A stretch of DNA of 64,000 nt from an uncultured Calditrichaceae bacterium. GTDB taxonomy: Bacteria > Calditrichota > Calditrichia > RBG-13-44-9. Positions 1-64,000 of the stretch are shown piece after piece. The position numbers and the translations under genes were made by a program. Numbering within the stretch: position 1 is the first letter of the stretch; each line of letters begins with the position of its first letter. Location: NCBI GenBank assembly GCA_964617285.1, contig CAZTXJ010000001.1, forward strand, positions 15,237-79,236, written 5' to 3'. Under the pieces are notes generated by a model. The model did not search any database. It saw only the letters and a list, made by a program, of their open reading frames with translations, and was not told the DNA's origin.

Positions 1-123
1 TATAGCTTAACCATCTCCAAACCATCTTTTTATTTGTAAAATATCATTTCTATTATATTATCCCAGCTTAATAAATTAAATTATTGCCTTATCAACGCGA
101 TGTTTGGGTTTAAATATTAGCTT

Positions 124-2823
124 ATGATTAGCAATGGTATTATTTTGAAGAGAATATTGACTTGTAGGATTTGGTTTGCACTATTATTTGTTCTGTTAAT
201 TGTTCCGGGCGTTCTGGGACAAGAAGTTGAAACGCCCAGAAAATTTACCCTTCCGTTTGATACCACATTTAAATATCCCCTGGAGAATCTAACATATCAT
301 CAGCCCCGATCATTAAAAGTTGCTTTGGTTTTAAGTGGCGGCGGTGCCAGAGGATTTGCTCATTTGGGTGTGTTGAAAGCACTGGAAGAAAATCGTATAC
401 CATTCGATCTCATCGTTGGTAGTAGTATTGGAAGTGCCGTAGGTGGATTCTACGCCGCCGGGTATTCTGCAGATCAATTAATTAACATCTTTCATCACAT
501 TGATTGGCAAAACCTCTTTACCGATGAAACATTCAGGAGAAACCTATTTTGGTCTCAGAAATCAACTCCCCGCCAGCATATTCTTGAGTTGCGGTTTGAT
601 AATGCAATTCCTTACATACCCTCCTCTCTGACACCTGGACAAAAGGTTTTTGATATTATCTATTCGCGTTTACTTAAAGCAAATTTTCAGGCTGCTAATA
701 ATTTTGATAATCTGAAAATTCCCTTTCGCGCAGTTGCAACCGATTTGATAAGTGGTAAGCGTGTTGTGATAAAGGAAGGCGATCTATCCGAAGCTATCAG
801 CGGAAGCATGGCAGTGCCACTTTTATTTGCCCCGGTGGAGTGGAATGGAATGTGGCTCGCAGATGGGGGGATCCGGGACAATCTTCCGGTTGATGTTGCA
901 TTAGACAATCGGGCCGATATAACCATAGCGGTGGATGTGACCTCACCCCTCCGTACCCCCGATCAAATACGGTCTCCCTGGCAACTAGCAGATCAGGTAA
1001 CCACCATTATGATGCAGGAACCAACCCGGGAAAGCCGGCAATTGGCCGATGTTCTTATTATTCCGGACTTACATGATCATGCTACTGGTGATTTTACCGA
1101 GATGGATTCTCTTATTGAATATGGATATAAAGCCACACTTCAAAAAATTGGAGAAATCGAAGATCTGATAAGAGTGAGGATGGACAATATTTGGGGCGAA
1201 AATCAATATCTGGGAAAAGTCCGTGAAGTAAAAATTAGCGGTCTCAAAAATACGGAATTGGATACCCTTATTGAAAGAATAAATACTCAATCCGGATACA
1301 GTCTTTATGTTTATGATCTTTATAAGGATTTATTAACTTTATATCAGACCGGTCTACTCTCGGATGCATATGTAACGGTTTCCGGACCACCATATGATTG
1401 TCTGGTAGAATTTCATCTTGTTGAAAATCCAGTGGTCCAGGAAATCAATTTCAATTCCAATAATGTCTTTCAGGATAGCACTTTACTTCGGATATTGGAC
1501 CTTCCAACGGGGAAAATCCTGAATTATAATTTACTTTTTTCGGGTGTAGATTCACTTCTAAAAATGGAGATTGAAGAAGGATACTCTCTGGCACGGGTAA
1601 CCAATATCAAATATGATAGCCTTTCAAAAGCCATAACTATTTTCATTGACGAGGGCTTAATTAAAAAAATTGAGGTCCGGGGAAACCGGCGAACAAGGAG
1701 TTATGTAATTACCAGGGAATTGGCTTTGCATGAAAATCAAATCTTTAAAGCAGAGAGTGCAGTTGAAAGTATAAGAAATATTTATAGCACTCAGCTTTTT
1801 GACCGGGTAACGCTCAATGCTCAAAGATTTGAAGACGGCTATCATGTAATCGCAAAAGTGAAGGAAAAAAAATATTTCCTGATGCGTCTCGGTGGTAATG
1901 CATCTTTGGAGAGAAAAGCAAAAGGTTTGCTTGAATTCGCCGAGGACAATCTCTTTGGCCGAGAAATTAAATTATCCCTTACAGGTACAATTGGAGAATT
2001 GGAGAGAACTGCGGAAGCCAGGATATTTAGTGTCCGACTGTTTAATTCTTATATTACCTATCGATTAGCCCTGTATTATCACGAGCGCGAAGACAGATTC
2101 TACAAAAATTTTACTCGCCTTGGAAATTATTTAACTATCCGACGAGGTATGCTCTTCATCCTTGGGCAACAAATAGAGCGATTAGGATCAATAACCGCAG
2201 AACTGCGCTGGGATAGAATTAATGTATTTTCAAATGATCCCGTTTTTCCCTATGTAGATAATTATCGGATTCGTTCTCTTACCATTAGATCCAGTGTGGA
2301 TAAAAGAGATAAATTACCTTTCCCGGATAGAGGAATTTATAATCGCTGGTATTGGGAAAGTGGTAATCAGAAATTATTGGGGGGTTCGGTTGCCTTTACC
2401 AGATTTTATATCGCATTGGAAGGTTATTATCCCCTTGGTAAAAATATCAATTTCAGGGCCAGAGCGGAAGGCGGTAGTTCGGATCTTACTTTGCCATTTT
2501 CTGAATTTTTTACCCTTGGTGGTATGCTTCAATTTCCCGGACTTTATGAAAGGGAACGCTTTGGCCGACAGATGCTTTTATATTCTAATGAATTACGTTA
2601 TAAATTCAGATGGCCACTACCCATTGATATATATGTTGGTGGGAGCTATAATATCGGGTCCACCTGGGACTCTTCGGAAGACCCCATAAAAAGAACGGAT
2701 TTTCTTACAAGCTGGAGTGCATATATAGCGTTGAACTCTATTTTTGGTCCAATTCGGTTAGCCTATGGAAATTTGACCGGTCAGCGCGGTTTAATTTATT
2801 TTTCTCTGGGTTATAATTTTTAA
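124..2823 (+). CDS. Patatin-like phospholipase fused to a POTRA/Omp85 (BamA-like) beta-barrel, resembling PlpD-type Vd secretion proteins
   Basis: N-terminal signal/TM. Patatin motifs are present: oxyanion GGGARG, nucleophile GSSIGS (GxSxG) and the catalytic DGG Asp. The long C-terminal region is beta-strand-rich and ends in a terminal Phe (YNF), as in outer membrane barrels. Confidence 0.65.
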   Translation: MISNGIILKRILTCRIWFALLFVLLIVPGVLGQEVETPRKFTLPFDTTFKYPLENLTYHQPRSLKVALVLSGGGARGFAHLGVLKALEENRIPFDLIVGSSIGSAVGGFYAAGYSADQLINIFHHIDWQNLFTDETFRRNLFWSQKSTPRQHILELRFDNAIPYIPSSLTPGQKVFDIIYSRLLKANFQAANNFDNLKIPFRAVATDLISGKRVVIKEGDLSEAISGSMAVPLLFAPVEWNGMWLADGGIRDNLPVDVALDNRADITIAVDVTSPLRTPDQIRSPWQLADQVTTIMMQEPTRESRQLADVLIIPDLHDHATGDFTEMDSLIEYGYKATLQKIGEIEDLIRVRMDNIWGENQYLGKVREVKISGLKNTELDTLIERINTQSGYSLYVYDLYKDLLTLYQTGLLSDAYVTVSGPPYDCLVEFHLVENPVVQEINFNSNNVFQDSTLLRILDLPTGKILNYNLLFSGVDSLLKMEIEEGYSLARVTNIKYDSLSKAITIFIDEGLIKKIEVRGNRRTRSYVITRELALHENQIFKAESAVESIRNIYSTQLFDRVTLNAQRFEDGYHVIAKVKEKKYFLMRLGGNASLERKAKGLLEFAEDNLFGREIKLSLTGTIGELERTAEARIFSVRLFNSYITYRLALYYHEREDRFYKNFTRLGNYLTIRRGMLFILGQQIERLGSITAELRWDRINVFSNDPVFPYVDNYRIRSLTIRSSVDKRDKLPFPDRGIYNRWYWESGNQKLLGGSVAFTRFYIALEGYYPLGKNINFRARAEGGSSDLTLPFSEFFTLGGMLQFPGLYERERFGRQMLLYSNELRYKFRWPLPIDIYVGGSYNIGSTWDSSEDPIKRTDFLTSWSAYIALNSIFGPIRLAYGNLTGQRGLIYFSLGYNF

Positions 2824-2955
2824 AAATCTTAGGAATAGTATATTAAACCGTCTTTTTTTTTGAGAGCGTCACTAAATATTTGAAAGATATTACTATTATC
2901 TCTTGATTTTTTCAAAAAATATATTAAATTAAAACACAATTTTAATTCCATTTTT

Positions 2956-3348
2956 ATGAAAACAGTTCATACCACCATTTTGTTAGTACTATTCGTTTCT
3001 CTGCTCATGGCCAATGCAGTTCTTATTGAATGGAAAGCGGATCCGGAACAGGATAAGGTGGTCCTACAATGGAAAACCTCCCAGGAAAATGATGTCCAGA
3101 AGTTTGTTATCGAACGTTCGATCGATAATAAAAATTTTACGGATATTGGTGAAGTCATTTCTCGCGGACCTGGTTATCAGTATCGTTTTGAGGATACCAA
3201 CCTTGGCCGTGCCAAGAGCATTTTTTATTATCGGCTTCGAATCGTCAATAATGATGGCACGTTTGACTACAGCGATGCTTTACAGGTTATCGCAAGTATC
3301 AACAGTATTACCCGAACATGGGGTACCATAAAGGCCTGGTTCAGATAA
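2956..3348 (+). CDS. Small secreted hypothetical protein with an Fn3-like beta-sandwich pattern
   Basis: Signal peptide, then a W-x-E...F-IERS-D...YYRL motif common in small FCB-group secreted domains. No catalytic motif. Confidence 0.35.
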   Translation: MKTVHTTILLVLFVSLLMANAVLIEWKADPEQDKVVLQWKTSQENDVQKFVIERSIDNKNFTDIGEVISRGPGYQYRFEDTNLGRAKSIFYYRLRIVNNDGTFDYSDALQVIASINSITRTWGTIKAWFR

Positions 3349-3742
3349 GCGCCTATTTATACCCTGCAGAATTAAACACAAATATTTCGCTTAAAATTTC
3401 CTTTTTTTCCAGCATTTAAGAAAAAATACCTCGTTTTTTATTTTAACTTTAGATTAAATATTTTGGTTGATTAGTTTGAAAGTGTGCTTATTTTGATTAA
3501 AATACCACGGGATTTTTTGTATTTTGATTAACCTGGTTTAAGATAAAATTTCACATAAATTAATTTTTTACTAATAAAATAATACCGTTTTCCGATAGTA
3601 ATGGATAGAAATAAAGGAATACTGAACCATGGACTCGGTGAGCAATTTCTTTCTTTATTATCTATTGACAAAAATCACAAATATTATTAATTTGAATTTA
3701 ATAAAGCCGAAGTATTGACAATTAATTTAGGATAAGCTCTGA

Positions 3743-4666
3743 ATGAATGATAAGCCACGCTTCATTTTTATAAATCCAAATTCATCTACCTTTAAGCAAA
3801 TAAATATTTCTTTTACCAAAATATCAATCGGCATTCTTGTTTTTGTGGTTTTATTTGCCGTGGCTGTAAAATTGTCGATCGATTTTGGGATCAAGTTTAA
3901 TCACAATTCCCAGATTTCCAAACTCCATTCCGAAAATTCGGTGCTCCAGGTTCAACTGAAGCAAATGGCTGAAAAAATTGATTTTCTGCGAGAGCAGATA
4001 GATCAGATCGAAGAGCTTGATGATAAGATTAGAGCGCGTTTGGATGTGCCTTTATTGGATGAAGATGTTCGCCAGGTCGGTATCGGAGGTTCGGATGTAG
4101 CCCATCTTTCGGATGTTCAGGTGGATGATATCAAACTGAAATCCGATATTCTTAAGAATCATTCGACCTTGGCTCGGCTGGAGAGGGAAATTAAACTGGA
4201 AAATGAAAGTTTTAAGAAATTACTGTCTACCATGGAACGCAAGGAAGATTCCTTGAGATTCCTGCCGGCAATAAAACCGGTAGCAAATGGCCGTATTACT
4301 GATGGATTTGGTAAACGTCGTCATCCGATTTTCAAACGAATTATGGATCATCATGGAATTGATATTGCCGCAAACCGTGGTACGCCAATATTGGCTCCGG
4401 CCGATGGCTATGTGACATATACCGGGCGGAATGGTGGATATGGAAACTTTGTTTCAATTAACCATAAATATGGATTTGAGACAAAGTATGGGCATTTACA
4501 AAAAATATACGTTCGTCGAGGACAATTTGTAAAACGTGGCGATAAAATCGGAGAAGTTGGAAATTCCGGAATCTCTACAGCCCCTCATTTACATTACGAA
4601 GTTCATTACCGGGGGAAACCTGTAGATCCTACCAATTACTATTTTCAAGATATTAAATTCGAATAA
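3743..4666 (+). CDS. M23 family peptidase (murein endopeptidase-like) with N-terminal TM and coiled coil
   Basis: HHGIDIAA...GTPILAPADGYV...HLHYEV zinc-ligand pattern of LytM/M23. N-terminal hydrophobic anchor and a heptad-rich region. Confidence 0.8.
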   Translation: MNDKPRFIFINPNSSTFKQINISFTKISIGILVFVVLFAVAVKLSIDFGIKFNHNSQISKLHSENSVLQVQLKQMAEKIDFLREQIDQIEELDDKIRARLDVPLLDEDVRQVGIGGSDVAHLSDVQVDDIKLKSDILKNHSTLARLEREIKLENESFKKLLSTMERKEDSLRFLPAIKPVANGRITDGFGKRRHPIFKRIMDHHGIDIAANRGTPILAPADGYVTYTGRNGGYGNFVSINHKYGFETKYGHLQKIYVRRGQFVKRGDKIGEVGNSGISTAPHLHYEVHYRGKPVDPTNYYFQDIKFE

Positions 4667-4687
4667 TTTTTTTATCAATATCAATTA

Positions 4688-4708
4688 TTGTCTTGAGCAA
4701 TAAGACAA
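4688..4708. promoter_or_regulatory. Inverted repeat TTGTCTT-N7-AAGACAA immediately upstream of the Fur-family gene
   Basis: Perfect 7-bp arms seen directly. It ends about 14 nt before the ATG at 4722. Confidence 0.3.
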
Positions 4709-4721
4709 CCAGTAATTTTTC

Positions 4722-5162
4722 ATGTTAGATTTCAAAACCGCCCTTCACAACCTGAGAACTTATCTCCGGGAAAATAATCTTCGGTTTACTACAGAAAGAG
4801 TAATAATACTCGAAGAAATCTTTTCTTCTCCTCCCCATTTTGATGCAGAACAACTATTTATTCAAATTAGAAATAAACACCAGCATATTTCCCGGGCCAC
4901 TGTTTACCGGACACTTGACCTGTTGAGTCAGATTGGTATTATTAAAAAGGAGAATCTGGGTCAGGGATATGCAAGCTATGAGTTAAAACTGAATGTCCCC
5001 CACCATGATCATATGATCTGTGTGGAGTGCGGAAAAGTCGTAGAATTTGTTGATGAGGTCATTGAAAAAAGGCAGAAAGAAATTAGCGAAAAATATGGAA
5101 TGGAAATGATTCGACATCAATTACAAATATTTGGTCGCTGTAAAGAGCATCAGAAAAAGTAA
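4722..5162 (+). CDS. Fur family transcriptional regulator (Fur/Zur/PerR-like)
   Basis: Winged-helix N-terminus, the HHDHMICxxCG metal site and a C-terminal Cys pair. Confidence 0.8.
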   Translation: MLDFKTALHNLRTYLRENNLRFTTERVIILEEIFSSPPHFDAEQLFIQIRNKHQHISRATVYRTLDLLSQIGIIKKENLGQGYASYELKLNVPHHDHMICVECGKVVEFVDEVIEKRQKEISEKYGMEMIRHQLQIFGRCKEHQKK

Positions 5163-5519
5163 ATTTTAGTCCTTCTATTCATACACCTTTATCTCCTTAT
5201 AAATATCCTTATTCCAAATTTATTCTATTTTAATTAACCTGTAATTTGAGTTGGCTCCAAAAGATTAGCTTTTATCTATTGTTTTTAATACTGCATTTTT
5301 TTATTTTAGCCCGGCATCATTAGGATTTTGACTATTTTAAATTAGTTCCAATTTTATTTCTCTTTAAATTTGAAAAATTTGGAGAGAAATTAGAAATATA
5401 GTTATAAAAGAAATTGTCCCGATGAGTCTTTACAATTTAAATTTTTTTAAAATATTACCACTACTTATGTGTGAATATGTTATTAATAAAAATCATAGTT
5501 TATAGATGGTATTTATGAT

Positions 5520-6257
5520 ATGGAAGTTATAGCTATTATCCCGGCCCGTTATGGTTCTACCCGATTACCCGGCAAACCACTTTTATCTCTGGCGGGTCGG
5601 CCGCTTATTCTCCATGTATTGGACAGAGCCAAGGAAATAAAATCAGTCAATCGTGTATTGGTTGCAACGGATGATGATAGAATAATTAAATCAGTAACAG
5701 AATACGGTGGTGAAGCTGTTATGACACCCACCGAGCTGGCTTCCGGTAGTGACCGGGTCGGTTGGGTAGCCAAGAGTCTTTCCTGCGAAATCGTGGTAAA
5801 TCTTCAGGGAGATGAGCCATTGATTGATACCGTAGCTATTGATCGGGCAATTTCCGTATTACAAAATGATAAAAGTCAGATGGTGGCAACACTGGGGTAT
5901 CCGATAAAAAAGGAGAATCTGTGGAAAAATGTTAATGTGGTGAAGGTAATCGCAGATGAAAGTTATCAGGCGATCTATTTCTCCAGACAGCCAATACCAT
6001 ATTTCCGGGATGGAAAATTCAAAATGCTCCCACGCTTGTATCAGCATTTGGGAGTTTATATTTTCAGGAAAAACTTTTTAATGGAATATCTGGATTGGAG
6101 ACCTTCAATGCTCGAACAGGCCGAAAAATTAGAGCAATTAAGAATTTTGGAAAGAGGGTACGATATAAAAGTTATTGAAACTGACAGCCCCTCCTTTGGG
6201 GTAGATACTTCCGAAGACCTGCTTCGGGTAGAACAGCTGCTTAAACAAAAGGGATGA
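5520..6257 (+). CDS. kdsB: 3-deoxy-manno-octulosonate cytidylyltransferase (CMP-KDO synthetase)
   Basis: IIPARYGSTRLPGKPL N-terminal nucleotide-binding motif. Typical length. Confidence 0.85.
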   Translation: MEVIAIIPARYGSTRLPGKPLLSLAGRPLILHVLDRAKEIKSVNRVLVATDDDRIIKSVTEYGGEAVMTPTELASGSDRVGWVAKSLSCEIVVNLQGDEPLIDTVAIDRAISVLQNDKSQMVATLGYPIKKENLWKNVNVVKVIADESYQAIYFSRQPIPYFRDGKFKMLPRLYQHLGVYIFRKNFLMEYLDWRPSMLEQAEKLEQLRILERGYDIKVIETDSPSFGVDTSEDLLRVEQLLKQKG

Positions 6258-6261
6258 TTAA

Positions 6262-7899
<1,638 letters not shown>

Positions 7900-7911
7900 A
7901 AAGCGAACATT

Positions 7912-8283
7912 TTGGCTGAATATCAGATAAAAAATTTTTCCGAGATAGATGTGCTTTCCATTGATCCGGTAAAGGATAAATTTATTCTTCCCAATAAAAA
8001 GGTATATATCTTCAGTGATGCGATGTGCGATTATTGCTGGACCGGCGGCACGGTTCTGGAAAATACCGGAAATGAGAAAGAGTATTATTGCATTCTATGC
8101 GAAAATAATCTAAGCCGGGTAAAACTTAAAAATGATTTTTTAAATCCAACCGGAGATATATTTACGTTTTTACTTCCGAAATCCTGGTCAAAAGCTGAAA
8201 TCGAAGAATGGTATCAGGAGTTTAAAGAGAGAAGACTGGCCCAGGAAGAAGTGAGGCAACATATCTTAGAACACGGAAAGTAG
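7912..8283 (+). CDS. Hypothetical small protein with two CxxC pairs (zinc-ribbon-like); TTG start
   Basis: The ORF starts on TTG right after pyrG. CDYC...CILC are spaced about 20 aa apart. Weak ribosome-binding site. Confidence 0.3.
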   Translation: MAEYQIKNFSEIDVLSIDPVKDKFILPNKKVYIFSDAMCDYCWTGGTVLENTGNEKEYYCILCENNLSRVKLKNDFLNPTGDIFTFLLPKSWSKAEIEEWYQEFKERRLAQEEVRQHILEHGK

Positions 8284-8331
8284 TATCTCCCAATAGATGC
8301 TACCTGTCAAAGGAAGTATTTCATAATATCT

Positions 8332-9171
8332 ATGTCAAAAACAGTTACCATAGGAAAATATGAAATCGGTAAAGGAAAACCGTTAAGCATTATTGCCGGT
8401 CCCTGTGTTGTTGAAAACGAAAAACTGATTTTAGAAACCGCCGAACATTTGAAGAAAGTTTCGGAAAAACTAAATATACCACTCATCTTTAAGTCATCCT
8501 TTAAAAAAGCAAACCGTACATCGTTGGATGGATTTGTCGGTCTTCCTTTTGATCAGGCGCTGGAAATACTGGCAAAAGTCCGGCAGGAATTTAATTTACC
8601 CGTTTTAACAGACATTCATACCGAGTTGGAAGTACCGGTAGTTGCCGAGGTTGCCGATGTACTGCAAATACCGGCATTCTTATCCCGTCAGACGGATCTT
8701 CTTTTGGCTGCCGGTCGAACCGGGCGGGCAGTAAATATAAAAAAGGGCCAATTCCTTGCACCGGAAGATATGACCAAAGCGGTAATCAAAATTAAATCGA
8801 CCGGAAATGATAATATTCTACTAACCGAGAGAGGAACAACTTTTGGTTATCGAAATCTGATCGTGGATATGAGATCGCTGGTAATCATGGATCAAATTGG
8901 CTATCCGGTTGTTTACGATGCCACCCACAGTGTCCAAATTCCAGGGGGATTGGGGCATGCCAGTGGCGGCCAGCCCGAATTTATACTGCCGTTAGCCAGG
9001 GCAGCTATTGCCACCGGATCTGTGAGCGTTATATTTATGGAAGTTCATCCGGATCCGGCCAATGCCTTGAGCGATGCTGCCTCCCAGTTAAAACTGGATG
9101 ACTTTCCCCGTGTGGTTGAGAATTTACTTAATATATATGAAATTACATTATCTCAAAGTAAGAATAGTTAG
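8332..9171 (+). CDS. kdsA: 2-dehydro-3-deoxyphosphooctonate aldolase (KDO-8-phosphate synthase)
   Basis: IIAGPCVVEN start and the DAHP/KDO8P synthase fold motifs. Confidence 0.9.
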   Translation: MSKTVTIGKYEIGKGKPLSIIAGPCVVENEKLILETAEHLKKVSEKLNIPLIFKSSFKKANRTSLDGFVGLPFDQALEILAKVRQEFNLPVLTDIHTELEVPVVAEVADVLQIPAFLSRQTDLLLAAGRTGRAVNIKKGQFLAPEDMTKAVIKIKSTGNDNILLTERGTTFGYRNLIVDMRSLVIMDQIGYPVVYDATHSVQIPGGLGHASGGQPEFILPLARAAIATGSVSVIFMEVHPDPANALSDAASQLKLDDFPRVVENLLNIYEITLSQSKNS

Positions 9172-9183
9172 GGATTGTAAAAC

Positions 9184-9729
9184 TTGAATACGCCTATGAA
9201 TATTGAACCAGATGTTATAAAACGCGCTCAGAAGGTTAAAGTAATTTTGATGGATGTTGATGGTGTCATGACGCATGGAATGATTGTCTATGACAGTAAT
9301 GGTTTAGAAATAAAGCATTTTAATGCGCATGACGGATTGGGTATCAAGTTGGCTTTACTGGCAGGTTTAAAAACGGGAATTATTTCTGCCCGTGAGAGCG
9401 GTACGATCCGGACCAGGGCAAATGAACTTAAAATGGATTATCTTTATCTTGGTCGTGATAAAAAATTGGATGCATTTCGGGAACTGCAAAAAGATTTAAA
9501 TCTTGAACCGGAAGATTTCTGTTTTATTGGTGACGATCTCCCTGATATTCCGGTACTAAAACAGGTGGGTTTTGCTGTGGCGGTAAAAAACGCTTCGGCG
9601 ATGACCAGAGAGGTTGCACATTATGTAACGGAGAAGGATGGAGGAGAGGGTGCAGTGCGTGAAGTGGTAGAAATTATTTTAAGAGCCCAGGAGAAACTGG
9701 ATCGGGCTATTGACAAATTATGGCAGTAA
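9184..9729 (+). CDS. kdsC: KDO-8-phosphate phosphatase (HAD superfamily)
   Basis: DVDGVMT HAD motif I, small size, and position between kdsA and kdsD. Confidence 0.8.
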   Translation: MNTPMNIEPDVIKRAQKVKVILMDVDGVMTHGMIVYDSNGLEIKHFNAHDGLGIKLALLAGLKTGIISARESGTIRTRANELKMDYLYLGRDKKLDAFRELQKDLNLEPEDFCFIGDDLPDIPVLKQVGFAVAVKNASAMTREVAHYVTEKDGGEGAVREVVEIILRAQEKLDRAIDKLWQ

Positions 9730-9754
9730 TTTTTATAAATAGAGTACAACTCAT

Positions 9755-10735
9755 ATGAAAAATAATTCTTTAAACCTCGACAGTCTACAAACAGCATACC
9801 GGGTGATTGATCAGGAAATTGAAGCAATAAAAATTTTAAGGGAATCGGTTAATGGAGAATTTGGTAAAGCAGTAGATCTGATACTTTCCAGGCAGGGGAG
9901 GGTTATCGTGACAGGCCTGGGTAAATCCGGGGCAATTGGACGAAAACTGGCAGCAACCCTGGCTTCCACCGGAACGGCCTCTTATTTTTTGCATGCGTCG
10001 GAGGGAATTCATGGGGATTTGGGGATTGTCCATAAAGATGATGTGATTATTTGTCTTTCCAAAAGTGGTAACACGGATGAACTTAATTATCTCCTCCCGG
10101 TATTCAGAAAACTAAATGTACCGATCATTTCCATTACCTCTAATCCGGAATCGGTTTTGGGAAAACATAGTCGGATTGTTCTAAATATAGGGGTTAAAGA
10201 GGAGGCCTGTCCGCATGATCTGGCACCAACTTCCAGTACTACTGCTATGACGGTTCTGGGGGATGCCCTGGCTATCGCTTTGCTGGAAAAAAGAAATTTT
10301 ACCCGGGAAGATTTTGCCTTTTTACATCCGGCAGGCAGCCTGGGAAAACGCCTGTTGCTAAAAGTTGATGACATTATGGAAACCGGGGAAAACATCCCTT
10401 TTGTTCCGCTCCAGTCGAAAATGAAAAAAGCGGTTCTGGAAATGGCTTCCAAACGAGGGATTTGTATGGTAGTGGATGAAAATATGCAGATTTCCGGAGT
10501 GATTACCACGGGCGATCTGAACCGTTTGGTGGAACGAACCGAACAATTTTTTGATATTCCCGTAACAGAGGTGATGAATAAGAATCCGAAGATTATCAAA
10601 ATAAACACGCTGGCCTATACGGCCTATAAAAAAATGGAAGAACATCGGATTATTGCCATGCCGGTTATTGATGCCCAGAGTAAACTGTGTGGTGTCATTC
10701 ACCTGCATGATATCATGCGTGCCGGTATATTTTAA
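9755..10735 (+). CDS. kdsD: Arabinose-5-phosphate isomerase (KpsF/GutQ type; SIS plus tandem CBS)
   Basis: SIS domain (GLGKSG) followed by two CBS domains. Confidence 0.85.
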   Translation: MKNNSLNLDSLQTAYRVIDQEIEAIKILRESVNGEFGKAVDLILSRQGRVIVTGLGKSGAIGRKLAATLASTGTASYFLHASEGIHGDLGIVHKDDVIICLSKSGNTDELNYLLPVFRKLNVPIISITSNPESVLGKHSRIVLNIGVKEEACPHDLAPTSSTTAMTVLGDALAIALLEKRNFTREDFAFLHPAGSLGKRLLLKVDDIMETGENIPFVPLQSKMKKAVLEMASKRGICMVVDENMQISGVITTGDLNRLVERTEQFFDIPVTEVMNKNPKIIKINTLAYTAYKKMEEHRIIAMPVIDAQSKLCGVIHLHDIMRAGIF

Positions 10736-10737
10736 GA

Positions 10738-11349
10738 ATGAATATTAATGAATTAATAAAAAGTGAAATGAAACAAGTTAGTAATCATATCAGACTTACT
10801 GTTCAGATTTTTCTTCTCACAATCATCTCAGTAATTATTATTATTTCCGGATGCACCAAAATTGATGAAAATACACCGGTAGAGTCAATTGACAAAAAGA
10901 ATTATCCCGATCAGGAGAGTTGGAAATCCGAAATAACCATTACCAAGGACGGTAAACGTTTTGCTCAGATCTGGGCCGGTTATATTGCTTTTTATAATGA
11001 GAAAAAAATTACCGTTTTAACTGATAGTGTCCATGCTGATTTTTATGATAAAAATGGAAAACATAATTCAACGCTAACCGCGGACAGCAGCGTAGTGCAT
11101 AATCAAACCAACGATTTAACTGCTTATGGAAATGTGGTGGTTGTCTCGGATAGTGGGATTGTCCTGCAGACAGAGGTATTATTCTGGGACAATGAGAAAC
11201 AGAAAATCATCAGTGAAGTTCCGGTAAAGTTTACCACGAAAGAAGACACACTGATTGGCGATTCATTTGTTTCCAATCCGGATCTGACAAATTATGAAAT
11301 CAGAAATGCCCGTGGATATTCCCGCCGAAAAATTCCCATTGAAAAATGA
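10738..11349 (+). CDS. lptC: LPS export periplasmic protein LptC-like (membrane-anchored)
   Basis: Single N-terminal TM, about 200 aa. Lies immediately after kdsD and before the OstA-like and ABC ATPase genes, the canonical kdsD-kdsC-lptC-lptA-lptB neighbourhood. Confidence 0.5.
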   Translation: MNINELIKSEMKQVSNHIRLTVQIFLLTIISVIIIISGCTKIDENTPVESIDKKNYPDQESWKSEITITKDGKRFAQIWAGYIAFYNEKKITVLTDSVHADFYDKNGKHNSTLTADSSVVHNQTNDLTAYGNVVVVSDSGIVLQTEVLFWDNEKQKIISEVPVKFTTKEDTLIGDSFVSNPDLTNYEIRNARGYSRRKIPIEK

Positions 11350-12482
11350 TCCCAGAAAAGCCTACAGAAACCCTCCTATACCTTAAAAGTAAAGCCACTC
11401 TGTTTCCATTTTTTATGTTCATGGTTTTACTTGTACCACTCATAAATATGGCAGCGAGTGGTTCCAGGCTTGAATTATTACACTCCGATATTTCAAAAGG
11501 GGAGATGGTGGACGGCAGACCATTGCGAATCCTGCAGGGGAATGTTCATGCCCGTCAGGACAGTCTGGAATTGTTTTGCGACCGGGCGGTCTATGATGAA
11601 ACCGAAAAAATCCTGACCCTGAAGGGGAATGTCCATCTTTATCGCGGACAGGATACGCTTCTCGCCCGGGAAGTACGCTATTTTGAGGTGTCAAAAATTG
11701 CCATTGCTGAAGGTAAGGTGGAGGTTTTCAGACCACTTCAGCGGATGAAATGCAATTTTTTGGAATATTACTATGAGACTGATAAAATCAGGGCATCCGG
11801 TCACCTCTTTTTGCATGACATGGAGAACAGAGTCTATATCACCGGTGGAAAAGGAGAATATATACCGGAGCAAAAATACAGTTATGTTCAGGACAAAGCT
11901 CATTTTTGGCGAATAGACAGTACCTCCAATGATACTTTGAATATTTACAGCCGGATAATGGAATACCAATTTGGAGTTTCGAGGAAGGCAATCGCCCAGG
12001 ATTCGGTTCGGATCATCCAGGAAAATTTACATGCGACTTGTGATTCGGCCATCTATCATTTGGATCAGGATATGATCAATCTAAAAGGTGGGCCACTGGC
12101 TATTCAGGAAAATAACAAGATATCCGGTAGGGAGATGCAGATGTTTCTGGAAAACCAGGAACTGCGAAAAATCATGGTTACGGAAGGTGCCAGAGCAATT
12201 TCGATAACTGATACGGTTTTGCAAAAAGAAAATCGATTGGAGGGCCGATCTATCGTGATGTATATTGCCAATCGAAAATTGAATGAATTACAGGCTATTT
12301 CCAATGCCCGGAGCTTCTATCATTTGAAGGAAGGGGATCAAGACCAGGGCATTAATGTGGCATCCGCCGATACCATAAAGGCCTTTTTTAAGAATAATGA
12401 AATTGATAGCATTGCGGTTATCGGAGGTGCCCAGGGCATTTTTTACCCGGATAATTACAAAGGCCCGATAAAAGAGGATTAA
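11346..12482 (+). CDS. lptA: OstA-like / LptA-family periplasmic LPS transport protein (long form)
   Basis: Signal/TM, then OstA-N-like beta-jellyroll repeats. Sits between lptC and lptB. At 378 aa it is about twice the size of a typical LptA. Confidence 0.5.
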   Translation: MIPEKPTETLLYLKSKATLFPFFMFMVLLVPLINMAASGSRLELLHSDISKGEMVDGRPLRILQGNVHARQDSLELFCDRAVYDETEKILTLKGNVHLYRGQDTLLAREVRYFEVSKIAIAEGKVEVFRPLQRMKCNFLEYYYETDKIRASGHLFLHDMENRVYITGGKGEYIPEQKYSYVQDKAHFWRIDSTSNDTLNIYSRIMEYQFGVSRKAIAQDSVRIIQENLHATCDSAIYHLDQDMINLKGGPLAIQENNKISGREMQMFLENQELRKIMVTEGARAISITDTVLQKENRLEGRSIVMYIANRKLNELQAISNARSFYHLKEGDQDQGINVASADTIKAFFKNNEIDSIAVIGGAQGIFYPDNYKGPIKED

Positions 12483-12485
12483 TTT

Positions 12486-13238
12486 TTGGAAGGTGTCGAT
12501 TACATCAAAGGACAGTCGATCCTTTACACTCAAAACTTAGTAAAGATATACGGCAAAAGACGGGTAGTGGATGATGTGAGTGTAAAAGTTACCCAGGGAG
12601 AAATTGTCGGTTTACTGGGTCCGAATGGGGCAGGGAAAACTACCTCATTCTATATGATAACCGGGCTTATTCGTCCCAATGCTGGTCATATCTTTCTGAA
12701 TGAGGATGATATTACCAATTTGCCGATGTATAAAAGATCCCGCCTCGGGATATCCTATCTTCCTCAGGAAGCTTCTATATTCCGGAAATTAACAGTGGAG
12801 GAAAACCTGCTGGCCATCATGGAAGTTATTGGTGTAAAACGTAACGAACGGAAACAGCGCACCCAGGAACTTCTGGAAGAGCTGGGTATTGCTCATCTTG
12901 CTAAAAATAAGGGATATAATCTTTCCGGTGGGGAGCGCAGACGCACGGAGATCGCCCGTACCCTGGTGACCAATCCAAAATTTATTCTACTGGATGAACC
13001 GTTTGCCGGGGTGGATCCGATTGCGGTGCAGGATATTCAGAATATTGTGAAGAATCTGAAAGAGAAAAATATAGGGGTATTGATTACTGACCATAATGTC
13101 CGGGAGACACTTTCTATTACCGATCATGCCTACCTGCTTTTTGAGGGAAAAATCCTGAAAGAAGGTAACAGTGAATATTTGGCAAACGATCCGGAAGCCC
13201 GAAAATTGTATCTGGGAGATAAGTTTAGACTATATTAA
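12486..13238 (+). CDS. lptB: LPS export ABC transporter ATP-binding protein
   Basis: Walker [18 protein letters not shown] signature, Walker B LLDEP. Confidence 0.85.
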
Positions 13239-13272
13239 TGTTACATACCTTGCGGTAGTATATAATTAAAAA

Positions 13273-13294
13273 GGCGGCTGTTGAGCCGCCTTTT
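13273..13294. terminator. Bidirectional rho-independent terminator between lptB (+) and pfk (-)
   Basis: GGCGGCTG-ttga-GCCGCC hairpin followed by TTTT and preceded by AAAAA. Confidence 0.6.
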
Positions 13295-13312
13295 CGATTC
13301 TGGATATAATTA

Positions 13313-14773
13313 TTATTTAACTTTCTTGGTAGGTTTAGTTGCTTTGCTACTCGAGATGGTCTTGCTTTTCTGATCCTCATCCCCGCCATTGTCATGATCA
13401 ATTCTTCTGGGATATTTCTCCGGATCAAGGTTTGGTAACTCCCAGAAATCTGATTTGACAATATAGGAAAATCGTTTTCGGAATGCTTCCAGACTGATCC
13501 CCGCCGTAGCGGCAAATTTGGCCAGCTCATGGGGATCCTCAAAATCTTCCTGACTGAGGCGAAGCATATAACGCCGGGCAATCTGGTAGTATTCAGAATG
13601 GGTATCTATCATGCGGACTTTGGTTTTCTTGGTTTCCGGATCAATGATTTCATTGAAGAACATTGGCACGAAACGACCTTCCTGGATGGAGATCATAGCG
13701 CCGTTGCCGCCATCGATTAAAAATTGAGCGGCGCAATAGCCAAGGTCACGGGTATATTCCATGTCGAATGGAATAGGATCGGCACACCGGAGTTCATACC
13801 CGATGTTCTTTGAAACAATCGTGCTTTTAAGATTAAATTTTTTCAATTCCTGCTGCACTCTGAATTTCAGGATTTCTCCGAAATTGACCTCCGCCAGGCG
13901 GATATTATCATGGGCATCGCGTTCCACATTAAGCAGAACCTCCAGATCTTTTGGATCGAGGCGCTCCACAATTCCCTCTGCCAGAATTGCCACGCCATCC
14001 GGCCGTTCATAACTGAGCCGTTTGATGATGGCCCCAACCAGAATATCAACAATTTTATTCAACCGGATGGTGGATTCGGGAAATTCCTCCGGAATGATGG
14101 TAAGGGTTGCCCCGGCGGCCTTTCCGATTCCCATAGCCAGGTGGCCGGCCTTCCGCCCCATGGACACAACGAAGTACCAGCGGGAAGTAGTCTGGGCATC
14201 AACCATCAGATTCTTTACGATGTTTACCCCAACGTGGCGCGCCGTCTGAAATCCGAAAGTACACAGTCCGTGCGGCAGATCCAGATCATTATCAATGGTT
14301 TTTGGCACATGCACAACTCTAATTCTTCCCGCAGCGAGCTCTTCAACTTTCATGGCACTGAAGGCCGTGTCATCACCCCCGATAGTGATGAGTTTATCCA
14401 CATTCAGTCGAAGTAAGGAAGTCACTACATTTTCCAGAAATTTCTTATCCTTGGTAGGATTATCCCGGGCGATGCCGATGTACGATCCGCCCCGAAAATG
14501 TATTCGGCTGACATCTTCTATATTCAGCACATTATGGTGAGTAATTTCACCCTGCATCAGCCATTTAAAACCGTCCTTAATTCCGATAACATCCACGCCC
14601 TCTAAGTTAGCCCGAATGGTTGCCGCACTGATAACACTATTGATTCCGGGTGCCGGTCCGCCAGCAACCAGGACAGCCATATTTTTAGGTGCAATAGTCA
14701 TCTCTGTTTTTTCCTCCATGTTAAAACCCTTTAAAACAGGGGTAAATCTACCAATTAATAGATATAATTTCAA
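13313..14773 (-). CDS. pfk: 6-phosphofructokinase, probably pyrophosphate-dependent
   Basis: GGPAPGIN, GGDDT (Asp rather than Gly at the discriminating position) and PKTIDND (Lys) fit PPi-PFK. The true start is probably an internal Met (MEEK.../MTIAPK) near 14719. Lys/Ser-rich C-terminal tail. Confidence 0.8.
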   Translation of the reverse strand: MKLYLLIGRFTPVLKGFNMEEKTEMTIAPKNMAVLVAGGPAPGINSVISAATIRANLEGVDVIGIKDGFKWLMQGEITHHNVLNIEDVSRIHFRGGSYIGIARDNPTKDKKFLENVVTSLLRLNVDKLITIGGDDTAFSAMKVEELAAGRIRVVHVPKTIDNDLDLPHGLCTFGFQTARHVGVNIVKNLMVDAQTTSRWYFVVSMGRKAGHLAMGIGKAAGATLTIIPEEFPESTIRLNKIVDILVGAIIKRLSYERPDGVAILAEGIVERLDPKDLEVLLNVERDAHDNIRLAEVNFGEILKFRVQQELKKFNLKSTIVSKNIGYELRCADPIPFDMEYTRDLGYCAAQFLIDGGNGAMISIQEGRFVPMFFNEIIDPETKKTKVRMIDTHSEYYQIARRYMLRLSQEDFEDPHELAKFAATAGISLEAFRKRFSYIVKSDFWELPNLDPEKYPRRIDHDNGGDEDQKSKTISSSKATKPTKKVK

Positions 14774-14813
14774 GGGTTATTACTTTATCCGGTAACCCAT
14801 GAAAATTAAAAAA

Positions 14814-14835
14814 GCGACTAAAAGTCGCCTTTTTA
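14814..14835. terminator. Rho-independent terminator hairpin between pfk and the peptidase gene
   Basis: GCGACT-aaa-AGTCGC stem flanked by A-run and T-run. Confidence 0.5.
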
Positions 14836-14867
14836 ATTACCTCAAGAATATACTTTTTTCAGAATTC

Positions 14868-16997
14868 TTACTCTTTTATTTTTTTACTCGCCGTCTCCGC
14901 TGCTTTAATCAGAGGTTCGGAAGAAACCCTGGAGCCTACCGCTTGTTGCATCCAGATCTGAGGGGACAGCCGGCCTAATTTGCACATGCGTTCCATTTCC
15001 GTTGCCAGTGCATGATCCTGCAGGTATTGTTCTATCTGGAATGAAATTATATGTCCCAAAGGATAGTCCGGAGTATACATGCCGCCATCCACAATGTGTG
15101 AATAGATGGCCAGTAGTATCTGGTCGGGCATCCCCAGGACCGGTGTGAAGTAATCGTTCCATACCTGTTTGGATATAGTGATCATGGCCTGTTTTAACTC
15201 TTCCGGATTTGCCTGCGGATGTTCATACATCCATTCCCAGATGTAGATATCAGTTAGGGCTACTCCGGAAATCTCCATGGTCGCCCAGATGTCATTCAGG
15301 GCTCGCAGATATTCCGCATCGGAGGAAGACTCGCTGAGTCCCAGCACTTTTAAATCTCTGGATTGAAATACAAAAGCAAACGCCTCGGTGAAGGCTGTGT
15401 TTGGTACACCATTCAGGGTGTAATAATCCACCTCGTTAAGCGAGAATATTTGTTCCACATTATGACCCAATTCATGAATGGCGATGTTAAATCCTTTATA
15501 CTTCATACCACCGGTGGGAATCCTGGTGCGCAAATGGGCTTTGTCTGTCCGCATGGCTGCACCCATGGCATGGCCAGCACCGCGGGAGGGATCTACCTGG
15601 ATATGCTCTGCCAGGAATTCGGATTTTTGTGGACTAAATCCGATCTTTCTTAAAATATAGGGAAGATCCTTTTGGAAGGCAGCTACATCTGGATACATTT
15701 TTCCTACGATTTTATCCAGTGCTTCTTCATTATAACTTGATTTCGGTTTGAATCCGGTATACCAGATATCGAATGGTTCCAGAGGCCGACCCAATCTTTT
15801 CTGTATTAAGGCAGCGATATCTTTCAAGACCGGTGCTTGCAGAACAGATTTGAGAAGATTTTCGACATCAGATTTCGACATTTCCCGGTTGATTTTAAAC
15901 CGGCGGTCGATAAGAGACGGTGCCTGGGGATAATAGGGATCCACCAGTTTTTCCCCCTGATAAATATCCCAGATATGATCGTAGCGGGTATTTGGCTCTG
16001 CGCTTGCCGCTACCACCGAATCCGTTCCGGCCTGGTAAACTTTATTGTCATACGGATTCCAGTCAAATTTTTCACTGTCGATAACTTTTTCCGGTATCTC
16101 CTGTAGAATGATGCGCTGCATCACCTCCTGGATCATCTTCTGTCTGGCAAAACCATCGGCATTGGCATACTGGGCTTTCAACTCATCCCGCAGACCCCAG
16201 TGACTGATCAGTTTTAAATCTGCCGGGAAAAGCCGCTGCCCTTCATTATCAATTAAATTATGCATGTAAATGTTGTAATTGCTGATGTAGTCGTCGGCCA
16301 GGGTATAGGCTTCCGATCTTTTTTGTAAGACATCTGCCGGGACGCGGCTGGAAAAGTCTTCAACTAATCTCACTTCTGCCCACTTTTTACGAGGCCAATT
16401 TAGTCCTTCTAAATTTTTTTGCTCCAGCGTTTCCAGCGGAAAATTAAGAAGTGCAGCAAACGCAATTTTGGTCTTAAACAGATCTTCACTGACGTGAGCA
16501 TAGGGTTCGTAATTGGCGAATAAGTAATCTATGGCATAAACCGGGCCCACATCTACCTGCAGCTGCCAGTTAAAATTGCGGGAGATACGCAATAAATTCC
16601 CATACAGGCTCTCCAGATGGTCCTGAAATCGGGTGAAAATAACATTCAGTTGGGTGGAATCGGTGGAAAAATTGTTCAGACAAAAATCCTGAAAGGCCTG
16701 CGCTGTTCCATCGGTTTTATGCCAGCGCAGGGCAACCTGATTTACGCCTTTATCGATTCTATCCCTGGCGGAATCGCCGAATTTGGCCACCAGTGCTGAG
16801 ATGGTATTTTCTTTAGCCGATTCATTTATAACCATATCTGTTTGTCCTTTGGTATTTTGACCACTGCAACCAAAATATAAAACTGACATTGTCAGGATAG
16901 TCAGTGTGGTAAAGAATATTTTTAGAATTTTCAACATAAGCCAGGCTCCTTTTTTCTTTAAAATTAAGCATAGAAAGAAAAGATAGAAAGGTATCAT
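14868..16997 (-). CDS. Zinc metallopeptidase (HExxH; M2/M3-like zincin), probable lipoprotein
   Basis: HELGH, with a downstream Glu in an FTEAF context resembling the M2 HEAIGD third-ligand region. Lipobox-like signal ending in LYFGCSG; the true start is probably the internal MLKILK. Confidence 0.6.
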   Translation of the reverse strand: MIPFYLFFLCLILKKKGAWLMLKILKIFFTTLTILTMSVLYFGCSGQNTKGQTDMVINESAKENTISALVAKFGDSARDRIDKGVNQVALRWHKTDGTAQAFQDFCLNNFSTDSTQLNVIFTRFQDHLESLYGNLLRISRNFNWQLQVDVGPVYAIDYLFANYEPYAHVSEDLFKTKIAFAALLNFPLETLEQKNLEGLNWPRKKWAEVRLVEDFSSRVPADVLQKRSEAYTLADDYISNYNIYMHNLIDNEGQRLFPADLKLISHWGLRDELKAQYANADGFARQKMIQEVMQRIILQEIPEKVIDSEKFDWNPYDNKVYQAGTDSVVAASAEPNTRYDHIWDIYQGEKLVDPYYPQAPSLIDRRFKINREMSKSDVENLLKSVLQAPVLKDIAALIQKRLGRPLEPFDIWYTGFKPKSSYNEEALDKIVGKMYPDVAAFQKDLPYILRKIGFSPQKSEFLAEHIQVDPSRGAGHAMGAAMRTDKAHLRTRIPTGGMKYKGFNIAIHELGHNVEQIFSLNEVDYYTLNGVPNTAFTEAFAFVFQSRDLKVLGLSESSSDAEYLRALNDIWATMEISGVALTDIYIWEWMYEHPQANPEELKQAMITISKQVWNDYFTPVLGMPDQILLAIYSHIVDGGMYTPDYPLGHIISFQIEQYLQDHALATEMERMCKLGRLSPQIWMQQAVGSRVSSEPLIKAAETASKKIKE

Positions 16998-17093
16998 TTC
17001 ATTTATAGCGGCAATATCATTACCGTAGGAGTGGAGAAAATCGAGTTCAGAAAATTATATTTTTTTGTTTGATTTTTAAAAATATTTATTATA

Positions 17094-17113
17094 TTAAGAC
17101 AAAAGAGTCTTAA
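17094..17113. promoter_or_regulatory. Candidate operator: perfect inverted repeat TTAAGAC-N6-GTCTTAA 17 bp upstream of the Rrf2 gene
   Basis: Seen directly. An imperfect second copy (TAAGAT-N6-GTCTTA) lies at 17606-17626 upstream of the next gene. Confidence 0.4.
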
Positions 17114-17129
17114 ATACTGGAATATAAAA

Positions 17130-17570
17130 ATGACTTTTTCTAAAGCTTGTAATTACGGCGTCCGGGCTGCCCTGTATGTTGCTACCCGGAACCAGCAGGA
17201 ATTTGTTTCCATCAAAGAAATATCAGAGAAATTAAATATATCGTTTCATTTCTTAACCAAAATATTACAAACTCTGACCCAGAATGGGATCATGACCTCC
17301 TTTCGGGGTCCCAAGGGGGGAGTCGCGCTGGCCAGACCTGCAATCGAAATCTCCCTGCTGGATGTAGTTCAAGCTATTGATGGGGAGTCCCTGTTCACTG
17401 AATGTGTTCTGGGATTAAACAATTGCGGCGATGACCAGCCCTGTCCGCTTCATAATCAATGGACTGGGATTCGGCAAAATATTCACGATTTATTTGAATC
17501 AACTTCGCTTCATCAGGTGGCCTTGGATGTTACCCAAAATGGATTCCGTTTAACCAACCTGATGTTGTAG
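17130..17570 (+). CDS. Rrf2 family transcriptional regulator (NsrR/IscR-like, Fe-S type)
   Basis: Rrf2 winged helix-turn-helix N-terminus. Three clustered Cys (C-x7-C-x5-C) in the C-terminal half, typical of cluster-binding Rrf2 members. Confidence 0.75.
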   Translation: MTFSKACNYGVRAALYVATRNQQEFVSIKEISEKLNISFHFLTKILQTLTQNGIMTSFRGPKGGVALARPAIEISLLDVVQAIDGESLFTECVLGLNNCGDDQPCPLHNQWTGIRQNIHDLFESTSLHQVALDVTQNGFRLTNLML

Positions 17571-17643
17571 AAGATGATAAATAGGAATAAAATGTTGTGC
17601 TTAATAATAAGATAAAATAGTCTTAAATCTGGAAGTTGACGAA

Positions 17644-18759
17644 ATGAAAATAGAAACCGGACCGGAAGTAAATAAACAAAGAAAATTTGTCCGGCAAAAA
17701 AGATATTTCCGAAGAAGAAATACCGGTCATAAAATTCAACCGGTACGCAGAATGATTCAATTGTCGTTCTTCCTGATCATCTTGTGGATTGGGTTTGAGT
17801 TTGCCCGGTTTGTGCATCAACTGGAACAGGGGATAGTCCCCACCGTCTCAAGGCCACCAGGCGTAGAAGGCTTTCTTCCGATTAGTGCCCTGATTAGCCT
17901 GAAATACTGGTCATTAACCGGAGTGTTTAATACTATCCACCCATCTGCTCTGGTTTTACTTCTGATTATTCTGGTAACGGCAATTTTCTTGAAAAAAGGG
18001 TTTTGCAGTTGGGTTTGTCCTGTCGGCTTTATATCTGAATTGCTGACAAAACTCCATAAAATGGTTTTCGACCGCCAATTTAAATTAGCGACCTGGCTGG
18101 ATTATCCGCTGAGAACTCTGAAATATTTATTAATGCTATTTTTTCTCTTTGCAGTTTTTGTACAAATGAGACTGGTCGATCTCCACCATTTTATTTATAG
18201 CCCCTATAATAAGATTGCTGATATTAAGATGTTAAGGTTTTTTACAGAAATGTCTTCGGTTACCTTCTGGACCCTGCTCATCCTGGTCGCGTTCTCATTT
18301 GCTATACCCTATTTCTGGTGTCGTTACCTCTGTCCGTATGGAGCTTTATTAGGGGGACTAAGTTTCTTAAGCCCATTTAAAATCCACCGGGTGAAAGAAA
18401 ATTGTATCGACTGCGAAAAATGCAGTAAAATTTGTCCGGCAAAAATAAAAGTCCATCAGGTAAAACAGGTTTGGTCAGACGAGTGCCATGCCTGCCTCAG
18501 CTGTGTGGATGTCTGTCCGGTGAAAGATACCCTTCATTTTTCTGCGAAAGAGAAGCAATTCAAATTGCCGGGAAAGATCTATGCTTTTCTCATTGTTTTC
18601 GTTTTCATTCTGGGTATCGCAATTGCCCGGTTGGGTGGGTTCTGGCAAAATGAAATTTCAATTAAAGAATATCAATATCATATCCGGCATTTAAACGATC
18701 CGGCTTATCAGCATAATCGCGGTCAGGTGCCTGAATATGATGAAAATTCATGGAAATAA
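17644..18759 (+). CDS. NapH/MauN/CcoG-like membrane polyferredoxin
   Basis: Multiple TM helices, a CSWVCPVGF motif and two CxxCxxCxxxCP 4Fe-4S motifs. Basic N-terminal extension. Confidence 0.55.
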   Translation: MKIETGPEVNKQRKFVRQKRYFRRRNTGHKIQPVRRMIQLSFFLIILWIGFEFARFVHQLEQGIVPTVSRPPGVEGFLPISALISLKYWSLTGVFNTIHPSALVLLLIILVTAIFLKKGFCSWVCPVGFISELLTKLHKMVFDRQFKLATWLDYPLRTLKYLLMLFFLFAVFVQMRLVDLHHFIYSPYNKIADIKMLRFFTEMSSVTFWTLLILVAFSFAIPYFWCRYLCPYGALLGGLSFLSPFKIHRVKENCIDCEKCSKICPAKIKVHQVKQVWSDECHACLSCVDVCPVKDTLHFSAKEKQFKLPGKIYAFLIVFVFILGIAIARLGGFWQNEISIKEYQYHIRHLNDPAYQHNRGQVPEYDENSWK

Positions 18760-18792
18760 AAATTCAAATAAATATGTAACAGGACTAAGGAA

Positions 18793-20034
18793 ATGAGTGA
18801 ATTAATCAATAACACCCAGAAACGAAAAGAGCTGCTGAAACATTTGATCCTTCAGCTCCATGAGGGCAAAACTGCTGAGGCGGTAAAAAAACAGCTGATC
18901 CGATTGCTGGGTAAAATACCTTATGGCGTTGTGGTGGAAGCCGAGCAGGAGCTGATTGCCGAGGGTTTGCCGGCAAAAGAAGTGCTTAAGTTGTGTGATG
19001 TTCATGGGGAAGCTTTGAAAGGCGTGGTTGACCTGACCGGTGCAAAGAAAGTCCCTCCCGGCCATCCGGTAGATACTTTTCTTAAAGAAAACGAAGCGCT
19101 GGAGAGTGAGATCCTGAATGCCGAGCTTATCCTGTCGGAATCCGAAAAATTACCGGAAGGGACCACACTAACCGATCAGTGGTTGAGGTTGCATCAGCAC
19201 TTTAATAATTTAATGGATATAGATAAACATTACCGGAGGAAGGAGAATCTGCTATTCCCATTCCTTGAAAAATATGGCATTACCGGGCCTCCCACAGTTA
19301 TGTGGGGGAAGGATGATGAGGTCCGCGAACTTCTGAAGAATGTCATCGATACCATTTCCTCAACCAAAAGTATTACTGCCGGTGAATTGAAGACAATTGC
19401 CGAATTGATTATTAAACCTGCTCTAAAATCAGTTGATGAGATGATTTACAAAGAACAGGAGATTTTATTTCCGATGTGTCTGGATACTTTGACTGATCTG
19501 GAATGGTACGAGATTTACCAACAGAGCGATGAAATCGGTTATTCTTTGGTAGCACCTCAAGCGAAATGGGTACCGGATGACCTTTCTGGCCAGGTTCAGA
19601 AAAAGAAGGATTCCGGATTGATACAATTTCAAACCGGAAATTTTCATCCGGAAGAACTCGAACGATTGTTTGACACATTGCCGGTTGATCTCACCTTTGT
19701 GGATAAAGATGACACAGTGAAGTTCTTTAGTAATAATCCAAATCGGATATTCGACCGGAATCGGGCCATTATTGGGAGGAAGGTGCAAATGTGCCATCCG
19801 CCCTCCAGTGTCCATGTGGTTCAAAAAATATTGGACGATTTTAAAGCCGGAAAACAGGACCGGGCAGCCTTCTGGATCAATTTGAAGGGGCGATTTATTC
19901 ACATCGAGTACTTTGCGATGCGAAGCACGGAAAATCAATATCTGGGTACGCTGGAGGTAAGCCAGGATTTAACTGATCTCCGCAAACTGGAAGGCGAGCA
20001 AAGATTGTTGAATTATGAAGGTGAAAGGGAGTAA
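18793..20034 (+). CDS. DUF438 / hemerythrin HHE cation-binding / PAS-like protein
   Basis: The N-terminal region matches the DUF438 pattern. A central His/Glu-rich hemerythrin-like four-helix region follows, then a C-terminal PAS-like region. Confidence 0.5.
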   Translation: MSELINNTQKRKELLKHLILQLHEGKTAEAVKKQLIRLLGKIPYGVVVEAEQELIAEGLPAKEVLKLCDVHGEALKGVVDLTGAKKVPPGHPVDTFLKENEALESEILNAELILSESEKLPEGTTLTDQWLRLHQHFNNLMDIDKHYRRKENLLFPFLEKYGITGPPTVMWGKDDEVRELLKNVIDTISSTKSITAGELKTIAELIIKPALKSVDEMIYKEQEILFPMCLDTLTDLEWYEIYQQSDEIGYSLVAPQAKWVPDDLSGQVQKKKDSGLIQFQTGNFHPEELERLFDTLPVDLTFVDKDDTVKFFSNNPNRIFDRNRAIIGRKVQMCHPPSSVHVVQKILDDFKAGKQDRAAFWINLKGRFIHIEYFAMRSTENQYLGTLEVSQDLTDLRKLEGEQRLLNYEGERE

Positions 20035-20037
20035 AAA

Positions 20038-20589
20038 ATGAAGGAAAATGAAGGATCGCGAAAATTGGTAATCACCCCGTATACAAAAATCGGAACACTA
20101 TTAGATACCTTTCCAGAGTTGGAGGAATTATTAACTGAAATGGCACCGGCATTTAGTAAACTACAGAATCCATTGCTCCGCAAGACAATTGCGAAAATTG
20201 CGACGTTGAGGCAGGCAGCAGAAATTGGAAATATTTCGCTTGGGGAATTGATAAATCGTTTAAGATGTGCGGTTGGCCAGGAGATCGAGGAAAATATAAC
20301 CGGGAAGAATGCGGCTTCTTTCAGTGAAAAACCTGATTGGATAACCGGCGGGAAAATCATAGATACTCTTGATGCCAGGCCCATGTTAGCAGATGGAGAA
20401 CATCCGGTACAACTTGTGATGAGCAAGATTGCTGGTCTTTGTGAGGATGAAGTATACTGCTTAATTACGCCGTTCAAACCCGTTCCATTAATCGAGACTG
20501 CAGAAAAGAAAGGATTTCGGAGCTGGACGGAGAAAATTTCGGAACAGGAATTCCATACTTATTTCAGTTCAAGTAACAATTTGAGTTAG
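20038..20589 (+). CDS. DUF1858 (ScdA_N-like) plus DUF2249-like protein
   Basis: N-terminus YTKIGTLLDTFPEL...TLRQAAEIGNISLGELINRL fits DUF1858. The C-terminal PxxL...GF(R/K)SW pattern fits DUF2249. Both are commonly linked to hemerythrin and NO-response genes. Confidence 0.4.
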   Translation: MKENEGSRKLVITPYTKIGTLLDTFPELEELLTEMAPAFSKLQNPLLRKTIAKIATLRQAAEIGNISLGELINRLRCAVGQEIEENITGKNAASFSEKPDWITGGKIIDTLDARPMLADGEHPVQLVMSKIAGLCEDEVYCLITPFKPVPLIETAEKKGFRSWTEKISEQEFHTYFSSSNNLS

Positions 20590-20620
20590 AGTCATAAGCG
20601 TCCTGAGGAAGTTATTTCTT

Positions 20621-21397
20621 ATGAAAGACACGGTTACCGAATTTTACCAGGAATTAGCGCCACATTACGACCAGATGACTCGTTTTCAGTCAAGATTTAA
20701 ATCCGAAGAAAAAATTTTAAGGGAATGGATAAAACGGTACGAATTTAAATCTGCCCTGGATGTTGCCTGCGGAACCGGTCTGCACGCAATTATTCTCTCC
20801 ACACTTGGTATTAAAGTGGTCGGATCGGACATCTCCCGGGATATGTTGGGACAGGCCAAACATAATGCAACTCAGGCAGGTACGAATGTTGAATGGATAA
20901 ATGCTTCCATGCAGGAGGTATCCCAAAAAGTTTCTCAAAAATTTGATGCAATTTTTTGTCTGGGAAATTCACTCCCTCACCTGTTGACTATTGGGGATTT
21001 GCATAAAACAGTTCAGGGACTCTCGAACCTCTTAAATGATTCGGGAATTCTGGTTCTTCAAATGCTGAATTACGACCAGCTGTTAAAATCAAAAAAACGA
21101 ATTGTTGGAATAAACCGGGAAAAAAACCGGGAATTTATCCGGTTTTATGATTTTCTGGAAAATCTGATACGATTCAACATATTGACCATCGTTTGGGAAG
21201 ATAATGTACCCACCCCACAACTTACCAGCACGCTTCTTCATCCGTATACCAAAGGGGAATTAAATACCACCCTGGCTCATTTTGGATTTACTGAAATAGA
21301 ATATTACGGTGATTTGAAATTTTCCGAATATCGGCCTATCGGATCACCAAATCTGGTAGTTGTGGCCCGCAAAAATAGTAAACAGGATCAACGTTAA
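20621..21397 (+). CDS. Class I SAM-dependent methyltransferase
   Basis: LDVACGTG motif I plus downstream motifs. Confidence 0.7.
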   Translation: MKDTVTEFYQELAPHYDQMTRFQSRFKSEEKILREWIKRYEFKSALDVACGTGLHAIILSTLGIKVVGSDISRDMLGQAKHNATQAGTNVEWINASMQEVSQKVSQKFDAIFCLGNSLPHLLTIGDLHKTVQGLSNLLNDSGILVLQMLNYDQLLKSKKRIVGINREKNREFIRFYDFLENLIRFNILTIVWEDNVPTPQLTSTLLHPYTKGELNTTLAHFGFTEIEYYGDLKFSEYRPIGSPNLVVVARKNSKQDQR

Positions 21398-21423
21398 AAA
21401 AAATAAAATCAGGAGAATTAGTC

Positions 21424-21978
21424 ATGTCTTATGCTTCAGATCTTTTAGTGGAAGAGCATGAAATTATTGAGCGGATGTTAGCAGTATTAAATAAAGCGGC
21501 AGAAAAATTGGAGCGGGGAGATAAAGTGGACCCGCAGTTGTTTCTGGAGGCAGCAGATTTTATCCGGAACTTTGCCGATCGGTGCCATCATGCCAAAGAA
21601 GAAGATATTTTGTTTAAACTCATGGCGGAGCGGGGAATTCCCACCCAGGGTGGTCCGGTAGGAGTAATGCTCACCGAACATGAATATGCCCGCAAATACA
21701 CTGAAGCCATGGAAAAGGCCACCCGAGAATTCCTGGAAGGAAATATTCAGGCCAAAAATACCATCATTGAGAATGCCCGCTATTATGCCAGGCTCTTAAC
21801 CGAGCATATCCACAAGGAAAATAACATTCTTTACCCGATGGGCAACCGGATATTCAGTTCGGAAGATCAAACCATGCTGAAGGAAAAATTTGAAGAAATC
21901 GAGAAAAATGAAATCGGGGAGGGTGTACACCAGAAATATCTGCAATTAGTCCAAAAACTGGAAAAGGAAATTGAATAG
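21424..21978 (+). CDS. Hemerythrin-domain protein (HHE cation-binding)
   Basis: Four-helix pattern with paired H...HxxxE/D ligand motifs (HHAKEED, EHIHKEN). Confidence 0.7.
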   Translation: MSYASDLLVEEHEIIERMLAVLNKAAEKLERGDKVDPQLFLEAADFIRNFADRCHHAKEEDILFKLMAERGIPTQGGPVGVMLTEHEYARKYTEAMEKATREFLEGNIQAKNTIIENARYYARLLTEHIHKENNILYPMGNRIFSSEDQTMLKEKFEEIEKNEIGEGVHQKYLQLVQKLEKEIE

Positions 21979-22070
21979 GATTTTTCGGAATAAACTCATA
22001 CATGGATGGAAAATGACACTGCCAGGAGGAATGATTGGTCTAGCAATTGTGGAATAGACCCGGTACATGT

Positions 22071-22107
22071 GATGTTCAAAATCACCAGAGTAAAGGTGAT
22101 TAACATC
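22071..22107. promoter_or_regulatory. Long imperfect inverted repeat upstream of the cytochrome c / NorB-like operon
   Basis: GATGTTCAAAATCACC-agagtaaa-GGTGATTAACATC. No flanking T-run, so not a terminator. A TTGACA, AAGGAGG ribosome-binding site and ATG follow. Confidence 0.35.
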
Positions 22108-22182
22108 AAAAACCTTTAATAATTAACCAGGAGCAATAAGGTTATTGACAAAACCAACTACAAAACAAAGGAGGAAAAAGGC

Positions 22183-22896
22183 ATGAGTGAAAAGTCTGCC
22201 AAGATTATCTTTTATGGTGGAACGCTTATTTCTGCCATACTGTTTTTGTATCTCACATTTGATACCCATCGGCAGGTTGGCGTGCTGACCCATGCGGATA
22301 AGTTATCCGAAGACGTGGTGGCAGGGAAAAGGGTATTCCAGAAATATAATTGTAACGATTGCCATACCATTCTGGGATTCGGTGGTTATTACGCCCCGGA
22401 TCTAACCAAAGTCTATCAGCGACGAGGTCCGGATTATATCCGCAATATTGTAACCCAACCGGAAGTCGTGCTGGAAAAATCATTCAGAAAGATGCCGCAG
22501 CAGCATGTATCCCCGGAGGAAATCAATCATCTGGTTGCATTTTTTCAATGGGTCGGGGAAATAAACAACCAGAACTGGCCTCCCCAGGATGCAAAGGCAG
22601 GACGAAAAGCAGGGGTGAACAGATTGTTGAGCTCGGCAAATATGTCGGCCGGGGCCGCCTTATTTAAGGAAAACGGATGTTTCGCCTGCCATAAGTTGCA
22701 GGGAGTTGGTGGTGATATCGGCCCGGATCTGGATGATGTCGGCTCACGTTTATCGCAGTCGCAAATCGAACAGCAGATCGTGAACCCGAATAAACTTAAT
22801 CCGGGCTCGGTAATGCCGCCTTTTCCAAATCTGTCCGAACAGGACTTAAAAGCGTTGGCGGAATTTTTGTCCAAACAGAAAGGAGGTGCTGAATGA
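22183..22896 (+). CDS. Membrane-anchored dihaem cytochrome c (NorC-like position)
   Basis: N-terminal TM. Two CxxCH motifs (CNDCH, CFACH), each with a downstream Met. Its stop overlaps the start of the NorB-like gene. Confidence 0.7.
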   Translation: MSEKSAKIIFYGGTLISAILFLYLTFDTHRQVGVLTHADKLSEDVVAGKRVFQKYNCNDCHTILGFGGYYAPDLTKVYQRRGPDYIRNIVTQPEVVLEKSFRKMPQQHVSPEEINHLVAFFQWVGEINNQNWPPQDAKAGRKAGVNRLLSSANMSAGAALFKENGCFACHKLQGVGGDIGPDLDDVGSRLSQSQIEQQIVNPNKLNPGSVMPPFPNLSEQDLKALAEFLSKQKGGAE

Positions 22897-24230
22897 TCGC
22901 TTATAAGTCACAACGTGTTGCATATCCTTATTTCGTAGTCGCCCTTTGCCTGTTTGGTCTTCAGGTTATTTTGGGATTATGGCTGGCCACAAATTATGCC
23001 TTTACCCTGCCGCAATGGCTGGTGAATGTGTTTCCGTTTGCCACCGCCCGTGCCTTCCATACAAATCTGCTTGTGCTCTGGATGCTGCTGGGCTTTATGG
23101 GAGGAACCTATTTTATGGTCCCGGAGGAAAGTCAGTCCGAATTGTACAGCCCACGGTTAGCCTATATTCAGCTAATTTTACTGGTGGGGACTGGAGTAGC
23201 AGCCTTAATCGGTTTTCTGTTCGGCTGGACCCAGGGTAAGCCTCTGCTGGAAATTCCGGTTCAACTGGATTTTTTGGTGGTCATCGGGGCGCTCATATTC
23301 CTGTTTAATGTGGGCATGACCTTGATCCGGGCTAAAAAATGGACCATGATCCAGGGGACGCTGTTAGGTGGTCTGGTTTTCCTGGCCCTCCTGTATTTGT
23401 TCGGAATACCATTCTATCGCAATCTCTCGATCGACTGGTATTACTGGTGGTGGGTTATCCACCTCTGGGTAGAAGGTGCCTGGGAACTGGTTACCGGTGC
23501 AATTATGGCCTGGATACTGATTAAGATAACCGGTGTGAATAGAAAGGTGGTTGAAAAGTGGCTTTATGTCGAAATAGGTCTGTTTCTGTTTACCGGTATT
23601 ACCGGTACAGGTCATCATTATTACTGGATCGGTGCACCAAGATACTGGCTCTGGTTTGGCGGTATTTTTAGTGCCCTGGAACCGTTGCCCATTGCTTTTA
23701 TGGTATGGGATACATTCCGGCATATCAAAGAGGGTAAGGGAGAAATTAAAAATAAGGTGGTCTGGACCCTGGCTGTGGGCTCAGTGATTTATCATTTTGT
23801 CGGTGCGGGCATCTGGGGATTTATTCACACGCTTCCTCAGATTAATTATTACACCCATGGCAGCCAGGTAACTGTATCTCATGGCCATCTGGCATTCTTT
23901 GGCGCGTATGCTCTGCTCAATATTACTGTTTTTTACTACGCCTTTCCACAGTTGAAGGGATTTGCCAATTTCCGTCAATCACTTGGGAAATTGGGTTTTT
24001 GGATTACCAGCAGCGCCATGTTCCTGATCGGATTGGCCTTTGGTGTGGCGGGAGTGTTACAGGCTTATCTAGAGCGCGTCCTGGGATTGGGTTTTATGAC
24101 CGCCCAGGCCCAGATGCAATTCTGGTTTAAGATCGTCATCTTTTTCGGGTTTATCTTCTTTGCCGGTGTCGTAATCTGGATATACGATTTGCTCAGATTG
24201 AAACCAGTCTCAGATTCCTCGTCATCATAA
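22893..24230 (+). CDS. NorB-like haem-copper oxidoreductase catalytic subunit (nitric oxide reductase family)
   Basis: Twelve-TM-like profile. All six canonical His ligands are in register: H in ARAFHTN, HLWVEG with Glu four residues after His, GHHYYWIG and SHGHLAF. There is no copper-oxidase Tyr-His crosslink context that I can see. Confidence 0.65.
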   Translation: MIAYKSQRVAYPYFVVALCLFGLQVILGLWLATNYAFTLPQWLVNVFPFATARAFHTNLLVLWMLLGFMGGTYFMVPEESQSELYSPRLAYIQLILLVGTGVAALIGFLFGWTQGKPLLEIPVQLDFLVVIGALIFLFNVGMTLIRAKKWTMIQGTLLGGLVFLALLYLFGIPFYRNLSIDWYYWWWVIHLWVEGAWELVTGAIMAWILIKITGVNRKVVEKWLYVEIGLFLFTGITGTGHHYYWIGAPRYWLWFGGIFSALEPLPIAFMVWDTFRHIKEGKGEIKNKVVWTLAVGSVIYHFVGAGIWGFIHTLPQINYYTHGSQVTVSHGHLAFFGAYALLNITVFYYAFPQLKGFANFRQSLGKLGFWITSSAMFLIGLAFGVAGVLQAYLERVLGLGFMTAQAQMQFWFKIVIFFGFIFFAGVVIWIYDLLRLKPVSDSSSS

Positions 24231-24291
24231 CAAGTGAGGTAGCATAGGACTGAATACATGATGGGGCCTGATTCAAATCAGGCTCCATCCT

Positions 24292-24864
24292 CTACTTACC
24301 GCTTTTTATTTCCTGGTAGCGAAAGCAATCCACAACATGATCATTTACCATACCGACCGCCTGCATAAAGGCATAACAGATGGTAGAACCCACAAAAGAA
24401 AAACCATGCTTTTTCAGATCTTTACTCATGGCATCGGATTCAGCAGTTTTAGCCGGCAGCTCTTTCAGTGATTTCCAGGAATTTATAATTGATTTTCCCT
24501 CGGTGAATTGCCAGATGTAATTGCTGAAGCTGCCGTACTTTTTTTGTATCTCCAGGAAGGCCCGGGCATTTTGTATTGTGGCATTTATCTTCAGTTTATT
24601 GCGGACAATTCCGGGATTAGTCAGTAGTTCTTCAATTTTTGTCTTTTGATATTGTGCAATTTTGATGGCATCAAAATTATCAAATGCTTTGCGGTAGTTT
24701 TCCCGTTTTCGGAGAATGGTACTCCAGCTAAGTCCTGCCTGCGCTCCCTCCAATATTAAAAACTCGAATAAGATTCTGTCATCAAATACCGGTACACCCC
24801 ATTCGGTATCATGATATGCCTGGTAAAGTGGATCACTCCCGGCCCATTCACATCGTTTTATCAT
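24292..24864 (-). CDS. tag: DNA-3-methyladenine glycosylase I
   Basis: CEWAGSDPLYQAYHDTEWGVP N-terminal signature of Tag. Confidence 0.85.
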   Translation of the reverse strand: MIKRCEWAGSDPLYQAYHDTEWGVPVFDDRILFEFLILEGAQAGLSWSTILRKRENYRKAFDNFDAIKIAQYQKTKIEELLTNPGIVRNKLKINATIQNARAFLEIQKKYGSFSNYIWQFTEGKSIINSWKSLKELPAKTAESDAMSKDLKKHGFSFVGSTICYAFMQAVGMVNDHVVDCFRYQEIKSGK

Positions 24865-25583
24865 TTCCTCCCCGCTTTCGACTTTATCCGGTTAAGGATC
24901 TTTTCATCCGAGAGTTCCCTTAACGCATCGGCGGCAATCCATTTTGCCGACTTTGAGTCAAGTTTCTGGATTCTCTCCGCCGTCCGGATGGCTTCCCGAT
25001 TCAATGCAAGATTGCGTTTCCCAATTTGACGAAGTGCCCAGTTGACTGCCTTCTTAACGAAATTCCGCTCATCGGTGGCACCCTGATAAATATACTTCAG
25101 GAAATCTTGAAATGAACCGTCATCTGCTTTTTTATCATGGACGGCAAACACGGCCATCATCACAAACCCAGCCCGTTTCACAAATTCTTCTTTTCTGTTC
25201 ACCCATTCAATTGCCTTTTGCCGGGCAAAAACAGTTTTGGCGAAAAGATTGTTGCAGCACTGGTCACACAGATCCCATGAATTAAAATCTTTCACCCAGG
25301 TTTCCATCTGCGATTCGGTCATTTCTTTAGGGGAATCAATAAAACAGGCAAGAATCCTGGCTTCATGGATTTCAGTTTTCCAGAGATCCAGGGCTAATTG
25401 GTGATTGTCACCGATCTCTTTGGCAAGTTGCCTCAGTACTGGGATAGAAGTGCCAAGTGCCCTTTCCGTGCGGATGCCATATCTGGCCATGCCAGCCAGG
25501 TTTTGAGGTTGGGCGATTGCCCGTAAGTATCCCAGAACCTCTTCTGCAGATGTCCATTTGGTATTTTTATTTTTTGATGCCAT
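24861..25583 (-). CDS. DNA alkylation repair protein (AlkD/AlkC-like HEAT-repeat glycosylase family)
   Basis: All-helical HEAT-like repeat pattern. WxxD...W motifs resemble the AlkD family. Confidence 0.6.
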   Translation of the reverse strand: MASKNKNTKWTSAEEVLGYLRAIAQPQNLAGMARYGIRTERALGTSIPVLRQLAKEIGDNHQLALDLWKTEIHEARILACFIDSPKEMTESQMETWVKDFNSWDLCDQCCNNLFAKTVFARQKAIEWVNRKEEFVKRAGFVMMAVFAVHDKKADDGSFQDFLKYIYQGATDERNFVKKAVNWALRQIGKRNLALNREAIRTAERIQKLDSKSAKWIAADALRELSDEKILNRIKSKAGRK

Positions 25584-26913
25584 AGATTTCCAGTTTGCGG
25601 TACAACGTCTTTTTAGTGATGCCCAGCAGTTTAGCCGCTTTGGTTTTATTCCAATCTGTTTTCTGCAGGATTTTTATCAAATGCTTCATTTCGACATCGG
25701 TCAATGACTCATCTCCATTTTCAGCTTCCATCATCGGAGAAGGCAATTGGTGCTTTATATCGATGGGCAGATCAGCTTTTTGAATCTGATGGCCATCACT
25801 CAGGATTACCGCTCGTTCGATCACGTTCTCTAATTCGCGTACATTACCGGGCCAGGCATAACCATGCAGTAATTCCAGGGCCTCCGGGGTAATTTCACTT
25901 AAACATTTCCCGGTTTGAAAACAGATTTTCTTTAAACAATACTGTACCAGTATCGGAATATCTTCTTTTCTTTCTCTCAAGGGCTTCAATTCGATATTAA
26001 AAACATTCAGACGATAAAAGAGATCTTCCCTGAATTTCTCCTCTTTTAAAAGTTTTAAAAGATTTCGATTGGTTGCGGCGATAATCCGGACTTCACTGCG
26101 TAAGGTTTGGGTGCTGCCCACCGGCCGGTATTCCCCGCTCTCCAAAAATCGAAGCAGTTTGGTCTGGAAGCCGATACTCACGTCACCGATTTCGTCCAGG
26201 AACAGGGTACCCGAGTCGGCTACATCCACCAGCCCTCTTTTAAACTTGACTGCCCCGGTAAAGGCGCCTTTCTCGTGCCCGAACATCTCACTCTCCAGAA
26301 GCGTATCCTGGATGGCACTGCAGTTGACAATGACAAACGGTTTATCCATTCGCGGGCTCTTTTGGTGAATTGCTTTGGCAACCAGCTCTTTACCGGTGCC
26401 GGTCTCACCGGTTATCAAAACGGTTGAATTGGTCGGCGCCACTTTTTCAATCAAACCCATTATCTCATTGATGTGGCTACTGTTTCCCACGATTTCCGTA
26501 TATTTTTTTTGCTTATCCAGCTCACGCTTGAATATTTCACTATCTCTTTTTAACTGGGTTAATTCACCGGCCCGTTCGACCAGGATGATCAACTCTTCCA
26601 GATCGAAAGGTTTGATCAGGTAGTCATAGGCGCCCAGCTTCATGGAAGCGATGGCATTTTCGATGGTGGCATTTCCGGTCATCATAATGATCTGTGTGTC
26701 CTGGTAAATCCGTTTTAGATTTTTCAGGATTTCAATTCCGTCGATATCGGGCAATACAATGTCCAGCAGAACAATGTCAAAATTCTCCCGTTTGGCGATC
26801 TCTAAAGTTTCCTGCCCTGTTTTCGCTGCCACTGCGGTGAAACCCCGACGCTCAAACAAATGACATAAATGTTGCCGGAAGGAATCTTCATCGTCTACGA
26901 TCAGTAATTTCAT
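25567..26913 (-). CDS. Sigma-54-dependent response regulator (NtrC family)
   Basis: REC domain (LIVDDE, phospho-Asp), AAA+ domain with GETGTGKE and the GAFTGA loop, and a C-terminal Fis-type HTH. Confidence 0.9.
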   Translation of the reverse strand: MKLLIVDDEDSFRQHLCHLFERRGFTAVAAKTGQETLEIAKRENFDIVLLDIVLPDIDGIEILKNLKRIYQDTQIIMMTGNATIENAIASMKLGAYDYLIKPFDLEELIILVERAGELTQLKRDSEIFKRELDKQKKYTEIVGNSSHINEIMGLIEKVAPTNSTVLITGETGTGKELVAKAIHQKSPRMDKPFVIVNCSAIQDTLLESEMFGHEKGAFTGAVKFKRGLVDVADSGTLFLDEIGDVSIGFQTKLLRFLESGEYRPVGSTQTLRSEVRIIAATNRNLLKLLKEEKFREDLFYRLNVFNIELKPLRERKEDIPILVQYCLKKICFQTGKCLSEITPEALELLHGYAWPGNVRELENVIERAVILSDGHQIQKADLPIDIKHQLPSPMMEAENGDESLTDVEMKHLIKILQKTDWNKTKAAKLLGITKKTLYRKLEIYGIKK

Positions 26914-26947
26914 AGTATTTTCTCAGACTTAATTTATCAAATTATAA

Positions 26948-28600
26948 TTATGTAATTGAAGGTTCCCGGTAAACCGGTAAACTCAGGGTAAAGGTGCTGC
27001 CTTTTTTCGGCTGGCTTTCCACATGAATTTCACCACCCAGACTTTTGATGATCCGCAGACTAATCGGCAGTCCCAGACCAGTCCCCATGCCCGCCGGTTT
27101 TGTGGTATAAAAGGGCTTAAATATTTTACCCAAATTTTGTGGAGCAATTCCGCATCCTTCATCTTTTATTGTGACCTTTACCGAGGCATTCCCATCCATT
27201 TCGGAATTAATTTCAATAGTTTTGCCGGCGGGACTGAATTCCACTGCATTTAAGATCAGATTGAGGAAAACCTGGGAAAGGGTATCGGCCTCGCCCATGA
27301 TGAGCGGAATATTTCTGGCCAGATTCAATTTAATTTCCTTATGCTCTCTTTCGGCTTTATAGCGAATAAGCAGACGCACATTCTTGATCAATTGATTGAC
27401 ATCCAGCGGAACCCGGCGATGCTCGGTGCGCGGGGCAATATTGAGTAGACCAGTGGTAATCCGCTTGCAGCGCTGGATTTCATTTTTAATTGTCTCAATG
27501 TCTTCCAGAATTTCCACTGACTCCTTTTTTTCTCCCAAATTTTCCAGGAGCAGATCAGTCAATTCTTGGACACAGACTGCAATTGAGCTTAATGGATTGT
27601 TAATTTCGTGGGCGACGCCACTGGCAATCTCACCCATGGCTGCTAATTTACTGGTCTGGATGAGGTGCAGCTGCAGTTCCTTTTCTTCAGTAATATCCTG
27701 AATTAATTCCAGAATTTGATCCACTTTTCCTTTTTCATCGAACAGGGGTGCGGAGGTTATACGAAAATAGTGCGTTTGATCTTCCCCATCCATATACTCT
27801 GTTTCAAAATTTTCAATGGTGCCGTTCTTGAGGGACTTATCAATCGGATTTTCTAACCGGGTTTGTTTATTGTTAAACAGTTTAAAATTATCCGAGCCAA
27901 AGTGCTTATTTAGCGAACCAAACCATCTCTCGCTGACCTTATTCATCCAGATAATCTCTTTTTTCCGGTTTATTAATATCAATCCCGCATCTATTCCCAT
28001 CAGGATATTCGAAAGTTTGTTTTTTTCCTGCTCCAATTCGTTCCGGCGTTTTTCCAATTCTTCATTTAGTTTTTCGATACTCTTTTTATCGATTTCCTCT
28101 TTGCGGGACAACAGTCCCATGGACACACCCACCAGGATGAAAAAAACAATTCGTAATCCCAGCAGAACATAGTTCTCAGAGCTCACTGCAAAATTTCCAG
28201 CAGCCAGATAAATGAAAATTGATAGTAGTTGGACCCTGAATCCAAAAGATAATCCAAAATAAAAAGAGTGAAGTGCCACCAGCAGTAAAAAGGCCAGATA
28301 AAAATCACTTGAGTAGCCTCCGGTGAGGCGGACAAGCCAGAAGACAAAAATAAGATCGAGATAGAGAACCAAATTATACAGATAGCGAATCCGTTTGGGA
28401 TAGAGATAAATTAACAGATAAAGCAAGAGACTATAGATGAGAAAAAAGCCAAAATTTAAAAATAGCTCATGCTGATTGGCGGCGGGCATTTTGGACAGAA
28501 AAACCCAGAATATTCCCCCAATAAAGGCAAGGATCCTCAGCAAGGCAAACATCCTGTCCACCGAGGTCAATTTCTTTAACAACGAGGCCATTTTTATCAT
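26948..28600 (-). CDS. Sensor histidine kinase with polytopic N-terminal membrane domain, PAS, HisKA and HATPase
   Basis: Six to seven N-terminal TM helices, then a PAS-like region, an H-box (AHEINNPL) and N/G1/G2 boxes. Confidence 0.85.
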   Translation of the reverse strand: MIKMASLLKKLTSVDRMFALLRILAFIGGIFWVFLSKMPAANQHELFLNFGFFLIYSLLLYLLIYLYPKRIRYLYNLVLYLDLIFVFWLVRLTGGYSSDFYLAFLLLVALHSFYFGLSFGFRVQLLSIFIYLAAGNFAVSSENYVLLGLRIVFFILVGVSMGLLSRKEEIDKKSIEKLNEELEKRRNELEQEKNKLSNILMGIDAGLILINRKKEIIWMNKVSERWFGSLNKHFGSDNFKLFNNKQTRLENPIDKSLKNGTIENFETEYMDGEDQTHYFRITSAPLFDEKGKVDQILELIQDITEEKELQLHLIQTSKLAAMGEIASGVAHEINNPLSSIAVCVQELTDLLLENLGEKKESVEILEDIETIKNEIQRCKRITTGLLNIAPRTEHRRVPLDVNQLIKNVRLLIRYKAEREHKEIKLNLARNIPLIMGEADTLSQVFLNLILNAVEFSPAGKTIEINSEMDGNASVKVTIKDEGCGIAPQNLGKIFKPFYTTKPAGMGTGLGLPISLRIIKSLGGEIHVESQPKKGSTFTLSLPVYREPSIT

Positions 28601-28775
28601 CTATCTCTTCTATAACTTATTACAATATTAGAAACATGCTTTTAAATCAGATAAATTTGTGATTTCATGTACAATACAATTTAAACAAATCATATCTTGA
28701 AATACAAGATTATCCTGTAAAATATATAATTGTGATGATTTGGATAGAATTGATATGGTTTGTGGATTTAAAGTG

Positions 28776-29285
28776 TTAAACCGGGAGACTAACCATTTGG
28801 TTGGTCAGAATCCGGTCTATGTGTGCCTCAACCTCCCGCAAAACCTCCGGGTAAATAGTCTGCAATTCTGGTGATAAACCCTCCCGTATTTCATGTTTCT
28901 CATGAATTACAATCCCGACTATGGAGAGTTGCTCAGGCATGGACATCTGGTAATGATTTCCCAGCGCAACCAGACTGCCCAGACCGATAAAATGGGGAGA
29001 TGCACCTTTGGGTATTTCCTGGAGTGGTTCAGGTTTCAGAAACTGGATCTCCCCCAACGGCTTTTGGTCATTAATGATAGCGTCTACAATGATAACCTGG
29101 TCAAAACCAATAAATTGATCCAGTAAATATAGACCGGCCTGGGAGCTGATTTCAAATTCTAAAGCAGCCGAGTCTGTAAAATGTTCTTTGAGATCCTGAA
29201 CAATCCGGATACCAATACCGTCGTCACCTAAAACCGGATTACCCAGACCCAGTACCAGATTTTCTTTTAGAGCAGATGTTAAAAT
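28776..29285 (-). CDS. [NiFe] hydrogenase maturation endopeptidase (HycI/HoxW/FrhD family); start codon non-canonical or gene disrupted
   Basis: The tracked ORF (28776-29057) is only the C-terminal half. The in-frame upstream translation gives ...LVLGLGNPVLGDDGIGIRIV..., the conserved N-terminus, back to a stop at 29301-29303. No ATG/GTG/TTG is available there; an ATT sits at 29285 with a GGGGTG six nt upstream. Confidence 0.55.
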   Translation of the reverse strand: MLTSALKENLVLGLGNPVLGDDGIGIRIVQDLKEHFTDSAALEFEISSQAGLYLLDQFIGFDQVIIVDAIINDQKPLGEIQFLKPEPLQEIPKGASPHFIGLGSLVALGNHYQMSMPEQLSIVGIVIHEKHEIREGLSPELQTIYPEVLREVEAHIDRILTNQMVSLPV

Positions 29286-29324
29286 TAAAGCACCCCAGAT
29301 TTAATAATATTTTTATTTAGAAAC

Positions 29325-30800
29325 TTAACGAGTAATTCGGCGAATTAATTCTCCCTTTTGGTTGTAAATTTCCGCATACAGCGGCATTTCCCCCGGGAGT
29401 GCGTGTGTGGCACAGGCATGACAGGGATCGTAAGCCCGGAAGGCCATTTCCACCTTATTTAAAATGCCATCGTCCACATGACCATCGCGAATTAAACTGC
29501 GCGCTGCTTTATCCACAGACATGGCGATTCTGCCTGCATTATTCTGGGTGGCTACAATTAGATTCGCTTTCTGGATCACACCACGCTCATCGGTTTGATA
29601 GTGATGGAATAGCGTTCCTCTGGGGGCTTCCACACAACCAATTCCTTCTTTTGGGGTCATATCGGGAATAGCGCGAATATGCTTGCTGGTGATTTCGGAA
29701 TCGCTGGCGAGCTCAAGCATTCTTTCGGCAGCGTAAAGCATCTCGACCAGGCGAGCCCAGTGGTTTGCCAGGGTAAAATGGACTGGTTTTCCACCCAGGG
29801 TCTCAAAATAGCGCTTATAATATTCTTCTGCCTGCGGGGTAGCCATGCCCTCGGCGGCATTCAAACGGGCCAGCGGGGCAACACTATATATCCCGGAACC
29901 ATTTCCATCGTTAAATCCGTCCCAGCCAACATTTTTAAGGTAGGGGAATTTTACGTAGCTCCATGGTTCCACATGTTCCAGGATTTGATTTAAATACTCC
30001 TGGGCCGGAAATTTGACAAATTCCTCCCCATTGGGAGCAACTACCCGGATCTTTCCATCATAAAAATTGACCTGATTTTGTTCGTCGACCAATCCCATAT
30101 AATAGGTATGATGGGTATAGGCATCGGAGGTGATCAGATTGAGATATGTGGAATTTGCCAGAACAACGTCATCGAATATCTTAAGGGCAAATAAGGCAAA
30201 ATTAATACCTTCCTTGGCCACGGCTTCGAAACGCTGCCGGACTTCTTCTTTCATTTGTTTGGAAACTCCTCCCGGTAAACCCAGAACCGGATGAATAACC
30301 TTTCCGCCCATCTCGGTGATTAATTCCCTTAACTCCCGGCGCATACCAATCACTTTTTTCCCGACATCCAATCCTACTTTTTGCAGTACGCCTAAAATAT
30401 TGCGATCCGCTTTCGGAGCATCCGGCCCGGTCACAAAATCCGGACCGCCCAGGAAGAAGAAATGCAGGGCATGGTCCTCCAGCATAAAGGTGTTGTAGAC
30501 CAGCTCACGGATTTTTTTCGCGGTCTCTGTCGGTTCCACTTTGTATAAATCATCCAGGGCCTTTGTCCCGGCCATATGATGGGCAGTGGGGCATACCCCG
30601 CAAATTCGTGAAGTGATCTGGGGCATATCCTCTGCCGGACGCCCTTCGCAGAATTTTTCGAATCCCCGCAGTTCCGGGACCTGGAAATAGGCCCGCTCCA
30701 CATTACCGGTGTCATCCAGAAAAATGGATATCTTACCGTGTCCTTCGAGTCTGGTGATTGGATCAATTACAATTTTTTGTGCCATCAGGATTACTCCCAA
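29325..30800 (-). CDS. mvhA: [NiFe] hydrogenase large subunit, group 3 (Mvh/F420-non-reducing type)
   Basis: N-terminal RLEGHG and RICGVCPTAH motifs. C-terminal DPCHACATH, followed by a roughly 25-aa cleavable extension. Confidence 0.85.
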   Translation of the reverse strand: MGVILMAQKIVIDPITRLEGHGKISIFLDDTGNVERAYFQVPELRGFEKFCEGRPAEDMPQITSRICGVCPTAHHMAGTKALDDLYKVEPTETAKKIRELVYNTFMLEDHALHFFFLGGPDFVTGPDAPKADRNILGVLQKVGLDVGKKVIGMRRELRELITEMGGKVIHPVLGLPGGVSKQMKEEVRQRFEAVAKEGINFALFALKIFDDVVLANSTYLNLITSDAYTHHTYYMGLVDEQNQVNFYDGKIRVVAPNGEEFVKFPAQEYLNQILEHVEPWSYVKFPYLKNVGWDGFNDGNGSGIYSVAPLARLNAAEGMATPQAEEYYKRYFETLGGKPVHFTLANHWARLVEMLYAAERMLELASDSEITSKHIRAIPDMTPKEGIGCVEAPRGTLFHHYQTDERGVIQKANLIVATQNNAGRIAMSVDKAARSLIRDGHVDDGILNKVEMAFRAYDPCHACATHALPGEMPLYAEIYNQKGELIRRITR

Positions 30801-30862
30801 TATATCGGTTTTTCATTATTTTTAATGTTAGTTAAAATTTCTCCTGTATCTGTCTTGAACTA

Positions 30863-31858
30863 TTAATCTTTGCTGGATTCCTGAACCGGATTTTGATGAA
30901 AGGTTTTTCGCTTCAAAAGTGAAGCAGGTAACCCGTAACGGTAAAAAGTGCCAACCGGATCGACAAATTTATCAAAAAGTCGCTGAATTGATTCTTCATC
31001 GCTGTAATCCACAATGGAGGCCAGGCCGGAAAGTGCTTTGGCACCCTGATCTTTAACCCGGCTGGTAGGGCCAAAACAACCGGTACAGGGCATATTCCCG
31101 TTAACACACAAAGCTCCGCATCCGCTCCGGGTGGCCGGTCCCATACAAAAAATGCCCTGCGCCAGAAGGCATTTTTCCGGATCGATTTCCACTTCCTGGA
31201 CGCGCTTGAGATCTTTGATCAACAACTTTTCCGGTTTGCTCTGATTCCTATCGCATTCGTCACACAGCGCTTTATCCGGAGACAGCACGGTACCCTTTGG
31301 TGGCAGTTCACCCTTTAAAATGGTTTGAATGGCTTCCAGTAACAACTTCGGGGTAGGTGGGCATCCCGGGAGATAATAGTCTACCTCGACCAGATCATGC
31401 AGATGTTTTACTGTATCAAAAAATTCCGGGAGATGCAAATCATGTCCGTTCATCGATGCATCTTCCAGCGGCACCACCTGATTATTTTCCTGCAGGGAAG
31501 GGACCTCATGGTAGACGCGGTTGAAAATACTTTCTTTGTTCCACAGATTACCCAGCCCCGGTATGCCGCCAAGATGTGCGCAGCTACCAAAAGCAATGAT
31601 CATCTTGGATTTGCGTTCCAGAAGGTAAACCATTTCCTCCTGTTCACCCAGACGGATGGCCCCATTTATGAAAGCGACATCAATTTCTTTATCCTGCATT
31701 TTAGCCACATCTTCTTTTTTGAAATCGAGGGCGACCGGCCAGAAAACAATATCGACTGCTTCAACCACATCCAGAATGTTTTCGGCGAGATCGACCACCG
31801 CTTCCTCACAACCACCGCAACTGGCGCACCAATAAAAAGCAACTTTGGGTTTTGACAT
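30863..31858 (-). CDS. mvhG: [NiFe] hydrogenase small subunit, group 3 (MvhG-like)
   Basis: N-terminal FYWCASCGGCEE proximal-cluster motif. Additional Cys clusters at the C-terminus. Confidence 0.8.
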   Translation of the reverse strand: MSKPKVAFYWCASCGGCEEAVVDLAENILDVVEAVDIVFWPVALDFKKEDVAKMQDKEIDVAFINGAIRLGEQEEMVYLLERKSKMIIAFGSCAHLGGIPGLGNLWNKESIFNRVYHEVPSLQENNQVVPLEDASMNGHDLHLPEFFDTVKHLHDLVEVDYYLPGCPPTPKLLLEAIQTILKGELPPKGTVLSPDKALCDECDRNQSKPEKLLIKDLKRVQEVEIDPEKCLLAQGIFCMGPATRSGCGALCVNGNMPCTGCFGPTSRVKDQGAKALSGLASIVDYSDEESIQRLFDKFVDPVGTFYRYGLPASLLKRKTFHQNPVQESSKD

Positions 31859-31933
31859 TTCGACTTACCTCAATTTATAATTGTCATCCGGTAATCATAT
31901 TTGGTTCACTTACGTAAAACATATGCTCTTTAG

Positions 31934-32395
31934 TTATAAGACAGGTGCTGCTACTGCCTCTGCCTCGCTTTCTACTTCTTCAGTAACCGGAGATGCAGAA
32001 ATTTTTAAAGGACCCAACTCTCTTAATTGATCGACCATTTCGTTGATTACCCGTTGAACTTTATCACCTTCGGAAGCGGAAATCCATTCCAGGCGAAGAC
32101 GCTTTTTTTCGATCCCCATCTGTTCAAGAAGTCTTTGAAGCAGATGAAATCTTCGCAAAGTCTTATAATTACCTTCCTGATAATGGCAATCCCCGGGATG
32201 GCAACCACCGATCAATACGCCATCGGCTCCCCGGTGGAAAGCATCCAGGATAAACTGGGGATCAATTCTGCCAGAGCACATGATCCGAACAATGCGCACA
32301 TTGGGAGCGTAACTCATCCGAGCAGTACCCGCCAGGTCTGCTGCGGTGTAAGTGCACCAGGTGCAGAAAAATGCAACTACTTTTGGTTCGTACAT
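31934..32395 (-). CDS. mvhD: MvhD-like hydrogenase delta subunit (2Fe-2S)
   Basis: KVVAFFCTWCTYTAADLAG...MCSGR...GCHPGDCHY, the MvhD/FlpD Cys pattern. Confidence 0.8.
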   Translation of the reverse strand: MYEPKVVAFFCTWCTYTAADLAGTARMSYAPNVRIVRIMCSGRIDPQFILDAFHRGADGVLIGGCHPGDCHYQEGNYKTLRRFHLLQRLLEQMGIEKKRLRLEWISASEGDKVQRVINEMVDQLRELGPLKISASPVTEEVESEAEAVAAPVL

Positions 32396-32466
32396 GGATC
32401 TTTATCCTTTTTGTAATTGAACTGTCTGTCATTCTTAAATTTATTCATTCAACCTAACTATTCCAG

Positions 32467-35400
32467 CTAAACCATAAGTCCTTCTATTTCGGAGAATATC
32501 TGTTCGTCCAGATAGAGATGCTGGCGTGCAGCGCCACTCGGACAGGCGGAGACACAAGTGCCGCATCCCTTGCAAAGTACCTCGTTAATAACCGATATGG
32601 CCTTCTCCTTGTCGAAGCTGATGGCAGTGTAAGGACAGAGAGAGACGCAGGTTTGACAACCGGAACAGTACTCTTCTTCGATCCAGGCGGTATTTGGTTC
32701 CAGCTCCACCTCGCCGCGATCGATAAGAGCAAGGGCTTCCGCGGCGGCGGCACCGGCCTGGGCTACGGTATCCGGAATGTCTTTTGGCGATTGGCAAGCA
32801 CCGGCCAGGAAAATTCCGTCTGTGGCAGTAGAAATCGGTGCTAATTTGGGATGTCTCTCCAGGAAAAATCCCTCATTACTGCAGGAGATATTGAAGATTC
32901 TCCGGATTTCATCCGCATCGGGTTGTGGTTCCAGACCGGTTGAAAGGATAACCATATCCACTGGTATTCGTCTTACCATACCAATCAGTGTATCCTCAAC
33001 CCGAATCACCAGTTTGCCCTCCTCGGAAGGATCCAGGGGTACGTCACTGACTTCGGCAACCCGTCCCCGGATCATGTGCGCCCCTTCTTCCAGTATCCGA
33101 TCATAGAACTCTTCATATCCTTTACCAAAGGTTCGCATATCAATATAGAAGTTATAGACCTCGGCATTTGTTCGCTCGTGCATCAGATGGGCAAATTTAA
33201 GTGAGTACATACAGCAAACCCGGGAGCAGTACCGGTTATGATTTTTGTCGCGCGATCCCACACAATGAATTATTCCCACTGACTTGGGTTTTCCTCCATC
33301 CCGTAAAATAATTTCACCACCGGTGGGTCCGGCAGCATTGATCAGCCTTTCCACTTCCAAGCTGGTGTAGACATTGGCCAGTTTTTTATAACCATAATGC
33401 GGGATTTTTTCGGCATCGAAAGATTTAAATCCAGTGGCGATGATTATGGAGCCGACATCGATCTCTTTTATCTCATCCTTTTGGTGATAATCGATAGCCT
33501 TTGCTTCGCAGGTATTAACACATAACTCACAGTCGCAGCAACCGGCGCAGGCCAGACAACGATTGGCTTCTTCGATGGCCATCTCTTCCGTGTAGCCCTG
33601 GTGTACCTCGTCGAAGGACTTCCTTCTCTCAATCTCAATGGCCGGAATTTCAACCCGCCATTTTACCGGAATACCCTCGGTATCAAATTCAAAACTTGGT
33701 TCGAAAGGACCTTCCAGTTCCCGACCCTCGCTCATATCCTCACTTTTGAGATAACGATCAATAGAGATGGCAGCTTTCCGACCGGCAAACATGGCATTGA
33801 CCACTACATCAGGACCCGATACACAATCTCCTCCGGCAAAGATGCCTTCGATATTTGTTTCCAGAGTGACCGGGTCGGCTGCAAATGTATCCCATTGTGT
33901 TACAGTCAGGCCCAGCCGGTCCTTAAGTGTCTCCAGTTCCGGCATCTGACCGATGGTGACGATGACTGCGTCGCAAGGCAGGATGAACTCGGATCCCGGG
34001 ACAGGTACCGGTCGTCGGCGACCACTTTCGTCCGGATGGCCTAATCGGGTGCGAATGCATTCCAGTCCCGCTACATGTGTTGAGCCCATAAACTGACGGG
34101 GCATGGCATTGAAATAAATGCGGATACCTTCTTTTTCTGCTTCCCGGATTTCCAGTTCGTCAGCCGGCATTTCATTTCTGCCCCGGCGGTAAACAATGGT
34201 AACCTCTTCCGCATCTGTGCGCAGGGCGGTCCTTGCCGCATCGATGGCCGAATTACCACCGCCAATGACCAGAACCTTTTTGCCCAGTTTCACTTTCTCA
34301 CCACTGTTCACTCGCTTGAGAAAATCAATTCCACCCCAGATTCCATTCAGGATTTCATTGGGAATATTTAAGCTCCGCTCCTTACCACAGCCAATGGCCA
34401 GGTATACTGCCTGATATTTTTCTTTGAGCTGTTTTAAGGAAATGTCTCGTCCAATCTTGGTATTTAATTTTATGTTTACACCGGTTTCCTCAATACGACT
34501 GATTTCTTCATTCAGGATGTGACGGGGTAACCGGAATGCGGGAATACCCATCCATAACATTCCACCCGGCATCTGATTCGCTTCATATATCTGTACCTGA
34601 TAACCCCGATGTCGTAATTCGTAAGCACACATTAATCCTGAAGGACCGGATCCAACAATCGCCACCTTTTCTTTTCTCTGAATCGCCGGATCTGGTTTTG
34701 GCAAGCTGAATTGGCCAACATGGTCTGTGACAAAGCGTTTAAGTGCCGGAACATTAATGGCGTCATCAACCTTATTTCGCGAGCACATAGACATACACGG
34801 ATGCGAGCACACCCGGCCACAAATTGCCGGAAGGGGATTATCCCGGAGAATAACCTCCAGTGCCTCTTCAAACCGGCCCCCGGCGATCAATTTAATATAT
34901 GCCTGTGCATTCTGATGTAAGCTGCAGGTTGCCTGGCAGGGTGGCATCCCTTTACGGGAAATGGTATAGGTGTTCGGTACCGATTGAGGAAATGGCCGGT
35001 AAATGGCTTTGCGGGTTCCCAGGCCTTCGTCAAATTCGGAGGGTATATCCACCGGACAGACCTTCACACATTCACCACAGCCGGTGCATGCTTCTTCGTT
35101 TATAAATCTAGCTTTCTTTTTAACTTTCACCTTAAAGTTGCCAACATAACCATCCACGCCTTCCACTTCAGAATAAGTCATGAGTTCTATATTTGGATGT
35201 GCGGCTACTTGGGTCATTTTTGGGGTCAGGATACAAGCCGAGCAATCCAGGGTGGGAAAAGTTTTATCGAATTTTGCCATATGGCCACCGATGGATGGCT
35301 CCCGTTCGATCAGATAAACCTTTTTCCCGGCATCTGCCATCGTAAGAGCGGCTTGTATTCCAGCGATTCCTCCACCAATGACCATGGTATCCGGATGCAC

Positions 35401-35841
35401 CGGCACTGATCGTTTCTTAAGGGGCTCGTGAAAGTATACCCGCTTAACGCCTGCTGAAATCAGGGCTTTTGCTTTATCGGTCGCCTGGACTTTATCCAGG
35501 GTTACCCAGGACACATGTTCCCGGATATTTGCCATCTGGAAGAAATAGGGATTTTCACCACCTTCCCGGACAGCCCTGCGGAAGGTCACTTCATGCATCA
35601 GGGGCGAACAGGATGCAACCAGCACCCGGTTCACACCTAATTCTTTAATATCCTTTTTGATTAAATCCTGGCCGGGATCGGAACACATAAATTTATACTC
35701 CCGGGCAATTTCGACATGGGGAAGTGTCTGGGCGAATTCCACCACTTCGGATATATCAACCTTGCCAGCGATGTTTGCTCCACAGTGACAAATGTAGACG
35801 CCAATTTTGATATCACCATTGTTGTTCATTTTAGTCTCCAT
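32467..35841 (-). CDS. hdrA: HdrA-like heterodisulfide reductase flavoprotein with an inserted complete GltD/NfnB-like NAD(P)H-FAD module (1124 aa)
   Basis: HdrA N-terminal Cys domain. First Rossmann fold VIGGGIAGIQAAL, inserted ferredoxin CTGCGECVKVCP, HdrA core (CVGSRD, CSRVCC) and C-terminal 2x4Fe-4S. Between these, at about 33740-34950, lies a GltD-like module: CGRVCSHPC...C Fe-S, VAIVGSGPSGLMCAYEL FAD, VLVIGGGNSAIDAA NAD(P)H and GGDCVSGPD. Confidence 0.75.
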   Translation of the reverse strand: METKMNNNGDIKIGVYICHCGANIAGKVDISEVVEFAQTLPHVEIAREYKFMCSDPGQDLIKKDIKELGVNRVLVASCSPLMHEVTFRRAVREGGENPYFFQMANIREHVSWVTLDKVQATDKAKALISAGVKRVYFHEPLKKRSVPVHPDTMVIGGGIAGIQAALTMADAGKKVYLIEREPSIGGHMAKFDKTFPTLDCSACILTPKMTQVAAHPNIELMTYSEVEGVDGYVGNFKVKVKKKARFINEEACTGCGECVKVCPVDIPSEFDEGLGTRKAIYRPFPQSVPNTYTISRKGMPPCQATCSLHQNAQAYIKLIAGGRFEEALEVILRDNPLPAICGRVCSHPCMSMCSRNKVDDAINVPALKRFVTDHVGQFSLPKPDPAIQRKEKVAIVGSGPSGLMCAYELRHRGYQVQIYEANQMPGGMLWMGIPAFRLPRHILNEEISRIEETGVNIKLNTKIGRDISLKQLKEKYQAVYLAIGCGKERSLNIPNEILNGIWGGIDFLKRVNSGEKVKLGKKVLVIGGGNSAIDAARTALRTDAEEVTIVYRRGRNEMPADELEIREAEKEGIRIYFNAMPRQFMGSTHVAGLECIRTRLGHPDESGRRRPVPVPGSEFILPCDAVIVTIGQMPELETLKDRLGLTVTQWDTFAADPVTLETNIEGIFAGGDCVSGPDVVVNAMFAGRKAAISIDRYLKSEDMSEGRELEGPFEPSFEFDTEGIPVKWRVEIPAIEIERRKSFDEVHQGYTEEMAIEEANRCLACAGCCDCELCVNTCEAKAIDYHQKDEIKEIDVGSIIIATGFKSFDAEKIPHYGYKKLANVYTSLEVERLINAAGPTGGEIILRDGGKPKSVGIIHCVGSRDKNHNRYCSRVCCMYSLKFAHLMHERTNAEVYNFYIDMRTFGKGYEEFYDRILEEGAHMIRGRVAEVSDVPLDPSEEGKLVIRVEDTLIGMVRRIPVDMVILSTGLEPQPDADEIRRIFNISCSNEGFFLERHPKLAPISTATDGIFLAGACQSPKDIPDTVAQAGAAAAEALALIDRGEVELEPNTAWIEEEYCSGCQTCVSLCPYTAISFDKEKAISVINEVLCKGCGTCVSACPSGAARQHLYLDEQIFSEIEGLMV

Positions 35842-35868
35842 GAAAGTTTTTCATAGAACGTTCCCAGT

Positions 35869-36762
35869 TTAAATATTTGTCTGTATTTCCGGGACTTCGA
35901 TGCTCTTCATCAGATCCTTTGGGAAAATGATGGATCTTTTTATTCCCAGTTTCTTTGCCGGAATTCCAAAGGCAAGACCGAGAATTTGTGTGAAATAAAG
36001 AATAGGTATTTCTTTAATGTCGTTATATTTCTTCAAAATTTTCCGCTGATAAGCTTCCAGATTAAACTGACAGAGTGGACATACTGTAACGATGCAGTTG
36101 GCCCCGCGGCGTTGTGCTTCGGAGAGTAAAATATAATTTATCCGTAATCCGACCTCCTCGATGGTACCGGTTAAGGATCCACCGCAACACCTGGTTTTCA
36201 CCGGATAATCCACCGCTTCGGCGCCAAGATATTCGAAGATCTGGTCCATGGTGTCCGGAAAACAGGGATGGTCAAATTCCTGGTAAGGTCGGACGATTTG
36301 GCATCCGTAGTATGGTGCAATTTTAAATGATCTCAATGGTATCCGAACCCGGTTTTGGATTTTTTCAAATCCTACGTCATGCAGCAGCACTTCCAGCGGA
36401 TGACGTACCCGGACTGTACCGCGGTAAACCAGATCGGCTGCGGTAAGAGCTTTATCCACCTTTTCCCGGATTTCCGGATATTGCTTTATATACTTCATGG
36501 TTTTTAACAAAACCAGGTAACAGGCACTACAGGGTGCAACCAGATCGAAACCCATTTCTTCAGCGATAGCTAAATTTCTCGCAGAAACCGCAAAGGACAT
36601 ATTTTCATCGACAGACATATACATCGTCGCACCACAACAATTCCAGTCGGGCAATTCCAGTAATTTCAGGTCCAGGGCCTCAAAAACCGCCAGCAAAGAT
36701 TCTTCGTATTGTTTTGCCGTTCCCTTAACAGAACATCCCGGATAATATGAGTAGGTTTTCAT
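35869..36762 (-). CDS. hdrB: Heterodisulfide reductase subunit B-like (two CCG domains)
   Basis: CCGATMYM and CCGGSL motifs with flanking Cys, the duplicated Cx..CCG..CxxC pattern. Confidence 0.8.
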   Translation of the reverse strand: MKTYSYYPGCSVKGTAKQYEESLLAVFEALDLKLLELPDWNCCGATMYMSVDENMSFAVSARNLAIAEEMGFDLVAPCSACYLVLLKTMKYIKQYPEIREKVDKALTAADLVYRGTVRVRHPLEVLLHDVGFEKIQNRVRIPLRSFKIAPYYGCQIVRPYQEFDHPCFPDTMDQIFEYLGAEAVDYPVKTRCCGGSLTGTIEEVGLRINYILLSEAQRRGANCIVTVCPLCQFNLEAYQRKILKKYNDIKEIPILYFTQILGLAFGIPAKKLGIKRSIIFPKDLMKSIEVPEIQTNI

Positions 36763-36764
36763 GA

Positions 36765-37337
36765 TCAGGCCTCCAGTGCTTTGAATATTTTCCGGATTTG
36801 CTTAAGGTTTTTAATTTTTTCAGTACCGAAGCGCATTCGCCCGGTTCTCAGCAGGTTTGCTCCCAATGGTATCATGGCAATCAGACTGGAAAGCCGTGTT
36901 TTCATGGCAAGTTTTACCACAAGCCAGCTTTCGGTAATCCGCCCGTTTTTCCGGATGGTATTGGTGAAGAGGCGGGCTAAAATGGGGATGCTAAATTTTT
37001 TACTGGGATATATTCCCTCCTCGATCGCCCGTCTTTTAAAGGCATACATCACATCAGTAATTTTAATATTTCTGGGGCAACTCACCAGACAGGCATAACA
37101 GGAGGAACATAGCCAGATTGTGAAACTGCTTAGAACCTCTTCCTTAAATCCGGCATCAGCCATAGCGATCAGTCGTCGGGGAGTATTATCCATGTAAATA
37201 CTCATGGGACAAATACTGCTGCAGGTTCCACACTGAATGCACTCCCGGATATTTTCTCCACCGGGAACACTCGAGATCCATTGTGGAAAAGAATGATCGA
37301 GCTCATTCTCGTATTTTACTTTTCTTTGAACTTCCAT
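36765..37337 (-). CDS. hdrC: Heterodisulfide reductase subunit C-like (2x4Fe-4S)
   Basis: CIQCGTCSSICP and CSSCYACLVSCP. The start is taken at MEVQRKV, which has a GGAGGG ribosome-binding site; the tracked ORF extends to 37367 without one. Confidence 0.75.
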   Translation of the reverse strand: MEVQRKVKYENELDHSFPQWISSVPGGENIRECIQCGTCSSICPMSIYMDNTPRRLIAMADAGFKEEVLSSFTIWLCSSCYACLVSCPRNIKITDVMYAFKRRAIEEGIYPSKKFSIPILARLFTNTIRKNGRITESWLVVKLAMKTRLSSLIAMIPLGANLLRTGRMRFGTEKIKNLKQIRKIFKALEA

Positions 37338-37383
37338 TGAAAACCCTCCAATGGGTATTTTGGTCATTTATTGATTCTAATAA

Positions 37384-37401
37384 TGGCAAATCGTATGCCC
37401 G
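37384..37401 (-). promoter_or_regulatory. Candidate sigma-54 (-24/-12) promoter for the hdrCBA-mvhDGA operon
   Basis: Minus-strand reading cgGGCATacgatTTGCCa. GG and GC have consensus spacing, TTGC is exact, and there are three mismatches to TGGCACG. Predicted transcription start is near 37374, about 37 nt before the hdrC start. A divergent NtrC-type regulator is adjacent. Confidence 0.4.
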
Positions 37402-37700
37402 TAATTTTTGTTAAGATGGTTTAATGAACCATTTATCACAAACTGCTATAATTACTAGAGGTTATGGAGAAAGGTGTAAAAATCATCTAATAGTGTACTA
37501 TTGAAAGGGGTGTCTAAAGTATACGGTTAAGCGGGTAAAAAGTAAACTCTCATATCATGATAAGTGTTAATTATATTGGAATTATTAAAAAATATTTTCT
37601 CTTCCGTGGAAATGTTTTAGTGAAAATAAAGAAAAAATCTTAATTGTTGAGAAATTAAACATTATATAATATCTTAGATAGAGAAAATTTTTACAATAAC

Positions 37701-39365
37701 ATGCGTATCAGAGCTAAATCACACATTGGTGCCTTTACAAGATCATTAAGTTTTAAACTCCTCCTGATCCTGTTAACAATCATGTTTTTATTTTTCGCCT
37801 TCTATGTAGTTCTTTATTCAACTATGCAAAAGCGAATCTATGAGCATACAATTGAATTGGGAGCTTATCGGAACAGTGATATTATTAAGAATGCCCTCTA
37901 TCGACTGATGCTCAAAAATGAACGGGAGGAGCTTTTTAATACCATAAAGATTATTGGTAATGAACCCGGTCTTGAAGATATTCGGATTTACAATAAAAAG
38001 GGAGAGATTACTTACTCGACAAATGAATCCGAAACCGGAACAGTGGTAGACATGAGAGCCGAAGCCTGCTATGCCTGTCATGCAGCTAATGAACCTATAC
38101 AATCACTGCAGACCGAGGATAAAACCAGAATATATGAAGGGCCCAAGGGTTATCGGATTATGGGAATGATAAATCCCATCAGAAATGCGCCTGAATGCAG
38201 TAATCAGGTCTGCCATGCTCATAATCCCGAACAGACAATTTTGGGTGTTCTTGATGTCAGGATGTCACTCAACGAACTGGATCAGGCGGTTTTCCAGACT
38301 AGGGTTGCAGCAATTTCTCTCTCCTTTGGCCTGACAATTTTAGCCCTGGTCTTATTTTCCATCATGGTATATATCATCATTTATCGACCGATAAAAACGC
38401 TTCAGGCCGGTACAGTCAGGCTAGCGGTTGGTGATCTCGATTATCGAATTGACATGAAGCGCAGGGATGAGTTAGGAATGCTGGCTCAGTCATTTAATAA
38501 TATGGCAGAGAATCTGAAAAAGGCATATCAGGAATTAAAAGACTGGTCCAACAAACTGGAAAAACGAGTGGATGAAAAAACCGATCAATTGGAGAAGATG
38601 CATAAGGGGCTAATTCATGTGGAGAAGATGGCCTCACTCGGTAAAATGGCCGCTTCCGTAGCCCACGAGTTGAATAATCCCCTGGCTGGTATCGTTACTT
38701 ATTCGAAATTAATTCAGAAAAGAATCCGGAAAAACGGGACCTCACCAGAAGATCTAAAGAAAATTATCAATGAGTTGGAACTGATCAGTTCGGAATCCAT
38801 GCGTTGCGGAAATATCGTCCGGAATCTTCTTGCCTTCGCCCGGGAAACCTCGGCAAACTTCCAGGAATTTAATATTGAAGAGATCATAAATCGTGGATTG
38901 GAAATCCTGAGTCATCATATGCAATTGGCGGGGGTGGAATTTGAAAAAAACATACGGGTAACATCCAAGAAATTGTTTTGCGATGCCGAACAAATGGTGC
39001 AGGCGCTGATTGCTTTATTCGTTAATGCAGTGGAAGCCATGCCGGATGGAGGAACTTTAAATATCACTGTGGAAGACATCCCGGAGAAACCTTCCTGGAT
39101 GAGAATAAAGATTGCCGATACTGGTATAGGAATTTCAGCGGAAACCCTGGACAAGATTTTCGAACCATTTTTTACCACCAAGGAGGAAAAGAAGGGCGTT
39201 GGTCTGGGTTTGCCGGTGGTCTATGGCATTATTCAGCGACACCAGGGCAAAATTCGGGTGGAATCTGAAAAAGGTAAAGGCAGTACCTTTATCATTGAAT
39301 TACCCCGGCAGCAAACCGGGTTAGTGGAAGAAAGAGAAAGGGGTGATGAAGATGAAACCGTATAA
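37701..39365 (+). CDS. Sensor histidine kinase with periplasmic domain carrying c-type haem motifs, HAMP, HisKA and HATPase
   Basis: TM1, a roughly 165-aa periplasmic region containing CYACH (CxxCH) and CSNQVCH (Cx4CH), TM2, HAMP, then H-box AHELNNPL and N/G boxes. Confidence 0.8.
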
Positions 39366-40692
39366 AATCTTAATCGTGGATGATGAGTTATCGGTGCGAA
39401 CTTCCCTGAAGGAATGGTTTCTTGAGGAAGGATTTACTGTGGAAACTGCAGAAAGCGGGGAAGATGCTCTGAATAAGATGCATACCGGTCCCTACGATTT
39501 AATCCTGCTGGATATTAAGATGCCTGGTATGGATGGCATCACCCTGCAAAAGAAGATCAAGGAAATTGATGAGGATGCCATCATCATTATCATGACCGCT
39601 TATGCCTCGGTGGATACCGCGGTTGAAGCACTTAAATTGGGTGCTTTCGATTATGTGACCAAGCCATTCGATCCCGATGACCTCTCCCAGCTCATCAGAA
39701 ATGCACTGAAACAAAAAGAATTGACTTCAGAGAATGTTCAGTTAAAGGAGAAAATTTCCGAACTATCCGGAGTGGACGATATTATTGGCCAGAGTGAAGA
39801 AATGAAACGAGTTTTTGAGATGGTTGATACTGTGGCGGAAACGGATTCTACCGTCCTGATCCGGGGTGAAAGTGGAACCGGAAAGGAACTTATCGCCAGG
39901 GCAATTCATAGCCGGAGTAAGCGAAGGTATTTTCCGATTGTGGCAGTGAATTGTGGGGCCATACCGGAAACATTATTGGAGAGCGAACTTTTTGGTCACG
40001 AGAAAGGGGCTTTTACCGGCGCCCAATACCGGCGCAAGGGAAAACTGGAACTGGCAAATGGCGGGACACTCTTCCTGGATGAAATCGGGGATATTTCATT
40101 CAAAATGCAGATAGATTTATTGCGCGTCCTCGAGGGCAAAAGATTTACCCGATTAGGTGGATCGGATGAAATCCAAGTTGATTTTCGGCTTATTTGTGCT
40201 ACCAATAAGAATTTGGAAAAATTAGTGGAGGAAGAAAAATTCCGGGAGGATCTATACTACCGGATTAATGTATTTTCTATTTTTCTGCCACCGTTAAGAA
40301 AAAGAAAAAGCGATATCATTATGCTGGCCAACCACTTTATCCAGAAATATGCAAGATCTATGGGTAAGCCGAAGAAGTCGATAGCTTCTAATGTGCAGGA
40401 AATGATGCTGGAATACTCCTGGCCGGGAAATGTGCGAGAACTGGAAAATGCCATTGAGCGAGCTATGGTCATTGGTAAGGGACCGGAAATTACCATTGAA
40501 GATCTGCCCCTTCATATAAACACAACTGAAAAATCGAATTCCGGTAAGGTGAAGCTATCCGATCTGGAGAAAGATCATATTCTGCGCATATTGGAAGAGA
40601 CCGGTGGAAATGTGACCAAAGCGGCCAATCTTTTGGGTATTGATCGGGTGACTTTATATAACAAAATGAAAAAATACGGTGTCAAGCGTTAA
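39343..40692 (+). CDS. Sigma-54-dependent response regulator (NtrC family)
   Basis: REC, AAA+ (GESGTGKE, GAFTGA) and Fis HTH. Start may be at [12 protein letters not shown]. Overlaps the kinase stop. Confidence 0.9.
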   Translation: MMKMKPYKILIVDDELSVRTSLKEWFLEEGFTVETAESGEDALNKMHTGPYDLILLDIKMPGMDGITLQKKIKEIDEDAIIIIMTAYASVDTAVEALKLGAFDYVTKPFDPDDLSQLIRNALKQKELTSENVQLKEKISELSGVDDIIGQSEEMKRVFEMVDTVAETDSTVLIRGESGTGKELIARAIHSRSKRRYFPIVAVNCGAIPETLLESELFGHEKGAFTGAQYRRKGKLELANGGTLFLDEIGDISFKMQIDLLRVLEGKRFTRLGGSDEIQVDFRLICATNKNLEKLVEEEKFREDLYYRINVFSIFLPPLRKRKSDIIMLANHFIQKYARSMGKPKKSIASNVQEMMLEYSWPGNVRELENAIERAMVIGKGPEITIEDLPLHINTTEKSNSGKVKLSDLEKDHILRILEETGGNVTKAANLLGIDRVTLYNKMKKYGVKR

Positions 40693-41235
40693 GTGAATGA
40701 AAAAATATATATTGCATTTATCAATGGTCATTTCCCGCCCTTCTGGAAAAATCTGACCGCCGATCTGCGTCGATGCCTGCCTTATCCCTTCGAACATTTT
40801 GTTGTCAATGTGGACTTAAAGCTATTCTATTCGATGGATCGTAATCAGTATCATTCTACTCTCTTGCTTGCCCAACTTCTGAAATTCTTGCCTGAGGATG
40901 GAGAAAAGATCGTGGGTGTGACTGATGTCGATATCTTTATTCCGATTTTGACTTTTCTGTTTGGTGAGGCCCAGTTGGCTGGTAAAGGCGCCCTGGTTTC
41001 AACCTATCGCCTGAACAACCACTTCTATGGCCTGCCGAAAGATGATGAACTGCTTTACCAGCGGGCGATGAAGGAAATTCTGCATGAACTGGGTCACACT
41101 TTTGGCCTCATCCACTGCCCGGATTATGAATGTGTGATGAATTCTTCGACCTATGTGGAAAATATTGATCTGAAAAGAAATCGATTTTGTCTTGGCTGCC
41201 AGAAAAAATTAGGCGTCACTTGCCGTGAAGGGTGA
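40693..41235 (+). CDS. amzA: Archaemetzincin (peptidase family M54)
   Basis: HELGHTFGLIHCPDYECVMNSS-x16-CLGCQ is the full archaemetzincin signature. The gene starts the nucleotide after the regulator stop. Confidence 0.75.
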   Translation: MNEKIYIAFINGHFPPFWKNLTADLRRCLPYPFEHFVVNVDLKLFYSMDRNQYHSTLLLAQLLKFLPEDGEKIVGVTDVDIFIPILTFLFGEAQLAGKGALVSTYRLNNHFYGLPKDDELLYQRAMKEILHELGHTFGLIHCPDYECVMNSSTYVENIDLKRNRFCLGCQKKLGVTCREG

Positions 41236-41245
41236 TGCTCAAAAT

Positions 41246-42034
41246 CTAAGTAAAGATTTGCTTCAGCAACCTTTCAAAGTTATCCGTACCGATTATTTTT
41301 TCCAAATCTACCTGAAGATGCCCACCATCCGCCAAAGTTTCGCCAATGTTAGCCGGAATGGATTCTTGCAAGCTATCCCACAGCAGATTTTTTAATAAAT
41401 TCACTTTTTTGATGTAAAACTGCAGTCCGGCCAATTCATTACATTTATTCTGTATTTGCTGACCGATTCCTTTTTTAGACATCTTAAATAAATATTTATC
41501 TTCTTCAATCACATGCTCGAATCCCGTTACGGTAAACTCGGGATTGATTTCTGAAATTTCACCTCCAATGGGTGCATGAAGAGGCAGGGTTTTTCCTTTG
41601 CGGAATATCCATGCCATTAATTGGCCCTTATGAAAGGAATCTCCCTCTTCCGGTAAAATGATCCGGTCCACCGGAGAGATCGTTTTGACTACCAGTTTAT
41701 CCAGACCAATGAGAATAGCATCCTCTGTTTCCTTCTGACACCAGAAATAATTGGATTGATAACAATGGTCCAGATAAAATCTGCATCCGGCAAAAAGTGA
41801 AGAAAAATACTGTTGAATCCAGTTGTTTATCTTTTCATCTTCCCGACTAGCTTCCTTTTTCTGATACTCCGGTTGGGATGGATTCTCTCTGTTCTCATGC
41901 ACCAAAATTCCCTGCATCACTTTATCGAATTCACATGTTTCACATTCAAAATTATGATCGCAGAGTTTATAGTTAACAATTCCGGCAGACATCCAGATAC
42001 ATTTTAAGCTTGCTTTATTTGTATGGGATCTCAT
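41246..42034 (-). CDS. GcvH-like (lipoyl-carrier fold) protein with N-terminal Cys4 cluster, cytoplasmic paralog
   Basis: C-x12-C-x5-C-x2-C at the N-terminus. Central K...HAPIGGEISEINPEF region like the GcvH lipoyl hairpin. The C-terminal extension contains a LADGG motif shared with two paralogs. Confidence 0.45.
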   Translation of the reverse strand: MRSHTNKASLKCIWMSAGIVNYKLCDHNFECETCEFDKVMQGILVHENRENPSQPEYQKKEASREDEKINNWIQQYFSSLFAGCRFYLDHCYQSNYFWCQKETEDAILIGLDKLVVKTISPVDRIILPEEGDSFHKGQLMAWIFRKGKTLPLHAPIGGEISEINPEFTVTGFEHVIEEDKYLFKMSKKGIGQQIQNKCNELAGLQFYIKKVNLLKNLLWDSLQESIPANIGETLADGGHLQVDLEKIIGTDNFERLLKQIFT

Positions 42035-42132
42035 TTTTTCACCATTTTGCTTATTGATTCGTTATGCTCGATTCAGTTCCATGGATCCTTTTGTCTTATT
42101 CCTGACTGGCCACAAAAATGTGTGGCCAGTGT

Positions 42133-42825
42133 TTATTTGGTTAACAAAAAATCTGTAGCAATATCTTCCCAATTATCGGGTGATATTTCCCGGGCAAATC
42201 CGGAAACCGGAATACCACCATCCTGCATCACCAAACCCAGTTGGGGTGATATTTTTTCTCGCAGTTTCAAAATAACATTCTCTAACCAGGCCACTGCCAC
42301 CGGGCCGGATAATAAATTGGTCAGATTCGGTTTTAAATTGTCCACTTCTACTTCCATTAGCCAGCCCCGTTCGTACGGATCCTTGGTTATTAGATCTGTT
42401 GACTGTAATGCTTCCTGATTGATTTTAAGGACCTTGCCCGAAACAGGGGAGAGCATATCGATTTTTTTATCATCAAATTTTAGTTTCCATCCCTTATTTC
42501 CCTGTTCCAGAATCGTTCCTCTATCCGGTAACACAATTGCCGATGGCTTCCCTAGTAATTTTTGGGCAAAGTCGTCAATTCCGATGCGGACAACGTTCCG
42601 ATTCTGTGGCAAAACCCAACTATGCCCCTGATGATAATATCTTCCTTTCATTAAATGGAACCAATCGTGACTGGTAACCGGCTGCCGTGCGAGTTTGCTT
42701 GCTTGAGCATTGGTTGACCGGTTCATCCAAACCCAGTATGCAACAAAGAGTATCAGAAATCCAATAACCAGGATATATTCGATGCCTTTAGTGGCAAACA
42801 TATCTATATAACCGAAATTTTCCAT
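42133..42825 (-). CDS. Membrane-anchored GcvH-like (glycine cleavage H-protein-like) protein
   Basis: N-terminal TM. SPVSGKVLKINQEALQSTDLITKDPYERGWLMEVEV closely parallels E. coli GcvH [36 protein letters not shown]. C-terminal MQDGG extension. Start set at MENFGY (ribosome-binding site AGAGGA) rather than the longer tracked ORF. Confidence 0.5.
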   Translation of the reverse strand: MENFGYIDMFATKGIEYILVIGFLILFVAYWVWMNRSTNAQASKLARQPVTSHDWFHLMKGRYYHQGHSWVLPQNRNVVRIGIDDFAQKLLGKPSAIVLPDRGTILEQGNKGWKLKFDDKKIDMLSPVSGKVLKINQEALQSTDLITKDPYERGWLMEVEVDNLKPNLTNLLSGPVAVAWLENVILKLREKISPQLGLVMQDGGIPVSGFAREISPDNWEDIATDFLLTK

Positions 42826-44105
42826 TCTTCGTTTTCCTCTTCTATTTTTGTGGTTTGCGGTTGTCTTTTGGTTTTTTCTTCGGACCGAGCCCATTCCGGC
42901 GACTCTTTCAGGATCGGCATGCGGTTGACAATCCAGCGGAATACCAGAATTTCGCCAAAAATTATCATTAACGTGACCATAATTTCCATCCAGGTGGGAT
43001 AATATTTAACCGCGGATTGCCAGTTAAAAGCAATCAGTGAGGTATTCAATCTGTTCATCACGATTCCCACCAGGGTAAGAATTGCCGCAATTTTAATGAG
43101 TCCGAAATTTCTCCGGCGGACACTTTCCGTGAATAATATACCGGGAAGCAATACAAAGCCCAGAATCTCGGTAAGAAAGAGGTAACCCAAGGGTGTATTC
43201 AGGTAGGAATAGTGCTGGCCATGAAAGAAAACCAGTATCTTGAGAAACAGATAAACGAACATGGTACCGGCACAGATTTTTGCCAGACTTAATAAAATGC
43301 CATAATGCGCCGCATGATTTTGAGGACTAATCTGATGTCGGAATACTCTTTGACTTATGCTGCCCTCGAATATGACCATTGATAACCCGGCAAAAATACT
43401 GGATACAAAAAACAAGACTGGAATAAATTCGGTGTACCATAAAGGATGAATTTTACTTTTCGCGATCAGAAATAAGGCGCCCAAGGCGGATTGATGAAGT
43501 GTGGATAGGGTGATACCGAAGATAACCACCCCGACGGTAAGGGTACCCAGGATCTTACGGATTCTTTTCCATCCCAGCCACTCAGCCACAGCCGGTGAAA
43601 ATTCAATGAATTCTGCCATCATATACAACATAAAGTGCCAGGCCACCAGAAACATCACCGAACTGACTCCGAATGAATTACCGATAATCGGATTGACAAT
43701 ATTCCAGGGACGCCCCAAATCGAAAACCAGTGCCCCGGCATAAAAAGCATAGGCCAGAAAACCATTTAGCACAGTTACCCGAATAATTGGGTGATATTTC
43801 TTTATTCTCATAATGTAAACCATAAAGCATAGAACGTAAGCACCACCGGCAAATGCTACACCGGTAATAACATCAAAGCTGATCCAGAGTCCCCAGGGAT
43901 ATTCCTGGGATAAATTCGTAACCGAACCCAATCCCTTGGCAAAACGAATAACCAGTATCACGATACCGGTCATAATGATCACAAAGGATAAAATATTGAA
44001 AGGAGTGAGAATCGGTCCTTTGGGTTTTAACTCACTGAGAAAGAATTTAATAAATTTTTTGAATTCCGATTTGACCAATGAAACGGTTCCTGTTTTATTA
44101 TCCAT
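42804..44105 (-). CDS. NrfD/PsrC/HybB family polytopic membrane quinone-interacting subunit
   Basis: About ten TM helices and the YPWGLWISFDVITGVAFAGGAY family motif. Start taken at MDNKTG, where ATGGATAA overlaps the upstream stop. Confidence 0.7.
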   Translation of the reverse strand: MDNKTGTVSLVKSEFKKFIKFFLSELKPKGPILTPFNILSFVIIMTGIVILVIRFAKGLGSVTNLSQEYPWGLWISFDVITGVAFAGGAYVLCFMVYIMRIKKYHPIIRVTVLNGFLAYAFYAGALVFDLGRPWNIVNPIIGNSFGVSSVMFLVAWHFMLYMMAEFIEFSPAVAEWLGWKRIRKILGTLTVGVVIFGITLSTLHQSALGALFLIAKSKIHPLWYTEFIPVLFFVSSIFAGLSMVIFEGSISQRVFRHQISPQNHAAHYGILLSLAKICAGTMFVYLFLKILVFFHGQHYSYLNTPLGYLFLTEILGFVLLPGILFTESVRRRNFGLIKIAAILTLVGIVMNRLNTSLIAFNWQSAVKYYPTWMEIMVTLMIIFGEILVFRWIVNRMPILKESPEWARSEEKTKRQPQTTKIEEENEEWKISVI

Positions 44106-44967
44106 GGAGATCCTCACTTTCTTCTCTCGTTTCATTTTCCTTGGCAGAGTTATGAAGCGCCAGTAAAAATGCCGGCCATAAAGTCAGAATAACAGGTACA
44201 CTATAAAGGAAACCTTTGGTGTATTCTGCGGGTGGTTTTTCTCCAACTGCATTTTTGAAACCAATCTGTTCAAAAGGGACGGCGGAAAGATAAAGCCATC
44301 CGGTACCGCCAACTTCATGTTCGCCGTAAATATGATGAACATAATCATCCGGATTCTGATAAATACGTTGTCTGGCAATTTCCAGAATTTCGCGACGGTC
44401 ACCGAAAATGATTGCTTCGGCCGGACAATTTTCAACGCAAGCTGGGATTTCACCATCCTTCAAACGGGCCCAGCACATGGTACACTTTTGAATTTTTGGC
44501 ATAGGACTATTATACTCGAATTGCGGTATACCAAACGGACAGGCAATCATACAATAGCGACAGCCCATGCATTTGTTCTCCCGCCAGATTACCGGACCCT
44601 CTTTGGTTTTATACATTGCCTTGGTGAGACAGGCTGAGGCGCATGCCGGTTGATTGCAGTGCATACATTGTCTCTTAACAAATACCTCGCCTTTATCTGT
44701 ATCAAACCGGTTAATCACTGAATATTGAGTCAGAGAAGGTTTACGTTCTTTTTCCAAAACCGAATCATCCAGGTCAGGTTCAGGTAAATTATTTTGCATG
44801 GCACAGGCCTCTTCGCAGCTTCGACAGCCCACACAACGCGTTGTATCCACTAAAATAGCTTTAAACTCAGTGGATGCCGGGACGTTTTCTGCTTTCAAAG
44901 GAGAACTTTTTATCAGAGCTGTTCCGGTGGCAACGCCAAATGCCTTCAAAAAGTCACGTCTATCCAT
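44098..44967 (-). CDS. Tat-exported 4x[4Fe-4S] ferredoxin subunit (NrfC/PsrB/HybA-like) with C-terminal TM anchor
   Basis: RRDFLK twin-arginine signal, four Cys cluster motifs and a C-terminal hydrophobic helix. Confidence 0.75.
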   Translation of the reverse strand: MDRRDFLKAFGVATGTALIKSSPLKAENVPASTEFKAILVDTTRCVGCRSCEEACAMQNNLPEPDLDDSVLEKERKPSLTQYSVINRFDTDKGEVFVKRQCMHCNQPACASACLTKAMYKTKEGPVIWRENKCMGCRYCMIACPFGIPQFEYNSPMPKIQKCTMCWARLKDGEIPACVENCPAEAIIFGDRREILEIARQRIYQNPDDYVHHIYGEHEVGGTGWLYLSAVPFEQIGFKNAVGEKPPAEYTKGFLYSVPVILTLWPAFLLALHNSAKENETREESEDLHG

Positions 44968-45029
44968 TTAAAATTCCTTTCTGTTTTCCATAAAAGAGTT
45001 CAGAAAATTAAGAGAGCGGATTTGTCCTC

Positions 45030-45713
45030 TTAATTAAGAAAACTGTGTTCAAATTCCTTCCAAAATTTCTCATCAAATTTGGACATGATTCCGATCGGCA
45101 AATCGCCACCATCTGCCATTGTTGATCCGAGTTCGGTTCGGGGCAGATTTTTCATGAAGAAGCTTTTCACTTCCTCATACCTGGTGTTTATCCAGTTTTT
45201 GGTTTTGTCTGCGATAATCCATCCGGGAATTTCTGAGGATACTTTTTCGGGTTTAATGGCATAAATCCAATTCTGGCTCAATTTGTCCCAGCCGCTGATT
45301 TCCTGAAACTCGGGATTGATGGCGACAATGGAGCCGTGGACCGGAGATTTGAGATCCAGTAATTTTGATCCCTTTCGTACTTTTAATAGTGAACCACCTT
45401 TACCAATTTTCTGACCTTCGGGAACTGTTTCAATCTTATCCGGATTACCAACTAAACCCAATAGCATCGGTTGAATTCCCAACAGAAGGTTGCCATTATC
45501 CAGAATTTTGGACCAGGTGAAACCAGGCTGCAGAAAGACGCCATTTAATATTCCCGGCATTGTTTTGGAAATAAAAAGATTTTCGGGTTCAGCCTGTTCG
45601 ACTGTAGCCCTTTTCCGCCTTCTCTGGATAAGATAGTCGATTGTAATGAAAAGTACGACGCTGAGTACAACAAGTAAGAATACCATATTTATTCCTTTCT
45701 TTTTTTGATTCAA
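45030..45713 (-). CDS. Membrane-anchored GcvH-like protein (paralog 1)
   Basis: N-terminal TM flanked by basic residues. KSPVHGSIVAINPEF...WIYAIKP GcvH-like hairpin and tail. C-terminal MADGG motif. Confidence 0.45.
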   Translation of the reverse strand: MNQKKKGINMVFLLVVLSVVLFITIDYLIQRRRKRATVEQAEPENLFISKTMPGILNGVFLQPGFTWSKILDNGNLLLGIQPMLLGLVGNPDKIETVPEGQKIGKGGSLLKVRKGSKLLDLKSPVHGSIVAINPEFQEISGWDKLSQNWIYAIKPEKVSSEIPGWIIADKTKNWINTRYEEVKSFFMKNLPRTELGSTMADGGDLPIGIMSKFDEKFWKEFEHSFLN

Positions 45714-46073
45714 ATGGTATTGCTGCTGTACGAATTACAAAATAAATGCCAAGGCACATATTACTCGCTTAAAGTTATAATAATAAATGAGTTGGATGGG
45801 ATTGGTAAATTACCAGGGGCAAGACGAAATCGTTGAATATATTTACGGTTTAATTTTAGGATTAGCAGAAAACCGTGTTAAGTATTTAAAAATTAGCAAT
45901 GTAAATAGTGTAAATATTTTCAACGATGAATATTGAAATAATTTACAGTTCAATTTTTAGCTTGTAGAATAATCTAACAGTTTATCCGAATAGAATATCA
46001 GGAATGCTTATTCTTATGGATTTTTAAGGGGGAATAATTGAAGCAGATCTAAATTGACCAGTTTGTATTCAGA

Positions 46074-46718
46074 TCAGAAATTTCCCTTTTTCTTAAAGAA
46101 ATTCTTAAAGAAGTCTTGCCCAACGCCCCAGTGACGGTATTTATGTCTCAGGTAGATAAAACCAACCACCATTCCACCCAGATGGGCAACATGGGCGATG
46201 CCATCCTGGCTGTATGCGGATAAGAATTCTATGGCTCCCAAAATCAGAGCCAAGTATTTCATTTTAATTGGGAAGAGCAGGTAGAGATACACATATCTAT
46301 CGGGAAAGAATAAGGCGTAGGCCGCTAATATGCCATAGATTGCTCCGGACGCACCGATAGTTGGGATCATTGAACCCCAATTGAACAGGGCAGTGGAGAT
46401 TCCTGCTGCAATCCCGGTCAGAAAGTAGAATTTCAGGAATTCCTTCGTTCCCCAGGTTCTTTCCAGCTCCACTCCGAACATCCATAAAGCAAACATATTG
46501 AAGAAGATATGACCAAAGCCGCCATGCAAAAACATGTAGGTAGCAAATTGCCAAATAAAAAGTTTTTGGAAAGCGAGGTATGAATGTAAACCAAAGAAGT
46601 AAATCATGTAATTATTTAATGTAGGCGCAAGAAATTGCAGAAGAAAAACTGCAACATTTGCAAACAGTAAATTCTTGACTCCTGTGGTCATAAAACTAAA
46701 ATTTGATTGATAATACAT
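46074..46718 (-). CDS. Rhomboid family intramembrane serine protease
   Basis: Six TM helices, GASGAIYG (catalytic Ser) and HLGGM (catalytic His). Confidence 0.8.
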   Translation of the reverse strand: MYYQSNFSFMTTGVKNLLFANVAVFLLQFLAPTLNNYMIYFFGLHSYLAFQKLFIWQFATYMFLHGGFGHIFFNMFALWMFGVELERTWGTKEFLKFYFLTGIAAGISTALFNWGSMIPTIGASGAIYGILAAYALFFPDRYVYLYLLFPIKMKYLALILGAIEFLSAYSQDGIAHVAHLGGMVVGFIYLRHKYRHWGVGQDFFKNFFKKKGNF

Positions 46719-46736
46719 ATTTTTTAGTCCTGTTCT

Positions 46737-48164
46737 TTAATATGCTTTGGCAAAAATTACCCGACCTTCTGAATCTTCCCCACAAAGAATGCACTTGCCC
46801 TTTTCTTTTTTCTGGTCGAATGGAATACTTCGAATCGTAGCTTTAGTTTCTTCTTTTATCTGAAGCTCACATTTTTCCGAGCCACACCAGTGGGATTCAA
46901 TAAAACCCCCTTTTTCTTCCAAAACCCTCTTAAATTCGTCATATTCATTAATCCGGAAGGTATTCTCTTCTCTGAATTTTAATGCCTTTGCAAACAAATC
47001 TTTTTGCATTTTATCCAGTACTTCCCGAACTGTGTTATTTAAATTGTTTATTCCGGCGGAAATTTTCTCCCGGTTGTCTCGTCGAACCAGCATCACCTGG
47101 TTGTTCTGTACATCACGTGGTCCGATTTCAATTCGCAGCGGTACGCCGACCATTTCCCATTCATTGTATTTGTAACCGGGTTTGTATTGCTCGCGGTCGT
47201 CTAATTTTACCGAAAATTGATTTCGGAGTTGCTGATAAATTTTTTGAGTATATTCAAAAACCTCATCCCGATTTGTCTCTTTCCAGATCGGGATAATCAC
47301 AATCTGAGTCTGGGCGAGCTTCGGTGGAATAATAACGCCATTATCATCACCGTGGGTCAGAATGAGGGCGCCAATCAGTCTGGTGCTTACCCCCCAGCTG
47401 GTAGCGTAGACAGATTTAACCTGACCATCCTTATCCTGGAAACTGACATCAAATGCTTTGGCAAAATTTTGCCCCAGATTGTGCGAAGTCCCGGCCTGTA
47501 ACGCTTTTCCATCCTGCATCATCGCCTCGATACTGTAGGTATGCAAAGCGCCGGCAAATTTTTCTGATTCGGTCTTACGTCCGGTTATTACCGGCATGGC
47601 CAGATAATCTTCCGCAAATTTCCGGTATATTTCCAGAATTTTAAGTGCCTCTTCCTCAGCTTCTTCGAAGGTAGCATGGGCGGTATGTCCCTCCTGCCAG
47701 AGAAACTCAGTTGTTCGAAGAAATAAACGGGTTCTCATTTCCCACCGGACCACATTGGCCCATTGATTCATCAGGATTGGTAGGTCCCGATAAGACATGA
47801 TCCATTTTTTGAACATACTCCAGATGATAGTTTCGGAAGTAGGTCTTATATAAAGCGGTTCTTCCAGTTTCTCACCACCACCGATGGTTACAATTGCGCA
47901 TTCCGGAGCAAAACCCTCCACATGCTCGGCTTCTTTTTTCATAAAACTTTCCGGAATAAACAGCGGGAAATAGGCATTAACATGACCGGTTTCTTTAAAC
48001 ATCCCATCCAGGATCTGCTGCATGCTTTCCCATATGGCATAACCATTTGGCCGGATGACCATACACCCTTTTACCGGGGAGTAGTCGGCCAGTCGACCCT
48101 GAATAATCACGTCGGTATACCAGCGGCTATAATCTTCACTTCGTGGAGTAATGCGTTCTGCCAT
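46737..48164 (-). CDS. proS: Proline--tRNA ligase, archaeal/eukaryotic-like architecture
   Basis: Class II motifs, no bacterial editing insertion, and a C-terminal CILCG zinc-binding domain. Confidence 0.85.
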
Positions 48165-48334
48165 TAAATTTTGCTCCTGATGCTCAAATTAGAATTTTTA
48201 ATTTTAAATGTCTAGATTTCTGTTTAGCTTAATTTTGAAACTGCGAATTTATAAGGGTTTGTTTACGAAATCAATCAAAAACTTGTTTCCGCTCGAGTTG
48301 ATCAAAAAGAATTTGCAAGAAATAAATAGTCAAG

Positions 48335-48793
48335 CTAAGATAAATTCGCTTTAGATAGTATATGTATCAAGCGATCCGCTTTCTTGAAGTCTTCCAATTG
48401 AAATCCCAGTTGCGGGTCAAGTTGAATCGGATCCCCTTTTTCAAGTTCTTCGATCGATATCCAGCGATACTCACTGTGTTCCTCAGATAATTTAATTTCT
48501 CCATCTATAATTTTTACCAGATAGTCAATTGACATCAAAGGTTTACCCCTCCAGTTGCCAAACCATACATCAACCGGTGCCAGGACTTCTACCTCAAGAT
48601 CGGTTTCTTCCTTAATTTCCCTGATAATCCCCATATTGGGATCTTCATCTTTATTTAACCGTCCGCCGGGCGGAGCCCAGATGTATGGTTTGGTCGCCCG
48701 TTTGAGCAATAGATACTTGTCTTCTTGAAAAATATAGGCTGTGACAGCAACCTTATGGGAATAATTATTTTGCTTCATATCTGTTTGCTTCAA
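48335..48793 (-). CDS. NUDIX hydrolase
   Basis: Nudix box GGRLNKDEDPNMGIIREIKEETDL. Confidence 0.8.
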   Translation of the reverse strand: MKQTDMKQNNYSHKVAVTAYIFQEDKYLLLKRATKPYIWAPPGGRLNKDEDPNMGIIREIKEETDLEVEVLAPVDVWFGNWRGKPLMSIDYLVKIIDGEIKLSEEHSEYRWISIEELEKGDPIQLDPQLGFQLEDFKKADRLIHILSKANLS

Positions 48794-49191
48794 TAAATTT
48801 CGAATGCCTCCCTGATTTCTTTTGGGATGGCAATCGGACGACCCGCCAAATTGGTAAATACCCAGGTGACTTTTGCTTCAGCAGCCAATTTTTCATTATT
48901 TGCGGCATAAATTTGCTGGGTAAATGTACCGCTGCTATTTTTGGATTCACTGGTGAAGGTTTTTAGAAGAACCTCTTGTCCGGTATATAGCGGAGAGACA
49001 TAATTAATTTCGATTCTGCGAATCACCACCAGAAATCCCAATGTTTTCATTTTTTCCAGGGTGAACCCCTTTTCCAGCAATGCGGACATCCTGGCAAATT
49101 CCAGGTAGTTTAAGTAAACTGCATTGTTCACGTGTCCGTAGGAATCGCATTCGTAACTTCTGACATTGAATTTGACCGTAAAAACTTTCAT
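48790..49191 (-). CDS. Acyl-CoA thioesterase (4HBT/YbgC hotdog fold)
   Basis: The N-terminal YECDSYGHVNNAVYLNY motif is typical of YbgC-like thioesterases. Confidence 0.75.
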   Translation of the reverse strand: MKVFTVKFNVRSYECDSYGHVNNAVYLNYLEFARMSALLEKGFTLEKMKTLGFLVVIRRIEINYVSPLYTGQEVLLKTFTSESKNSSGTFTQQIYAANNEKLAAEAKVTWVFTNLAGRPIAIPKEIREAFEIY

Positions 49192-49312
49192 TTTTTTATC
49201 CTGAAAGGTATGTTATTTTTCTTTATAAAGAATAATAATATAAGGATAAGCTTAAATAAATCTGATGTAAAATTTAAAAAAATAATGGCATGTTCAAACG
49301 GATTGTCAGAAA

Positions 49313-50224
49313 TTGGTCATGATTTTTGATACGCTATCAGCACTGTGCATTTTTATCTTTTTTGCGGGAAAATTGTTGAATATGAGTTTACGATTTACTG
49401 AAAAGTATCCTGAGGTCGCTGCCGGCTTGAGTATTGAGGTTAAGCGGACGCTTTATTCGGGTAAAAGCCCTTTTCAAAAGATCGAAGTTTTCGAAACAGA
49501 AAAGTTCGGCCGGATGCTGGCTATTGATGGTTGTATCATGTTAACTGAACGGGATGAATTTATTTATCACGAAATGATTACCCATGTTCCATTATATATC
49601 CACCCCAATGCTGAAAGTATACTGGTCATTGGAGGTGGGGATGGCGGGACAGTCCGGGAGATCTTGAAGCATCCCGAGGTTATAGCGGTGGATCTGGTGG
49701 ATATTGACAGACGGGTGAGCGAGGTTTGCCTGGAATTCTTTCCGGAAATTTCCCGGGGGTTGTTATCGGAACGCGTGAATTGTCATTTTGAAGATGGGGT
49801 AGAATTCGTCAAAAGACAGAAGAAGCATTATGATCTGATCATAATCGATTCCACTGACCCAATAAATGTGGGCGAGGGATTATTTACCTCAGATTTTTAT
49901 CAGAATTGTAATAGCATCCTGAAAGAAGATGGAATTTTGGTCAATCAGGCGGAAAGTCCAATGTATTCGAATCGTTGGGTAAGATCGATTTCTGAGAAGT
50001 TTAATAAATCTTTCCCCATTGTTCAATTTTATGGTGCCAATGTTCCCACTTATCCATCGGGGTTCTGGATGTTTGGTTTTGCCAGCAAGAAATATGATCC
50101 GAATAATCTTTTTCATGAACAAAAATTTGTTAAGGACAAATTAAACCTGAAATATTATAACGCAATGGTCCACCAGGCCTGTTTTACCTTGCCGAATTAT
50201 GTAAAGGATTTAATTAATGATTAA
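49313..50224 (+). CDS. speE: Polyamine aminopropyltransferase (spermidine synthase)
   Basis: IGGGDGGTVRE and IIIDSTDP motifs. Start probably at the internal MSLRFTEKY. Confidence 0.85.
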   Translation: MVMIFDTLSALCIFIFFAGKLLNMSLRFTEKYPEVAAGLSIEVKRTLYSGKSPFQKIEVFETEKFGRMLAIDGCIMLTERDEFIYHEMITHVPLYIHPNAESILVIGGGDGGTVREILKHPEVIAVDLVDIDRRVSEVCLEFFPEISRGLLSERVNCHFEDGVEFVKRQKKHYDLIIIDSTDPINVGEGLFTSDFYQNCNSILKEDGILVNQAESPMYSNRWVRSISEKFNKSFPIVQFYGANVPTYPSGFWMFGFASKKYDPNNLFHEQKFVKDKLNLKYYNAMVHQACFTLPNYVKDLIND

Positions 50225-51077
50225 TGAATTGATCATAAAAAATGGCCATTATGAAGGTTGTACATCAACTTTCGAAGATGCAGAGATTGTCCTGTTCGGA
50301 GCCGGTTTTGATGGAACGTCTTCTTACCGCCCCGGCTCTCGCTTTGCCCCGATTGCCTTAAGAAGTGAAACTCTGCTTTCCCAGGAAGATTATAGTCCTT
50401 ACTTCGATATGGACATCAAGGATAAAAGTATTCATGACCTGGGGGATGTTGAGGTGGTTTACGGAAATACCGGGGAAACTTTATCCCGAATTGAACAGGT
50501 CTCTCAATATATTATCGATAATGGAAAAAAACCATTCTGTATTGGCGGCGAACATTTGGTAACCTTTCCGGTGGTCAAGCCATTGTTAAGTAAATACCCG
50601 GACCTTCATATAATACAATTGGATGCCCATCTGGATCTTATGGATGAGCTGTTTGGCGACCGTTACTCCCATGGTACGGTGATGAGAAGAATATTTGATC
50701 TGATGAAAGGTTCATTCCGGATCCACCAGGTTGGTATTCGCAGTGGGCATCGGGATGAATATGTCTTTGCGAAATCCAATACCAGGTTATATCCATTTCA
50801 TTCCGATGAATTTTTGAAGAATTTGGATGAATTGTCTGATAAACCGGTATATCTCACAGTTGATCTCGATGTTTTTGATCCATCCCTGATTCCAGGAACC
50901 GGCACACCTGAAGCAGGAGGGATTTTCTTCCAGGAATTTATTTCAATTTTAAAAAATATCAAGGAAATGAATTTCGTTGGAGCAGATATGGTGGAATTAA
51001 CACCCCAGATCGATCCGACCAATACCTCTACTATAGTTGCCTCAAAAATCCTTCGGGAACTCTTGCTCGTCGTGTAG
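50217..51077 (+). CDS. speB: Agmatinase (arginase family)
   Basis: DAHLD and DLDVFDPS metal-binding motifs. Coupled to speE. Confidence 0.8.
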   Translation: MINELIIKNGHYEGCTSTFEDAEIVLFGAGFDGTSSYRPGSRFAPIALRSETLLSQEDYSPYFDMDIKDKSIHDLGDVEVVYGNTGETLSRIEQVSQYIIDNGKKPFCIGGEHLVTFPVVKPLLSKYPDLHIIQLDAHLDLMDELFGDRYSHGTVMRRIFDLMKGSFRIHQVGIRSGHRDEYVFAKSNTRLYPFHSDEFLKNLDELSDKPVYLTVDLDVFDPSLIPGTGTPEAGGIFFQEFISILKNIKEMNFVGADMVELTPQIDPTNTSTIVASKILRELLLVV

Positions 51078-51271
51078 AATACGACATTTTTTACTTTGTT
51101 ATGAAGTTATATTTGTCGTGTTTATTTTAGTATAAACTACATCAAAAATCGCCGAATCAATCTCTCTTTTCCGGCTGCAAAAAAGCATATTTCAAAAAAT
51201 TTTTATGAAAAATGGTAATAAGCCGATAATTATCATGGATTTAAAAATTTCGTATTCTTATACCAAAAGAT

Positions 51272-52171
51272 ATGGAACTGAAAGAGCTCGAACAGAAATA
51301 CCAGGCCGGTGTCAAAATAATCAGGGAAAGAGGTTATTATCCCCGGTTGCTTGATGAAGCGCATTATCTGATCAAGTATATCGATTCCCATTTTTTTCTG
51401 GAATTATTCAGTGAAAATTTGTTCTGCGATATCCGGGGGGTTTTTGGTTCTTTTGTCCGTCAAGATCTGAAAAAAGTATACACCGATATGAAGAACAATC
51501 CGACAATTCCCATCGGCTTTTACCTTGAACAAAAATATATGAACCTGGTTATTCTCCAAAAATGCGCATCAAATATTCGCTACCAGGTTAAATCATTAAT
51601 TAGATTGCGTAAGGTTAAGGAGCTGTCCTTTAAGTCGAGATTTTTTACTGAAGTTTCTCGCAAAATGGAAGGGGAAATTCAGGAAAACTATAAATTGCTG
51701 GAGCGAAACTACAAGGTTTATTTTCGGGAAAGATTTTCCAGAAAACCCAGCAGTGAGGATAAAATTTCACTTAAATGTGTTGATGAAACTGCAGAATTAT
51801 ATGATAAGCAATTTCTGCAGGTGTTTAACCGTTTTCTTTCACTTAGCCAGGCCATTAATTTTGTCCGTGAAGTGTTCAGCCATTACCTGGAAATAGAGAT
51901 TCGCAATCATTTGGCTACAGTATTCTATGAAAGACAGGATAAATTGGAGAGAGTCATTGATTATTTTATCAACGATTTAAAGCGGAATTTCATTCATACC
52001 ATGTCCCGGCATCTGCGTAAAGGCAGGAGTTTCGAATGGATCCGGACTGGCTTTCAACAATTTATCGACAGCGAGAGATTTGAGATGCTTTTGAGGAGGG
52101 TTATTTTACAGACCCTTTCCATCATTCGCCGCAACAATTCCCAAAATGGGATAACAAATTTAAAGAAATAA
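51272..52171 (+). CDS. Hypothetical all-helical basic protein
   Basis: No recognisable motif. Good coding-like composition. Confidence 0.3.
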   Translation: MELKELEQKYQAGVKIIRERGYYPRLLDEAHYLIKYIDSHFFLELFSENLFCDIRGVFGSFVRQDLKKVYTDMKNNPTIPIGFYLEQKYMNLVILQKCASNIRYQVKSLIRLRKVKELSFKSRFFTEVSRKMEGEIQENYKLLERNYKVYFRERFSRKPSSEDKISLKCVDETAELYDKQFLQVFNRFLSLSQAINFVREVFSHYLEIEIRNHLATVFYERQDKLERVIDYFINDLKRNFIHTMSRHLRKGRSFEWIRTGFQQFIDSERFEMLLRRVILQTLSIIRRNNSQNGITNLKK

Positions 52172-52214
52172 AACCACCTACTACCCGAATAATTATCTTC
52201 ACATAAATACGTCT

Positions 52215-54359
52215 TTAGAAATCATAAATGAGCGGGCTGTTTTCTGCTTCAAAAACCCCTTTCATACTGTTTTTGCCAGAAGAAAACATCAGGTAACTAT
52301 ACTTCCCATAATGACTCAATAGCATGCCAACCCGCCCAATATTTTCATCCTTACCCAACAGAATGAAGCAATAATCAATTTCCGGATTGTGCTTGGCTCT
52401 GGCCATCATGATAAACATATCTTCAGGAGCCGGTACTTGTTTTCCCTCAAATTGTAATGCGTTGTTCCCAACCTTCAGTTGTTGAGTGGCAGAATAATCT
52501 ATGGAATGCCACAGGGAATTTTCCTCCGGACTGCCAAGAATATAAAATGAATTGCTGTCCAGTTCTGAATTTGTAATTTCCGAAGGTTCCTTCATCACCG
52601 TTTTTTCTTCCATTCCTTCTGAGAAGGTGTTTGCGAATGCTTTATATGCTTCCAGTTTTGAATCAGAACAATTATCAGGTAAAACCAGAATCGTATTTTC
52701 CTTGGCAAATATTTCAGCAAGGGTTGGCGGGATCTCATTTACATCCAGTTTACGGAAAACATCAAAGTCCGGATCGATGGCCAAACTGGACGGTTTTCCG
52801 GCGAGTGAAATCTGATAAGTTTGTTGCACCTGATTTAACCAAATCTCGGTCCTGGTAGGCTCTGCTCCGTCATAATTGACGGACACCGGGATATAAAGTT
52901 TATATTTCCCATCTAATTGCTGCAGGGTAAAGTCCAGCTGCTGATTTTCTGTTTTTACATCTTTTAGGACTAGTCTGGGTGCGCCCTTTTGATAAACCCA
53001 CTGCTCGAAGAACCAGGCGTAATCCTGACCTGTCGTGCTCTCCACCGTATTTTGAATGTCTTTCCAGGAGGCTTCCTTGAATTTAAAATCCCTGTAAAAA
53101 TTGCGGAATGACTGATAGAAAAGTGAATCTCCAATTATTTTTCGCAATTGATGGAAAACCATGGCGCTTTTTCCATATCCCAATGCCCGGGAGGCGCTCT
53201 CCGTCCGCTCTCGAAACTCGGAAAGGGGGCGATCGTATTTTTCGGTGACATAAACAGTAAAATCCCGATCCAGATCTCTTCGATATTGCATGGCCTCTTC
53301 CGGACTTTTCATCTCCTTATAGTGATAGTCTGCATAATAAGTGGTGAGACCCTCGCACCAGTTGCCGCTTTCGTAATCCACATAGACAGAGTTTCCCCAC
53401 CAGTTGTGGGTAATTTCATGGCCGAGTGAGGTATAAATAATAAATGGTAACCGAATGACCTGGCTTCCCAGAAGTGTGTACGAGGGCATTCCGTATCCGG
53501 TGGGAAAGAAATTTTCTACCACTGCAAACTTGGAAAAAGGGTAGGGTCCGATCAGCTTGTCATACATCGGAATATAACGCTGACAAGCCTGCAGATAGGA
53601 GGGAGCCAGATCCTGTGATTCCGGGAAAAAGTAAGTTGAAATTGAAACATCATCAAATTCTGCATTTTTTATTTCAAAATTTGACCCGACCAAATGTATC
53701 GCATCAGCCGGATAATTTATTTCCCATTTCACCATTCGGGTATTTTCATCGATTTCCTCAAAAACTTTTTCACCCTGGGTTAAAATTGTAAGATTTTTGG
53801 GGGTTGAGACTTCAATTGAAAAGTTGGCTAAGTTTTCCGGAAGATATGGATACCAGAAAAACGACGGACTGAGAAAAACCCCCTTGTCTCCGATATACCC
53901 TCTTACCTCGTAAGCGATATATTCCCGGGAAAATGCGGCTTTGTCAACCGAATCCTGAGCAGAAAGAGTATAGTTAACATTAATCGCTGTTTCCGGTTCG
54001 GGTTCGGTGAGAAACACTGTTACTTGCATTGCATTTTTATAGCTGTTCTCAATGGTAGAATCCGGATTATCAAAATACTTTGTCAGATCAAAATTAGTTT
54101 GACTCTGAAAATTTGCCTCCTCATCATCAACAAAGACTTGCTTGATCTTAGCCTGATTATTTAATAAGAATGATACTTCGCGAATGCTTTTTTCTGATTT
54201 CACATTTACCAGAGCTGAAACATCCGCTGTGCTCTGATTTGGATCGATATTCACACTCAAATTATAATTTTCGAAATGGTATGGCAGATTGGATTTTGCA
54301 GTTTGACTGCAGCTCATCAAAAGTATCGGAAGAAGGCTAAAGTATAAAAAGTATTTCAT
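52215..54359 (-). CDS. M1 family aminopeptidase (gluzincin), lipoprotein
   Basis: HEITH-x18-E zinc site. Lipobox signal ending in LLMSCSQ. Confidence 0.8.
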   Translation of the reverse strand: MKYFLYFSLLPILLMSCSQTAKSNLPYHFENYNLSVNIDPNQSTADVSALVNVKSEKSIREVSFLLNNQAKIKQVFVDDEEANFQSQTNFDLTKYFDNPDSTIENSYKNAMQVTVFLTEPEPETAINVNYTLSAQDSVDKAAFSREYIAYEVRGYIGDKGVFLSPSFFWYPYLPENLANFSIEVSTPKNLTILTQGEKVFEEIDENTRMVKWEINYPADAIHLVGSNFEIKNAEFDDVSISTYFFPESQDLAPSYLQACQRYIPMYDKLIGPYPFSKFAVVENFFPTGYGMPSYTLLGSQVIRLPFIIYTSLGHEITHNWWGNSVYVDYESGNWCEGLTTYYADYHYKEMKSPEEAMQYRRDLDRDFTVYVTEKYDRPLSEFRERTESASRALGYGKSAMVFHQLRKIIGDSLFYQSFRNFYRDFKFKEASWKDIQNTVESTTGQDYAWFFEQWVYQKGAPRLVLKDVKTENQQLDFTLQQLDGKYKLYIPVSVNYDGAEPTRTEIWLNQVQQTYQISLAGKPSSLAIDPDFDVFRKLDVNEIPPTLAEIFAKENTILVLPDNCSDSKLEAYKAFANTFSEGMEEKTVMKEPSEITNSELDSNSFYILGSPEENSLWHSIDYSATQQLKVGNNALQFEGKQVPAPEDMFIMMARAKHNPEIDYCFILLGKDENIGRVGMLLSHYGKYSYLMFSSGKNSMKGVFEAENSPLIYDF

Positions 54360-54384
54360 TATGAATCCTCTATTTATTGATTGT

Positions 54385-55644
54385 CTAATTTGGTTGTTTA
54401 TTTTCTATTTGTCCTACTTCCTTAATTAATTCGCTGTCTTCGGGCAAGTATTGGCGCATATAACTCCGGCTGATTTCCCAGTACTTGTGCGCTTCGGTTT
54501 CCAATCCCTGCGCATAAACCAAGTCCCCTTTAGACCAGTATATATTTGCCAAAACCTCATCCCAATTTTCAAATTGCATGAGCATTTCATCAAAAAGATT
54601 ATCTGCAAAATAAAAATTCTTACTGTTCAAAATGTACTTTTCGGTAATTTTATATCCCTTTTTATCATAAGGATCGTGTATAAGCATTTTCTTGATGGTT
54701 GTTTCAACTGCAGGAGTGTTGCCTTCTGAAAGATAATAGTTAATCAAATCGATATAGGCCTCCTGTTTCTCCGGAATCAAATAAATGCACTCTTTGAGGT
54801 AGGTCTGAAATTTATTGAGTTCCCCAAGTTCCTTGAGGGAGTTGGCGGCCAGACGTTTAGCATCGTATATCTGATAAATTCTTTTCTTATCGAATTTTTC
54901 CAGGGCTCGGGCTGCGTAATTGTATGCCCTGGTGAACTCTTTCTTAGAATAACTGATTTCAGAAAGTTGAAGCAGCGATTCTGGATCTTCGACTTTATCG
55001 GTTACATTTTTTATAAAATATTGCTCAGCCTTATCAGTTTGATCTTTGTTCAGATAATAAATACCAAGCCAGCGATTCACATCAATACTGTGATATCCGA
55101 GTTTAAGCGCTTTTGAATAGTTATTAAAAACCCTTTCTTCCAGTTCGCTGACTAAATTTTCAGGTGCAAAATCAAAATTTTCAAATTCCCGGAATTGTAA
55201 GTTGTAGTAATCCCCTAAAAGCTTGAAGGCCCAGGGATAATTGGGATTGTTATTGGTAATTTTTCTCAATATTCTTTGTGGGTAACGTAATTGTGCCATT
55301 TGAATATTTAGAATAGTATCAACCTGAGTTATTTTTTGGGCGATTGGTTCATTGCGCAAATAGAATATTTTGAACGACTCCTGACCATAATAATTTTCCA
55401 ATCCATTCTGGACCATTCGGCAGGCCCAGAACGGCTTGAAACTAATTTTTTGTAATCTGCTTTCCAGCAACCTTTGGATAGAAGCATACTGTTTCTGTTC
55501 TGAAAGCTCGTTTATTTGCTTCAGGAATTTTACACTGTCTTCCGTTGCGGATTGAGATAAAACCTGAGTCGTTAAGCAGAAATAATTGAAGAACAGTTGG
55601 AGGATTAAAATTAAAAATATATTAGCCCTAAATAATTTTATCAA
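54385..55644 (-). CDS. Secreted hypothetical protein with TPR-like helical repeats
   Basis: Signal peptide and repetitive Y/W-rich helical hairpins. Confidence 0.35.
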   Translation of the reverse strand: MIKLFRANIFLILILQLFFNYFCLTTQVLSQSATEDSVKFLKQINELSEQKQYASIQRLLESRLQKISFKPFWACRMVQNGLENYYGQESFKIFYLRNEPIAQKITQVDTILNIQMAQLRYPQRILRKITNNNPNYPWAFKLLGDYYNLQFREFENFDFAPENLVSELEERVFNNYSKALKLGYHSIDVNRWLGIYYLNKDQTDKAEQYFIKNVTDKVEDPESLLQLSEISYSKKEFTRAYNYAARALEKFDKKRIYQIYDAKRLAANSLKELGELNKFQTYLKECIYLIPEKQEAYIDLINYYLSEGNTPAVETTIKKMLIHDPYDKKGYKITEKYILNSKNFYFADNLFDEMLMQFENWDEVLANIYWSKGDLVYAQGLETEAHKYWEISRSYMRQYLPEDSELIKEVGQIENKQPN

Positions 55645-55742
55645 ATTTAACTCGAGTTTTATTTTTAAAAATTTTCATTAACAACCAAAATGGTTATTTG
55701 TTTGTTTAAAATAGGTTTCCAGGTAATAAAAAACCAATAATA

Positions 55743-56225
55743 TCATTGCTTATATCCAATCTTGCGAAGGAATTCTTTTCGATGGGCTATATCCTTTTCT
55801 TTTTCTATGCCCAAGGGGGATTGGCCATCAACGACTCCCAAAATCGCTCGGCCAATATTTGTTTCAGCTAATACAACCTGAACCTGGTTCGCCGTGGCAC
55901 AAAAAATTGTGCAGACTTCGGGTACCATTTTAATTGAGTTTAGAATGTTTATGGGAAAAGCATTTTTTAAAAAAATAATAAATGAATGTCCGGCACCAAT
56001 ATCCATGGCGTTTTTTTGTGCGAGCTGGATCATTTCATCATCATTTCCAGCCCATCGAACTAACCGATCCTGGGAGGCTTCACAAAAGGCGAGACCAAAT
56101 TTCACCCCGGGTACCGTTTGAATAATGGTTTCATAAATGTCTTCCACGGTTTTAATAAAATGGCTCTGGCCAAGAATAAAGTTGACCTCAGCAGGTTTTG
56201 TAATATCAATAGTTTTTATTTCCAT
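55743..56225 (-). CDS. Small conserved protein, possibly adenosine-specific kinase family (PF04008-like)
   Basis: About 160 aa; pattern recalled from the archaeal/bacterial family. Low certainty. Confidence 0.3.
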   Translation of the reverse strand: MEIKTIDITKPAEVNFILGQSHFIKTVEDIYETIIQTVPGVKFGLAFCEASQDRLVRWAGNDDEMIQLAQKNAMDIGAGHSFIIFLKNAFPINILNSIKMVPEVCTIFCATANQVQVVLAETNIGRAILGVVDGQSPLGIEKEKDIAHRKEFLRKIGYKQ

Positions 56226-56339
56226 TTAATTGTCCCTCATCATTTTTTAACCATAAGAATTTAAGTTGCGATTAGGTTTAATGCAATGCGGGAAGTACAG
56301 GAAAATTAAGAAAGTGTTTATATAAATCTTTCAGGGGGC

Positions 56340-57095
56340 TTATTTTTCTAACCCTTCAAGGAGGGTGGGGTTTTGTTTGCTCATTTCCAGAAAATCATAA
56401 TAATTCTGCTTGGTACCCAGATCGAACCAATTTCCGGTATGAACATAAACAGATATTTTAATTCCTCCTTCCACGGCTTTGAGATATAGATCTTCTATAA
56501 TTGAAGAATAATAAGGTTTTAGATATTGGCGTGCCCTTTCAGACAAAATTTGAAATCCCATAAAAATTCCAGTTTTGACTCTTCTGGGAATAGTCTCACC
56601 CTTTTTTAAAAAACCAGTTAATACTTGATCCTCATTAAAGGTGACCAAACTATAATTCTGATTGTCCTGCGATGGATAGACGGCCAATGTAGCAATGTTT
56701 TGATGTTCCTCAAAATATTCTATGAATTTCGGGATTGAAATGTCTGATAAAACATCTGCATTTTGAATCAATATATCCTGCTGAATAAAATATGGTTCGG
56801 CCTTTGCGATTCCTCCCGCCGTTCCAAGTATTTCCGGCTCATCACTGAAAATAAATTCAACATCGTCAGACCGATATTTTTCCAGGTGTTGCTTAATTTG
56901 TTTTCCTTTATAGTGGAGATTAATAACAATTTTTTTAAATCCATGGTTAATCAATTTCTCGATGCTTAAATCAAGAATAGTAGTATCCCCGATTGGAAGC
57001 AGTGGTTTCGGGAGATCTGCAGTGAGGTGTTCCATTCTGGTCCCAAGTCCCGCGGCAAGAATCATGGCAGTATCAATTTTGTTTTCATTCATCAC
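56340..57095 (-). CDS. Sugar-phosphate nucleotidyltransferase (NTP_transferase; MurU/GMP-like)
   Basis: AMILAAGLGTRM...LPKPLLPI N-terminal signature. Confidence 0.7.
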   Translation of the reverse strand: MMNENKIDTAMILAAGLGTRMEHLTADLPKPLLPIGDTTILDLSIEKLINHGFKKIVINLHYKGKQIKQHLEKYRSDDVEFIFSDEPEILGTAGGIAKAEPYFIQQDILIQNADVLSDISIPKFIEYFEEHQNIATLAVYPSQDNQNYSLVTFNEDQVLTGFLKKGETIPRRVKTGIFMGFQILSERARQYLKPYYSSIIEDLYLKAVEGGIKISVYVHTGNWFDLGTKQNYYDFLEMSKQNPTLLEGLEK

Positions 57096-57200
57096 GAATA
57101 TATAAAATTGTAGATTTTCGGTTCTGACATTTAGATTGATTTAATATTGCCATAAATATATATTTAATTTATAAATAAATTATATTAAAGGAAACCAAAT

Positions 57201-58148
57201 ATGAAACGTGTGCTGGTAACCGGTGGTGCTGGGTTTATTGGATCTCACTTATGCAAGCGATTATTGAATGAGGGCAATGATGTACTTTGCCTGGATAATT
57301 TTTTCACCGGAAGTAAAAGCAATATCGTTGATTTGCTGAATAGGAAGAATTTTGAACTGCTTCGCCACGATGTCACTCAGCCTGTTTTGTTGGAGATAGA
57401 TCAGATTTACCATTTTGCCTGTCCTGCATCGCCGGTCCATTATCAGTATAATCCGGTTAAAACGATAAAAACCAACGTTATGGGTACGATAAATATGTTG
57501 GGGCTTGCTAAAAGGGTAAGGGCAAGAGTGATGCTTGCCTCGACCTCGGAGGTCTATGGCGATCCCAAAGTTCATCCTCAAACCGAGGATTATTGGGGAC
57601 ATGTAAATCCCATCGGTATTCGAAGCTGTTATGATGAAGGAAAAAGGGTAGCAGAAACCTTGATGATGGATTATCACCGGCAAAATAAAGTAGATATTAA
57701 AATTATCAGAATTTTTAATACCTATGGACCCAATATGGCTCCGAATGATGGTCGTGTTGTCAGTAATTTTATTATGCAAGCTTTAAAAAACGAAGAAATT
57801 ACTATTTATGGAGAAGGTAACCAGACCAGATCCTTTTGCTATATTGATGACCTGATTGAAGGCACAATTCGGATGATGAGTTCGGATAATTTTACTGGCC
57901 CGGTGAATATTGGAAATCCTCATGAATTTACCATTATCGATCTGGCAAAAAAGGTACTGGACTTGACCGGATCCAAATCAAAAATAAAATATCAGCCTTT
58001 GCCGCCTGATGATCCGATTCAACGTCAACCGGATATCACTCTAATTAAGAATAAATTAGGCTGGCAGCCTAAAGTTTCACTTGATGAGGGCTTAAAAAAT
58101 ACAATTGCCTATTTTGAGACGTTGCTTTCGAATTCTTTAAGATCATAG
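57201..58148 (+). CDS. UDP-glucuronate decarboxylase (UDP-xylose synthase), SDR family
   Basis: [14 protein letters not shown], the YxxxK catalytic region and high similarity to the UXS pattern. Confidence 0.8.
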
Positions 58149-58171
58149 AATTTTAGGAATGGATACTAGAC

Positions 58172-59098
58172 ATGGATACCTTTAAAATAGGACATTTTAC
58201 CGATCTAAAACGAGGAACTGGTTGTACGGTTATTCTTTGTCCCGAAGAAACCAGGGCTTCAGCTTATGCCCGGGGCGTATCTCCCGGTACACGCGAATTT
58301 GCACTTTTATCACCCTTTCGGAAAGTGGAACAAATAAATGCGCTATTTTTAACGGGAGGGAGTGCTTTTGGATTGGATGCTGCGGGCGGGGTTATGCGTT
58401 ATCTATCAGAAAGGAATATCGGTTACCACACAGTCCTGCGACCAATCCCTATTGTTCCGGCAGCAGTGATATATGACTTGCCCGTTTTGGATGTAAATGC
58501 ATTCCCTACCAATGATGATGCATACCAGGCATGCAGAAGTGCTTCCAGTTTTCCAACCCCTCAGGGGAATATTGGTGCAGGCACTGCCGCCACAATCGGA
58601 AAATGGGCAGGCGTAGAATCTATGATGAAAGGCGGATTAGGGTATGCTCAACTAAATTTTGAACATATTGAGATCAGCGCTATATCCGTGGTAAATGCTG
58701 TAGGTGATATTTTAGATCAGAAAGGAAAAATTCTGGCAGGCGCATTCAGAAAAAACAGATTCATCGCCGAGGAAAATCCATTGTACCGATGGCAGCCCCG
58801 AAATCCCGGGTTTGGCGAAAATACGGTTTTGATTGCTTTAATATTTAATTGTCATCTGTCAAAGCTAGAATTGCATTATTTATCTGAACGAGCACACAAT
58901 GGTATTGTGCGATCAGTTAAACCGGCACATACTCGTTATGATGGCGATGTAATTTTCTCAATGTCTCACGGAACAGAATCCGCAGATCTCGATCTTCTGA
59001 CCGAGTTGGCAGTAGAAGCGACACAGCAAAGTATCATCAACGCTGTGAAAGAAGCTGAAGAGTTGGGGGGAATTATTGCTTTGAAAAATATTTCATAA
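58172..59098 (+). CDS. S58 (DmpA/P1) family aminopeptidase
   Basis: N-terminal FKIGHFTDLKRGTGCTVIL and the GGSAFG pattern typical of the DmpA fold. Confidence 0.7.
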   Translation: MDTFKIGHFTDLKRGTGCTVILCPEETRASAYARGVSPGTREFALLSPFRKVEQINALFLTGGSAFGLDAAGGVMRYLSERNIGYHTVLRPIPIVPAAVIYDLPVLDVNAFPTNDDAYQACRSASSFPTPQGNIGAGTAATIGKWAGVESMMKGGLGYAQLNFEHIEISAISVVNAVGDILDQKGKILAGAFRKNRFIAEENPLYRWQPRNPGFGENTVLIALIFNCHLSKLELHYLSERAHNGIVRSVKPAHTRYDGDVIFSMSHGTESADLDLLTELAVEATQQSIINAVKEAEELGGIIALKNIS

Positions 59099-59445
59099 AT
59101 TTTGTTCTTAGAATATCCTGCTCATCTGTTTAAAGTTAATCCACACTTTTTTGGACTTGTCATTTAAATTGTTTTTTATCTCTGACGTAACAACGAACTT
59201 CAATCAGGTATGTGTTGAATTGAAGACAGGTTGTGTTTTTTGTGACCGTCTAAAATTCATCATGTGTTGAAAATTTAACCTCCATTTACCTAAAAGTGTC
59301 GATAATTGAGACAGTTTTTTATCTGGCTTTTAGTGGAAATAATTTTAGTCTGGCTGAAACCCTTAATTTCAAAGGAAAAATGCACCCATAAAAATTTGTC
59401 GTTATTTCGGCATGAAAATTGTAAAATATTTTATAGAAATTTGGA

Positions 59446-59637
59446 ATGATAAAAATGAATATTGATGACTCGCTTCAAAATATTTATCAATATCAGAAAA
59501 AGGAATCTGGAATATTAAAAAGATCAATTTCAATCTATGAAGCTTTGGCGTTATGGTTGAGTGAGGAAAATGTAGGAGTGGACAAATTCGAAAATTTGCT
59601 GAAAGACGCTTACGATAAAATGATAAACTATAATTAA
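59446..59637 (+). CDS. Small hypothetical protein (paralog A of a tandem pair)
   Basis: 63 aa. Shares an S-[IL]-x5-[LI]-x-W-L-[ST]-[ED] motif with the next ORF. Confidence 0.3.
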   Translation: MIKMNIDDSLQNIYQYQKKESGILKRSISIYEALALWLSEENVGVDKFENLLKDAYDKMINYN

Positions 59638-59641
59638 GGAA

Positions 59642-59824
59642 ATGGAAATGCAAAGCCACACGGATTATCAGAGACAACAATACGATGAAATTCATGTTCT
59701 GTATGAGAAATTGAATCAGGAGAAGAATTCAGAAGTTTCCTTAACAGAAACGGTTATTACCTGGTTGACAGATGGGTATGCCGAAGAATTTCGCAGACGT
59801 TATTTAAAAAGTGTCATGTTGTAA
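59642..59824 (+). CDS. Small hypothetical protein (paralog B of a tandem pair)
   Basis: 60 aa. Starts 5 nt after paralog A. A terminator follows. Confidence 0.3.
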   Translation: MEMQSHTDYQRQQYDEIHVLYEKLNQEKNSEVSLTETVITWLTDGYAEEFRRRYLKSVML

Positions 59825-59878
59825 AAGAGAAAGAACGCCTCCATACCTTAACATAAATGAATGGGTCTCCTCCAAGAA

Positions 59879-59911
59879 GTAGGTTAGCTTTTCGGGCTAA
59901 CCTACTTTTTT
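59879..59911. terminator. Rho-independent terminator after the small-ORF pair
   Basis: GTAGGTTAGC-ttttcgg-GCTAACCTAC stem followed by TTTTTT. Confidence 0.65.
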
Positions 59912-60328
59912 ATTTCCAATAAATTGAACAACTATTCTTCTTTTTCGCGGTCGATTATCACAATCAATAAAAATTAATTGTTGCCAGGTGCCCAGGAGCA
60001 ACCTCCCTTGCTTAAAAGGGACAGTCAGACTTGTTTTTATGAGTGCCGATCGAAGATGTGCATGTCCATTTCCATCATGCCAGGTTTGGTCATGGTGATA
60101 ATTTCTGTTGGCGGGAATGATCTCATCGAGGAATTCGGGAAGATCCTTTAATAAACCTGGTTCATATTCTATCGTTGTTATTGCAGCAGTGCTTCCCGGG
60201 ACGAAGATAATAACCTGACCTTCGCTATAATCAGATTTGTTTAATAAGTCTCCAATAACACTGGTAATATCTATTATATCAGAATTTCCTTTGGTATCAA
60301 GAAAAAATTCCTGAGTCTCAATATTCAT
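59897..60328 (-). CDS. YjbQ/UPF0047 family protein (secondary thiamine-phosphate synthase)
   Basis: About 140 aa with the family-typical ITxxV...GxVxxFVxGSTAA pattern. Confidence 0.65.
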   Translation of the reverse strand: MNIETQEFFLDTKGNSDIIDITSVIGDLLNKSDYSEGQVIIFVPGSTAAITTIEYEPGLLKDLPEFLDEIIPANRNYHHDQTWHDGNGHAHLRSALIKTSLTVPFKQGRLLLGTWQQLIFIDCDNRPRKRRIVVQFIGNKKVG

Positions 60329-60332
60329 AGGT

Positions 60333-60818
60333 CTATTTACTGATAAGTTTTTCTAAATTGATCTTACTTGAAGTTGGAAGATCCTGGCAAATAAATTTTA
60401 TACCTTGCTTAATTAAGCCAAGAAAAATATCGATTTCTTCTTCTGATAAAAATAAATATGATAAATATTCTTTTCTGTCCTGGCGGTAATGAATTCCACC
60501 AACATTTACTGTTTCAATCTCCACTCCCATTTCAATTAATTTCTTTAAAACAAATGGTGATTTTAGTAAAACAAGAACCAATATTTTTCCATTGATCCAT
60601 TCATTTGCTAATTTGGATATTTCTGAGGTAGTAAATATTTTTGAGTCGATATCTGGTGGAGCCGCCATTGAGAGCAAGTTCTTCTCCCATTCATTGTTGG
60701 CTATATCATCATCACAAACAATTAATTTTTTGATTGGTAATTGAGAACACCATCCAATTATTACCTGACCATGTATTAATCGATCGTCGATGCGCCAGAT
60801 AACGCTTGAGTTAGACAA
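60333..60818 (-). CDS. Orphan PTS EIIB-like domain (mannose/sorbose family)
   Basis: RIDDRLIHGQV phospho-His motif. No IIA/IIC/IID genes nearby. Confidence 0.6.
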   Translation of the reverse strand: MSNSSVIWRIDDRLIHGQVIIGWCSQLPIKKLIVCDDDIANNEWEKNLLSMAAPPDIDSKIFTTSEISKLANEWINGKILVLVLLKSPFVLKKLIEMGVEIETVNVGGIHYRQDRKEYLSYLFLSEEEIDIFLGLIKQGIKFICQDLPTSSKINLEKLISK

Positions 60819-61038
60819 TTAATTGCTCCTTATCTTCCACTGGTAAATAATCACTAAATAATAATCGAATTCGTTTGGTATATCAAATCCTTTAATCACA
60901 TTTTGAAATTTCGAAAAATACAATTTTGGATTGGGAAAACACGAATTTCATCAAGAATTGAGCTTTTAAACGATCAGTTTTTCAATTTTGAGGAGCGTAT
61001 CAAGTAAGCTTGTTTCCTTCAGAATAAAAAATAGATAT

Positions 61039-62100
61039 TTATTGTTTATTTGAAGCGGTTTGCAGAGTAAACATAACAGTTAATCCTCCCTGGTTATTGT
61101 TCTCCGCCCAAATTTTACCGCCGTGGGCCTTTACAATTATTTTGCTGATATAAAGTCCAAGTCCATAACCCTTTTGGACTTTAGTTTTTTGTTTTACTCG
61201 ATAATATTTTTCAAAAAGATAGGGCAGATGATATTCCGGAACTCCTTGCCCATTGTCTATTACGCTTATTTTTGAAAGATCCTTTTCGAGAGCCTCTGCT
61301 TTAATTATAATATGTGAGTTCTTCGGTGAGTATTTAATTGAATTTGATAGGATGTTAGTTAGTAATCTTTGGATTTGATAATCATCACCATAAAGTTCGG
61401 GTAGATCGGCTGGGATTTCCCTTTTTATTTGAATATTTTTCTTGTCTGCTTTTACCCAGACATTTAATAAAACAGCATCAATCAGCTTTATTAAATTGAA
61501 TGGCTGTTTTTGAATAATAAAACTATCTTGCTCTTTTTGAAAAACTTCATTCAAGTCTTCCAGGAGATCGAGAGTCGCATCTCCCATCTCCATGGCTTTC
61601 TCAAGAATATTCTTATGTCCATCCGAAATTTGTCCAAAGGTGCCATTAATTAATAATTCCAGATAACCAATTAAGCTATTTAAAGGGGATCTGATATCAT
61701 GCAGGAGCATGCTGGCAAGTTCCGCCTGGGCCTTGTCCCGATTTAAAACAATGGAAGCGTTTTTAAGGAGAGCCGATAAAGTAGAATCTTCTAATTTTGA
61801 CTCAAAATTAAAGGTCAAATATGGATTTTCAATCTGGGTTGGTATACTTTTGCCAATATTAATGATGAACATCTGAATTTTATTGAGCTTCAGGTAGGAA
61901 ATAAATGTTGAATACGGAAAGGTACCATCTACATTATCAATTACATAGCAATCGTACATTTCTTCGGAAATTTTCTTAGTCCATCCGTCTGACGTAATAA
62001 GCGATGAAGTAACAAAATTAGCTGCATTTAGTTTATCACTAAATTCCGAAATAAATGTATGATTATCGCTCAAAATTGCTGCACTATTTTTTCGTAGCAT
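61039..62100 (-). CDS. Cytoplasmic sensor histidine kinase (HisKA plus HATPase)
   Basis: H-box LHDIRSPL and N/G boxes. No TM. Confidence 0.75.
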   Translation of the reverse strand: MLRKNSAAILSDNHTFISEFSDKLNAANFVTSSLITSDGWTKKISEEMYDCYVIDNVDGTFPYSTFISYLKLNKIQMFIINIGKSIPTQIENPYLTFNFESKLEDSTLSALLKNASIVLNRDKAQAELASMLLHDIRSPLNSLIGYLELLINGTFGQISDGHKNILEKAMEMGDATLDLLEDLNEVFQKEQDSFIIQKQPFNLIKLIDAVLLNVWVKADKKNIQIKREIPADLPELYGDDYQIQRLLTNILSNSIKYSPKNSHIIIKAEALEKDLSKISVIDNGQGVPEYHLPYLFEKYYRVKQKTKVQKGYGLGLYISKIIVKAHGGKIWAENNNQGGLTVMFTLQTASNKQ

Positions 62101-62115
62101 GAACTAAAATCCCGC

Positions 62116-62904
62116 TCATTTGCCTTTAAAAACAGGTTTTCTCTTTTCTAAAAAGGCTGAAGTTCCCTCTTTCATATCCTCAGTACCACAGAGGTTTCCA
62201 AACAATTCTGCTTCAAGATTAAGACCAGCATCTAAATTCATATCCTGTCCATCAGTTACTGACTGTAGAATATATTTTATTGCGATCGGTGCTTTGCCTG
62301 CAAGATTTTGGGCAAGTTCAGATACTCTTTCCTCTAATTTCTCATCGGGAACAATCTCATTAACCAATCCGAATTCATAGGCGGTTTTGGCATCAATATT
62401 TTCTCCAAAGAGTAAAAGGTGCAAAGCTCTGGTCCGCCCGATTAATCTGGGTAATCTTTGTGTACCACCATATCCCGGGATTATACCAAGATTTATTTCT
62501 GGCTGTCCGAATTTGGCCTTTTCCGATGCTATTCTTAGATGACAGGCCATCGCCAACTCGCATCCTCCACCCAGAGTATATCCCCCAATTGCAGCAATAA
62601 CCGGTTTATTCATCTTCTCGATGTACCTGTACACTTTTTGACCGCGCAGGGCAAAAATGCGACCGGAAATATCATCGTGTCGGTTAATTTCGTTGATATC
62701 AGCACCAGCGACAAATGCCTTTTCTCCACTACCCCTTATTACGATTACCAGGACATCATCATTTTGCTTAAGACTCTTAAAGACCTGATATAATTCCGTG
62801 ATAGTTTCAGCGTTCAGGGCATTTAATTTTTCGGGACGGTTAATTGTTACATAAGCAACACGTTTTTCAATATCCATTTTAATGTTGGAAAGTTTCATAA
62901 TCAT
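62116..62904 (-). CDS. Enoyl-CoA hydratase/isomerase (crotonase) family
   Basis: VAYVTINRPEKLNAL and the crotonase GGGCELAM pattern. Confidence 0.8.
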   Translation of the reverse strand: MIMKLSNIKMDIEKRVAYVTINRPEKLNALNAETITELYQVFKSLKQNDDVLVIVIRGSGEKAFVAGADINEINRHDDISGRIFALRGQKVYRYIEKMNKPVIAAIGGYTLGGGCELAMACHLRIASEKAKFGQPEINLGIIPGYGGTQRLPRLIGRTRALHLLLFGENIDAKTAYEFGLVNEIVPDEKLEERVSELAQNLAGKAPIAIKYILQSVTDGQDMNLDAGLNLEAELFGNLCGTEDMKEGTSAFLEKRKPVFKGK

Positions 62905-62915
62905 CCCCTCATTTA

Positions 62916-63995
62916 TTATACAAGTTCAACTAAACTTTGATTTCCCAAAATAAAGCGGTGGGTATTCGGAATTCCCCGGGCTTTGATAATTTCCACAGAT
63001 GATCCGAGTATGCTGCTTTCAATACGAATTCCAACTTCATTAATAACGCAGTTATCCATGATAATACTGAACTCAATTTCACTGTGTCGTACTTTACTGT
63101 TATTATTTATAGCAGTATACGGACCGATATAACTGTTTTCGATAATACAATTTTCGCCGATTATCACTGGGCCTCTAATATGGCTTTTTATTATTTTCGT
63201 TTTCTGGCCCAATATTACTGTTCCCGCCAAAAGCGAATGCTTGTCTACACTCCCCTCAACCTCCCCGGATAAATTGGACAATACCAGCCGATTAGCTTCC
63301 AGTAAATCTTCCGGTTTACCAGTATCCTTCCACCATCCGGTAATTTCAGAGTAGGTAATTTTATATCCATGATCGAGGAGATACTGATGGGCATCAGAAA
63401 TTTCCAATTCCCCTCTGCGGCTAGGTTGGATGGAATTTACTGCTTCAAAAATGGTTTTATCATATAGGTAAATTCCGGCCACCGCATATTTGCTCTTAGG
63501 TACTTTAGGTTTTTCCTCAACTTTTATAATCTGATTCCCTTTTAGCTCAGGTACTCCAAATCTTGAGGGATCCGGGACTTTTGCCAAAGTAAGGTGGCAA
63601 TTGCATCCATCTGAATCAAATCTGTCAATGAACCTTTTAATGCCTCCCACAACCATGTTATCCCCTAAATAGAAAATGAATGGATCGCTCCCAATAAATT
63701 TTTCAGATATTTTTACTACATGCGCCAGGCCTAAGGGAGATTCCTGCGGTATGTACTGAATTTTAACACCCCAGGTTTTTCCATTTCCTATTGCCCGAGG
63801 TACATCTTCACTGTCTGCGTTAATGATGATACCAATATCTTTAATGCCTGCTTCAGCGACAGCCTCAATTGCGTAATGTAAAATGGGTTTATTGGCAACC
63901 GGGATAAGATGTTTGTTTTGGGTATGGGTGATAGGTCTGAGTCTTGTTCCTTTACCGCCGCTGGTAATCAACGCTTTCAAATAGTTCTCCTCCAA
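62916..63995 (-). CDS. Sugar-1-phosphate nucleotidyltransferase with C-terminal left-handed beta-helix (archaeal-type RmlA/GlmU-like)
   Basis: GGKGTRLRPITHTQNKHLIPV N-terminus, then a hexapeptide-repeat tail. Confidence 0.7.
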   Translation of the reverse strand: MEENYLKALITSGGKGTRLRPITHTQNKHLIPVANKPILHYAIEAVAEAGIKDIGIIINADSEDVPRAIGNGKTWGVKIQYIPQESPLGLAHVVKISEKFIGSDPFIFYLGDNMVVGGIKRFIDRFDSDGCNCHLTLAKVPDPSRFGVPELKGNQIIKVEEKPKVPKSKYAVAGIYLYDKTIFEAVNSIQPSRRGELEISDAHQYLLDHGYKITYSEITGWWKDTGKPEDLLEANRLVLSNLSGEVEGSVDKHSLLAGTVILGQKTKIIKSHIRGPVIIGENCIIENSYIGPYTAINNNSKVRHSEIEFSIIMDNCVINEVGIRIESSILGSSVEIIKARGIPNTHRFILGNQSLVELV

Positions 63996-64000
63996 TTAAG

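Follow-up and report, generated by a model that had tools for sequence, protein, structure and literature searches.

A circularly permuted GltD/NfnB-like cassette within the inserted ferredoxin domain of an HdrA from a Calditrichota-like bacterium

The window (the whole 64-kb stretch of DNA analyzed) carries an operon with the order hdrC-hdrB-hdrA-mvhD-mvhG-mvhA-protease (Table 1). The hdrC product has two CxxCxxCxxxCP motifs (C43-C53 and C87-C97), and the hdrB product has two complete CCG motifs (C10, CC42/43, C78xxC81 and C154, CC192/193, C228xxC231). MvhD, of the FlpD family, has cysteines at positions 11, 14, 40, 65 and 70. The MvhA motifs RIC67GVC70 and DPC460HAC463 contain Cys throughout and no Sec, and the true start of mvhA is likely M6. 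The protease-like ORF has no canonical start codon upstream of its conserved N-terminal motif; a homologue also follows mvhA in locus L081 and in Caldithrix abyssi (L082), where its product gives a weak match to HycI. The MvhADG-HdrABC-type setting claimed by the initial annotation is borne out by the Pfam and NCBIfam assignments of HdrC, HdrB, MvhD, MvhG and MvhA. These genes show that the locus encodes a predicted cytoplasmic complex of this type, combining a group 3c-type [NiFe] hydrogenase with a heterodisulfide-reductase-like module. No CoM/CoB, DsrC or other disulfide-substrate candidate was found linked to the operon, and it encodes neither an NfnA/NfnS-type [2Fe-2S]/FAD partner nor a GltB partner.

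The GGCAT-N5-TTGC element upstream of hdrC is the only match on either strand of the window. A match lies at the equivalent place upstream of hdrC in L081 but was not found there in C. abyssi. Both kinase/regulator pairs near the operon have a like arrangement in L081. At most, the motif is suggestive of a sigma-54 promoter.

Table 1. Features of the hdr-mvh locus and its surroundings (positions in the window)
Feature	Position	Strand	Basis or remark
Sigma-54-dependent response regulator, downstream of operon	25567-26913	-	Pfam
PAS histidine kinase, downstream of operon	26948-28600	-	Pfam
Hydrogenase maturation protease-like ORF (LGLGNPVLGDDGIG...)	28776..29300	-	translation
mvhA, [NiFe] hydrogenase large subunit	29325..30800	-	NCBIfam VhuA 1.5e-122 and VhuU-like C-terminus
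mvhG, 331 aa, group 3c-type [NiFe] hydrogenase small subunit	30863..31858	-	Pfam Oxidored_q6; NCBIfam VhuG 1.4e-66
mvhD, 153 aa	31934..32395	-	Pfam FlpD 6e-56; NCBIfam VhuD
hdrA, HdrL / type III kind	32467..35841	-	1124 aa, 42 Cys, two predicted FAD sites
HdrA C-terminal part, aa 768-1124	32467..33540	-	aligned to 8rvu_a 301-652
Circularly permuted GltD/NfnB-like cassette, aa 297-767	33541..34953	-	junctions from alignment with insertion-less HdrA and PDB HdrA 8rvu_a
Permuted NfnB "N-terminal" helix with Cys pair, aa 739-767	33541..33627	-	Fer4_20 profile 1-39 at aa 739-781, E 2.7e-5
GltD/NfnB body, aa 300-700	33742..34944	-	Fer4_20 profile 30-108 at aa 300-375; Pyr_redox_2 at aa 392-687 (E 1e-50)
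NADPH-type motif G527-G-G-N-S-A532 ... V-Y551-R-R-G-R555	34177..34263	-	conserved in alignments A1 and A2
Insert FAD dinucleotide motif G397-S-G399-P-S-G402	34636..34653	-	translation; invariant in 93 homologues
HdrA N-terminal part, aa 1-296	34954..35841	-	aligns with 8rvu_a 6-304, 5odc_A 5-297, E 1e-116
hdrB, 297 aa	35869..36762	-	Pfam CCG 8.5e-27, two stretches; TIGR03288 8e-60
hdrC, 200 aa	36765..37367	-	Pfam Fer4_8/9/17; NCBIfam CoB_CoM_SS_C
Sigma-54 promoter-like element GGCAT-N5-TTGC	37386..37399	-	~20 nt upstream of hdrC start codon
HAMP histidine kinase, divergent from hdrC	37701-39365	+	Pfam
Second sigma-54-dependent response regulator, divergent from hdrC	39343-40692	+	Pfam

The hdrA gene is one uninterrupted ORF, and Pfam places HdrA elements on both sides of Fer4_20 and Pyr_redox_2. 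NCBIfam gives the same picture: positions 1-295 of the HdrA2 profile align to aa 12-304, positions 292-651 of the HdrA profile align to aa 759-1123, and the GltD-type PRK12771 spans aa 292-798 with 544 bits (cut-off, 516 bits). In a PDB sequence search, HdrA 5odc_A matches aa 12-297 and ~768-1123, and NfnB/NfnL/GltD chains match aa 300-701. The N-terminal HdrA part comprises a domain with C18, C20, C53 and C78, the beginning of the TrxR-like FAD fold (G156-G161, with C200/C203 also in this part) and, within the inserted ferredoxin domain, its motif 1 (C252, C255, C258, C262); these cysteines and G156-G161 are invariant in homologue alignment A2. The C-terminal part resumes in the inserted ferredoxin domain with its motif 2 (C768, C771, C774, C778), after which come the remainder of the FAD fold, containing E831 and K882, then C860/C872/C876/C877 and the 2x[4Fe-4S] domain (C1059-C1100). 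Mapped on 5odc_A, E831 and K882 are the M. thermolithotrophicus E356 and K409, a pair that, by the criterion as quoted in PMC9430772, is the signature of a bifurcating FAD. The claim that every HdrA element is kept therefore holds, down to this pair.

Between motifs C252-C262 and C768-C778 lies a cassette of 471 aa with an FAD fold, an NADPH-type fold and two [4Fe-4S] sites. The complete GltD/NfnB-type unit proposed initially is confirmed by Pfam, NCBIfam and the PDB search. The site, however, lies outside the FAD domain proper, where it had been placed: it is in the inserted ferredoxin domain, which faces ferredoxin. The extent given in the initial annotation (33740-34950, aa ~298-701) matches the GltD body, which has Fe-S cysteines C302, C306, C341, C345, C349 and C353 followed by the FAD and NAD(P)H folds, and which aligns to NfnB 4ylf_B residues 46-462 and NfnL 5jca_L residues 50-473. 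The full insert continues to aa 767, because a linker and a permuted NfnB N-terminal helix come after the body. This helix (...RRKSFDEVHQGYTEEMAIEEANRC762LAC765AG), which closes the insert on its C-terminal side, is where NfnB 4ylf_B residues 15-43 and NfnL 5jca_L residues 6-46 align.

The cassette is thus circularly permuted rather than a straight NfnB-type copy, with Fer4_20 profile positions 1-39 found after positions 30-108. Chains 9bov_A and 8oh5_C have the same permuted order, so that their alignment with the cassette is contiguous. Identity is 44% to NfnA of C. saccharolyticus NfnABC (9bov_A; rmsd 2.6 A) and 38-40% to the bifurcating NfnB/NfnL chains. The permutation means that the polypeptide both enters and exits the cassette at its exit cluster, whose ligands C762 and C765 are three residues ahead of C768 in the HdrA cluster motif.

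The AlphaFold2 model of HdrA is a single body (pLDDT 89, pTM 0.80), which superposes on HdrA chains 5odc_A, 8rvu_A and 7bkb_A (Foldseek TM-score, target-normalized, 0.89-0.92) and on NfnA 9bov_A. Full-length homologues form at least 120 clusters (56-99% identity). In 93 homologues, the HdrA Cys motifs, both Rossmann Gly motifs and the eight Fe-S cysteines of the insert are invariant, except for C341, which is kept in at least 90%. This conservation indicates a real protein. An artefact (chimeric assembly, two genes read through as one or a pseudogene in decay) is rejected as practically inconceivable: the frame is open over 1124 codons, the ligands are conserved among the homologue clusters, the structure model is confident and cultured C. 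abyssi, whose genome is complete, also has the gene. We found no point in favor of an artefact.

It is important to note that the fusion of HdrA with a GltD/NfnB-like module is already known. The same architecture was published in 2009 as HdrL, an ANME-1 HdrA with an NfnB-like insertion was published in 2022, and "type III HdrA", including a Bathyarchaeota cluster with mvhADG, was published in 2025 (PMC12054007). The hdrA described here is a new bacterial member of this HdrL / type III group. Relatives that match over the full length are spread across many phyla of bacteria and archaea, and C. abyssi has the same hdrA in the same operon. Loci of the HdrL / type III kind were also recovered in this analysis (L001-L061). 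The HdrA scaffold is nearer to insertion-less bacterial HdrA than to Desulfobacterales/archaeal HdrL (100/100 bootstraps), and the insertion is not monophyletic on the scaffold. Together, the scaffold and cassette trees are compatible with independent acquisition of the cassette. In other HdrA lineages, a NuoEF-like NADH module splits HdrA at the identical site. What is added here is the insertion site, the permutation, the proximity of the exit cluster, the non-monophyly and the NuoEF-like module at the same site.

The HdrA elements, the GltD/NfnB unit and the Mvh-Hdr operon are most naturally read as an enzyme that would link H2, NAD(P)(H) and a disulfide, and this hypothesis has been published for the archaeal type III HdrA with mvhADG (PMC12054007). 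In canonical Hdr, ferredoxin docks at the inserted ferredoxin domain and receives the low-potential electron from it, and models of type III HdrA place GltD at this site, probably blocking ferredoxin (PMC12054007; PMC9430772). Our somewhat favored overall model is that the HdrA FAD would bifurcate electrons from H2, passing them to a disulfide and to NADP+, with NADP+ replacing ferredoxin. The architecture and wiring are very probably right: NADP(H) would exchange electrons with the cassette FAD and, through the two cassette clusters and the two clusters of the inserted ferredoxin domain, with the HdrA FAD. The latter, which keeps the E/K signature, would be the sole bifurcating site, and the cassette FAD would act as a plain two-electron/one-electron converter, comparable with NfnA of NfnABC and StnA. 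The homologous FAD of NfnABC sits at the chain end, takes NADPH and is not the bifurcation site (PMC11829005).

The initial annotation implied that both modules bifurcate, and two bifurcating flavins have been speculated upon for ANME-1 HdrA-NfnB fusions (PMC9012536). R437 does correspond to T. maritima NfnB R187, which hydrogen-bonds N5 of the bifurcating FAD, and the identity to bifurcating NfnB/NfnL could be read in the same sense. Nevertheless, two sites in series on one polypeptide are very improbable. The closest permuted relatives, NfnA and StnA, are chain-end NADPH entry sites whose FAD is incompatible with bifurcation (PMC11829005), the cassette is a generic plug-in of many unrelated Fe-S proteins, and the operon has no NfnA/NfnS-type partner, hence no second exit from the cassette FAD.

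The cassette nucleotide is probably NADP(H) rather than NAD(H). The cassette shares its GGGNxA ... YRR pattern with NfnL of P. furiosus, whose structure entry has NADP(H) bound, and with NfnA of C. saccharolyticus and StnA of S. ovata, and the homologous domain binds NADPH (PMC11829005). For the archaeal form, NAD rather than NADP has been argued from a GxGxxG motif (PMC12054007).

Electron flow from H2 to NADP+ and disulfide is a tentative assignment, held at slightly under even odds. MvhA would oxidize H2, with electrons entering via MvhG and MvhD. From each pair, one electron would pass downhill via HdrC to the two clusters of the HdrB CCG domains and reduce the disulfide; the second would go up the hard-wired branch to NADP+, in place of free ferredoxin, giving a net reaction of 2 H2 + NADP+ + RS-SR' -> NADPH + H+ + RSH + R'SH. 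A point against the model is that H2 can reduce both NADP+ and a disulfide at standard conditions, so bifurcation would be required only at low H2. If the model is true, NADPH could be made from H2 at H2 pressures too low for direct reduction of the NADP pool.

The opposite direction, which has been proposed in print, is unlikely. NAD(P)H would be the mid-potential donor, reducing the cassette FAD, then the inserted ferredoxin domain and then the HdrA FAD, from which electrons would bifurcate to disulfide and, via MvhD, MvhG and MvhA, to protons, with H2 evolved. Against our model, formation of H2 and thiols from NADH has been proposed for the Bathyarchaeota type III HdrA with the same gene content (PMC12054007). 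In the GltD-interrupted HdrA of M. thermoacetica, the module takes in electrons from NADH at a high rate (190 U/mg with benzyl viologen as acceptor; PMC9430772), which favors NAD(P)H as donor, and the homologous module is the NADPH input in NfnABC and Stn (PMC11829005). Further, C. abyssi ferments peptides, and its genome paper names the group 3c enzyme a candidate for H2 production from reduced ferredoxin. However, the two branches of a conserved HdrA scaffold would have to exchange roles, whereas close insertion-less relatives keep identical hdrCBA-mvhDGA synteny, in agreement with an exchange of the low-potential partner that left the type of reaction as it was. All biochemically characterized group 3c hydrogenases oxidize H2 in cells (PMC11216029), the NADPH-type motif makes loss of anabolic reductant as H2 less attractive, and a fermenter would need a steady supply of disulfide.

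Still less probable is that the cassette is an extra or alternative input, with H2 or NAD(P)H reducing free ferredoxin and disulfide, perhaps in an HdrA/HdrL heterodimer that would offer a single site each for ferredoxin and NAD(P)H. HdrA is dimeric in solved complexes (PDB entry titles and chains), an insertion-less hdrA lies directly upstream of the insertion-bearing gene in several loci (L008, L037, L042), and the present HdrA keeps its C-terminal ferredoxin domain along with every canonical cluster. But the operon has only one hdrA, published models set GltD over the ferredoxin site (PMC12054007), and the ligands of the exit cluster adjoin those of the inserted ferredoxin domain in sequence, suggesting a dedicated wire and not an open docking surface.

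Among known systems, the nearest is HdrL (Desulfobacterium autotrophicum, Syntrophobacter fumaroxidans), equivalent to type III HdrA (ANME-1, Bathyarchaeota). In these too, a GltD/NfnB-like FAD, NAD(P)H and Fe-S module of ~470-500 aa breaks the inserted ferredoxin domain and mvhD comes next; the Bathyarchaeota form is also clustered with mvhADG. In contrast, the host here is a Calditrichota-like bacterium with a full hdrCB-hdrL-mvhDGA-protease operon that lacks selenocysteine, insertion-less bacterial HdrA is the nearer relative of the scaffold, and the motif is GxGxxA with YRR (NADPH-like) instead of the GxGxxG reported for archaeal forms. MvhADG-HdrABC of hydrogenotrophic methanogens (5odc, 8rvu) shares the subunit set, all HdrA, HdrB and HdrC cofactor motifs and the E356/K409 signature, but lacks the 471-aa NADPH module in the ferredoxin-facing domain, and here NADP+ probably replaces ferredoxin. 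As the host is not a methanogen, CoM-S-S-CoB is an unlikely substrate. The NfnL-like domains of NfnA in NfnABC of the Bfu type (9bov of C. saccharolyticus, 9n5u of T. sibiricus) and of StnA (S. ovata 8oh5) have the same order, body and then "RCLxC" helix, and the NADPH-type motif; there the module is the terminal NADPH:Fe-S entry site, but it sits in a formate-dehydrogenase-like subunit and feeds an HydBC-type FMN bifurcation site. NfnB/NfnL of NfnAB (NfnSL) and GltD share the fold, cofactors and R187 equivalent (TM-score, target-normalized, 0.77-0.81), although their order is not permuted. With the permuted order and no NfnA/NfnS or GltB partner, the cassette alone is not expected to bifurcate. 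Finally, in the MetFV-HdrABC-MvhD complex of Moorella thermoacetica, a GltD domain also interrupts the TrxR-like HdrA domain, and this is the only GltD-interrupted HdrA with a measured activity (PMC9430772). That HdrA, however, is a 163-kDa tandem whose second half has no inserted ferredoxin domain, and its complex works without a hydrogenase, with methylene-THF reductase; tandem HdrA of this kind occurs in loci L047, L051, P0158 and P0164 but not in the present window.

Domain profiles divide the window HdrA into three parts. Pfam places Fer4_20 (the DPD/GltD-type Fe-S domain) at aa 300-375 and Pyr_redox_2 at aa 392-687 (E 1e-50), with HdrA-type FAD and ferredoxin motifs on either side of this GltD-like region. 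The NCBIfam HdrA profiles align to aa 12-304 and aa 759-1123, and the GltD-like family PRK12771 aligns to aa 292-798 with a score above its curated cut-off. A sequence search of the PDB returned HdrA chains for the two ends (E about 1e-110 to 1e-116 for the N-part and the C-part alike) and NfnB, NfnL, GltD, and DPD chains for the middle. The scaffold (i.e., HdrA minus the GltD/NfnB-like cassette) retains the thioredoxin reductase (TrxR)-like FAD fold, the N-terminal domain, the inserted and C-terminal ferredoxin domains, and six [4Fe-4S] cysteine sets. Given the profile and PDB matches at both ends and the invariance of the HdrA cysteines, the initial annotation was right that every HdrA element is kept; Pfam, PRK12771, and the PDB search also agree on a complete GltD/NfnB-type unit with Fe-S, FAD, and NAD(P)H folds. 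The insert coordinates proposed at that stage, 33740-34950, delimit the GltD body, and we place the full insert at aa 297-767 (33541-34953). The possibility that the middle region is just a duplicated thioredoxin reductase fold is ruled out by the GltD/NfnB scores (E 1e-79 to 1e-121) and the presence of an NADPH motif. The HdrA-GltD fusion is correct but already described: there are prior accounts of this kind of HdrA (Strittmatter et al.; Chadwick et al.), known as HdrL or type III HdrA, and the Calditrichota example is a further bacterial case of a biochemically uncharacterised type.

The site of the insertion can be read from the cysteines of the inserted ferredoxin domain. Motif 1 is C252/C255/C258/C262, motif 2 is C768/C771/C774/C778, and the extra sequence is everything between them, from about K296 to C768. 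Close insertion-less HdrA proteins read ...FPQATPKVVLID-PQTC-x7-C-x3-C-AESC-DRKAIDF... at this point, and the corresponding place in Methanothermobacter marburgensis HdrA is C301-x2-C304-x2-C307-x3-C311. Judged from these motifs, the cassette is located in the inserted ferredoxin domain and not, as first thought, in the FAD fold proper, into which the ferredoxin domain is itself an insertion. An insertion at the equivalent location has been described for ANME-1 HdrA and for type III HdrA (the latter in PMC12054007).

The cassette does not have the linear order of its relatives. Its body, from P-P-C302 onward, aligns to Thermotoga maritima NfnB 46-462 and Pyrococcus furiosus NfnL 50-473, and the N-terminal helix and Cys pair of those proteins (RRRNFEEVALGYTLEEALEEAQRCLQC) align after the body, to aa 738-766 (ERRKSFDEVHQGYTEEMAIEEANRC762LAC765). 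The two halves of the Pfam Fer4_20 profile give the same order as independent evidence, with profile positions 30-108 at aa 300-375 and positions 1-39 at aa 739-781 (E 2.7e-5). Body and helix are contiguous in Caldicellulosiruptor saccharolyticus NfnA (9bov_A) and Sporomusa ovata StnA (8oh5_C), over residues 23-498 of the 529-aa cassette query (window aa 299-774); T. sibiricus NfnA (9n5u_A) agrees in order, its helix matching as a second, weak and separate segment. In structural comparison, too, these NfnA and StnA chains match the insert best (44% identity and rmsd 2.6 A for 9bov_A). On these alignments the cassette is a circular permutation relative to NfnB/GltD.

The permutation has a geometric consequence. 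The polypeptide passes into the cassette at C302 and out of it after C765, and C768, in the HdrA cluster motif, follows C765 by only three residues. We take the equivalents of C302 and C765, by analogy with DPD and NfnB, to adjoin in NfnB, where they would ligate one outer cluster. From the permutation and the three-residue spacing together, the outer cassette cluster and an inserted-ferredoxin-domain cluster are predicted to be neighbours. An AlphaFold2 model of HdrA forms one confident body (pLDDT 89, pTM 0.80; 81-89 over the linker at aa 701-740) with TM-scores, normalised to the target, of 0.89-0.92 to complete HdrA chains. Sequence and structural searches of the PDB found no solved structure containing the fusion.

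At the HdrA flavin, E356 and K409 of Methanothermococcus thermolithotrophicus (5odc_A) correspond to E831 and K882, both invariant in the alignment of 93 homologues (A2). This Glu/Lys pair is a criterion for separating bifurcating from non-bifurcating HdrA (PMC9430772), and with the pair, the clusters, and adjacent hdrB and hdrC all present, the protein appears to belong to the bifurcation-competent HdrABC class. In the cassette, the second Rossmann motif is G527-G-G-N-S-A532, a GxGxxA variant, followed by VYRRGR. The GGGNSA...YRR pattern is common to P. furiosus NfnL, C. saccharolyticus NfnA, and S. ovata StnA in our alignments, and NADPH is stated to bind the corresponding cassette domain (PMC11829005); we therefore predict NADP(H) as the cassette nucleotide. 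For archaeal type III HdrA, NAD has been argued from a GxGxxG motif (PMC12054007).

The initial annotation implied two flavin-based bifurcators in one protein. The cassette FAD would then be a second bifurcating or confurcating flavin, in series with that of HdrA on one polypeptide, and the enzyme could set H2, NADP(H), and a disulfide against one another, perhaps along with a fourth partner. Retention of the NfnB-type arginine speaks for this: R437 (GIPAFRLP) aligns to R187 of T. maritima NfnB (GIPEFRLP, 4ylf_B), the Arg hydrogen-bonded to N5 of the bifurcating FAD. The residue is kept in at least 90% of homologues and is not specific to bifurcating members, and alone it is no proof of bifurcation by the cassette FAD. 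In the nearest solved cassette relatives the flavin is an NADPH chain terminus, described as "incompatible" with bifurcation (PMC11829005), and no gene for a second exit partner of the NfnA/NfnS type ([2Fe-2S], FAD, and NAD binding) was found among the annotated ORFs at about 14.9-48.8 kb of the window. For these two reasons the HdrA flavin would be the only one that bifurcates, and we consider two bifurcating sites very unlikely.

The operon supplies the remaining partners. On the same strand, hdrC and hdrB lie upstream of hdrA, and mvhD (FlpD-family, starting 71 nt downstream of hdrA), mvhG, mvhA, and a hydrogenase maturation protease-like ORF lie downstream, with intergenic gaps of 2-75 nt. 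HdrB has both CCG motifs and HdrC both [4Fe-4S] ferredoxin motifs, and MvhA carries RICGVC and DPCHAC, i.e., both CxxC nickel-binding motifs with Cys and not Sec. The best NCBIfam models for the hydrogenase subunits are VhuA, VhuG, and VhuD, all under their equivalog cut-offs. The motifs, the clustering with hdr genes, these sub-cut-off models, and the assignment of the Caldithrix abyssi orthologue, placed in group 3c in its genome paper (PMC5317091), point to a group 3c [NiFe] (MvhADG) type. No ATG, GTG, or TTG occurs upstream of the conserved N-terminal motif of the protease-like ORF in its stop-to-stop frame, and the ORF may be damaged, or its initiation may be from a rare codon such as ATT or CTG; its orthologues in C. 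abyssi and in L081 (the locus of an 85% relative) are called genes of 173-175 aa.

Features of the hdrA region in the window, and the ORFs of the split hdrA at a Verrucomicrobiota locus (L065)
Feature	Coordinates	Strand	Remarks
Histidine kinase and sigma-54-dependent response regulator pair	25567-28600	-	one operon flank
Hydrogenase maturation protease-like ORF	28776-29300	-	after mvhA; …LVLGLGNPVLGDDGIG…
hdrA (HdrL kind)	32467-35841	-	one uninterrupted ORF, 1124 aa
Sigma-54 promoter-like GGCAT-N5-TTGC	37386-37399	-	about 20 nt upstream of hdrC start codon, correct strand
Histidine kinase and sigma-54-dependent response regulator pair	37701-40692	+	other operon flank
GcvH-like tandem pair	41246-44967	-	262 and 253 aa, ~85-aa N-terminal extensions; adjoin NrfD-like membrane protein and 4Fe-4S dicluster protein
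L065 ORF 1			HdrA N-half and NuoE-like [2Fe-2S] domain
L065 ORF 2			NuoF/HydB-like FMN protein
L065 ORF 3			Fer2_4, 4Fe-4S segment, and HdrA C-half

The sigma-54-like element upstream of hdrC is the sole match to GGCAY-N5-TTGC in the 64 kb window, where about one match is expected by chance, so it is its position within the 334-nt intergenic region, not its uniqueness, that is suggestive. A match occurs at the equivalent place in L081 and none at the corresponding C. abyssi site. The flanking kinase/regulator pairs are likewise kept in L081 and not in C. abyssi. Two other neighbourhoods deserve mention. The GcvH-like pair, of the lipoyl-carrier type, was considered as a possible operon-linked dithiol/disulfide partner and rejected, because regulators lie between it and the operon and the C. 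abyssi flanks hold no counterpart. The stretch at 17644-24230 (+) encodes a Fer4_5 membrane Fe-S protein, a hemerythrin/PAS_10/DUF438 protein, a DUF1858-DUF2249 protein, a methyltransferase, a hemerythrin, a dihaem-type cytochrome c, and a COX1-family oxidase/NO-reductase-like subunit, and by its gene content looks like an NO or O2 sensing/detoxification region beside the hydrogenase operon.

A search of 5.8 billion proteins recovered at least 120 clusters of full-length HdrA relatives (about 1100-1150 aa, 56-99% identity), with source labels that include Acidobacteria, Verrucomicrobia, Armatimonadetes, Hydrogenedentes, Sumerlaeia, WOR-3, Deferrimicrobium, and one MSBL1 archaeon. Alignments of 24 and 93 homologues show conservation of all HdrA cysteine sets, of the eight cassette cysteines, and of both dinucleotide motifs; C341 (at least 90%) is the one position among them that is not invariant. 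The 77%-identity cluster includes Calab_3046 of the cultured C. abyssi DSM 13497, whose genome has the identical order hdrC-hdrB-hdrA-mvhD-mvhG-mvhA-protease, with operon proteins 62-82% identical to those of the window; the hydrogenase genes of the C. abyssi cluster are Cabys_1914-1916.

Among the matches listed in a survey of one genome per species, at least 61 loci bear the insertion (Dehalococcoidia, Desulfobacterales, Aminicenantes, Acetothermia, Actinomycetes, Vicinamibacteria, Saprospiraceae, Firmicutes, Bathyarchaeia, Hadarchaeota, and Hydrothermarchaeales). At least 19 (L062-L080, including the split hdrA of L065) are without the GltD cassette, mostly with hdrCBA-mvhDGA synteny, in Acidobacteria, Verrucomicrobiota, Elusimicrobia, Omnitrophota, Bacteroidales, and Planctomycetota. 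The arrangement hdrCB-hdrL-mvhDGA occurs in at least nine surveyed loci (complete in L018, L020, L023, L029, L033, L036, and L053; interrupted by a contig end in L007 and L031), plus L081 and the C. abyssi locus (L082).

Other arrangements were also seen. In the Chloroflexota/Hadarchaeota loci L008, L037, and L042, an insertion-less hdrA lies directly upstream of an insertion-bearing hdrA and mvhD, and such tandem pairs suggest HdrA/HdrL heterodimers. L047 and L051 encode fused proteins of about 1450-1500 aa, in which an HdrA that is GltD-interrupted and truncated at its N-terminus is joined to a second HdrA, the arrangement known from Moorella thermoacetica. An Acetothermia locus (L004:7001-15503) has an insertion-bearing hdrA, then a free-standing GltD-like gene, then mvhDGA, with hdrCB not nearby. 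In five loci (L002, L005, L006, L010, and L058), mvhD was not detected, and hdrCB and an insertion-bearing hdrA come downstream of a [NiFe] hydrogenase pair only distantly similar to MvhA and MvhG (26-28% identity).

A neighbor-joining tree of the scaffold (620 columns, 100 bootstraps) groups the window HdrA with all 12 complete insertion-less HdrA of the surveyed set, which share its operon synteny, apart from Desulfobacterales and archaeal HdrL, in 100 of 100 replicates; no split divides insertion-bearing from insertion-less proteins. With the cassette alone as query, a full HMMER scan of 1.84 billion 50%-identity representatives gave 26,042 matches (4,945 at E <= 1e-30), and 98 of the best 150 have no HdrA part. 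These contexts include a stand-alone 546-aa protein and fusions to TPP_enzyme_C, to Fer4_5, and to extra ferredoxin/polyferredoxin segments. Tandem HdrA (1300-1500 aa) also occur, as do proteins of about 1130-1270 aa in which the cassette occupies ~100-580, the placement seen in NfnA/StnA. Most of these architectures appear uncharacterised. In a distance-based tree of 216 cassettes, all 100 bootstrap replicates place the window cassette with one or more non-HdrA cassettes and away from the HdrL cassettes of Desulfobacterales and archaea, and no replicate unites all HdrA-embedded cassettes in one group. A single origin of the insertion is rejected on both trees, which as distance trees (not maximum likelihood) do not fix the number of gains or losses. 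From the trees and the survey, the permuted cassette would therefore be a mobile NAD(P)H:Fe-S plug-in that HdrA has, provisionally, probably gained or exchanged more than once. For archaea a like inference was drawn in 2025 (PMC12054007), with which our result agrees and which it extends to bacteria.

A second type of module occurs at the same site. In L065:6895-11953, from a Verrucomicrobiota MAG with otherwise similar synteny, hdrA is divided into three ORFs with gaps of 13 and 15 nt between them, the break following motif 1 of the inserted ferredoxin domain. Full-length homologues of ORF 1 fall into at least 120 clusters, and all those listed carry the NuoE-like domain. The same three genes occur in a Sumerlaeia locus (L083:9001-14088), after etfBA and hdrD/hdrCB-like genes, with no hydrogenase in the fetched 9-kb flanks. 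We found no description of a NuoEF-split HdrA in the literature searched, a set outside which PMC11237513, mentioning HdrA and NuoEF, falls. A split at the GltD insertion site speaks for the ferredoxin-facing domain as the point at which pyridine-nucleotide modules are connected. This domain may be a general socket into which a permuted GltD cassette or a NuoE-NuoF-NuoG-like set has been plugged independently several times, a reading better supported than that of two bifurcating flavins. If it is true, there is a family of bifurcating Hdr complexes that are linked to NAD(P) and do not depend on ferredoxin.

In the mechanism that we propose, electrons would pass between the NADP(H) site, the cassette flavin, the two cassette clusters, the two inserted-ferredoxin-domain clusters, and the HdrA flavin with its bifurcation signature. 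The inserted ferredoxin domain is the one that serves ferredoxin in canonical enzymes (PMC12054007, PMC9430772), and the other branches from the HdrA flavin (MvhD-MvhG-MvhA and HdrC-HdrB) are intact in sequence. H2 would be the donor, NADP+ would take the place of ferredoxin as low-potential acceptor, and a disulfide would be the high-potential acceptor. Of the interpretation first advanced, the architecture and the idea of three substrates agree with the sequence; the FAD-domain location and the implied second bifurcator do not.

We favour the H2-donor direction on four grounds. Close insertion-less relatives have the same operon, which argues for a swap of partner; characterised group 3c hydrogenases oxidise H2 in cells (PMC11216029); and an NADPH-type site suits a biosynthetic product. 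The fourth ground is energetic. Standard potentials are -414 mV for H2, -320 mV for NAD(P)H, and about -140 mV for heterodisulfide (PMC5861303). By our reasoning, at low H2 the reduction of a highly reduced NADP pool would turn uphill, and coupled disulfide reduction would meet its cost. The main rival is the published scheme, in which NAD(P)H is oxidised to yield H2 and thiols. It has a precedent in the NADH input of the Moorella enzyme, and the present data do not separate it from H2 as donor.

If the H2-donor model is right, NADPH production from H2 at the expense of a disulfide, at H2 levels that make direct reduction uphill, is hard-wired and widespread, being found in numerous uncultured phyla from soils and sediments. 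Because the cultured, genome-sequenced C. abyssi has a close orthologue in the same operon, the long-standing question of the role of HdrL (type III HdrA) and of its disulfide substrate outside methanogens is approachable by ordinary biochemistry, and the permutation and junction geometry single out C762, C765, and the GGGNSA motif for mutation. The value of the window case lies in an uncharacterised enzyme type with a cultured host and in the details of permutation, junction, and plug-in site.

Several described systems bear comparison. NfnAB/NfnSL shares the N5 Arg (R437) with the window protein, which is permuted relative to the linear helix-FeS-FAD-NADPH order and is without an NfnA/NfnS gene. 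The NfnA (of NfnABC)/StnA module shares the body followed by an R..F.EV...EA.RCL.C helix, FAD and two [4Fe-4S] clusters, and the NADPH site; the Fdh/NuoG-like fusion and HydB/HydC-like partners found there are absent from the window HdrA and its operon. The MetFV-HdrABC-MvhD complex of M. thermoacetica contains an HdrA with a GltD-interrupted TrxR domain and has an NADH:benzyl viologen activity of 190 U/mg (PMC9430772). HdrABC/HdrL was detected by proteomics in Syntrophobacter fumaroxidans with sulfate present (PMC5947623). In its relevant passages, the C. abyssi genome paper notes hdr genes upstream of the group 3c hydrogenase and does not mention the insertion (PMC5317091). The 2025 survey that introduced the name type III HdrA modelled the GltD domain beside the inserted ferredoxin domain, where it may block ferredoxin, and inferred that archaea acquired the insertion in two separate events; mvhADG is part of the type III hdrA cluster of Bathyarchaeota, and electron flow from NADH to heterodisulfide and H2, or the reverse, was proposed (PMC12054007). 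The window HdrA has a GxGxxA motif in place of the GxGxxG reported there, and shares with HdrL (type III HdrA) the GltD/NfnB-like domain within the inserted ferredoxin domain, the NAD(P)H-type Rossmann motif, and the downstream mvhD.

Follow-up and report, generated by a model that had tools for sequence, protein, structure and literature searches.

A histidine kinase with two predicted c-type haems in its periplasmic Cache domain and a conserved quinone-linked operon as its probable target

The window analysed here is a 64-kb stretch of DNA (64,000 nucleotides) and encodes a sensor histidine kinase with two haem-attachment motifs in its periplasmic domain. We propose that this two-haem Cache kinase senses redox and, via the sigma-54-dependent regulator RR1, drives an operon of HmcB/HmcC-like and GcvH-like genes, and we assign this reading a probability of about 0.55. 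It is most likely this conserved quinone-linked operon, and not the adjoining hydrogenase operon, that the kinase switches on. As for the signal, it is reasonable to infer that the kinase responds to redox or a gas, namely to redox state or to NO/CO.

The kinase gene and the relevant parts of its sensor domain are as follows.

37701–39365, plus strand: sensor histidine kinase, 554 aa (open reading frame and translation, Pfam, hydropathy, AF2)
37821–38303, plus strand: periplasmic sensor domain, residues ~41–201 (AF2, Foldseek, PF21563 matches in the family)
37908–37910, plus strand: codon of Met70, an invariant Met on the N-terminal sensor helix (140/140; aligned to Met60 of GSU0935)
38067–38081, plus strand: haem motif 1, C123-Y-A-C126-H127 (CYACH; invariant in 140 homologues, AF2 position)
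38196–38222, plus strand: haem motif 2, C166-SNQV-C171-H172-A-H174 (conservation, profile alignment to GSU0935)

The order of the protein is TM1, sCache sensor, TM2, HAMP, HisKA and HATPase_c. Hydropathy places the hydrophobic segments at residues ~18–40 and 202–228, and Pfam places HAMP at 229–273 (E = 1e-15), HisKA at 313–383 (2e-12) and HATPase_c at 428–537 (8e-26). With the HAMP domain, the phospho-acceptor His of HisKA and the N, G1, F and G2 boxes of HATPase_c, the protein is a HisKA-type (class I) kinase. At least 90% of the kinase family keep each of the residues H322, N442, D473, G475, G477, F487, F490, G501 and G503, and the AF2 model of the full-length protein has a mean pLDDT of 88.9. 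As five Lys/Arg residues are located at the N-terminus, residues ~41–201 are expected to be periplasmic, and the extracytoplasmic placement agrees with the two TM helices, the positive N-terminus and the HAMP domain directly behind TM2. An exact-sequence look-up of the kinase found no record.

The original prediction had described a two-TM histidine kinase, divergent from a hydrogenase operon, with the motifs CYACH (CxxCH) and CSNQVCH (Cx4CH) between TM1 and TM2. All of this stands: hydropathy and Pfam agree on the architecture, hdrC (36765–37367) lies on the minus strand, and both motifs are real, fall in the periplasmic loop and not in the cytoplasm, and are conserved across 140 homologues. 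The loop contains four cysteines only, all within the two motifs. C123, C126, H127, C171 and M70 are found in 140 of the 140 aligned homologues, C166 in 138, H172 in 136 and H174 in 129; apart from H174, then, the motif residues are kept in 136–140 sequences. This conservation is far beyond chance. Besides the motif residues, M70 and H174 are the only conserved His/Met of the loop among the 140 homologues.

Motif 1 is located between strands beta2 and beta3 in the AF2 models and has the family consensus VDxxAEACYxCH. Judged from the alignment, it is an additional haem site relative to GSU0935. Motif 2 occurs in the family as Cx4CH, Cx3CH or CxxCH, the window protein having Cx4CH; such variable Cx2/Cx3/Cx4 spacing is typical of haem-c attachment sites. 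From these residues, we infer the haem occupancy and the ligands of the sensor domain: Met70 is the predicted distal ligand of the motif-2 haem (haem A), and H174 is most probably the distal ligand of the motif-1 haem (haem B), an assignment made purely by elimination.

The sensor domain is modelled by AF2 as a single Cache/PDC fold with a long N-terminal helix and a five-stranded sheet, and its best Foldseek matches are the extracellular domains of WalK, KinD, DctB and CitA (E = 1e-7 to 1e-3). The nearest known domains are those of the Geobacter sulfurreducens MCPs GSU0582 and GSU0935 (PDB 3B47/3B42; PF21563 Mcp40H-20_sensor; "sCache_heme" of PMC12889525), which are experimentally proven haem-c sensor domains (PMC8396549). 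PF21563 is matched by 59 of 78 family members at E ≤ 0.05 (best E = 4.7e-10), and for several database matches, PF21563 is already assigned in the precomputed annotation; with 16.8 bits (E = 0.0088), the window protein itself stays under the gathering score of 27. Against the PDB, the family profile gives a weak match to 3b42 (GSU0935; E = 0.014), in which C166, C171 and H172 fall on Cys140, Cys143 and His144 of GSU0935, and M70 falls on Met60. In GSU0935, these are the haem-c site and its distal ligand, respectively (PMC8396549). Hence, based on the PF21563 family matches and the GSU0935 profile alignment, the sensor is probably a two-haem branch of a known haem-c kind, and the homology search proposed together with the original prediction leads to this kinship.

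Other searches with the sensor domain gave no such match. 3B42 and 3B47 are absent from the best 50 Foldseek matches of the model, a single-sequence phmmer search against the PDB returned only noise, and the window protein has no match to PF11845 (Tll0287-like/DUF3365) at E ≤ 0.05. A class III or multihaem cytochrome c3 was considered and rejected, as there is no cytochrome Pfam or NCBIfam match and the fold is Cache; the sole resemblance to cytochrome c3 is the mix of CxxCH and Cx4CH. A di-haem cytochrome c is also encoded within the 64-kb window, which indicates that the organism matures c-type haem.

A profile search for two-haem relatives gave 2,921 cluster representatives, and at least 590 genomic stretches encode a relative. 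Two genes follow the kinase gene directly.

39343–40692, plus strand: sigma-54-dependent response regulator RR1 (Pfam, NCBIfam, GAFTGA, gene overlap)
40693–41235, plus strand: archaemetzincin-family Zn metalloprotease (NCBIfam NF033823, sequence, linkage)

RR1 has the receiver, AAA+, AAA lid and HTH_8 domains (Response_reg 2e-34, Sigma54_activat 3e-73, HTH_8 9e-17) and, with its receiver, AAA+ and Fis-type HTH and GAFTGA at residue 222, belongs to the NtrC family; it stays below every NCBIfam equivalog cutoff. The RR1 reading frame begins inside the 3' end of the kinase gene, the likely start being the ATG at 39346. The pairing of the kinase with a sigma-54 regulator, as originally predicted, is supported by translational coupling and the GAFTGA motif. 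The start codon of the archaemetzincin gene comes directly after the RR1 stop; the protein scores 156.7 bits against NF033823 (cutoff 145) and has the HExxHxxGxxH and Cys4 site. Kinase, directly downstream regulator and archaemetzincin occur together in 73 of 76 loci. A literature search on the combination of archaemetzincin, sigma-54 and kinase found nothing relevant.

The next genes form a conserved operon on the opposite strand.

41246–45713, minus strand: conserved five-gene operon (Pfam, NCBIfam, topology, linkage), comprising
45030–45713, minus strand: GcvH-like protein with an N-terminal TM, first gene
44098–44967, minus strand: Tat-exported HmcB/HybA-like FeS protein
42804–44135, minus strand: HmcC/HybB NrfD-like protein, 10 TM
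42133–42894, minus strand: GcvH-like protein with an HmcD-like TM
41246–42034, minus strand: GcvH-like protein with an N-terminal Cys motif
45736–45751, minus strand: sigma-54-type -24/-12 promoter TGGCATTTATTTTGTA upstream of the first gene, the sole exact TGGCAY-N5-TTGWA match in the window
45829–45847, 45909–45927 and 45933–45947, unstranded: three copies of TGTAAATAT(A/T)TTCAA(CG), candidate enhancer sites

The best NCBIfam matches are HmcB with 354.6 bits (cutoff 420) and HmcC with 421.8 bits (cutoff 550), both sub-equivalog. The FeS protein has four clusters and a C-terminal anchor. The HmcB/HmcC-like and GcvH-like operon is linked to kinase, regulator and archaemetzincin in 49 of 51 loci from at least six phyla. 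The HmcB/HmcC-like genes are often located immediately upstream of the kinase on the same strand, and in at least seven of these loci, consensus sigma-54 promoters lie 65–123 nt before the cluster. A literature search on GcvH/NrfD/HybA clusters found nothing relevant. The NO-type cluster and cytochrome/COX1 genes were also tried as kinase partners and set aside, as they are not conserved beside the kinase.

The canonical sigma-54 scan (TGGCAC-N5-TTGCW, ≤2 mismatches) shows no enrichment in the window, and the conserved promoter was found only once the -12 element was relaxed. Its -12 element is TTGTA/TTGAA, as compared with the canonical TTGC. The orthologous gene carries the same -24/-12 element 62–77 nt upstream in loci L004, L007, L011, L012, L013 and L014, and the element and its upstream motif are conserved before the operon in Calditrichota/KSB1. 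The repeat copies form inverted repeats (I2, I4) 80–200 bp upstream of the -24/-12 element, with three matches observed and 0.37 expected. L007, L011, L012, L013 and L014 have this repeat ahead of their orthologous operons, and the loci are otherwise practically free of it. The operon is a probable target of RR1, and the repeats are putative sites to which RR1 may bind.

A mechanism can be proposed from these elements. The kinase would be a class-I membrane kinase whose periplasmic PDC domain carries two covalent c-type haems. Haem A would be attached to C166/C171 with H172 as the proximal and Met70 as the distal ligand, at the ancestral site shared with GSU0582/GSU0935. Haem B would be attached to C123/C126 with H127 as the proximal ligand, and H174 most probably completes its coordination; as H174 follows H172 by two residues, the two haems would lie next to each other. 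If the oxidation state changes and, as in GSU0935, the labile Met70 ligand responds to redox, the helix that is continuous with TM1 would be shifted. Relayed by TM2 and HAMP, this movement would change the autophosphorylation of H322. RR1, the sigma-54 activator whose gene is translationally coupled to that of the kinase, would then receive the phosphoryl group, bind the TGTAAATAT(A/T)TTCAA repeats and activate the -24/-12 promoter of the 45713-to-41246 (minus) operon. By this chain, a quinone-linked periplasmic electron-transfer module would be matched to the redox state of the periplasm and quinone pool.

The same anatomy could also serve a diatomic gas, NO or CO, which would displace the labile Met70 while the second haem tunes or stabilizes the site; in that case, the kinase would drive a response to nitrosative stress or an NO-dependent respiratory response. 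We consider this possible, though rather unlikely. M70 is aligned with Met60 of GSU0935, and NO and CO reversibly displace Met60 in GSU0582/GSU0935 (PMC8396549). NO binding by a signalling-linked sCache_haem protein has the kinetics of a sensor, and the 2026 preprint holds that signalling-linked haem-Cache domains act as NO, not redox, sensors (PMC12889525). In addition, an NO-type gene cluster is present in the window (17130–24230). This cluster, however, is 13 kb away from the kinase and unlinked to it in every other locus, and the conserved neighbours are the quinone-linked FeS/NrfD module, not NO-detoxifying enzymes. Moreover, both haems have conserved candidates for the sixth ligand, and a second, probably bis-His, haem fits an electron relay better than gas binding.

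A wider reading, which we consider doubtful, makes the two-haem kinase an integral part of an undescribed eight-gene module, in which the haem domain of the kinase is the periplasmic partner of the HmcBC-like module. The members would be the HmcB-like FeS protein, the HmcC-like NrfD protein, three non-lipoylated GcvH-like proteins, the kinase, the sigma-54 regulator and the archaemetzincin, and these are conserved in Calditrichota, KSB1, Gemmatimonadota, Bacteroidota/Ignavibacteriota, Acidobacteriota and others. The HmcBC-like quinone module would lack a catalytic partner because the kinase haem domain is that partner. The redox state of the sensor haems would be determined by the FeS subunit, so that the system would report directly on the menaquinone pool, and the archaemetzincin would be a conserved post-translational output or reset step.

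The adjacent hdr-mvh operon had been named as the likely target in the original prediction, and this part is not borne out. The relevant features are as follows.

25567–37367, minus strand: variable hdr-mvh block, outside the conserved system (domain matches; absent or decayed in relatives)
36765–37367, minus strand: hdrC
about 28782–29300, minus strand: hydrogenase maturation protease
26948–28600, minus strand: kinase HK2, 5 TM and PAS
25567–26913, minus strand: sigma-54 regulator RR2
37384–37399, minus strand: weak sigma-54-like element GGGCATACGATTTGCC (3 mismatches, GG/GC core kept; alone not significant)

The block consists of hdrC-hdrB-hdrA (1124 aa)-mvhD-mvhG-mvhA, followed by the maturation protease, HK2 and RR2. 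That the haem kinase and RR1 control this divergent operon in response to the H2-linked redox state is improbable. hdrC and the kinase gene are divergent and 333 bp apart, GGGCATACGATTTGCC precedes the probable true start of hdrC (M11, GGAGG RBS) by ~35 nt, and the Desulfobacterota loci L052 and L054 encode a related two-haem kinase, located upstream of an HdrA-like gene at a distance of a few kb. The L052 kinase differs, however, by two extra PAS domains and has no adjacent NtrC-type regulator. The adjacency to hdr-mvh is lineage-specific: it is shared only with the same-species MAG L003, an adenine glycosylase gene occupies the position in L002, L004, L011 and L014, and L009 retains only decayed hdrC/hdrB remnants beside intact kinase, regulator and archaemetzincin genes. 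GGGCATACGATTTGCC is likewise kept in L003 only and not in L009, where the region upstream of hdrC is too divergent for alignment. In the hdrC–kinase intergenic region, the canonical sigma-54 scan (≤2 mismatches) found nothing, and the TGTAAATAT repeat of the conserved operon is absent. As the block ends in its own sigma-54 kinase/regulator pair, HK2/RR2, the kinase should not be assumed to be the Hdr-Mvh regulator.

That the motifs hold no haem, being instead a Zn/Fe/Cu site or redox-active periplasmic disulfides, is highly improbable: AF2 models the apo-protein and its confidence is lowest in both motif loops, but the C-x(n)-C-H order kept strictly in 140 sequences, with His right after the second Cys, a spacing range exactly that known for haem-c sites, the match in position to the crystallographic haem site and distal Met of GSU0935, and the family-level PF21563 matches all speak for haem.

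The kinase of the window belongs to a large unannotated two-haem branch; database labels for its members go no further than "ATP-binding protein" or "NtrC family sensor kinase". That extracytoplasmic Cache sensors share covalent haem as a family trait has been recognized only recently, and the studied examples are single-haem only. A further outcome of the analysis is the correction of a tempting misannotation, the kinase as the regulator of the neighbouring Hdr-Mvh hydrogenase. The multi-phylum linkage of kinase, response regulator, archaemetzincin and orphan FeS-NrfD genes is a testable system and could show how anaerobes sense the redox state of periplasm and quinone pool.

In comparison with known systems, the window kinase shares with GSU0582/GSU0935 a periplasmic Cache/PDC domain between two TMs, followed by HAMP, and with GSU0935 the haem-c site, located in the loop that precedes the last beta-strand, and the distal Met on the N-terminal helix. 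It has two haem sites, whereas GSU0582/GSU0935 have one; the ancestral site is Cx4CH-x-H instead of CxxCH, and the output is a histidine kinase with a sigma-54 regulator instead of an MCP. Closer in the two-motif trait, as likened by the published description, are GSU0599 and GSU0591 of G. sulfurreducens and Adeh_2011 and Adeh_3383 of Anaeromyxobacter dehalogenans, which have GSU0935-like domains with an extra haem motif and the CX2-4CH signature (PMC3831638, PMC8396549); GSU0599 is listed as a two-component protein with two haem motifs (PMC8396549). Two-motif relatives are thus already noted in the literature, uncharacterized as to ligands, signal and targets.

Like the quinone-interacting modules HmcBC, HybAB and NrfCD, the window operon encodes a periplasmic FeS protein and an NrfD-family protein, but in place of a cytochrome, hydrogenase or other catalytic partner, it has three GcvH-like proteins. 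Judged by the locus number, the GSU0599 gene should be adjacent to GSU0598, which encodes BccR. The BccR system is without archaemetzincin, and its cognate kinase is so far undemonstrated. BccR is a sigma-54 regulator that induces a quinone oxidoreductase at falling redox potential (10.1101/2021.04.15.440034). Its target is the b/c-type cytochrome pair CbcBA, whereas that in the window would be the FeS/NrfD and GcvH-like module. By analogy with BccR/cbcBA, in which a receiver-AAA+-HTH regulator drives an inner-membrane quinone oxidoreductase operon, we propose the same logic for RR1.

HK, the kinase with two haem motifs in its sensor loop, has two transmembrane (TM) segments by hydropathy (residues ~18–40 and 202–228), five Lys/Arg at its N-terminus and a HAMP domain directly after TM2. 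Hence, residues ~41–201 are placed in the periplasm. Both motifs, CYACH and CSNQVCH, lie in this loop as originally predicted, correct to the residue, and they contain all of its exactly four Cys.

37701–39365, + strand: HK open reading frame, 554 aa
HK residues 229–273, 313–383 and 428–537: HAMP, HisKA and HATPase_c domains (Pfam)
HK loop: motif 1, C123-YA-C126-H127
HK loop: motif 2, C166-SNQV-C171-H172-A-H174

The Cys and His residues are retained in relatives, in 129–140 of 140 aligned sensor domains: M70, C123, C126, H127 and C171 each occur in 140/140, C166 in 138, H172 in 136 and H174 in 129. Beyond the C...CH residues, M70 and H174 are the loop's only conserved candidates for haem ligation. 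Among 16 relatives of the sensor region from a word-index search, AEACYxCH and CxxxxCHAH are kept where covered, and one fragment (P0009) has CYASH. In a profile search, 2,921 of 1.84 billion cluster representatives matched at E ≤ 1e-3 (482 at E ≤ 1e-30), and the database names of HK relatives are generic. Spacing at the second site is mostly Cx4CH, but P0137 and P0162 have Cx3CH, and P0152 and P0153 have CxxCH. Haem-c attachment sites tolerate varying Cys spacing as long as the C...CH order is fixed, and such variation is not expected of a structural metal site. Judged from the alignments, the motifs are not due to chance, and a non-haem role of their Cys and His residues is very unlikely. 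A di-haem cytochrome c (CNDCH and CFACH) is encoded elsewhere in the window (22183–22896), and thus the organism matures c-type haem.

AF2 models of the sensor domain alone (mean pLDDT 79) and of full-length HK with 78 sequences (mean pLDDT 88.9) both consist of a long helix at the N-terminus, an antiparallel sheet of five strands and a C-terminal helix that continues into TM2. Motif 1 is located between β2 and β3, and motif 2 between β4 and β5. Foldseek matches in the PDB are the extracellular Cache/PDC domains of WalK, KinD, DctB and CitA. HK weakly matches Pfam PF21563 (16.8 bits, E = 0.0088, cutoff 27), which describes the sensor domain of GSU0582 and GSU0935, two Geobacter MCPs. The same family is matched by 59/78 full-length members (best 4.7e-10) and is a precomputed assignment on some database relatives. 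A profile search of PDB sequences gave a weak match to 3b42 (E = 0.014), whose chain numbering plus 34 equals the published GSU0935 numbering. In this alignment, C166, C171 and H172 fall on Cys140, Cys143 and His144 of GSU0935, and M70 falls on Met60, the distal haem ligand (PMC8396549). Despite the weak E value, we consider the homology convincing because four functional residues coincide and the family-level PF21563 matches are independent. Together with the conserved motifs, it supports the haem-sensor reading of the original prediction. On this basis, motif 2 corresponds to the ancestral haem site (haem A) with Met70 as its predicted distal ligand, and motif 1 would be an added second haem (haem B). 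H174, the only conserved candidate, would be the sixth ligand of the latter.

A degenerate-pattern scan of GTDB species genomes gave at least 590 confirmed relatives. The best 80 of these belong to Calditrichota, KSB1, Gemmatimonadota, Bacteroidota/Ignavibacteriota, Acidobacteriota and Desulfobacterota; the closest genome among the matches listed is an uncultured Calditrichaceae MAG (97% identity). Neighbours were counted by tblastn of the window proteins against the loci of these best 80. Of the 76 loci with enough flank, 73 have genes for a sigma-54 regulator and an archaemetzincin right after the kinase gene; of the 51 loci flanked on both sides, 49 have HmcB-like and HmcC-like genes adjoining the kinase unit. 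These two usually come just before the unit in the same orientation, whereas the Calditrichota loci have them downstream and convergent. In the window, the regulator gene RR1, whose product contains GAFTGA, overlaps with its start the stop of HK, and the archaemetzincin start codon comes after the RR1 stop. Two tandem paralogous two-haem kinases precede one sigma-54 regulator in L006 (8230–11533), L010 (291–3199), L012 (2103–5265) and L013 (839–4182).

45713 to 41246, − strand: HmcBC-like/GcvH-like operon, five genes, as follows
− strand: GcvH-like protein with N-terminal TM
− strand: HmcB/HybA-like FeS protein, predicted to be Tat-exported
− strand: HmcC/HybB NrfD-like protein, 10 TM
− strand: GcvH-like protein with HmcD-like TM
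41246–42034, − strand: GcvH-like protein with a C-x12-C-x5-C-x2-C N-terminus
45736–45751, − strand: −24/−12 element TGGCATTTATTTTGTA, upstream of the operon's first gene

The GcvH-like protein at 41246–42034 is without a TM segment, and its C12-x12-C25-x5-C31-x2-C34 motif (KCIWMSAGIVNYKLCDHNFECETC) suggests a metal or FeS site. The Lys at the canonical lipoylation position is absent in all three GcvH-like proteins when aligned to what we take to be the E. coli GcvH sequence. These five genes (41246–45713, −) and HK, the sigma-54 regulator and the archaemetzincin (37701–41235, +) form an eight-gene module found across at least six phyla, which is a further lead beyond HK itself. We found no description of it in the literature searched, and the module contains no catalytic or cytochrome partner of its quinone-linked part. 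The lead extends to the possibility, of low probability, that this orphan HmcBC-like part feeds electrons to the HK haems.

TGGCATTTATTTTGTA is the sole exact TGGCAY-N5-TTGWA match within the window. L004, L007, L011, L012, L013 and L014 have TGGCAC/T-N5-TTGAA 62–77 nt before the orthologous gene, in otherwise unalignable AT-rich DNA. In the window and these six loci, the −12 part is TTGAA or TTGTA rather than the canonical TTGC(A/T), which may be a lineage-specific sigma-54 variant of Calditrichota/KSB1. The window carries three copies of TGTAAATAT(A/T)TTCAA(CG) (0.37 expected) further upstream of TGGCATTTATTTTGTA, arranged as inverted repeats. Across 82 loci, the motif is nearly confined to the DNA preceding the orthologous operon, in L007, L011, L012, L013 and L014. 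Canonical sigma-54 promoters occur in other phyla either 65–123 nt ahead of the first gene of the cluster (at least seven loci) or a short distance ahead of the kinase gene, against a background rate of 3.5% per 420-bp window. The repeats and the −24/−12 element have the classic layout of an enhancer and a sigma-54 promoter. Hence, the HmcBC-like/GcvH-like operon is the best candidate for the RR1 target, and RR1 would bind the upstream repeats.

The original prediction had favoured the neighbouring hdr-mvh block as the target. The block is indeed divergent from HK, but the regulatory link did not hold: the block is variable in relatives, carries its own two-component system and has no copy of the upstream motif between hdrC and HK.

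25567–26913, − strand: RR2, sigma-54 regulator, 45% identical to RR1
26948–28600, − strand: HK2, 5 TM and PAS
~28782–29300, − strand: hydrogenase maturation protease ORF with LGLGNPVLGDDGIG motif, just after mvhA
Rest of the ~12-kb block, − strand: mvhAGD and hdrABC
37399–37384, − strand: weak sigma-54-like element GGGCATACGATTTGCC, preceding the probable true hdrC start

In L002, L004, L011 and L014, the gene just before the kinase codes for an adenine glycosylase. In L009, this gene is followed by one for DNA-alkylation repair, what remains of hdrB (70 aa), an hdrC with a frameshift and an intact kinase–regulator–archaemetzincin unit. The same two repair genes lie at 24292–25583 in the window, with the ~12-kb block between them and HK. 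HK2/RR2 sit at its 3' end, and related Calditrichia loci either lack the whole block or have it in decayed form; it therefore comes and goes as a unit with its own sigma-54 system. The true hdrC start is probably M11 (ATG at 37337, GGAGG RBS), not the first ATG at 37367. hdr-mvh could well depend on sigma-54, with HK2/RR2 as more economical regulators than HK/RR1, and TGTAAATAT(A/T)TTCAA(CG) is absent from the hdrC–HK intergenic region. A related two-haem kinase does lie upstream of an HdrA-like gene in two Desulfobacterota loci. This kinase differs in its partners and in having additional PAS domains, and we take its position as a lead rather than support. In one of the two loci, L052 (9944–18248, from a Desulfobacterota MAG), the two-haem Cache kinase carries two additional PAS domains. 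Downstream of it come genes for an RR-PAS-kinase, a universal stress protein, a single-domain RR and an HdrA-like protein of 1128 aa. Here the same sensor stands beside an Hdr gene in another architecture.

Within the block, HdrA (32467–35841, −, 1124 aa; 54% identical to the L052 homologue) is HdrA2-like with an inserted region of GltD/NfnB-like NAD(P)-binding, FAD and Fer4_20 type, pointing to a variant of Hdr-Mvh linked to NAD(P)H. The protease ORF is without an ATG, GTG or TTG start before its conserved motif, hence unlisted among ORFs of at least 100 aa, and may use a rare start codon. A perfect palindrome, ATGGTTTAATGAACCAT (37416–37432), just upstream of GGGCATACGATTTGCC, could be a regulator or IHF site.

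For HK, a redox switch is the best-supported mechanism. The periplasmic haems would change redox state, and haem A would change its Met70 ligation, moving the N-terminal helix and TM1. The signal would pass via TM2 and HAMP to alter autophosphorylation at H322, and phosphorylated RR1 would switch on the quinone-linked operon from its sigma-54 promoter. In the main rival reading, HK senses NO or CO via Met70 displacement. Displacement of the distal Met by NO/CO was seen in vitro in GSU0582/GSU0935 (PMC8396549), and NO sensing has been argued for signalling-linked sCache_haem proteins (PMC12889525). The two are not separable from sequence data; we lean to redox because the quinone module is a conserved neighbour and the additional haem is probably bis-His. 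The window also holds an NO-response/detoxification-type cluster (17130–24230, +) of an Rrf2-family regulator, Fer4_5 membrane FeS protein, DUF438-hemerythrin-PAS_10 protein, DUF1858/DUF2249 protein, methyltransferase, hemerythrin, di-haem cytochrome c and COX1-family (NOR-like) oxidase; in other loci, linkage of this cluster to the haem kinase is absent.

Haem-c PAS-like sensors were described in Geobacter, according to the passage of PMC3831638 that cites Londer 2006 and Pokkuluri 2008. A 2026 preprint renames them "sCache_heme", with covalent haem as a family trait (PMC12889525). Proteins with an extra haem motif (GSU0591, GSU0599, Adeh_2011, Adeh_3383) and the "CX2-4CH" signature are listed but not studied (PMC3831638, PMC8396549). 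HK thus belongs to an uncharacterised two-haem branch of an already known family. GSU0599, listed as a two-haem-motif two-component protein (PMC8396549), should be adjacent to GSU0598, judged by locus number. The latter is Geobacter BccR, which turns on the quinone oxidoreductase CbcBA at falling redox potential (10.1101/2021.04.15.440034) and is the closest functional precedent for the proposed HK–RR1 system.

Follow-up and report, generated by a model that had tools for sequence, protein, structure and literature searches.

An apparently undescribed membrane redox module that joins an HmcBC/HybAB-like pair to H-protein-fold subunits lacking the lipoyl-lysine

The DNA stretch of an uncultured Calditrichaceae bacterium that was analyzed here (64,000 nucleotides, referred to below as the window) carries a locus in which an Fe-S/NrfD-type quinone module is combined with three paralogous proteins of the H-protein fold that have lost the lipoyl-lysine. 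We found that these five genes, together with a kinase, a sigma-54 activator and an archaemetzincin-type peptidase, are conserved in at least eight phyla. The eight-gene unit is apparently an undescribed membrane redox module, as neither the five- nor the eight-gene arrangement was found described in the searchable literature, including the review of the NrfD family (PMC8076601), in line with the first-pass annotation, which had not recognized the arrangement as described.

The five co-oriented genes, g1 to g5, are located on the minus strand. The product of g1 (45030..45686, 218 aa) has an N-terminal TM helix, a putatively cytoplasmic H-protein-like domain without the lipoyl-lysine and a C-terminal extension with the sequence GSTMADGG. 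Its ATG start agrees with an independent gene call in the same-species contig L001, and the ORF that had been listed from the TTG at 45713 is probably over-extended. It is followed by g2 (44098..44967, 289 aa), encoding an HmcB/HybA-like 4x[4Fe-4S] protein that is exported to the periplasm via Tat and anchored by a C-terminal TM helix, and by g3 (42804..44105, 433 aa), encoding an HmcC/HybB-type membrane subunit of the NrfD family that is predicted to handle quinone and protons. The stop codon of g2 is overlapped by the ATG of g3 (ATGGATAA), and the end of g3 is overlapped over 22 nt by g4 (42133..42825, 230 aa), in which an HmcD-like TM helix is fused to a putatively cytoplasmic, non-lipoylated H-protein-like domain with an LGLVMQDGG extension. 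The last gene, g5 (41246..42034, 262 aa), encodes a soluble protein whose N-terminal Cys4 domain is followed by an H-protein-like domain and a C-terminal GETLADGG extension. The gap of 98 nt between g4 and g5 contains a perfect 10-bp stem-loop (42105..42130, minus strand) without a U-run on the mRNA strand, for which mRNA processing, stability or partial attenuation are candidate roles. The order and nature of the five products (TM-anchored GcvH-like, Fe-S, NrfD, TM-anchored GcvH-like, Cys4-GcvH-like) had been read in the same way in the first-pass annotation and the Pfam matches agree with it; the remark made there that the operon has no molybdopterin or cytochrome subunit was found to be correct. 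The surroundings of the operon within the window encode neither a cytochrome nor any other periplasmic partner.

On the plus strand, three genes were found that encode a sensor histidine kinase (37701..39365; HAMP, HisKA and HATPase_c, with a periplasmic domain that contains a CxxCH and a Cx4CH motif), an NtrC-type sigma-54 activator (39343..40692; REC, AAA+ and HTH_8 by Pfam) and, convergent with the operon, an M54 archaemetzincin-type Zn-metallopeptidase (40693..41235; identified by Pfam and NCBIfam). The hdrCBA-mvhDGA operon that had been reported nearby is indeed present (29325-37367), at 3.9 kb from the five-gene block.

The Pfam profile search retrieved GCV_H in all three small proteins, with scores of 23.8 bits for g1 (just over the cut-off of 22.2), 71.8 for g4 and 27.9 for g5. 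Profile-profile comparison by hhalign connected g1 to the g4 family with a probability of 98.5% across 167 columns, including the DGG motif, and g5 to the g4 family with 99.4%. By this comparison the three proteins are paralogues, as first supposed, over both the H-protein core and the C-terminal extension, and the extension motif that they have in common (G-x-T-[LM]-[AQ]-D-G-G) establishes that the xDGG element described earlier is real. Like GcvH and LbpA, the window paralogues have the H-protein fold and keep the HxW, G(I/V)(T/D)D-x-AQ and PY-x-GW signatures. They differ from both in that the N-terminus is a TM anchor or a Cys4 domain, in the C-terminal extension of ~60 aa with the DGG motif, and in their conserved neighbors, which do not include P, T or L proteins, sHdr or lipoate-maturation genes. 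The N-terminal barrel-sandwich-hybrid domains of NqrA and RnfC offer an analogy only, as these belong to different complexes and show no specific sequence relationship.

Around 18 Desulfobacterota loci encode a protein of 70-90 aa that consists of only a TM helix and the sequence LG[LF]T[LM]ADGG, and that stops 10-15 charged residues past the GG. We take these minimal proteins as an indication that the DGG motif is a key element. In both AlphaFold models the motif is positioned in a low-confidence, probably flexible segment, and the part of g4 that follows it is conserved and modeled as helices with a pLDDT of 92-93. The Cys4 motif of g5, correctly recognized before, reads C-x13-C-x5-C-x2-C and is present in 44 of 44 orthologues. 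The domain family comprises 980 representative clusters and is also encountered in a histidine kinase and in a receiver-domain protein. The Fe-S sensor motif of WhiB-like proteins (C-Xn-C-X2-C-X5-C) is similar in having four Cys with comparable spacing within a small domain that also occurs in signaling proteins, but the X2 and X5 spacers are in swapped order and the likeness is a lead only.

The fate of the lipoyl-lysine was established by aligning 70 (g4), 48 (g1) and 44 (g5) orthologues, with K65 of E. coli as the reference position. Within the g4 family the K65 column holds Ser, Gly, Thr or Asp in 66 of the 70 sequences, and the next column holds Lys in 50 and Arg in 7, with Thr, Asn, Gln and Gly as further replacements. 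At the g1 position the K65 column contains Gly, Lys, Ser or Glu and is followed by Arg (25/48) or Lys (15/48). The g5 family has Gly, Asp or Glu in the K65 column, and Gly, Asp, Glu or Tyr replace the shifted Lys of the window protein. A conserved Lys in the lipoyl-lysine column is therefore absent from all three paralogue families. As a separate observation, the Lys/Arg one residue past the hairpin tip is semi-conserved in both anchored families (g1 and g4). The Lys near the tip to which the first-pass annotation had pointed is present in all three window proteins, yet it is positioned one residue after the canonical site. A conserved tip Lys, on which the lipoyl or sulfur-carrier role proposed there hinged, does not appear in the orthologues, and that role is not supported. 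Judged from these alignments, the domains of g1, g4 and g5 lack the lipoyl-lysine and cannot be lipoyl carriers. Their scores against the NCBIfam gcvH model TIGR00527 (58.4 bits for g4, 23.3 for g5 and 17.8 for g1) are all below the cut-off of 115.85, and gcvP, gcvT and lpd were found neither among the window ORFs scanned nor among the recurrent neighbors of 80 loci, as had been noted for the direct surroundings. On these three grounds a canonical glycine cleavage H protein was rejected as an identity for any of them. LbpA of sHdr was rejected as well, considering the lack of a conserved Lys, the occurrence of hdrA near the block in only 1 of 33 loci, and the nature of the local cluster, which is hdrCBA-mvhDGA and not shdr.

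The core pair was identified as being of the HybA/HybB type, in agreement with the first reading. The g2 product matched Fer4_11 (77.6 bits) and a TAT signal in Pfam and, in NCBIfam, HmcB (354.6 bits, cut-off 420) and HybA (228.9); none of its 16 Cys varies across 61 orthologues, 53 of which contain RRxFL. For g3, 59.8 bits were obtained with Pfam NrfD (PF03916), and 421.8 and 272.9 bits with NCBIfam HmcC (cut-off 550) and HybB, respectively. In HybB numbering, R89, Y99, E148 and H184, as well as D109, Y141, E155, H200, E291 and R329, do not vary among 69 sequences. The role of the HybB proton-path residues is backed by mutagenesis cited in PMC8076601 and by the analysis of QrcD, HybB and HmcC in PMC6303296. 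Going by the NrfD domain and the conserved residues of the proton path and the quinone site, g3 is a member of the 10-helix HybB/HmcC/QrcD group of NrfD-family subunits. The TM segment of g4 matched HmcD (NF045712) weakly, with 21.4 bits (15.9-22.3 for orthologues) against a cut-off of 34.

The locus resembles the Hmc and Nhc systems in that g2 and g3 score best in NCBIfam against HmcB and HmcC, in the B-C-D gene order of hmc with the weakly HmcD-like helix of g4 in third place, and in the Tat export and tail anchor of the Fe-S subunit. Unlike Hmc and Nhc, the operon contains no gene for a multiheme cytochrome (the 16-heme HmcA, or NhcA). Furthermore, it lacks HmcE (heme b) and HmcF (HdrD-like) of Hmc, and its HmcD-like helix carries a fused H-protein-like domain, of which two further paralogues are present. 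The HmcB, HmcC and HmcD scores are all under the equivalog cut-offs. On the scores of g2 and g3, HmcB and HmcC are the nearest relatives, and the window module is not a member of Hmc proper. With HybA-HybB of E. coli hydrogenase 2 the module shares the 4x[4Fe-4S] protein with a C-terminal anchor and the 10-helix NrfD partner (g3 is 29% identical to HybB), in which every mutationally supported proton-path residue is kept; it differs in the extra cytoplasmic subunits and in the absence of adjoining HybO, HybC and maturation genes. Hydrogenase 2 (HybOABC) was discarded as an identity, as the operon contains no hydrogenase genes and the nearby mvhDGA is of the cytoplasmic type and constitutes a separate operon.

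The positive-inside rule predicts an N-out/C-in orientation for g1, with flanking Lys plus Arg counts of 1.4 versus 3.9 at the g1 position and 0.9 versus 2.7 in the g4 family. In other loci the same gene position is occupied by TM-REC-GCV_H fusions. Both the charge distribution and the receiver fusions suggest that the GcvH-like domains are cytoplasmic, on the side of the membrane opposite to the Fe-S subunit, and the predicted topology thus speaks against the shared compartment that the first reading had left room for. In 10 of the 80 loci the upstream paralogues take the form of REC-GCV_H fusions and have their own kinase, and in Ignavibacteria and Bacteroidota receiver-domain fusions form the equivalents of the GcvH-like proteins. 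REC-GCV_H proteins form a large family whose receiver retains the phospho-acceptor residues.

The loci used to assess synteny, 80 in total and 33 of them with full flanks, were fetched from genomes of many phyla. The five-gene block is syntenic throughout this set, and the eight-gene unit ranges over Calditrichota, Ignavibacteria, Gemmatimonadota, Acidobacteriota and syntrophic Desulfobacterota. The sensor kinase, the sigma-54 activator and the M54 peptidase were each recovered in 30 of the 33 full-flank loci. The CxxCH and Cx4CH motifs of the kinase are each at least 90% conserved in 48 orthologues, and on the basis of these motifs its periplasmic domain may attach heme. The peptidase scored 86.3 bits with Pfam Peptidase_M54 and 156.7 with NCBIfam archmetzin (cut-off 145), and HELGHxxGLxHC...CVM...CxxC is conserved in 55 sequences; its co-conservation is left outside the account of the main model given below. 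Around 25 of the 80 loci have genes for multiheme cytochromes c next to the module. Genes for hdr adjoin the block only in the same-species contigs L001 and L002, and a weak hdrA match was found in 1 of the 33 full-flank loci; the link between module and Hdr that had been suggested is not sustained by this distribution.

Upstream of g1 a sigma-54-type promoter-like element was read from the sequence (TGGCATttattTTGTA; 45736..45751, minus strand), whose -12 element precedes the ATG by 52 nt. It has the form TGGCAT-N5-TTGTA, with an imperfect -12 element (GT instead of GC). Many orthologous loci carry TGGCAY-N5-TTGC-like elements 60-110 nt upstream of the first gene, and a promoter score of at least 12 of 13.5 was reached at 16 loci on the gene strand versus 7 on the opposite strand; many loci are without a clear sigma-54 site. 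Three copies of GTAAAT-N3-TTCAA (45833..45946, minus strand), 85-200 nt upstream of the promoter-like element, are candidate activator sites. They are the only matches in the 64-kb window, where 0.18 would be expected from shuffled sequences, and the cluster displays repeat and inverted-repeat structure. Considering these elements and the adjacent NtrC-type activator, the operon may be under sigma-54 control, and the repeats would bind the activator.

We give about an even chance to a model in which the locus constitutes an Hmc/Nhc/Hyb-type quinone module that is regulated via sigma-54 and equipped with signal-controlled cytoplasmic accessory subunits. More explicitly, g2 would carry electrons in the periplasm to or from a menaquinone site in g3, the latter would keep the proton pathway from the cytoplasmic side, and the HmcD-like single helix of g4 would form the third core piece. 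The helices of g4 and g1 would each bear a cytoplasmic H-protein-fold domain that lost the lipoyl-lysine and gained the helical DGG extension, and the soluble g5 would bring in a predicted Cys4 metal-binding domain. Being without lipoyl-lysine and apparently facing the cytoplasm, the GcvH-like proteins would serve as regulatory or adaptor subunits that sit against the NrfD subunit from the cytoplasmic side, rather than as lipoyl or sulfur carriers tied to Hdr. They may tune or report activity in response to signals, for instance proton uptake for quinone reduction. The REC-GCV_H fusions and the occurrence of the Cys4 domain in a kinase and a receiver protein were counted in favor of this regulatory role, and the flanking cytochrome genes in favor of a periplasmic partner encoded outside the operon that, as in Nhc or Qrc, is probably a multiheme cytochrome c. 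A further-reaching proposal, which we hold tentatively and consider possible though doubtful, is that the non-lipoylated 'DGG' domains represent a class of effector domains, not recognized before, that bind an NrfD-type quinone module from the cytoplasmic side and turn its proton-coupled activity on or off, controlled by REC-GcvH phosphorylation, the Cys4 domain as metal/redox sensor and possibly archaemetzincin cleavage at the DGG.

Two other readings would connect the module to Hdr-Mvh. That the GcvH-like proteins act as lipoylated or persulfide swinging arms between the quinone module and Hdr-Mvh, like LbpA in sHdr, is suggested by the genuine H-protein fold, the Lys near the hairpin tip in three of three window proteins and the hdrCBA-mvhDGA operon 3.9 kb away. 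Nevertheless, it has become hardly credible: the orthologue alignment, in which the Lys is one residue off and not conserved, largely refutes it, hdr genes adjoin the block in the same species only, the gcvH scores are far under the cut-off, and lipoate ligase, lipoyl synthase and sulfur-transfer genes were absent among the window ORFs scanned and the recurrent neighbors. Alternatively, the cytoplasmic domains could be docking platforms for a soluble oxidoreductase, here for instance Hdr-Mvh, with the Cys4 cluster of g5 as electron relay. Such a cluster could hold Fe-S, the hdr-mvh operon adjoins in this genome and the Hmc and Tmc complexes include cytoplasmic HdrD-like subunits. We regard this as very unlikely, given that g1 and g4 are without redox-motif Cys and that the conserved neighbors include no cytoplasmic oxidoreductase. 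Moreover, there is no heme b subunit and, because NrfD proteins hold no cofactors (PMC8076601), no cofactor path across the membrane.

The remaining two readings start from the conserved neighbors. The block might be mainly a sensing device and not a bioenergetic enzyme, with the Fe-S/NrfD pair reading the periplasmic or quinone-pool redox state and the GcvH-like, Cys4 and receiver proteins relaying it to the kinase and the sigma-54 activator. The very tight co-conservation with the heme-motif kinase and the activator (30/33 loci), the receiver fusions, the Cys4 domain shared with kinases and the lack of a catalytic subunit in the operon would fit. However, the 16 cluster Cys and the HybB proton-path residues are fully conserved, as in a working energy-transducing module, many loci are flanked by multiheme cytochrome genes, and respiratory operons often bring their own two-component system, which makes this reading unlikely, though not negligible. 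It is improbable, finally, that G-x-T-[LM]-[AQ]-D-G-G is a processing site of the M54 archaemetzincin, at which regulated cutting of the GcvH-like and small TM proteins would govern how the complex is assembled or turned over. The peptidase, with HExxHxxGxxH and Cys4 site intact, accompanies the module in 30 of 33 loci, the motif is situated in a probably flexible segment of both models, and the minimal proteins end shortly past the GG, but this evidence is purely correlative, bacterial archaemetzincins have no known cleavage specificity, and the conserved, confidently modeled helices of g4 beyond the DGG speak against a discarded propeptide.

Few quinone-coupling units of anaerobic respiration are as widespread as NrfC-NrfD modules and, to our knowledge, essentially nothing is known about how the activity of these modules is controlled after assembly. 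The eight-gene unit couples such a module to two or three H-protein-fold proteins, some of which are fused to receivers, depending on the lineage. At the least, hundreds of database entries bear the name 'glycine cleavage system protein H' and are wrongly annotated as lipoyl carriers. If the GcvH-like proteins are regulatory, they would represent a new way to gate a respiratory complex and a new function for a fold that routinely receives this annotation. Should the DGG domains be effectors, the unit would constitute a signal-gated respiratory complex and add a new family of output domains to two-component signaling.

Five genes of one orientation, here called g1 to g5, occupy 45686-41246 on the minus strand of the window. 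Gene coordinates and Pfam domains confirm this block as it was observed in the first-pass annotation; the lipoyl, sulfur-carrier and Hdr interpretation that accompanied it is not supported. The genes encode proteins of 218 aa (g1, 45686..45030), 289 aa (g2, 44967..44098), 433 aa (g3, 44105..42804), 230 aa (g4, 42825..42133) and 262 aa (g5, 42034..41246). The listed ORF of g1 begins at a TTG (45713); an AAAGGAA ribosome site precedes the ATG at 45686, and the same start was called independently on L001, a nearly identical contig from the same species. The g3 ATG overlaps the g2 stop (ATGGATAA) and the start of g4 overlaps the end of g3 by 22 nt. In the Pfam scan g2 showed Fer4_11 and a Tat signal and g3 showed NrfD, while GCV_H scored 23.8, 71.8 and 27.9 bits in g1, g4 and g5, respectively; many homologues of g4 also carry a precomputed match to PF28260.1. 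The 98-nt gap between g4 and g5 contains a perfect 10-bp stem-loop (42105-42130), directly 3' of the g4 stop codon and without a U-run on the mRNA strand.

The best NCBIfam matches of g2 and g3 are HmcB (354.6 bits) and HmcC (421.8 bits), followed by HybA (228.9) and HybB (272.9), all below the equivalog cut-offs. All 16 cluster cysteines of g2 are invariant among 61 orthologues, 53 of which keep the RRxFL-type Tat motif. When g3 and 68 orthologues were aligned with E. coli HybB (from MG1655), the HybB residues R89, Y99, E148 and H184 (R109, Y119, E168 and H204 in the window protein) were invariant, as were D109, Y141, E155, H200, E291 and R329. Replacement of the former four in HybB lowers hydrogen oxidation (NrfD review, PMC8076601), and for the 10-helix group of QrcD, HybB and HmcC it has been argued that the protons for quinone reduction are derived from the cytoplasm via such a path (PMC6303296). 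The TM helix of g4 (FATKGIEYILVIGFL...) matches the 38-residue NCBIfam HmcD model weakly (21.4 bits, cut-off 34), and three g4 orthologues score 15.9-22.3 bits against the same cut-off. The gene order of the hmc operon is B-C-D, with which the order g2-g3-g4 agrees; together, model match and gene order are suggestive of an HmcD-like helix in g4.

The g4 family comprises more than 600 database relatives of equal length and 277 confirmed genome loci, the best 80 of which served as the synteny sample. These 80 derive from Calditrichota, Bacteroidota, Ignavibacteria, Chlorobiota, Gemmatimonadota, Thermodesulfobacteriota (including Syntrophus, Syntrophorhabdus and Smithellaceae), Myxococcota, Acidobacteriota, Planctomycetota and Krumholzibacteriia. 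The window belongs to an uncultured member of Calditrichaceae, and the two same-species contigs are 98-100% (L001) and 92% (L002) identical to it at the protein level. Within the 33 loci that had at least 4.5 kb upstream and at least 5.5 kb downstream (full-flank loci), the Fe-S and NrfD genes were present in 32, and a sensor kinase, a sigma-54 activator and an M54 peptidase in 30 each; at least two GcvH-like genes were found in 31 and three in 18. The conserved unit therefore consists of eight genes and not of five. In the window the kinase, activator and peptidase genes (37701-41235, plus strand) are convergent with the operon. In L003, a locus of an uncultured Cytophagia, the module is tandemly duplicated (1-9700), with two consecutive HybA-like/NrfD-like pairs, each surrounded by GcvH-like genes. 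The window operon includes no gene for a periplasmic partner. In about 25 of the 80 loci, multiheme cytochrome c genes (class III, NapC/NirT-like) lie beside the module, as would suit a cytochrome c:menaquinone oxidoreductase similar to Nhc or Qrc.

It had been proposed that the GcvH-like proteins are lipoyl or sulfur carriers that connect the quinone module to a nearby Hdr-Mvh cluster. When g4 was aligned without gaps to E. coli GcvH and to a mycobacterial H-protein of solved structure, the lipoyl-lysine fell opposite D119, directly before K120, and in the structure model the hairpin turn is formed by D118-D119. The lysine check that had been suggested was carried out on 162 orthologues of the three paralogues, aligned to E. 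coli GcvH. In the g4 family (n=70) the lipoyl-lysine column mostly holds Ser (51), Gly (8), Thr (4) or Asp (3), and the next column Lys (50) or Arg (7). At the g1 position, i.e. the gene upstream of the Fe-S gene (n=48), these columns hold Gly (11), Lys (9), Ser (8) or Glu (5) and Arg (25) or Lys (15), and in the g5 family (n=44) Gly (13), Asp (11) or Glu (10) and Gly (17), Tyr (11) or Lys (4). Such variation is not what a site of covalent attachment would allow. The lysine at the hairpin tip is thus not conserved among orthologues, a result named beforehand as refuting the proposal, and on this alignment, together with the HMMER alignment to solved H-proteins, a lipoyl- or sulfur-carrier function was rejected. 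The NCBIfam gcvH scores are far under the cut-off. Database entries label these proteins 'glycine cleavage system protein H' or 'response regulator'. The presence of hdrCBA-mvhDGA was confirmed (29325-37367); its functional link to the block was not. Besides the window, only L001 and L002, contigs of the same species, have Hdr-Mvh next to the block, and hdrA gave a single, weak match among the 33 full-flank loci. Synteny in this way rules out a conserved link, and we treat the proximity as a local coincidence.

The neighbourhood of the block has some features of its own. The HdrA-like protein (32467-35841) is unusually large (1124 aa) and combines two pyridine-nucleotide-disulfide oxidoreductase regions with a Fer4_20 (DPD-type) and several ferredoxin domains. 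The mvh genes are immediately followed, on their own strand, by a second pair of a PAS histidine kinase and a sigma-54 activator (25567-28600). A di-heme cytochrome c gene followed by a COX1-family subunit, resembling a heme-copper oxidase or NO reductase, is found at 22183-24230, and given these oxidase-type genes the organism probably handles O2 or NO as well.

The location of the GcvH-like domains was deduced from two kinds of data. According to the positive-inside rule both anchored families are N-out/C-in, with flanking Lys+Arg counts of 0.9 versus 2.7 in the g4 family and 1.4 versus 3.9 at the g1 position; the g5 family lacks a hydrophobic segment. Moreover, in ten loci of Ignavibacteria and Bacteroidota the g1-position protein begins with a TM helix, followed by a receiver domain and GCV_H, and a second protein consists of a receiver and GCV_H. 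Receiver domains are cytoplasmic. Because of the charge rule and the receiver fusions, we infer that the GcvH-like domains are cytoplasmic and lie on the side of the membrane opposite the Fe-S subunit; a periplasmic location was ruled out on the same grounds. Since NrfD proteins are free of cofactors (PMC8076601) and the module has no heme b subunit, electrons from the periplasmic clusters cannot reach the GcvH-like domains.

The sequence upstream of the operon suggests control by sigma-54. The element TGGCATttattTTGTA is located at 45751-45736, and its -12 element precedes the g1 ATG by 52 nt. Many loci of Gemmatimonadota, Calditrichia and others have elements of the type TGGCAY-N5-TTGC at a distance of 60-110 nt upstream of their first gene. 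A strict regular expression found few sites; a weighted score was more informative yet uneven, with 16 loci reaching at least 12 of 13.5 on the gene strand versus 7 on the other strand. The three window copies of GTAAAT-N3-TTCAA (0.18 expected) all fall within 45833-45946, the arrangement expected of activator sites, for which they are candidates. The 360-nt leader had no Rfam match at E <= 1, ruling out a riboswitch or other known RNA. The periplasmic domain of the kinase (37701-39365), a region covered by no Pfam model, contains the motifs CxxCH and Cx4CH, both conserved across 48 orthologues, which suggests a heme-based periplasmic sensor, possibly with c-type heme.

Receiver-GCV_H proteins form a large family (890 matches at E <= 1e-20), and all of the best 120 matches possess both domains. 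The receiver retains the acidic pocket, the phospho-acceptor Asp, the Thr and the Lys, and 91 of these 120 have Asp at the lipoyl position; a His three residues further on is invariant. At locus L057 two such genes (3752-4576 and 4655-5818), of the REC-GCV_H and TM-REC-GCV_H types, lie just upstream of the HybA-like gene; such genes also occur at loci L007, L016, L024, L026, L036, L038, L039, L040 and L048, and receiver-GCV_H loci encode an extra histidine kinase. These proteins are response regulators with a non-lipoylated GcvH-like output domain. The N-terminal Cys4 domain of g5 (41885-42034; C-x13-C-x5-C-x2-C with conserved W, M, Y and K) matches no Pfam or NCBIfam model and has a pLDDT below 50 in the structure model, and its motif C[IV]WM-x-[AT]G-x4-Y[KQR]LC-x5-CE-x-C is found in 44/44 orthologues. 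A profile search recovered around 980 representative clusters; the domain was noted in proteins P0149-P0294, and a single protein often has 2-4 copies in tandem. Fusion to GcvH-like domains predominates: of ten proteins scanned with Pfam, seven were GCV_H fusions, and the others included P0250, a TPR-containing histidine kinase, and P0206, a receiver protein. All three paralogues share the motif G-x-T-[LM]-[AQ]-D-G-G, which lies in the less confident part of both structure models and whose segment is probably flexible. Around 18 Desulfobacterota loci encode within the module, often in the g1 place, a protein of 70-90 aa that contains nothing but a TM helix, LG[LF]T[LM]ADGG and a charged tail (e.g. 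L075 2165-2524, L063 about 5400-5640, L015 about 7620-7900); these look like a minimal g1 without the GcvH-like domain. The M54 peptidase (40693-41235) keeps the HExxHxxGxxH and Cys4 sites and scores above the archaemetzincin cut-off, and this bacterial archaemetzincin is co-conserved with the module across phyla (30/33 loci). Taken together, the receiver fusions, Cys4 domain, DGG motif and peptidase speak for protein-protein interaction under signal control on the cytoplasmic side of the membrane module, and not for catalysis or cofactor carriage.

The core is of the known NrfC-NrfD kind, HmcBCD/NhcBCD being nearest. Membership in Hmc or Hyd-2 proper is ruled out by cut-offs and absent subunits: unlike Hmc, the block lacks HmcA, HmcE and HmcF and scores under the cut-off, and unlike Hyd-2 it has no hydrogenase. 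Compared to GcvH and LbpA, it lacks the lipoyl-lysine as well as the partner genes and again scores under the cut-off. No complex with GcvH-like subunits is among those listed in the NrfD-family review (PMC8076601), and full-text literature searches yielded nothing on the block, on GcvH-like response-regulator outputs, on GcvH-like partners of NrfD or on archaemetzincin with sigma-54. The module itself is familiar, unlike the accessory subunits, the domain fusions and the eight-gene unit. The best explanation, to which we give an even chance, is an Hmc-like quinone module under sigma-54 regulation, with cytoplasmic, non-lipoylated subunits of the H-protein fold that would serve a regulatory or adaptor role.
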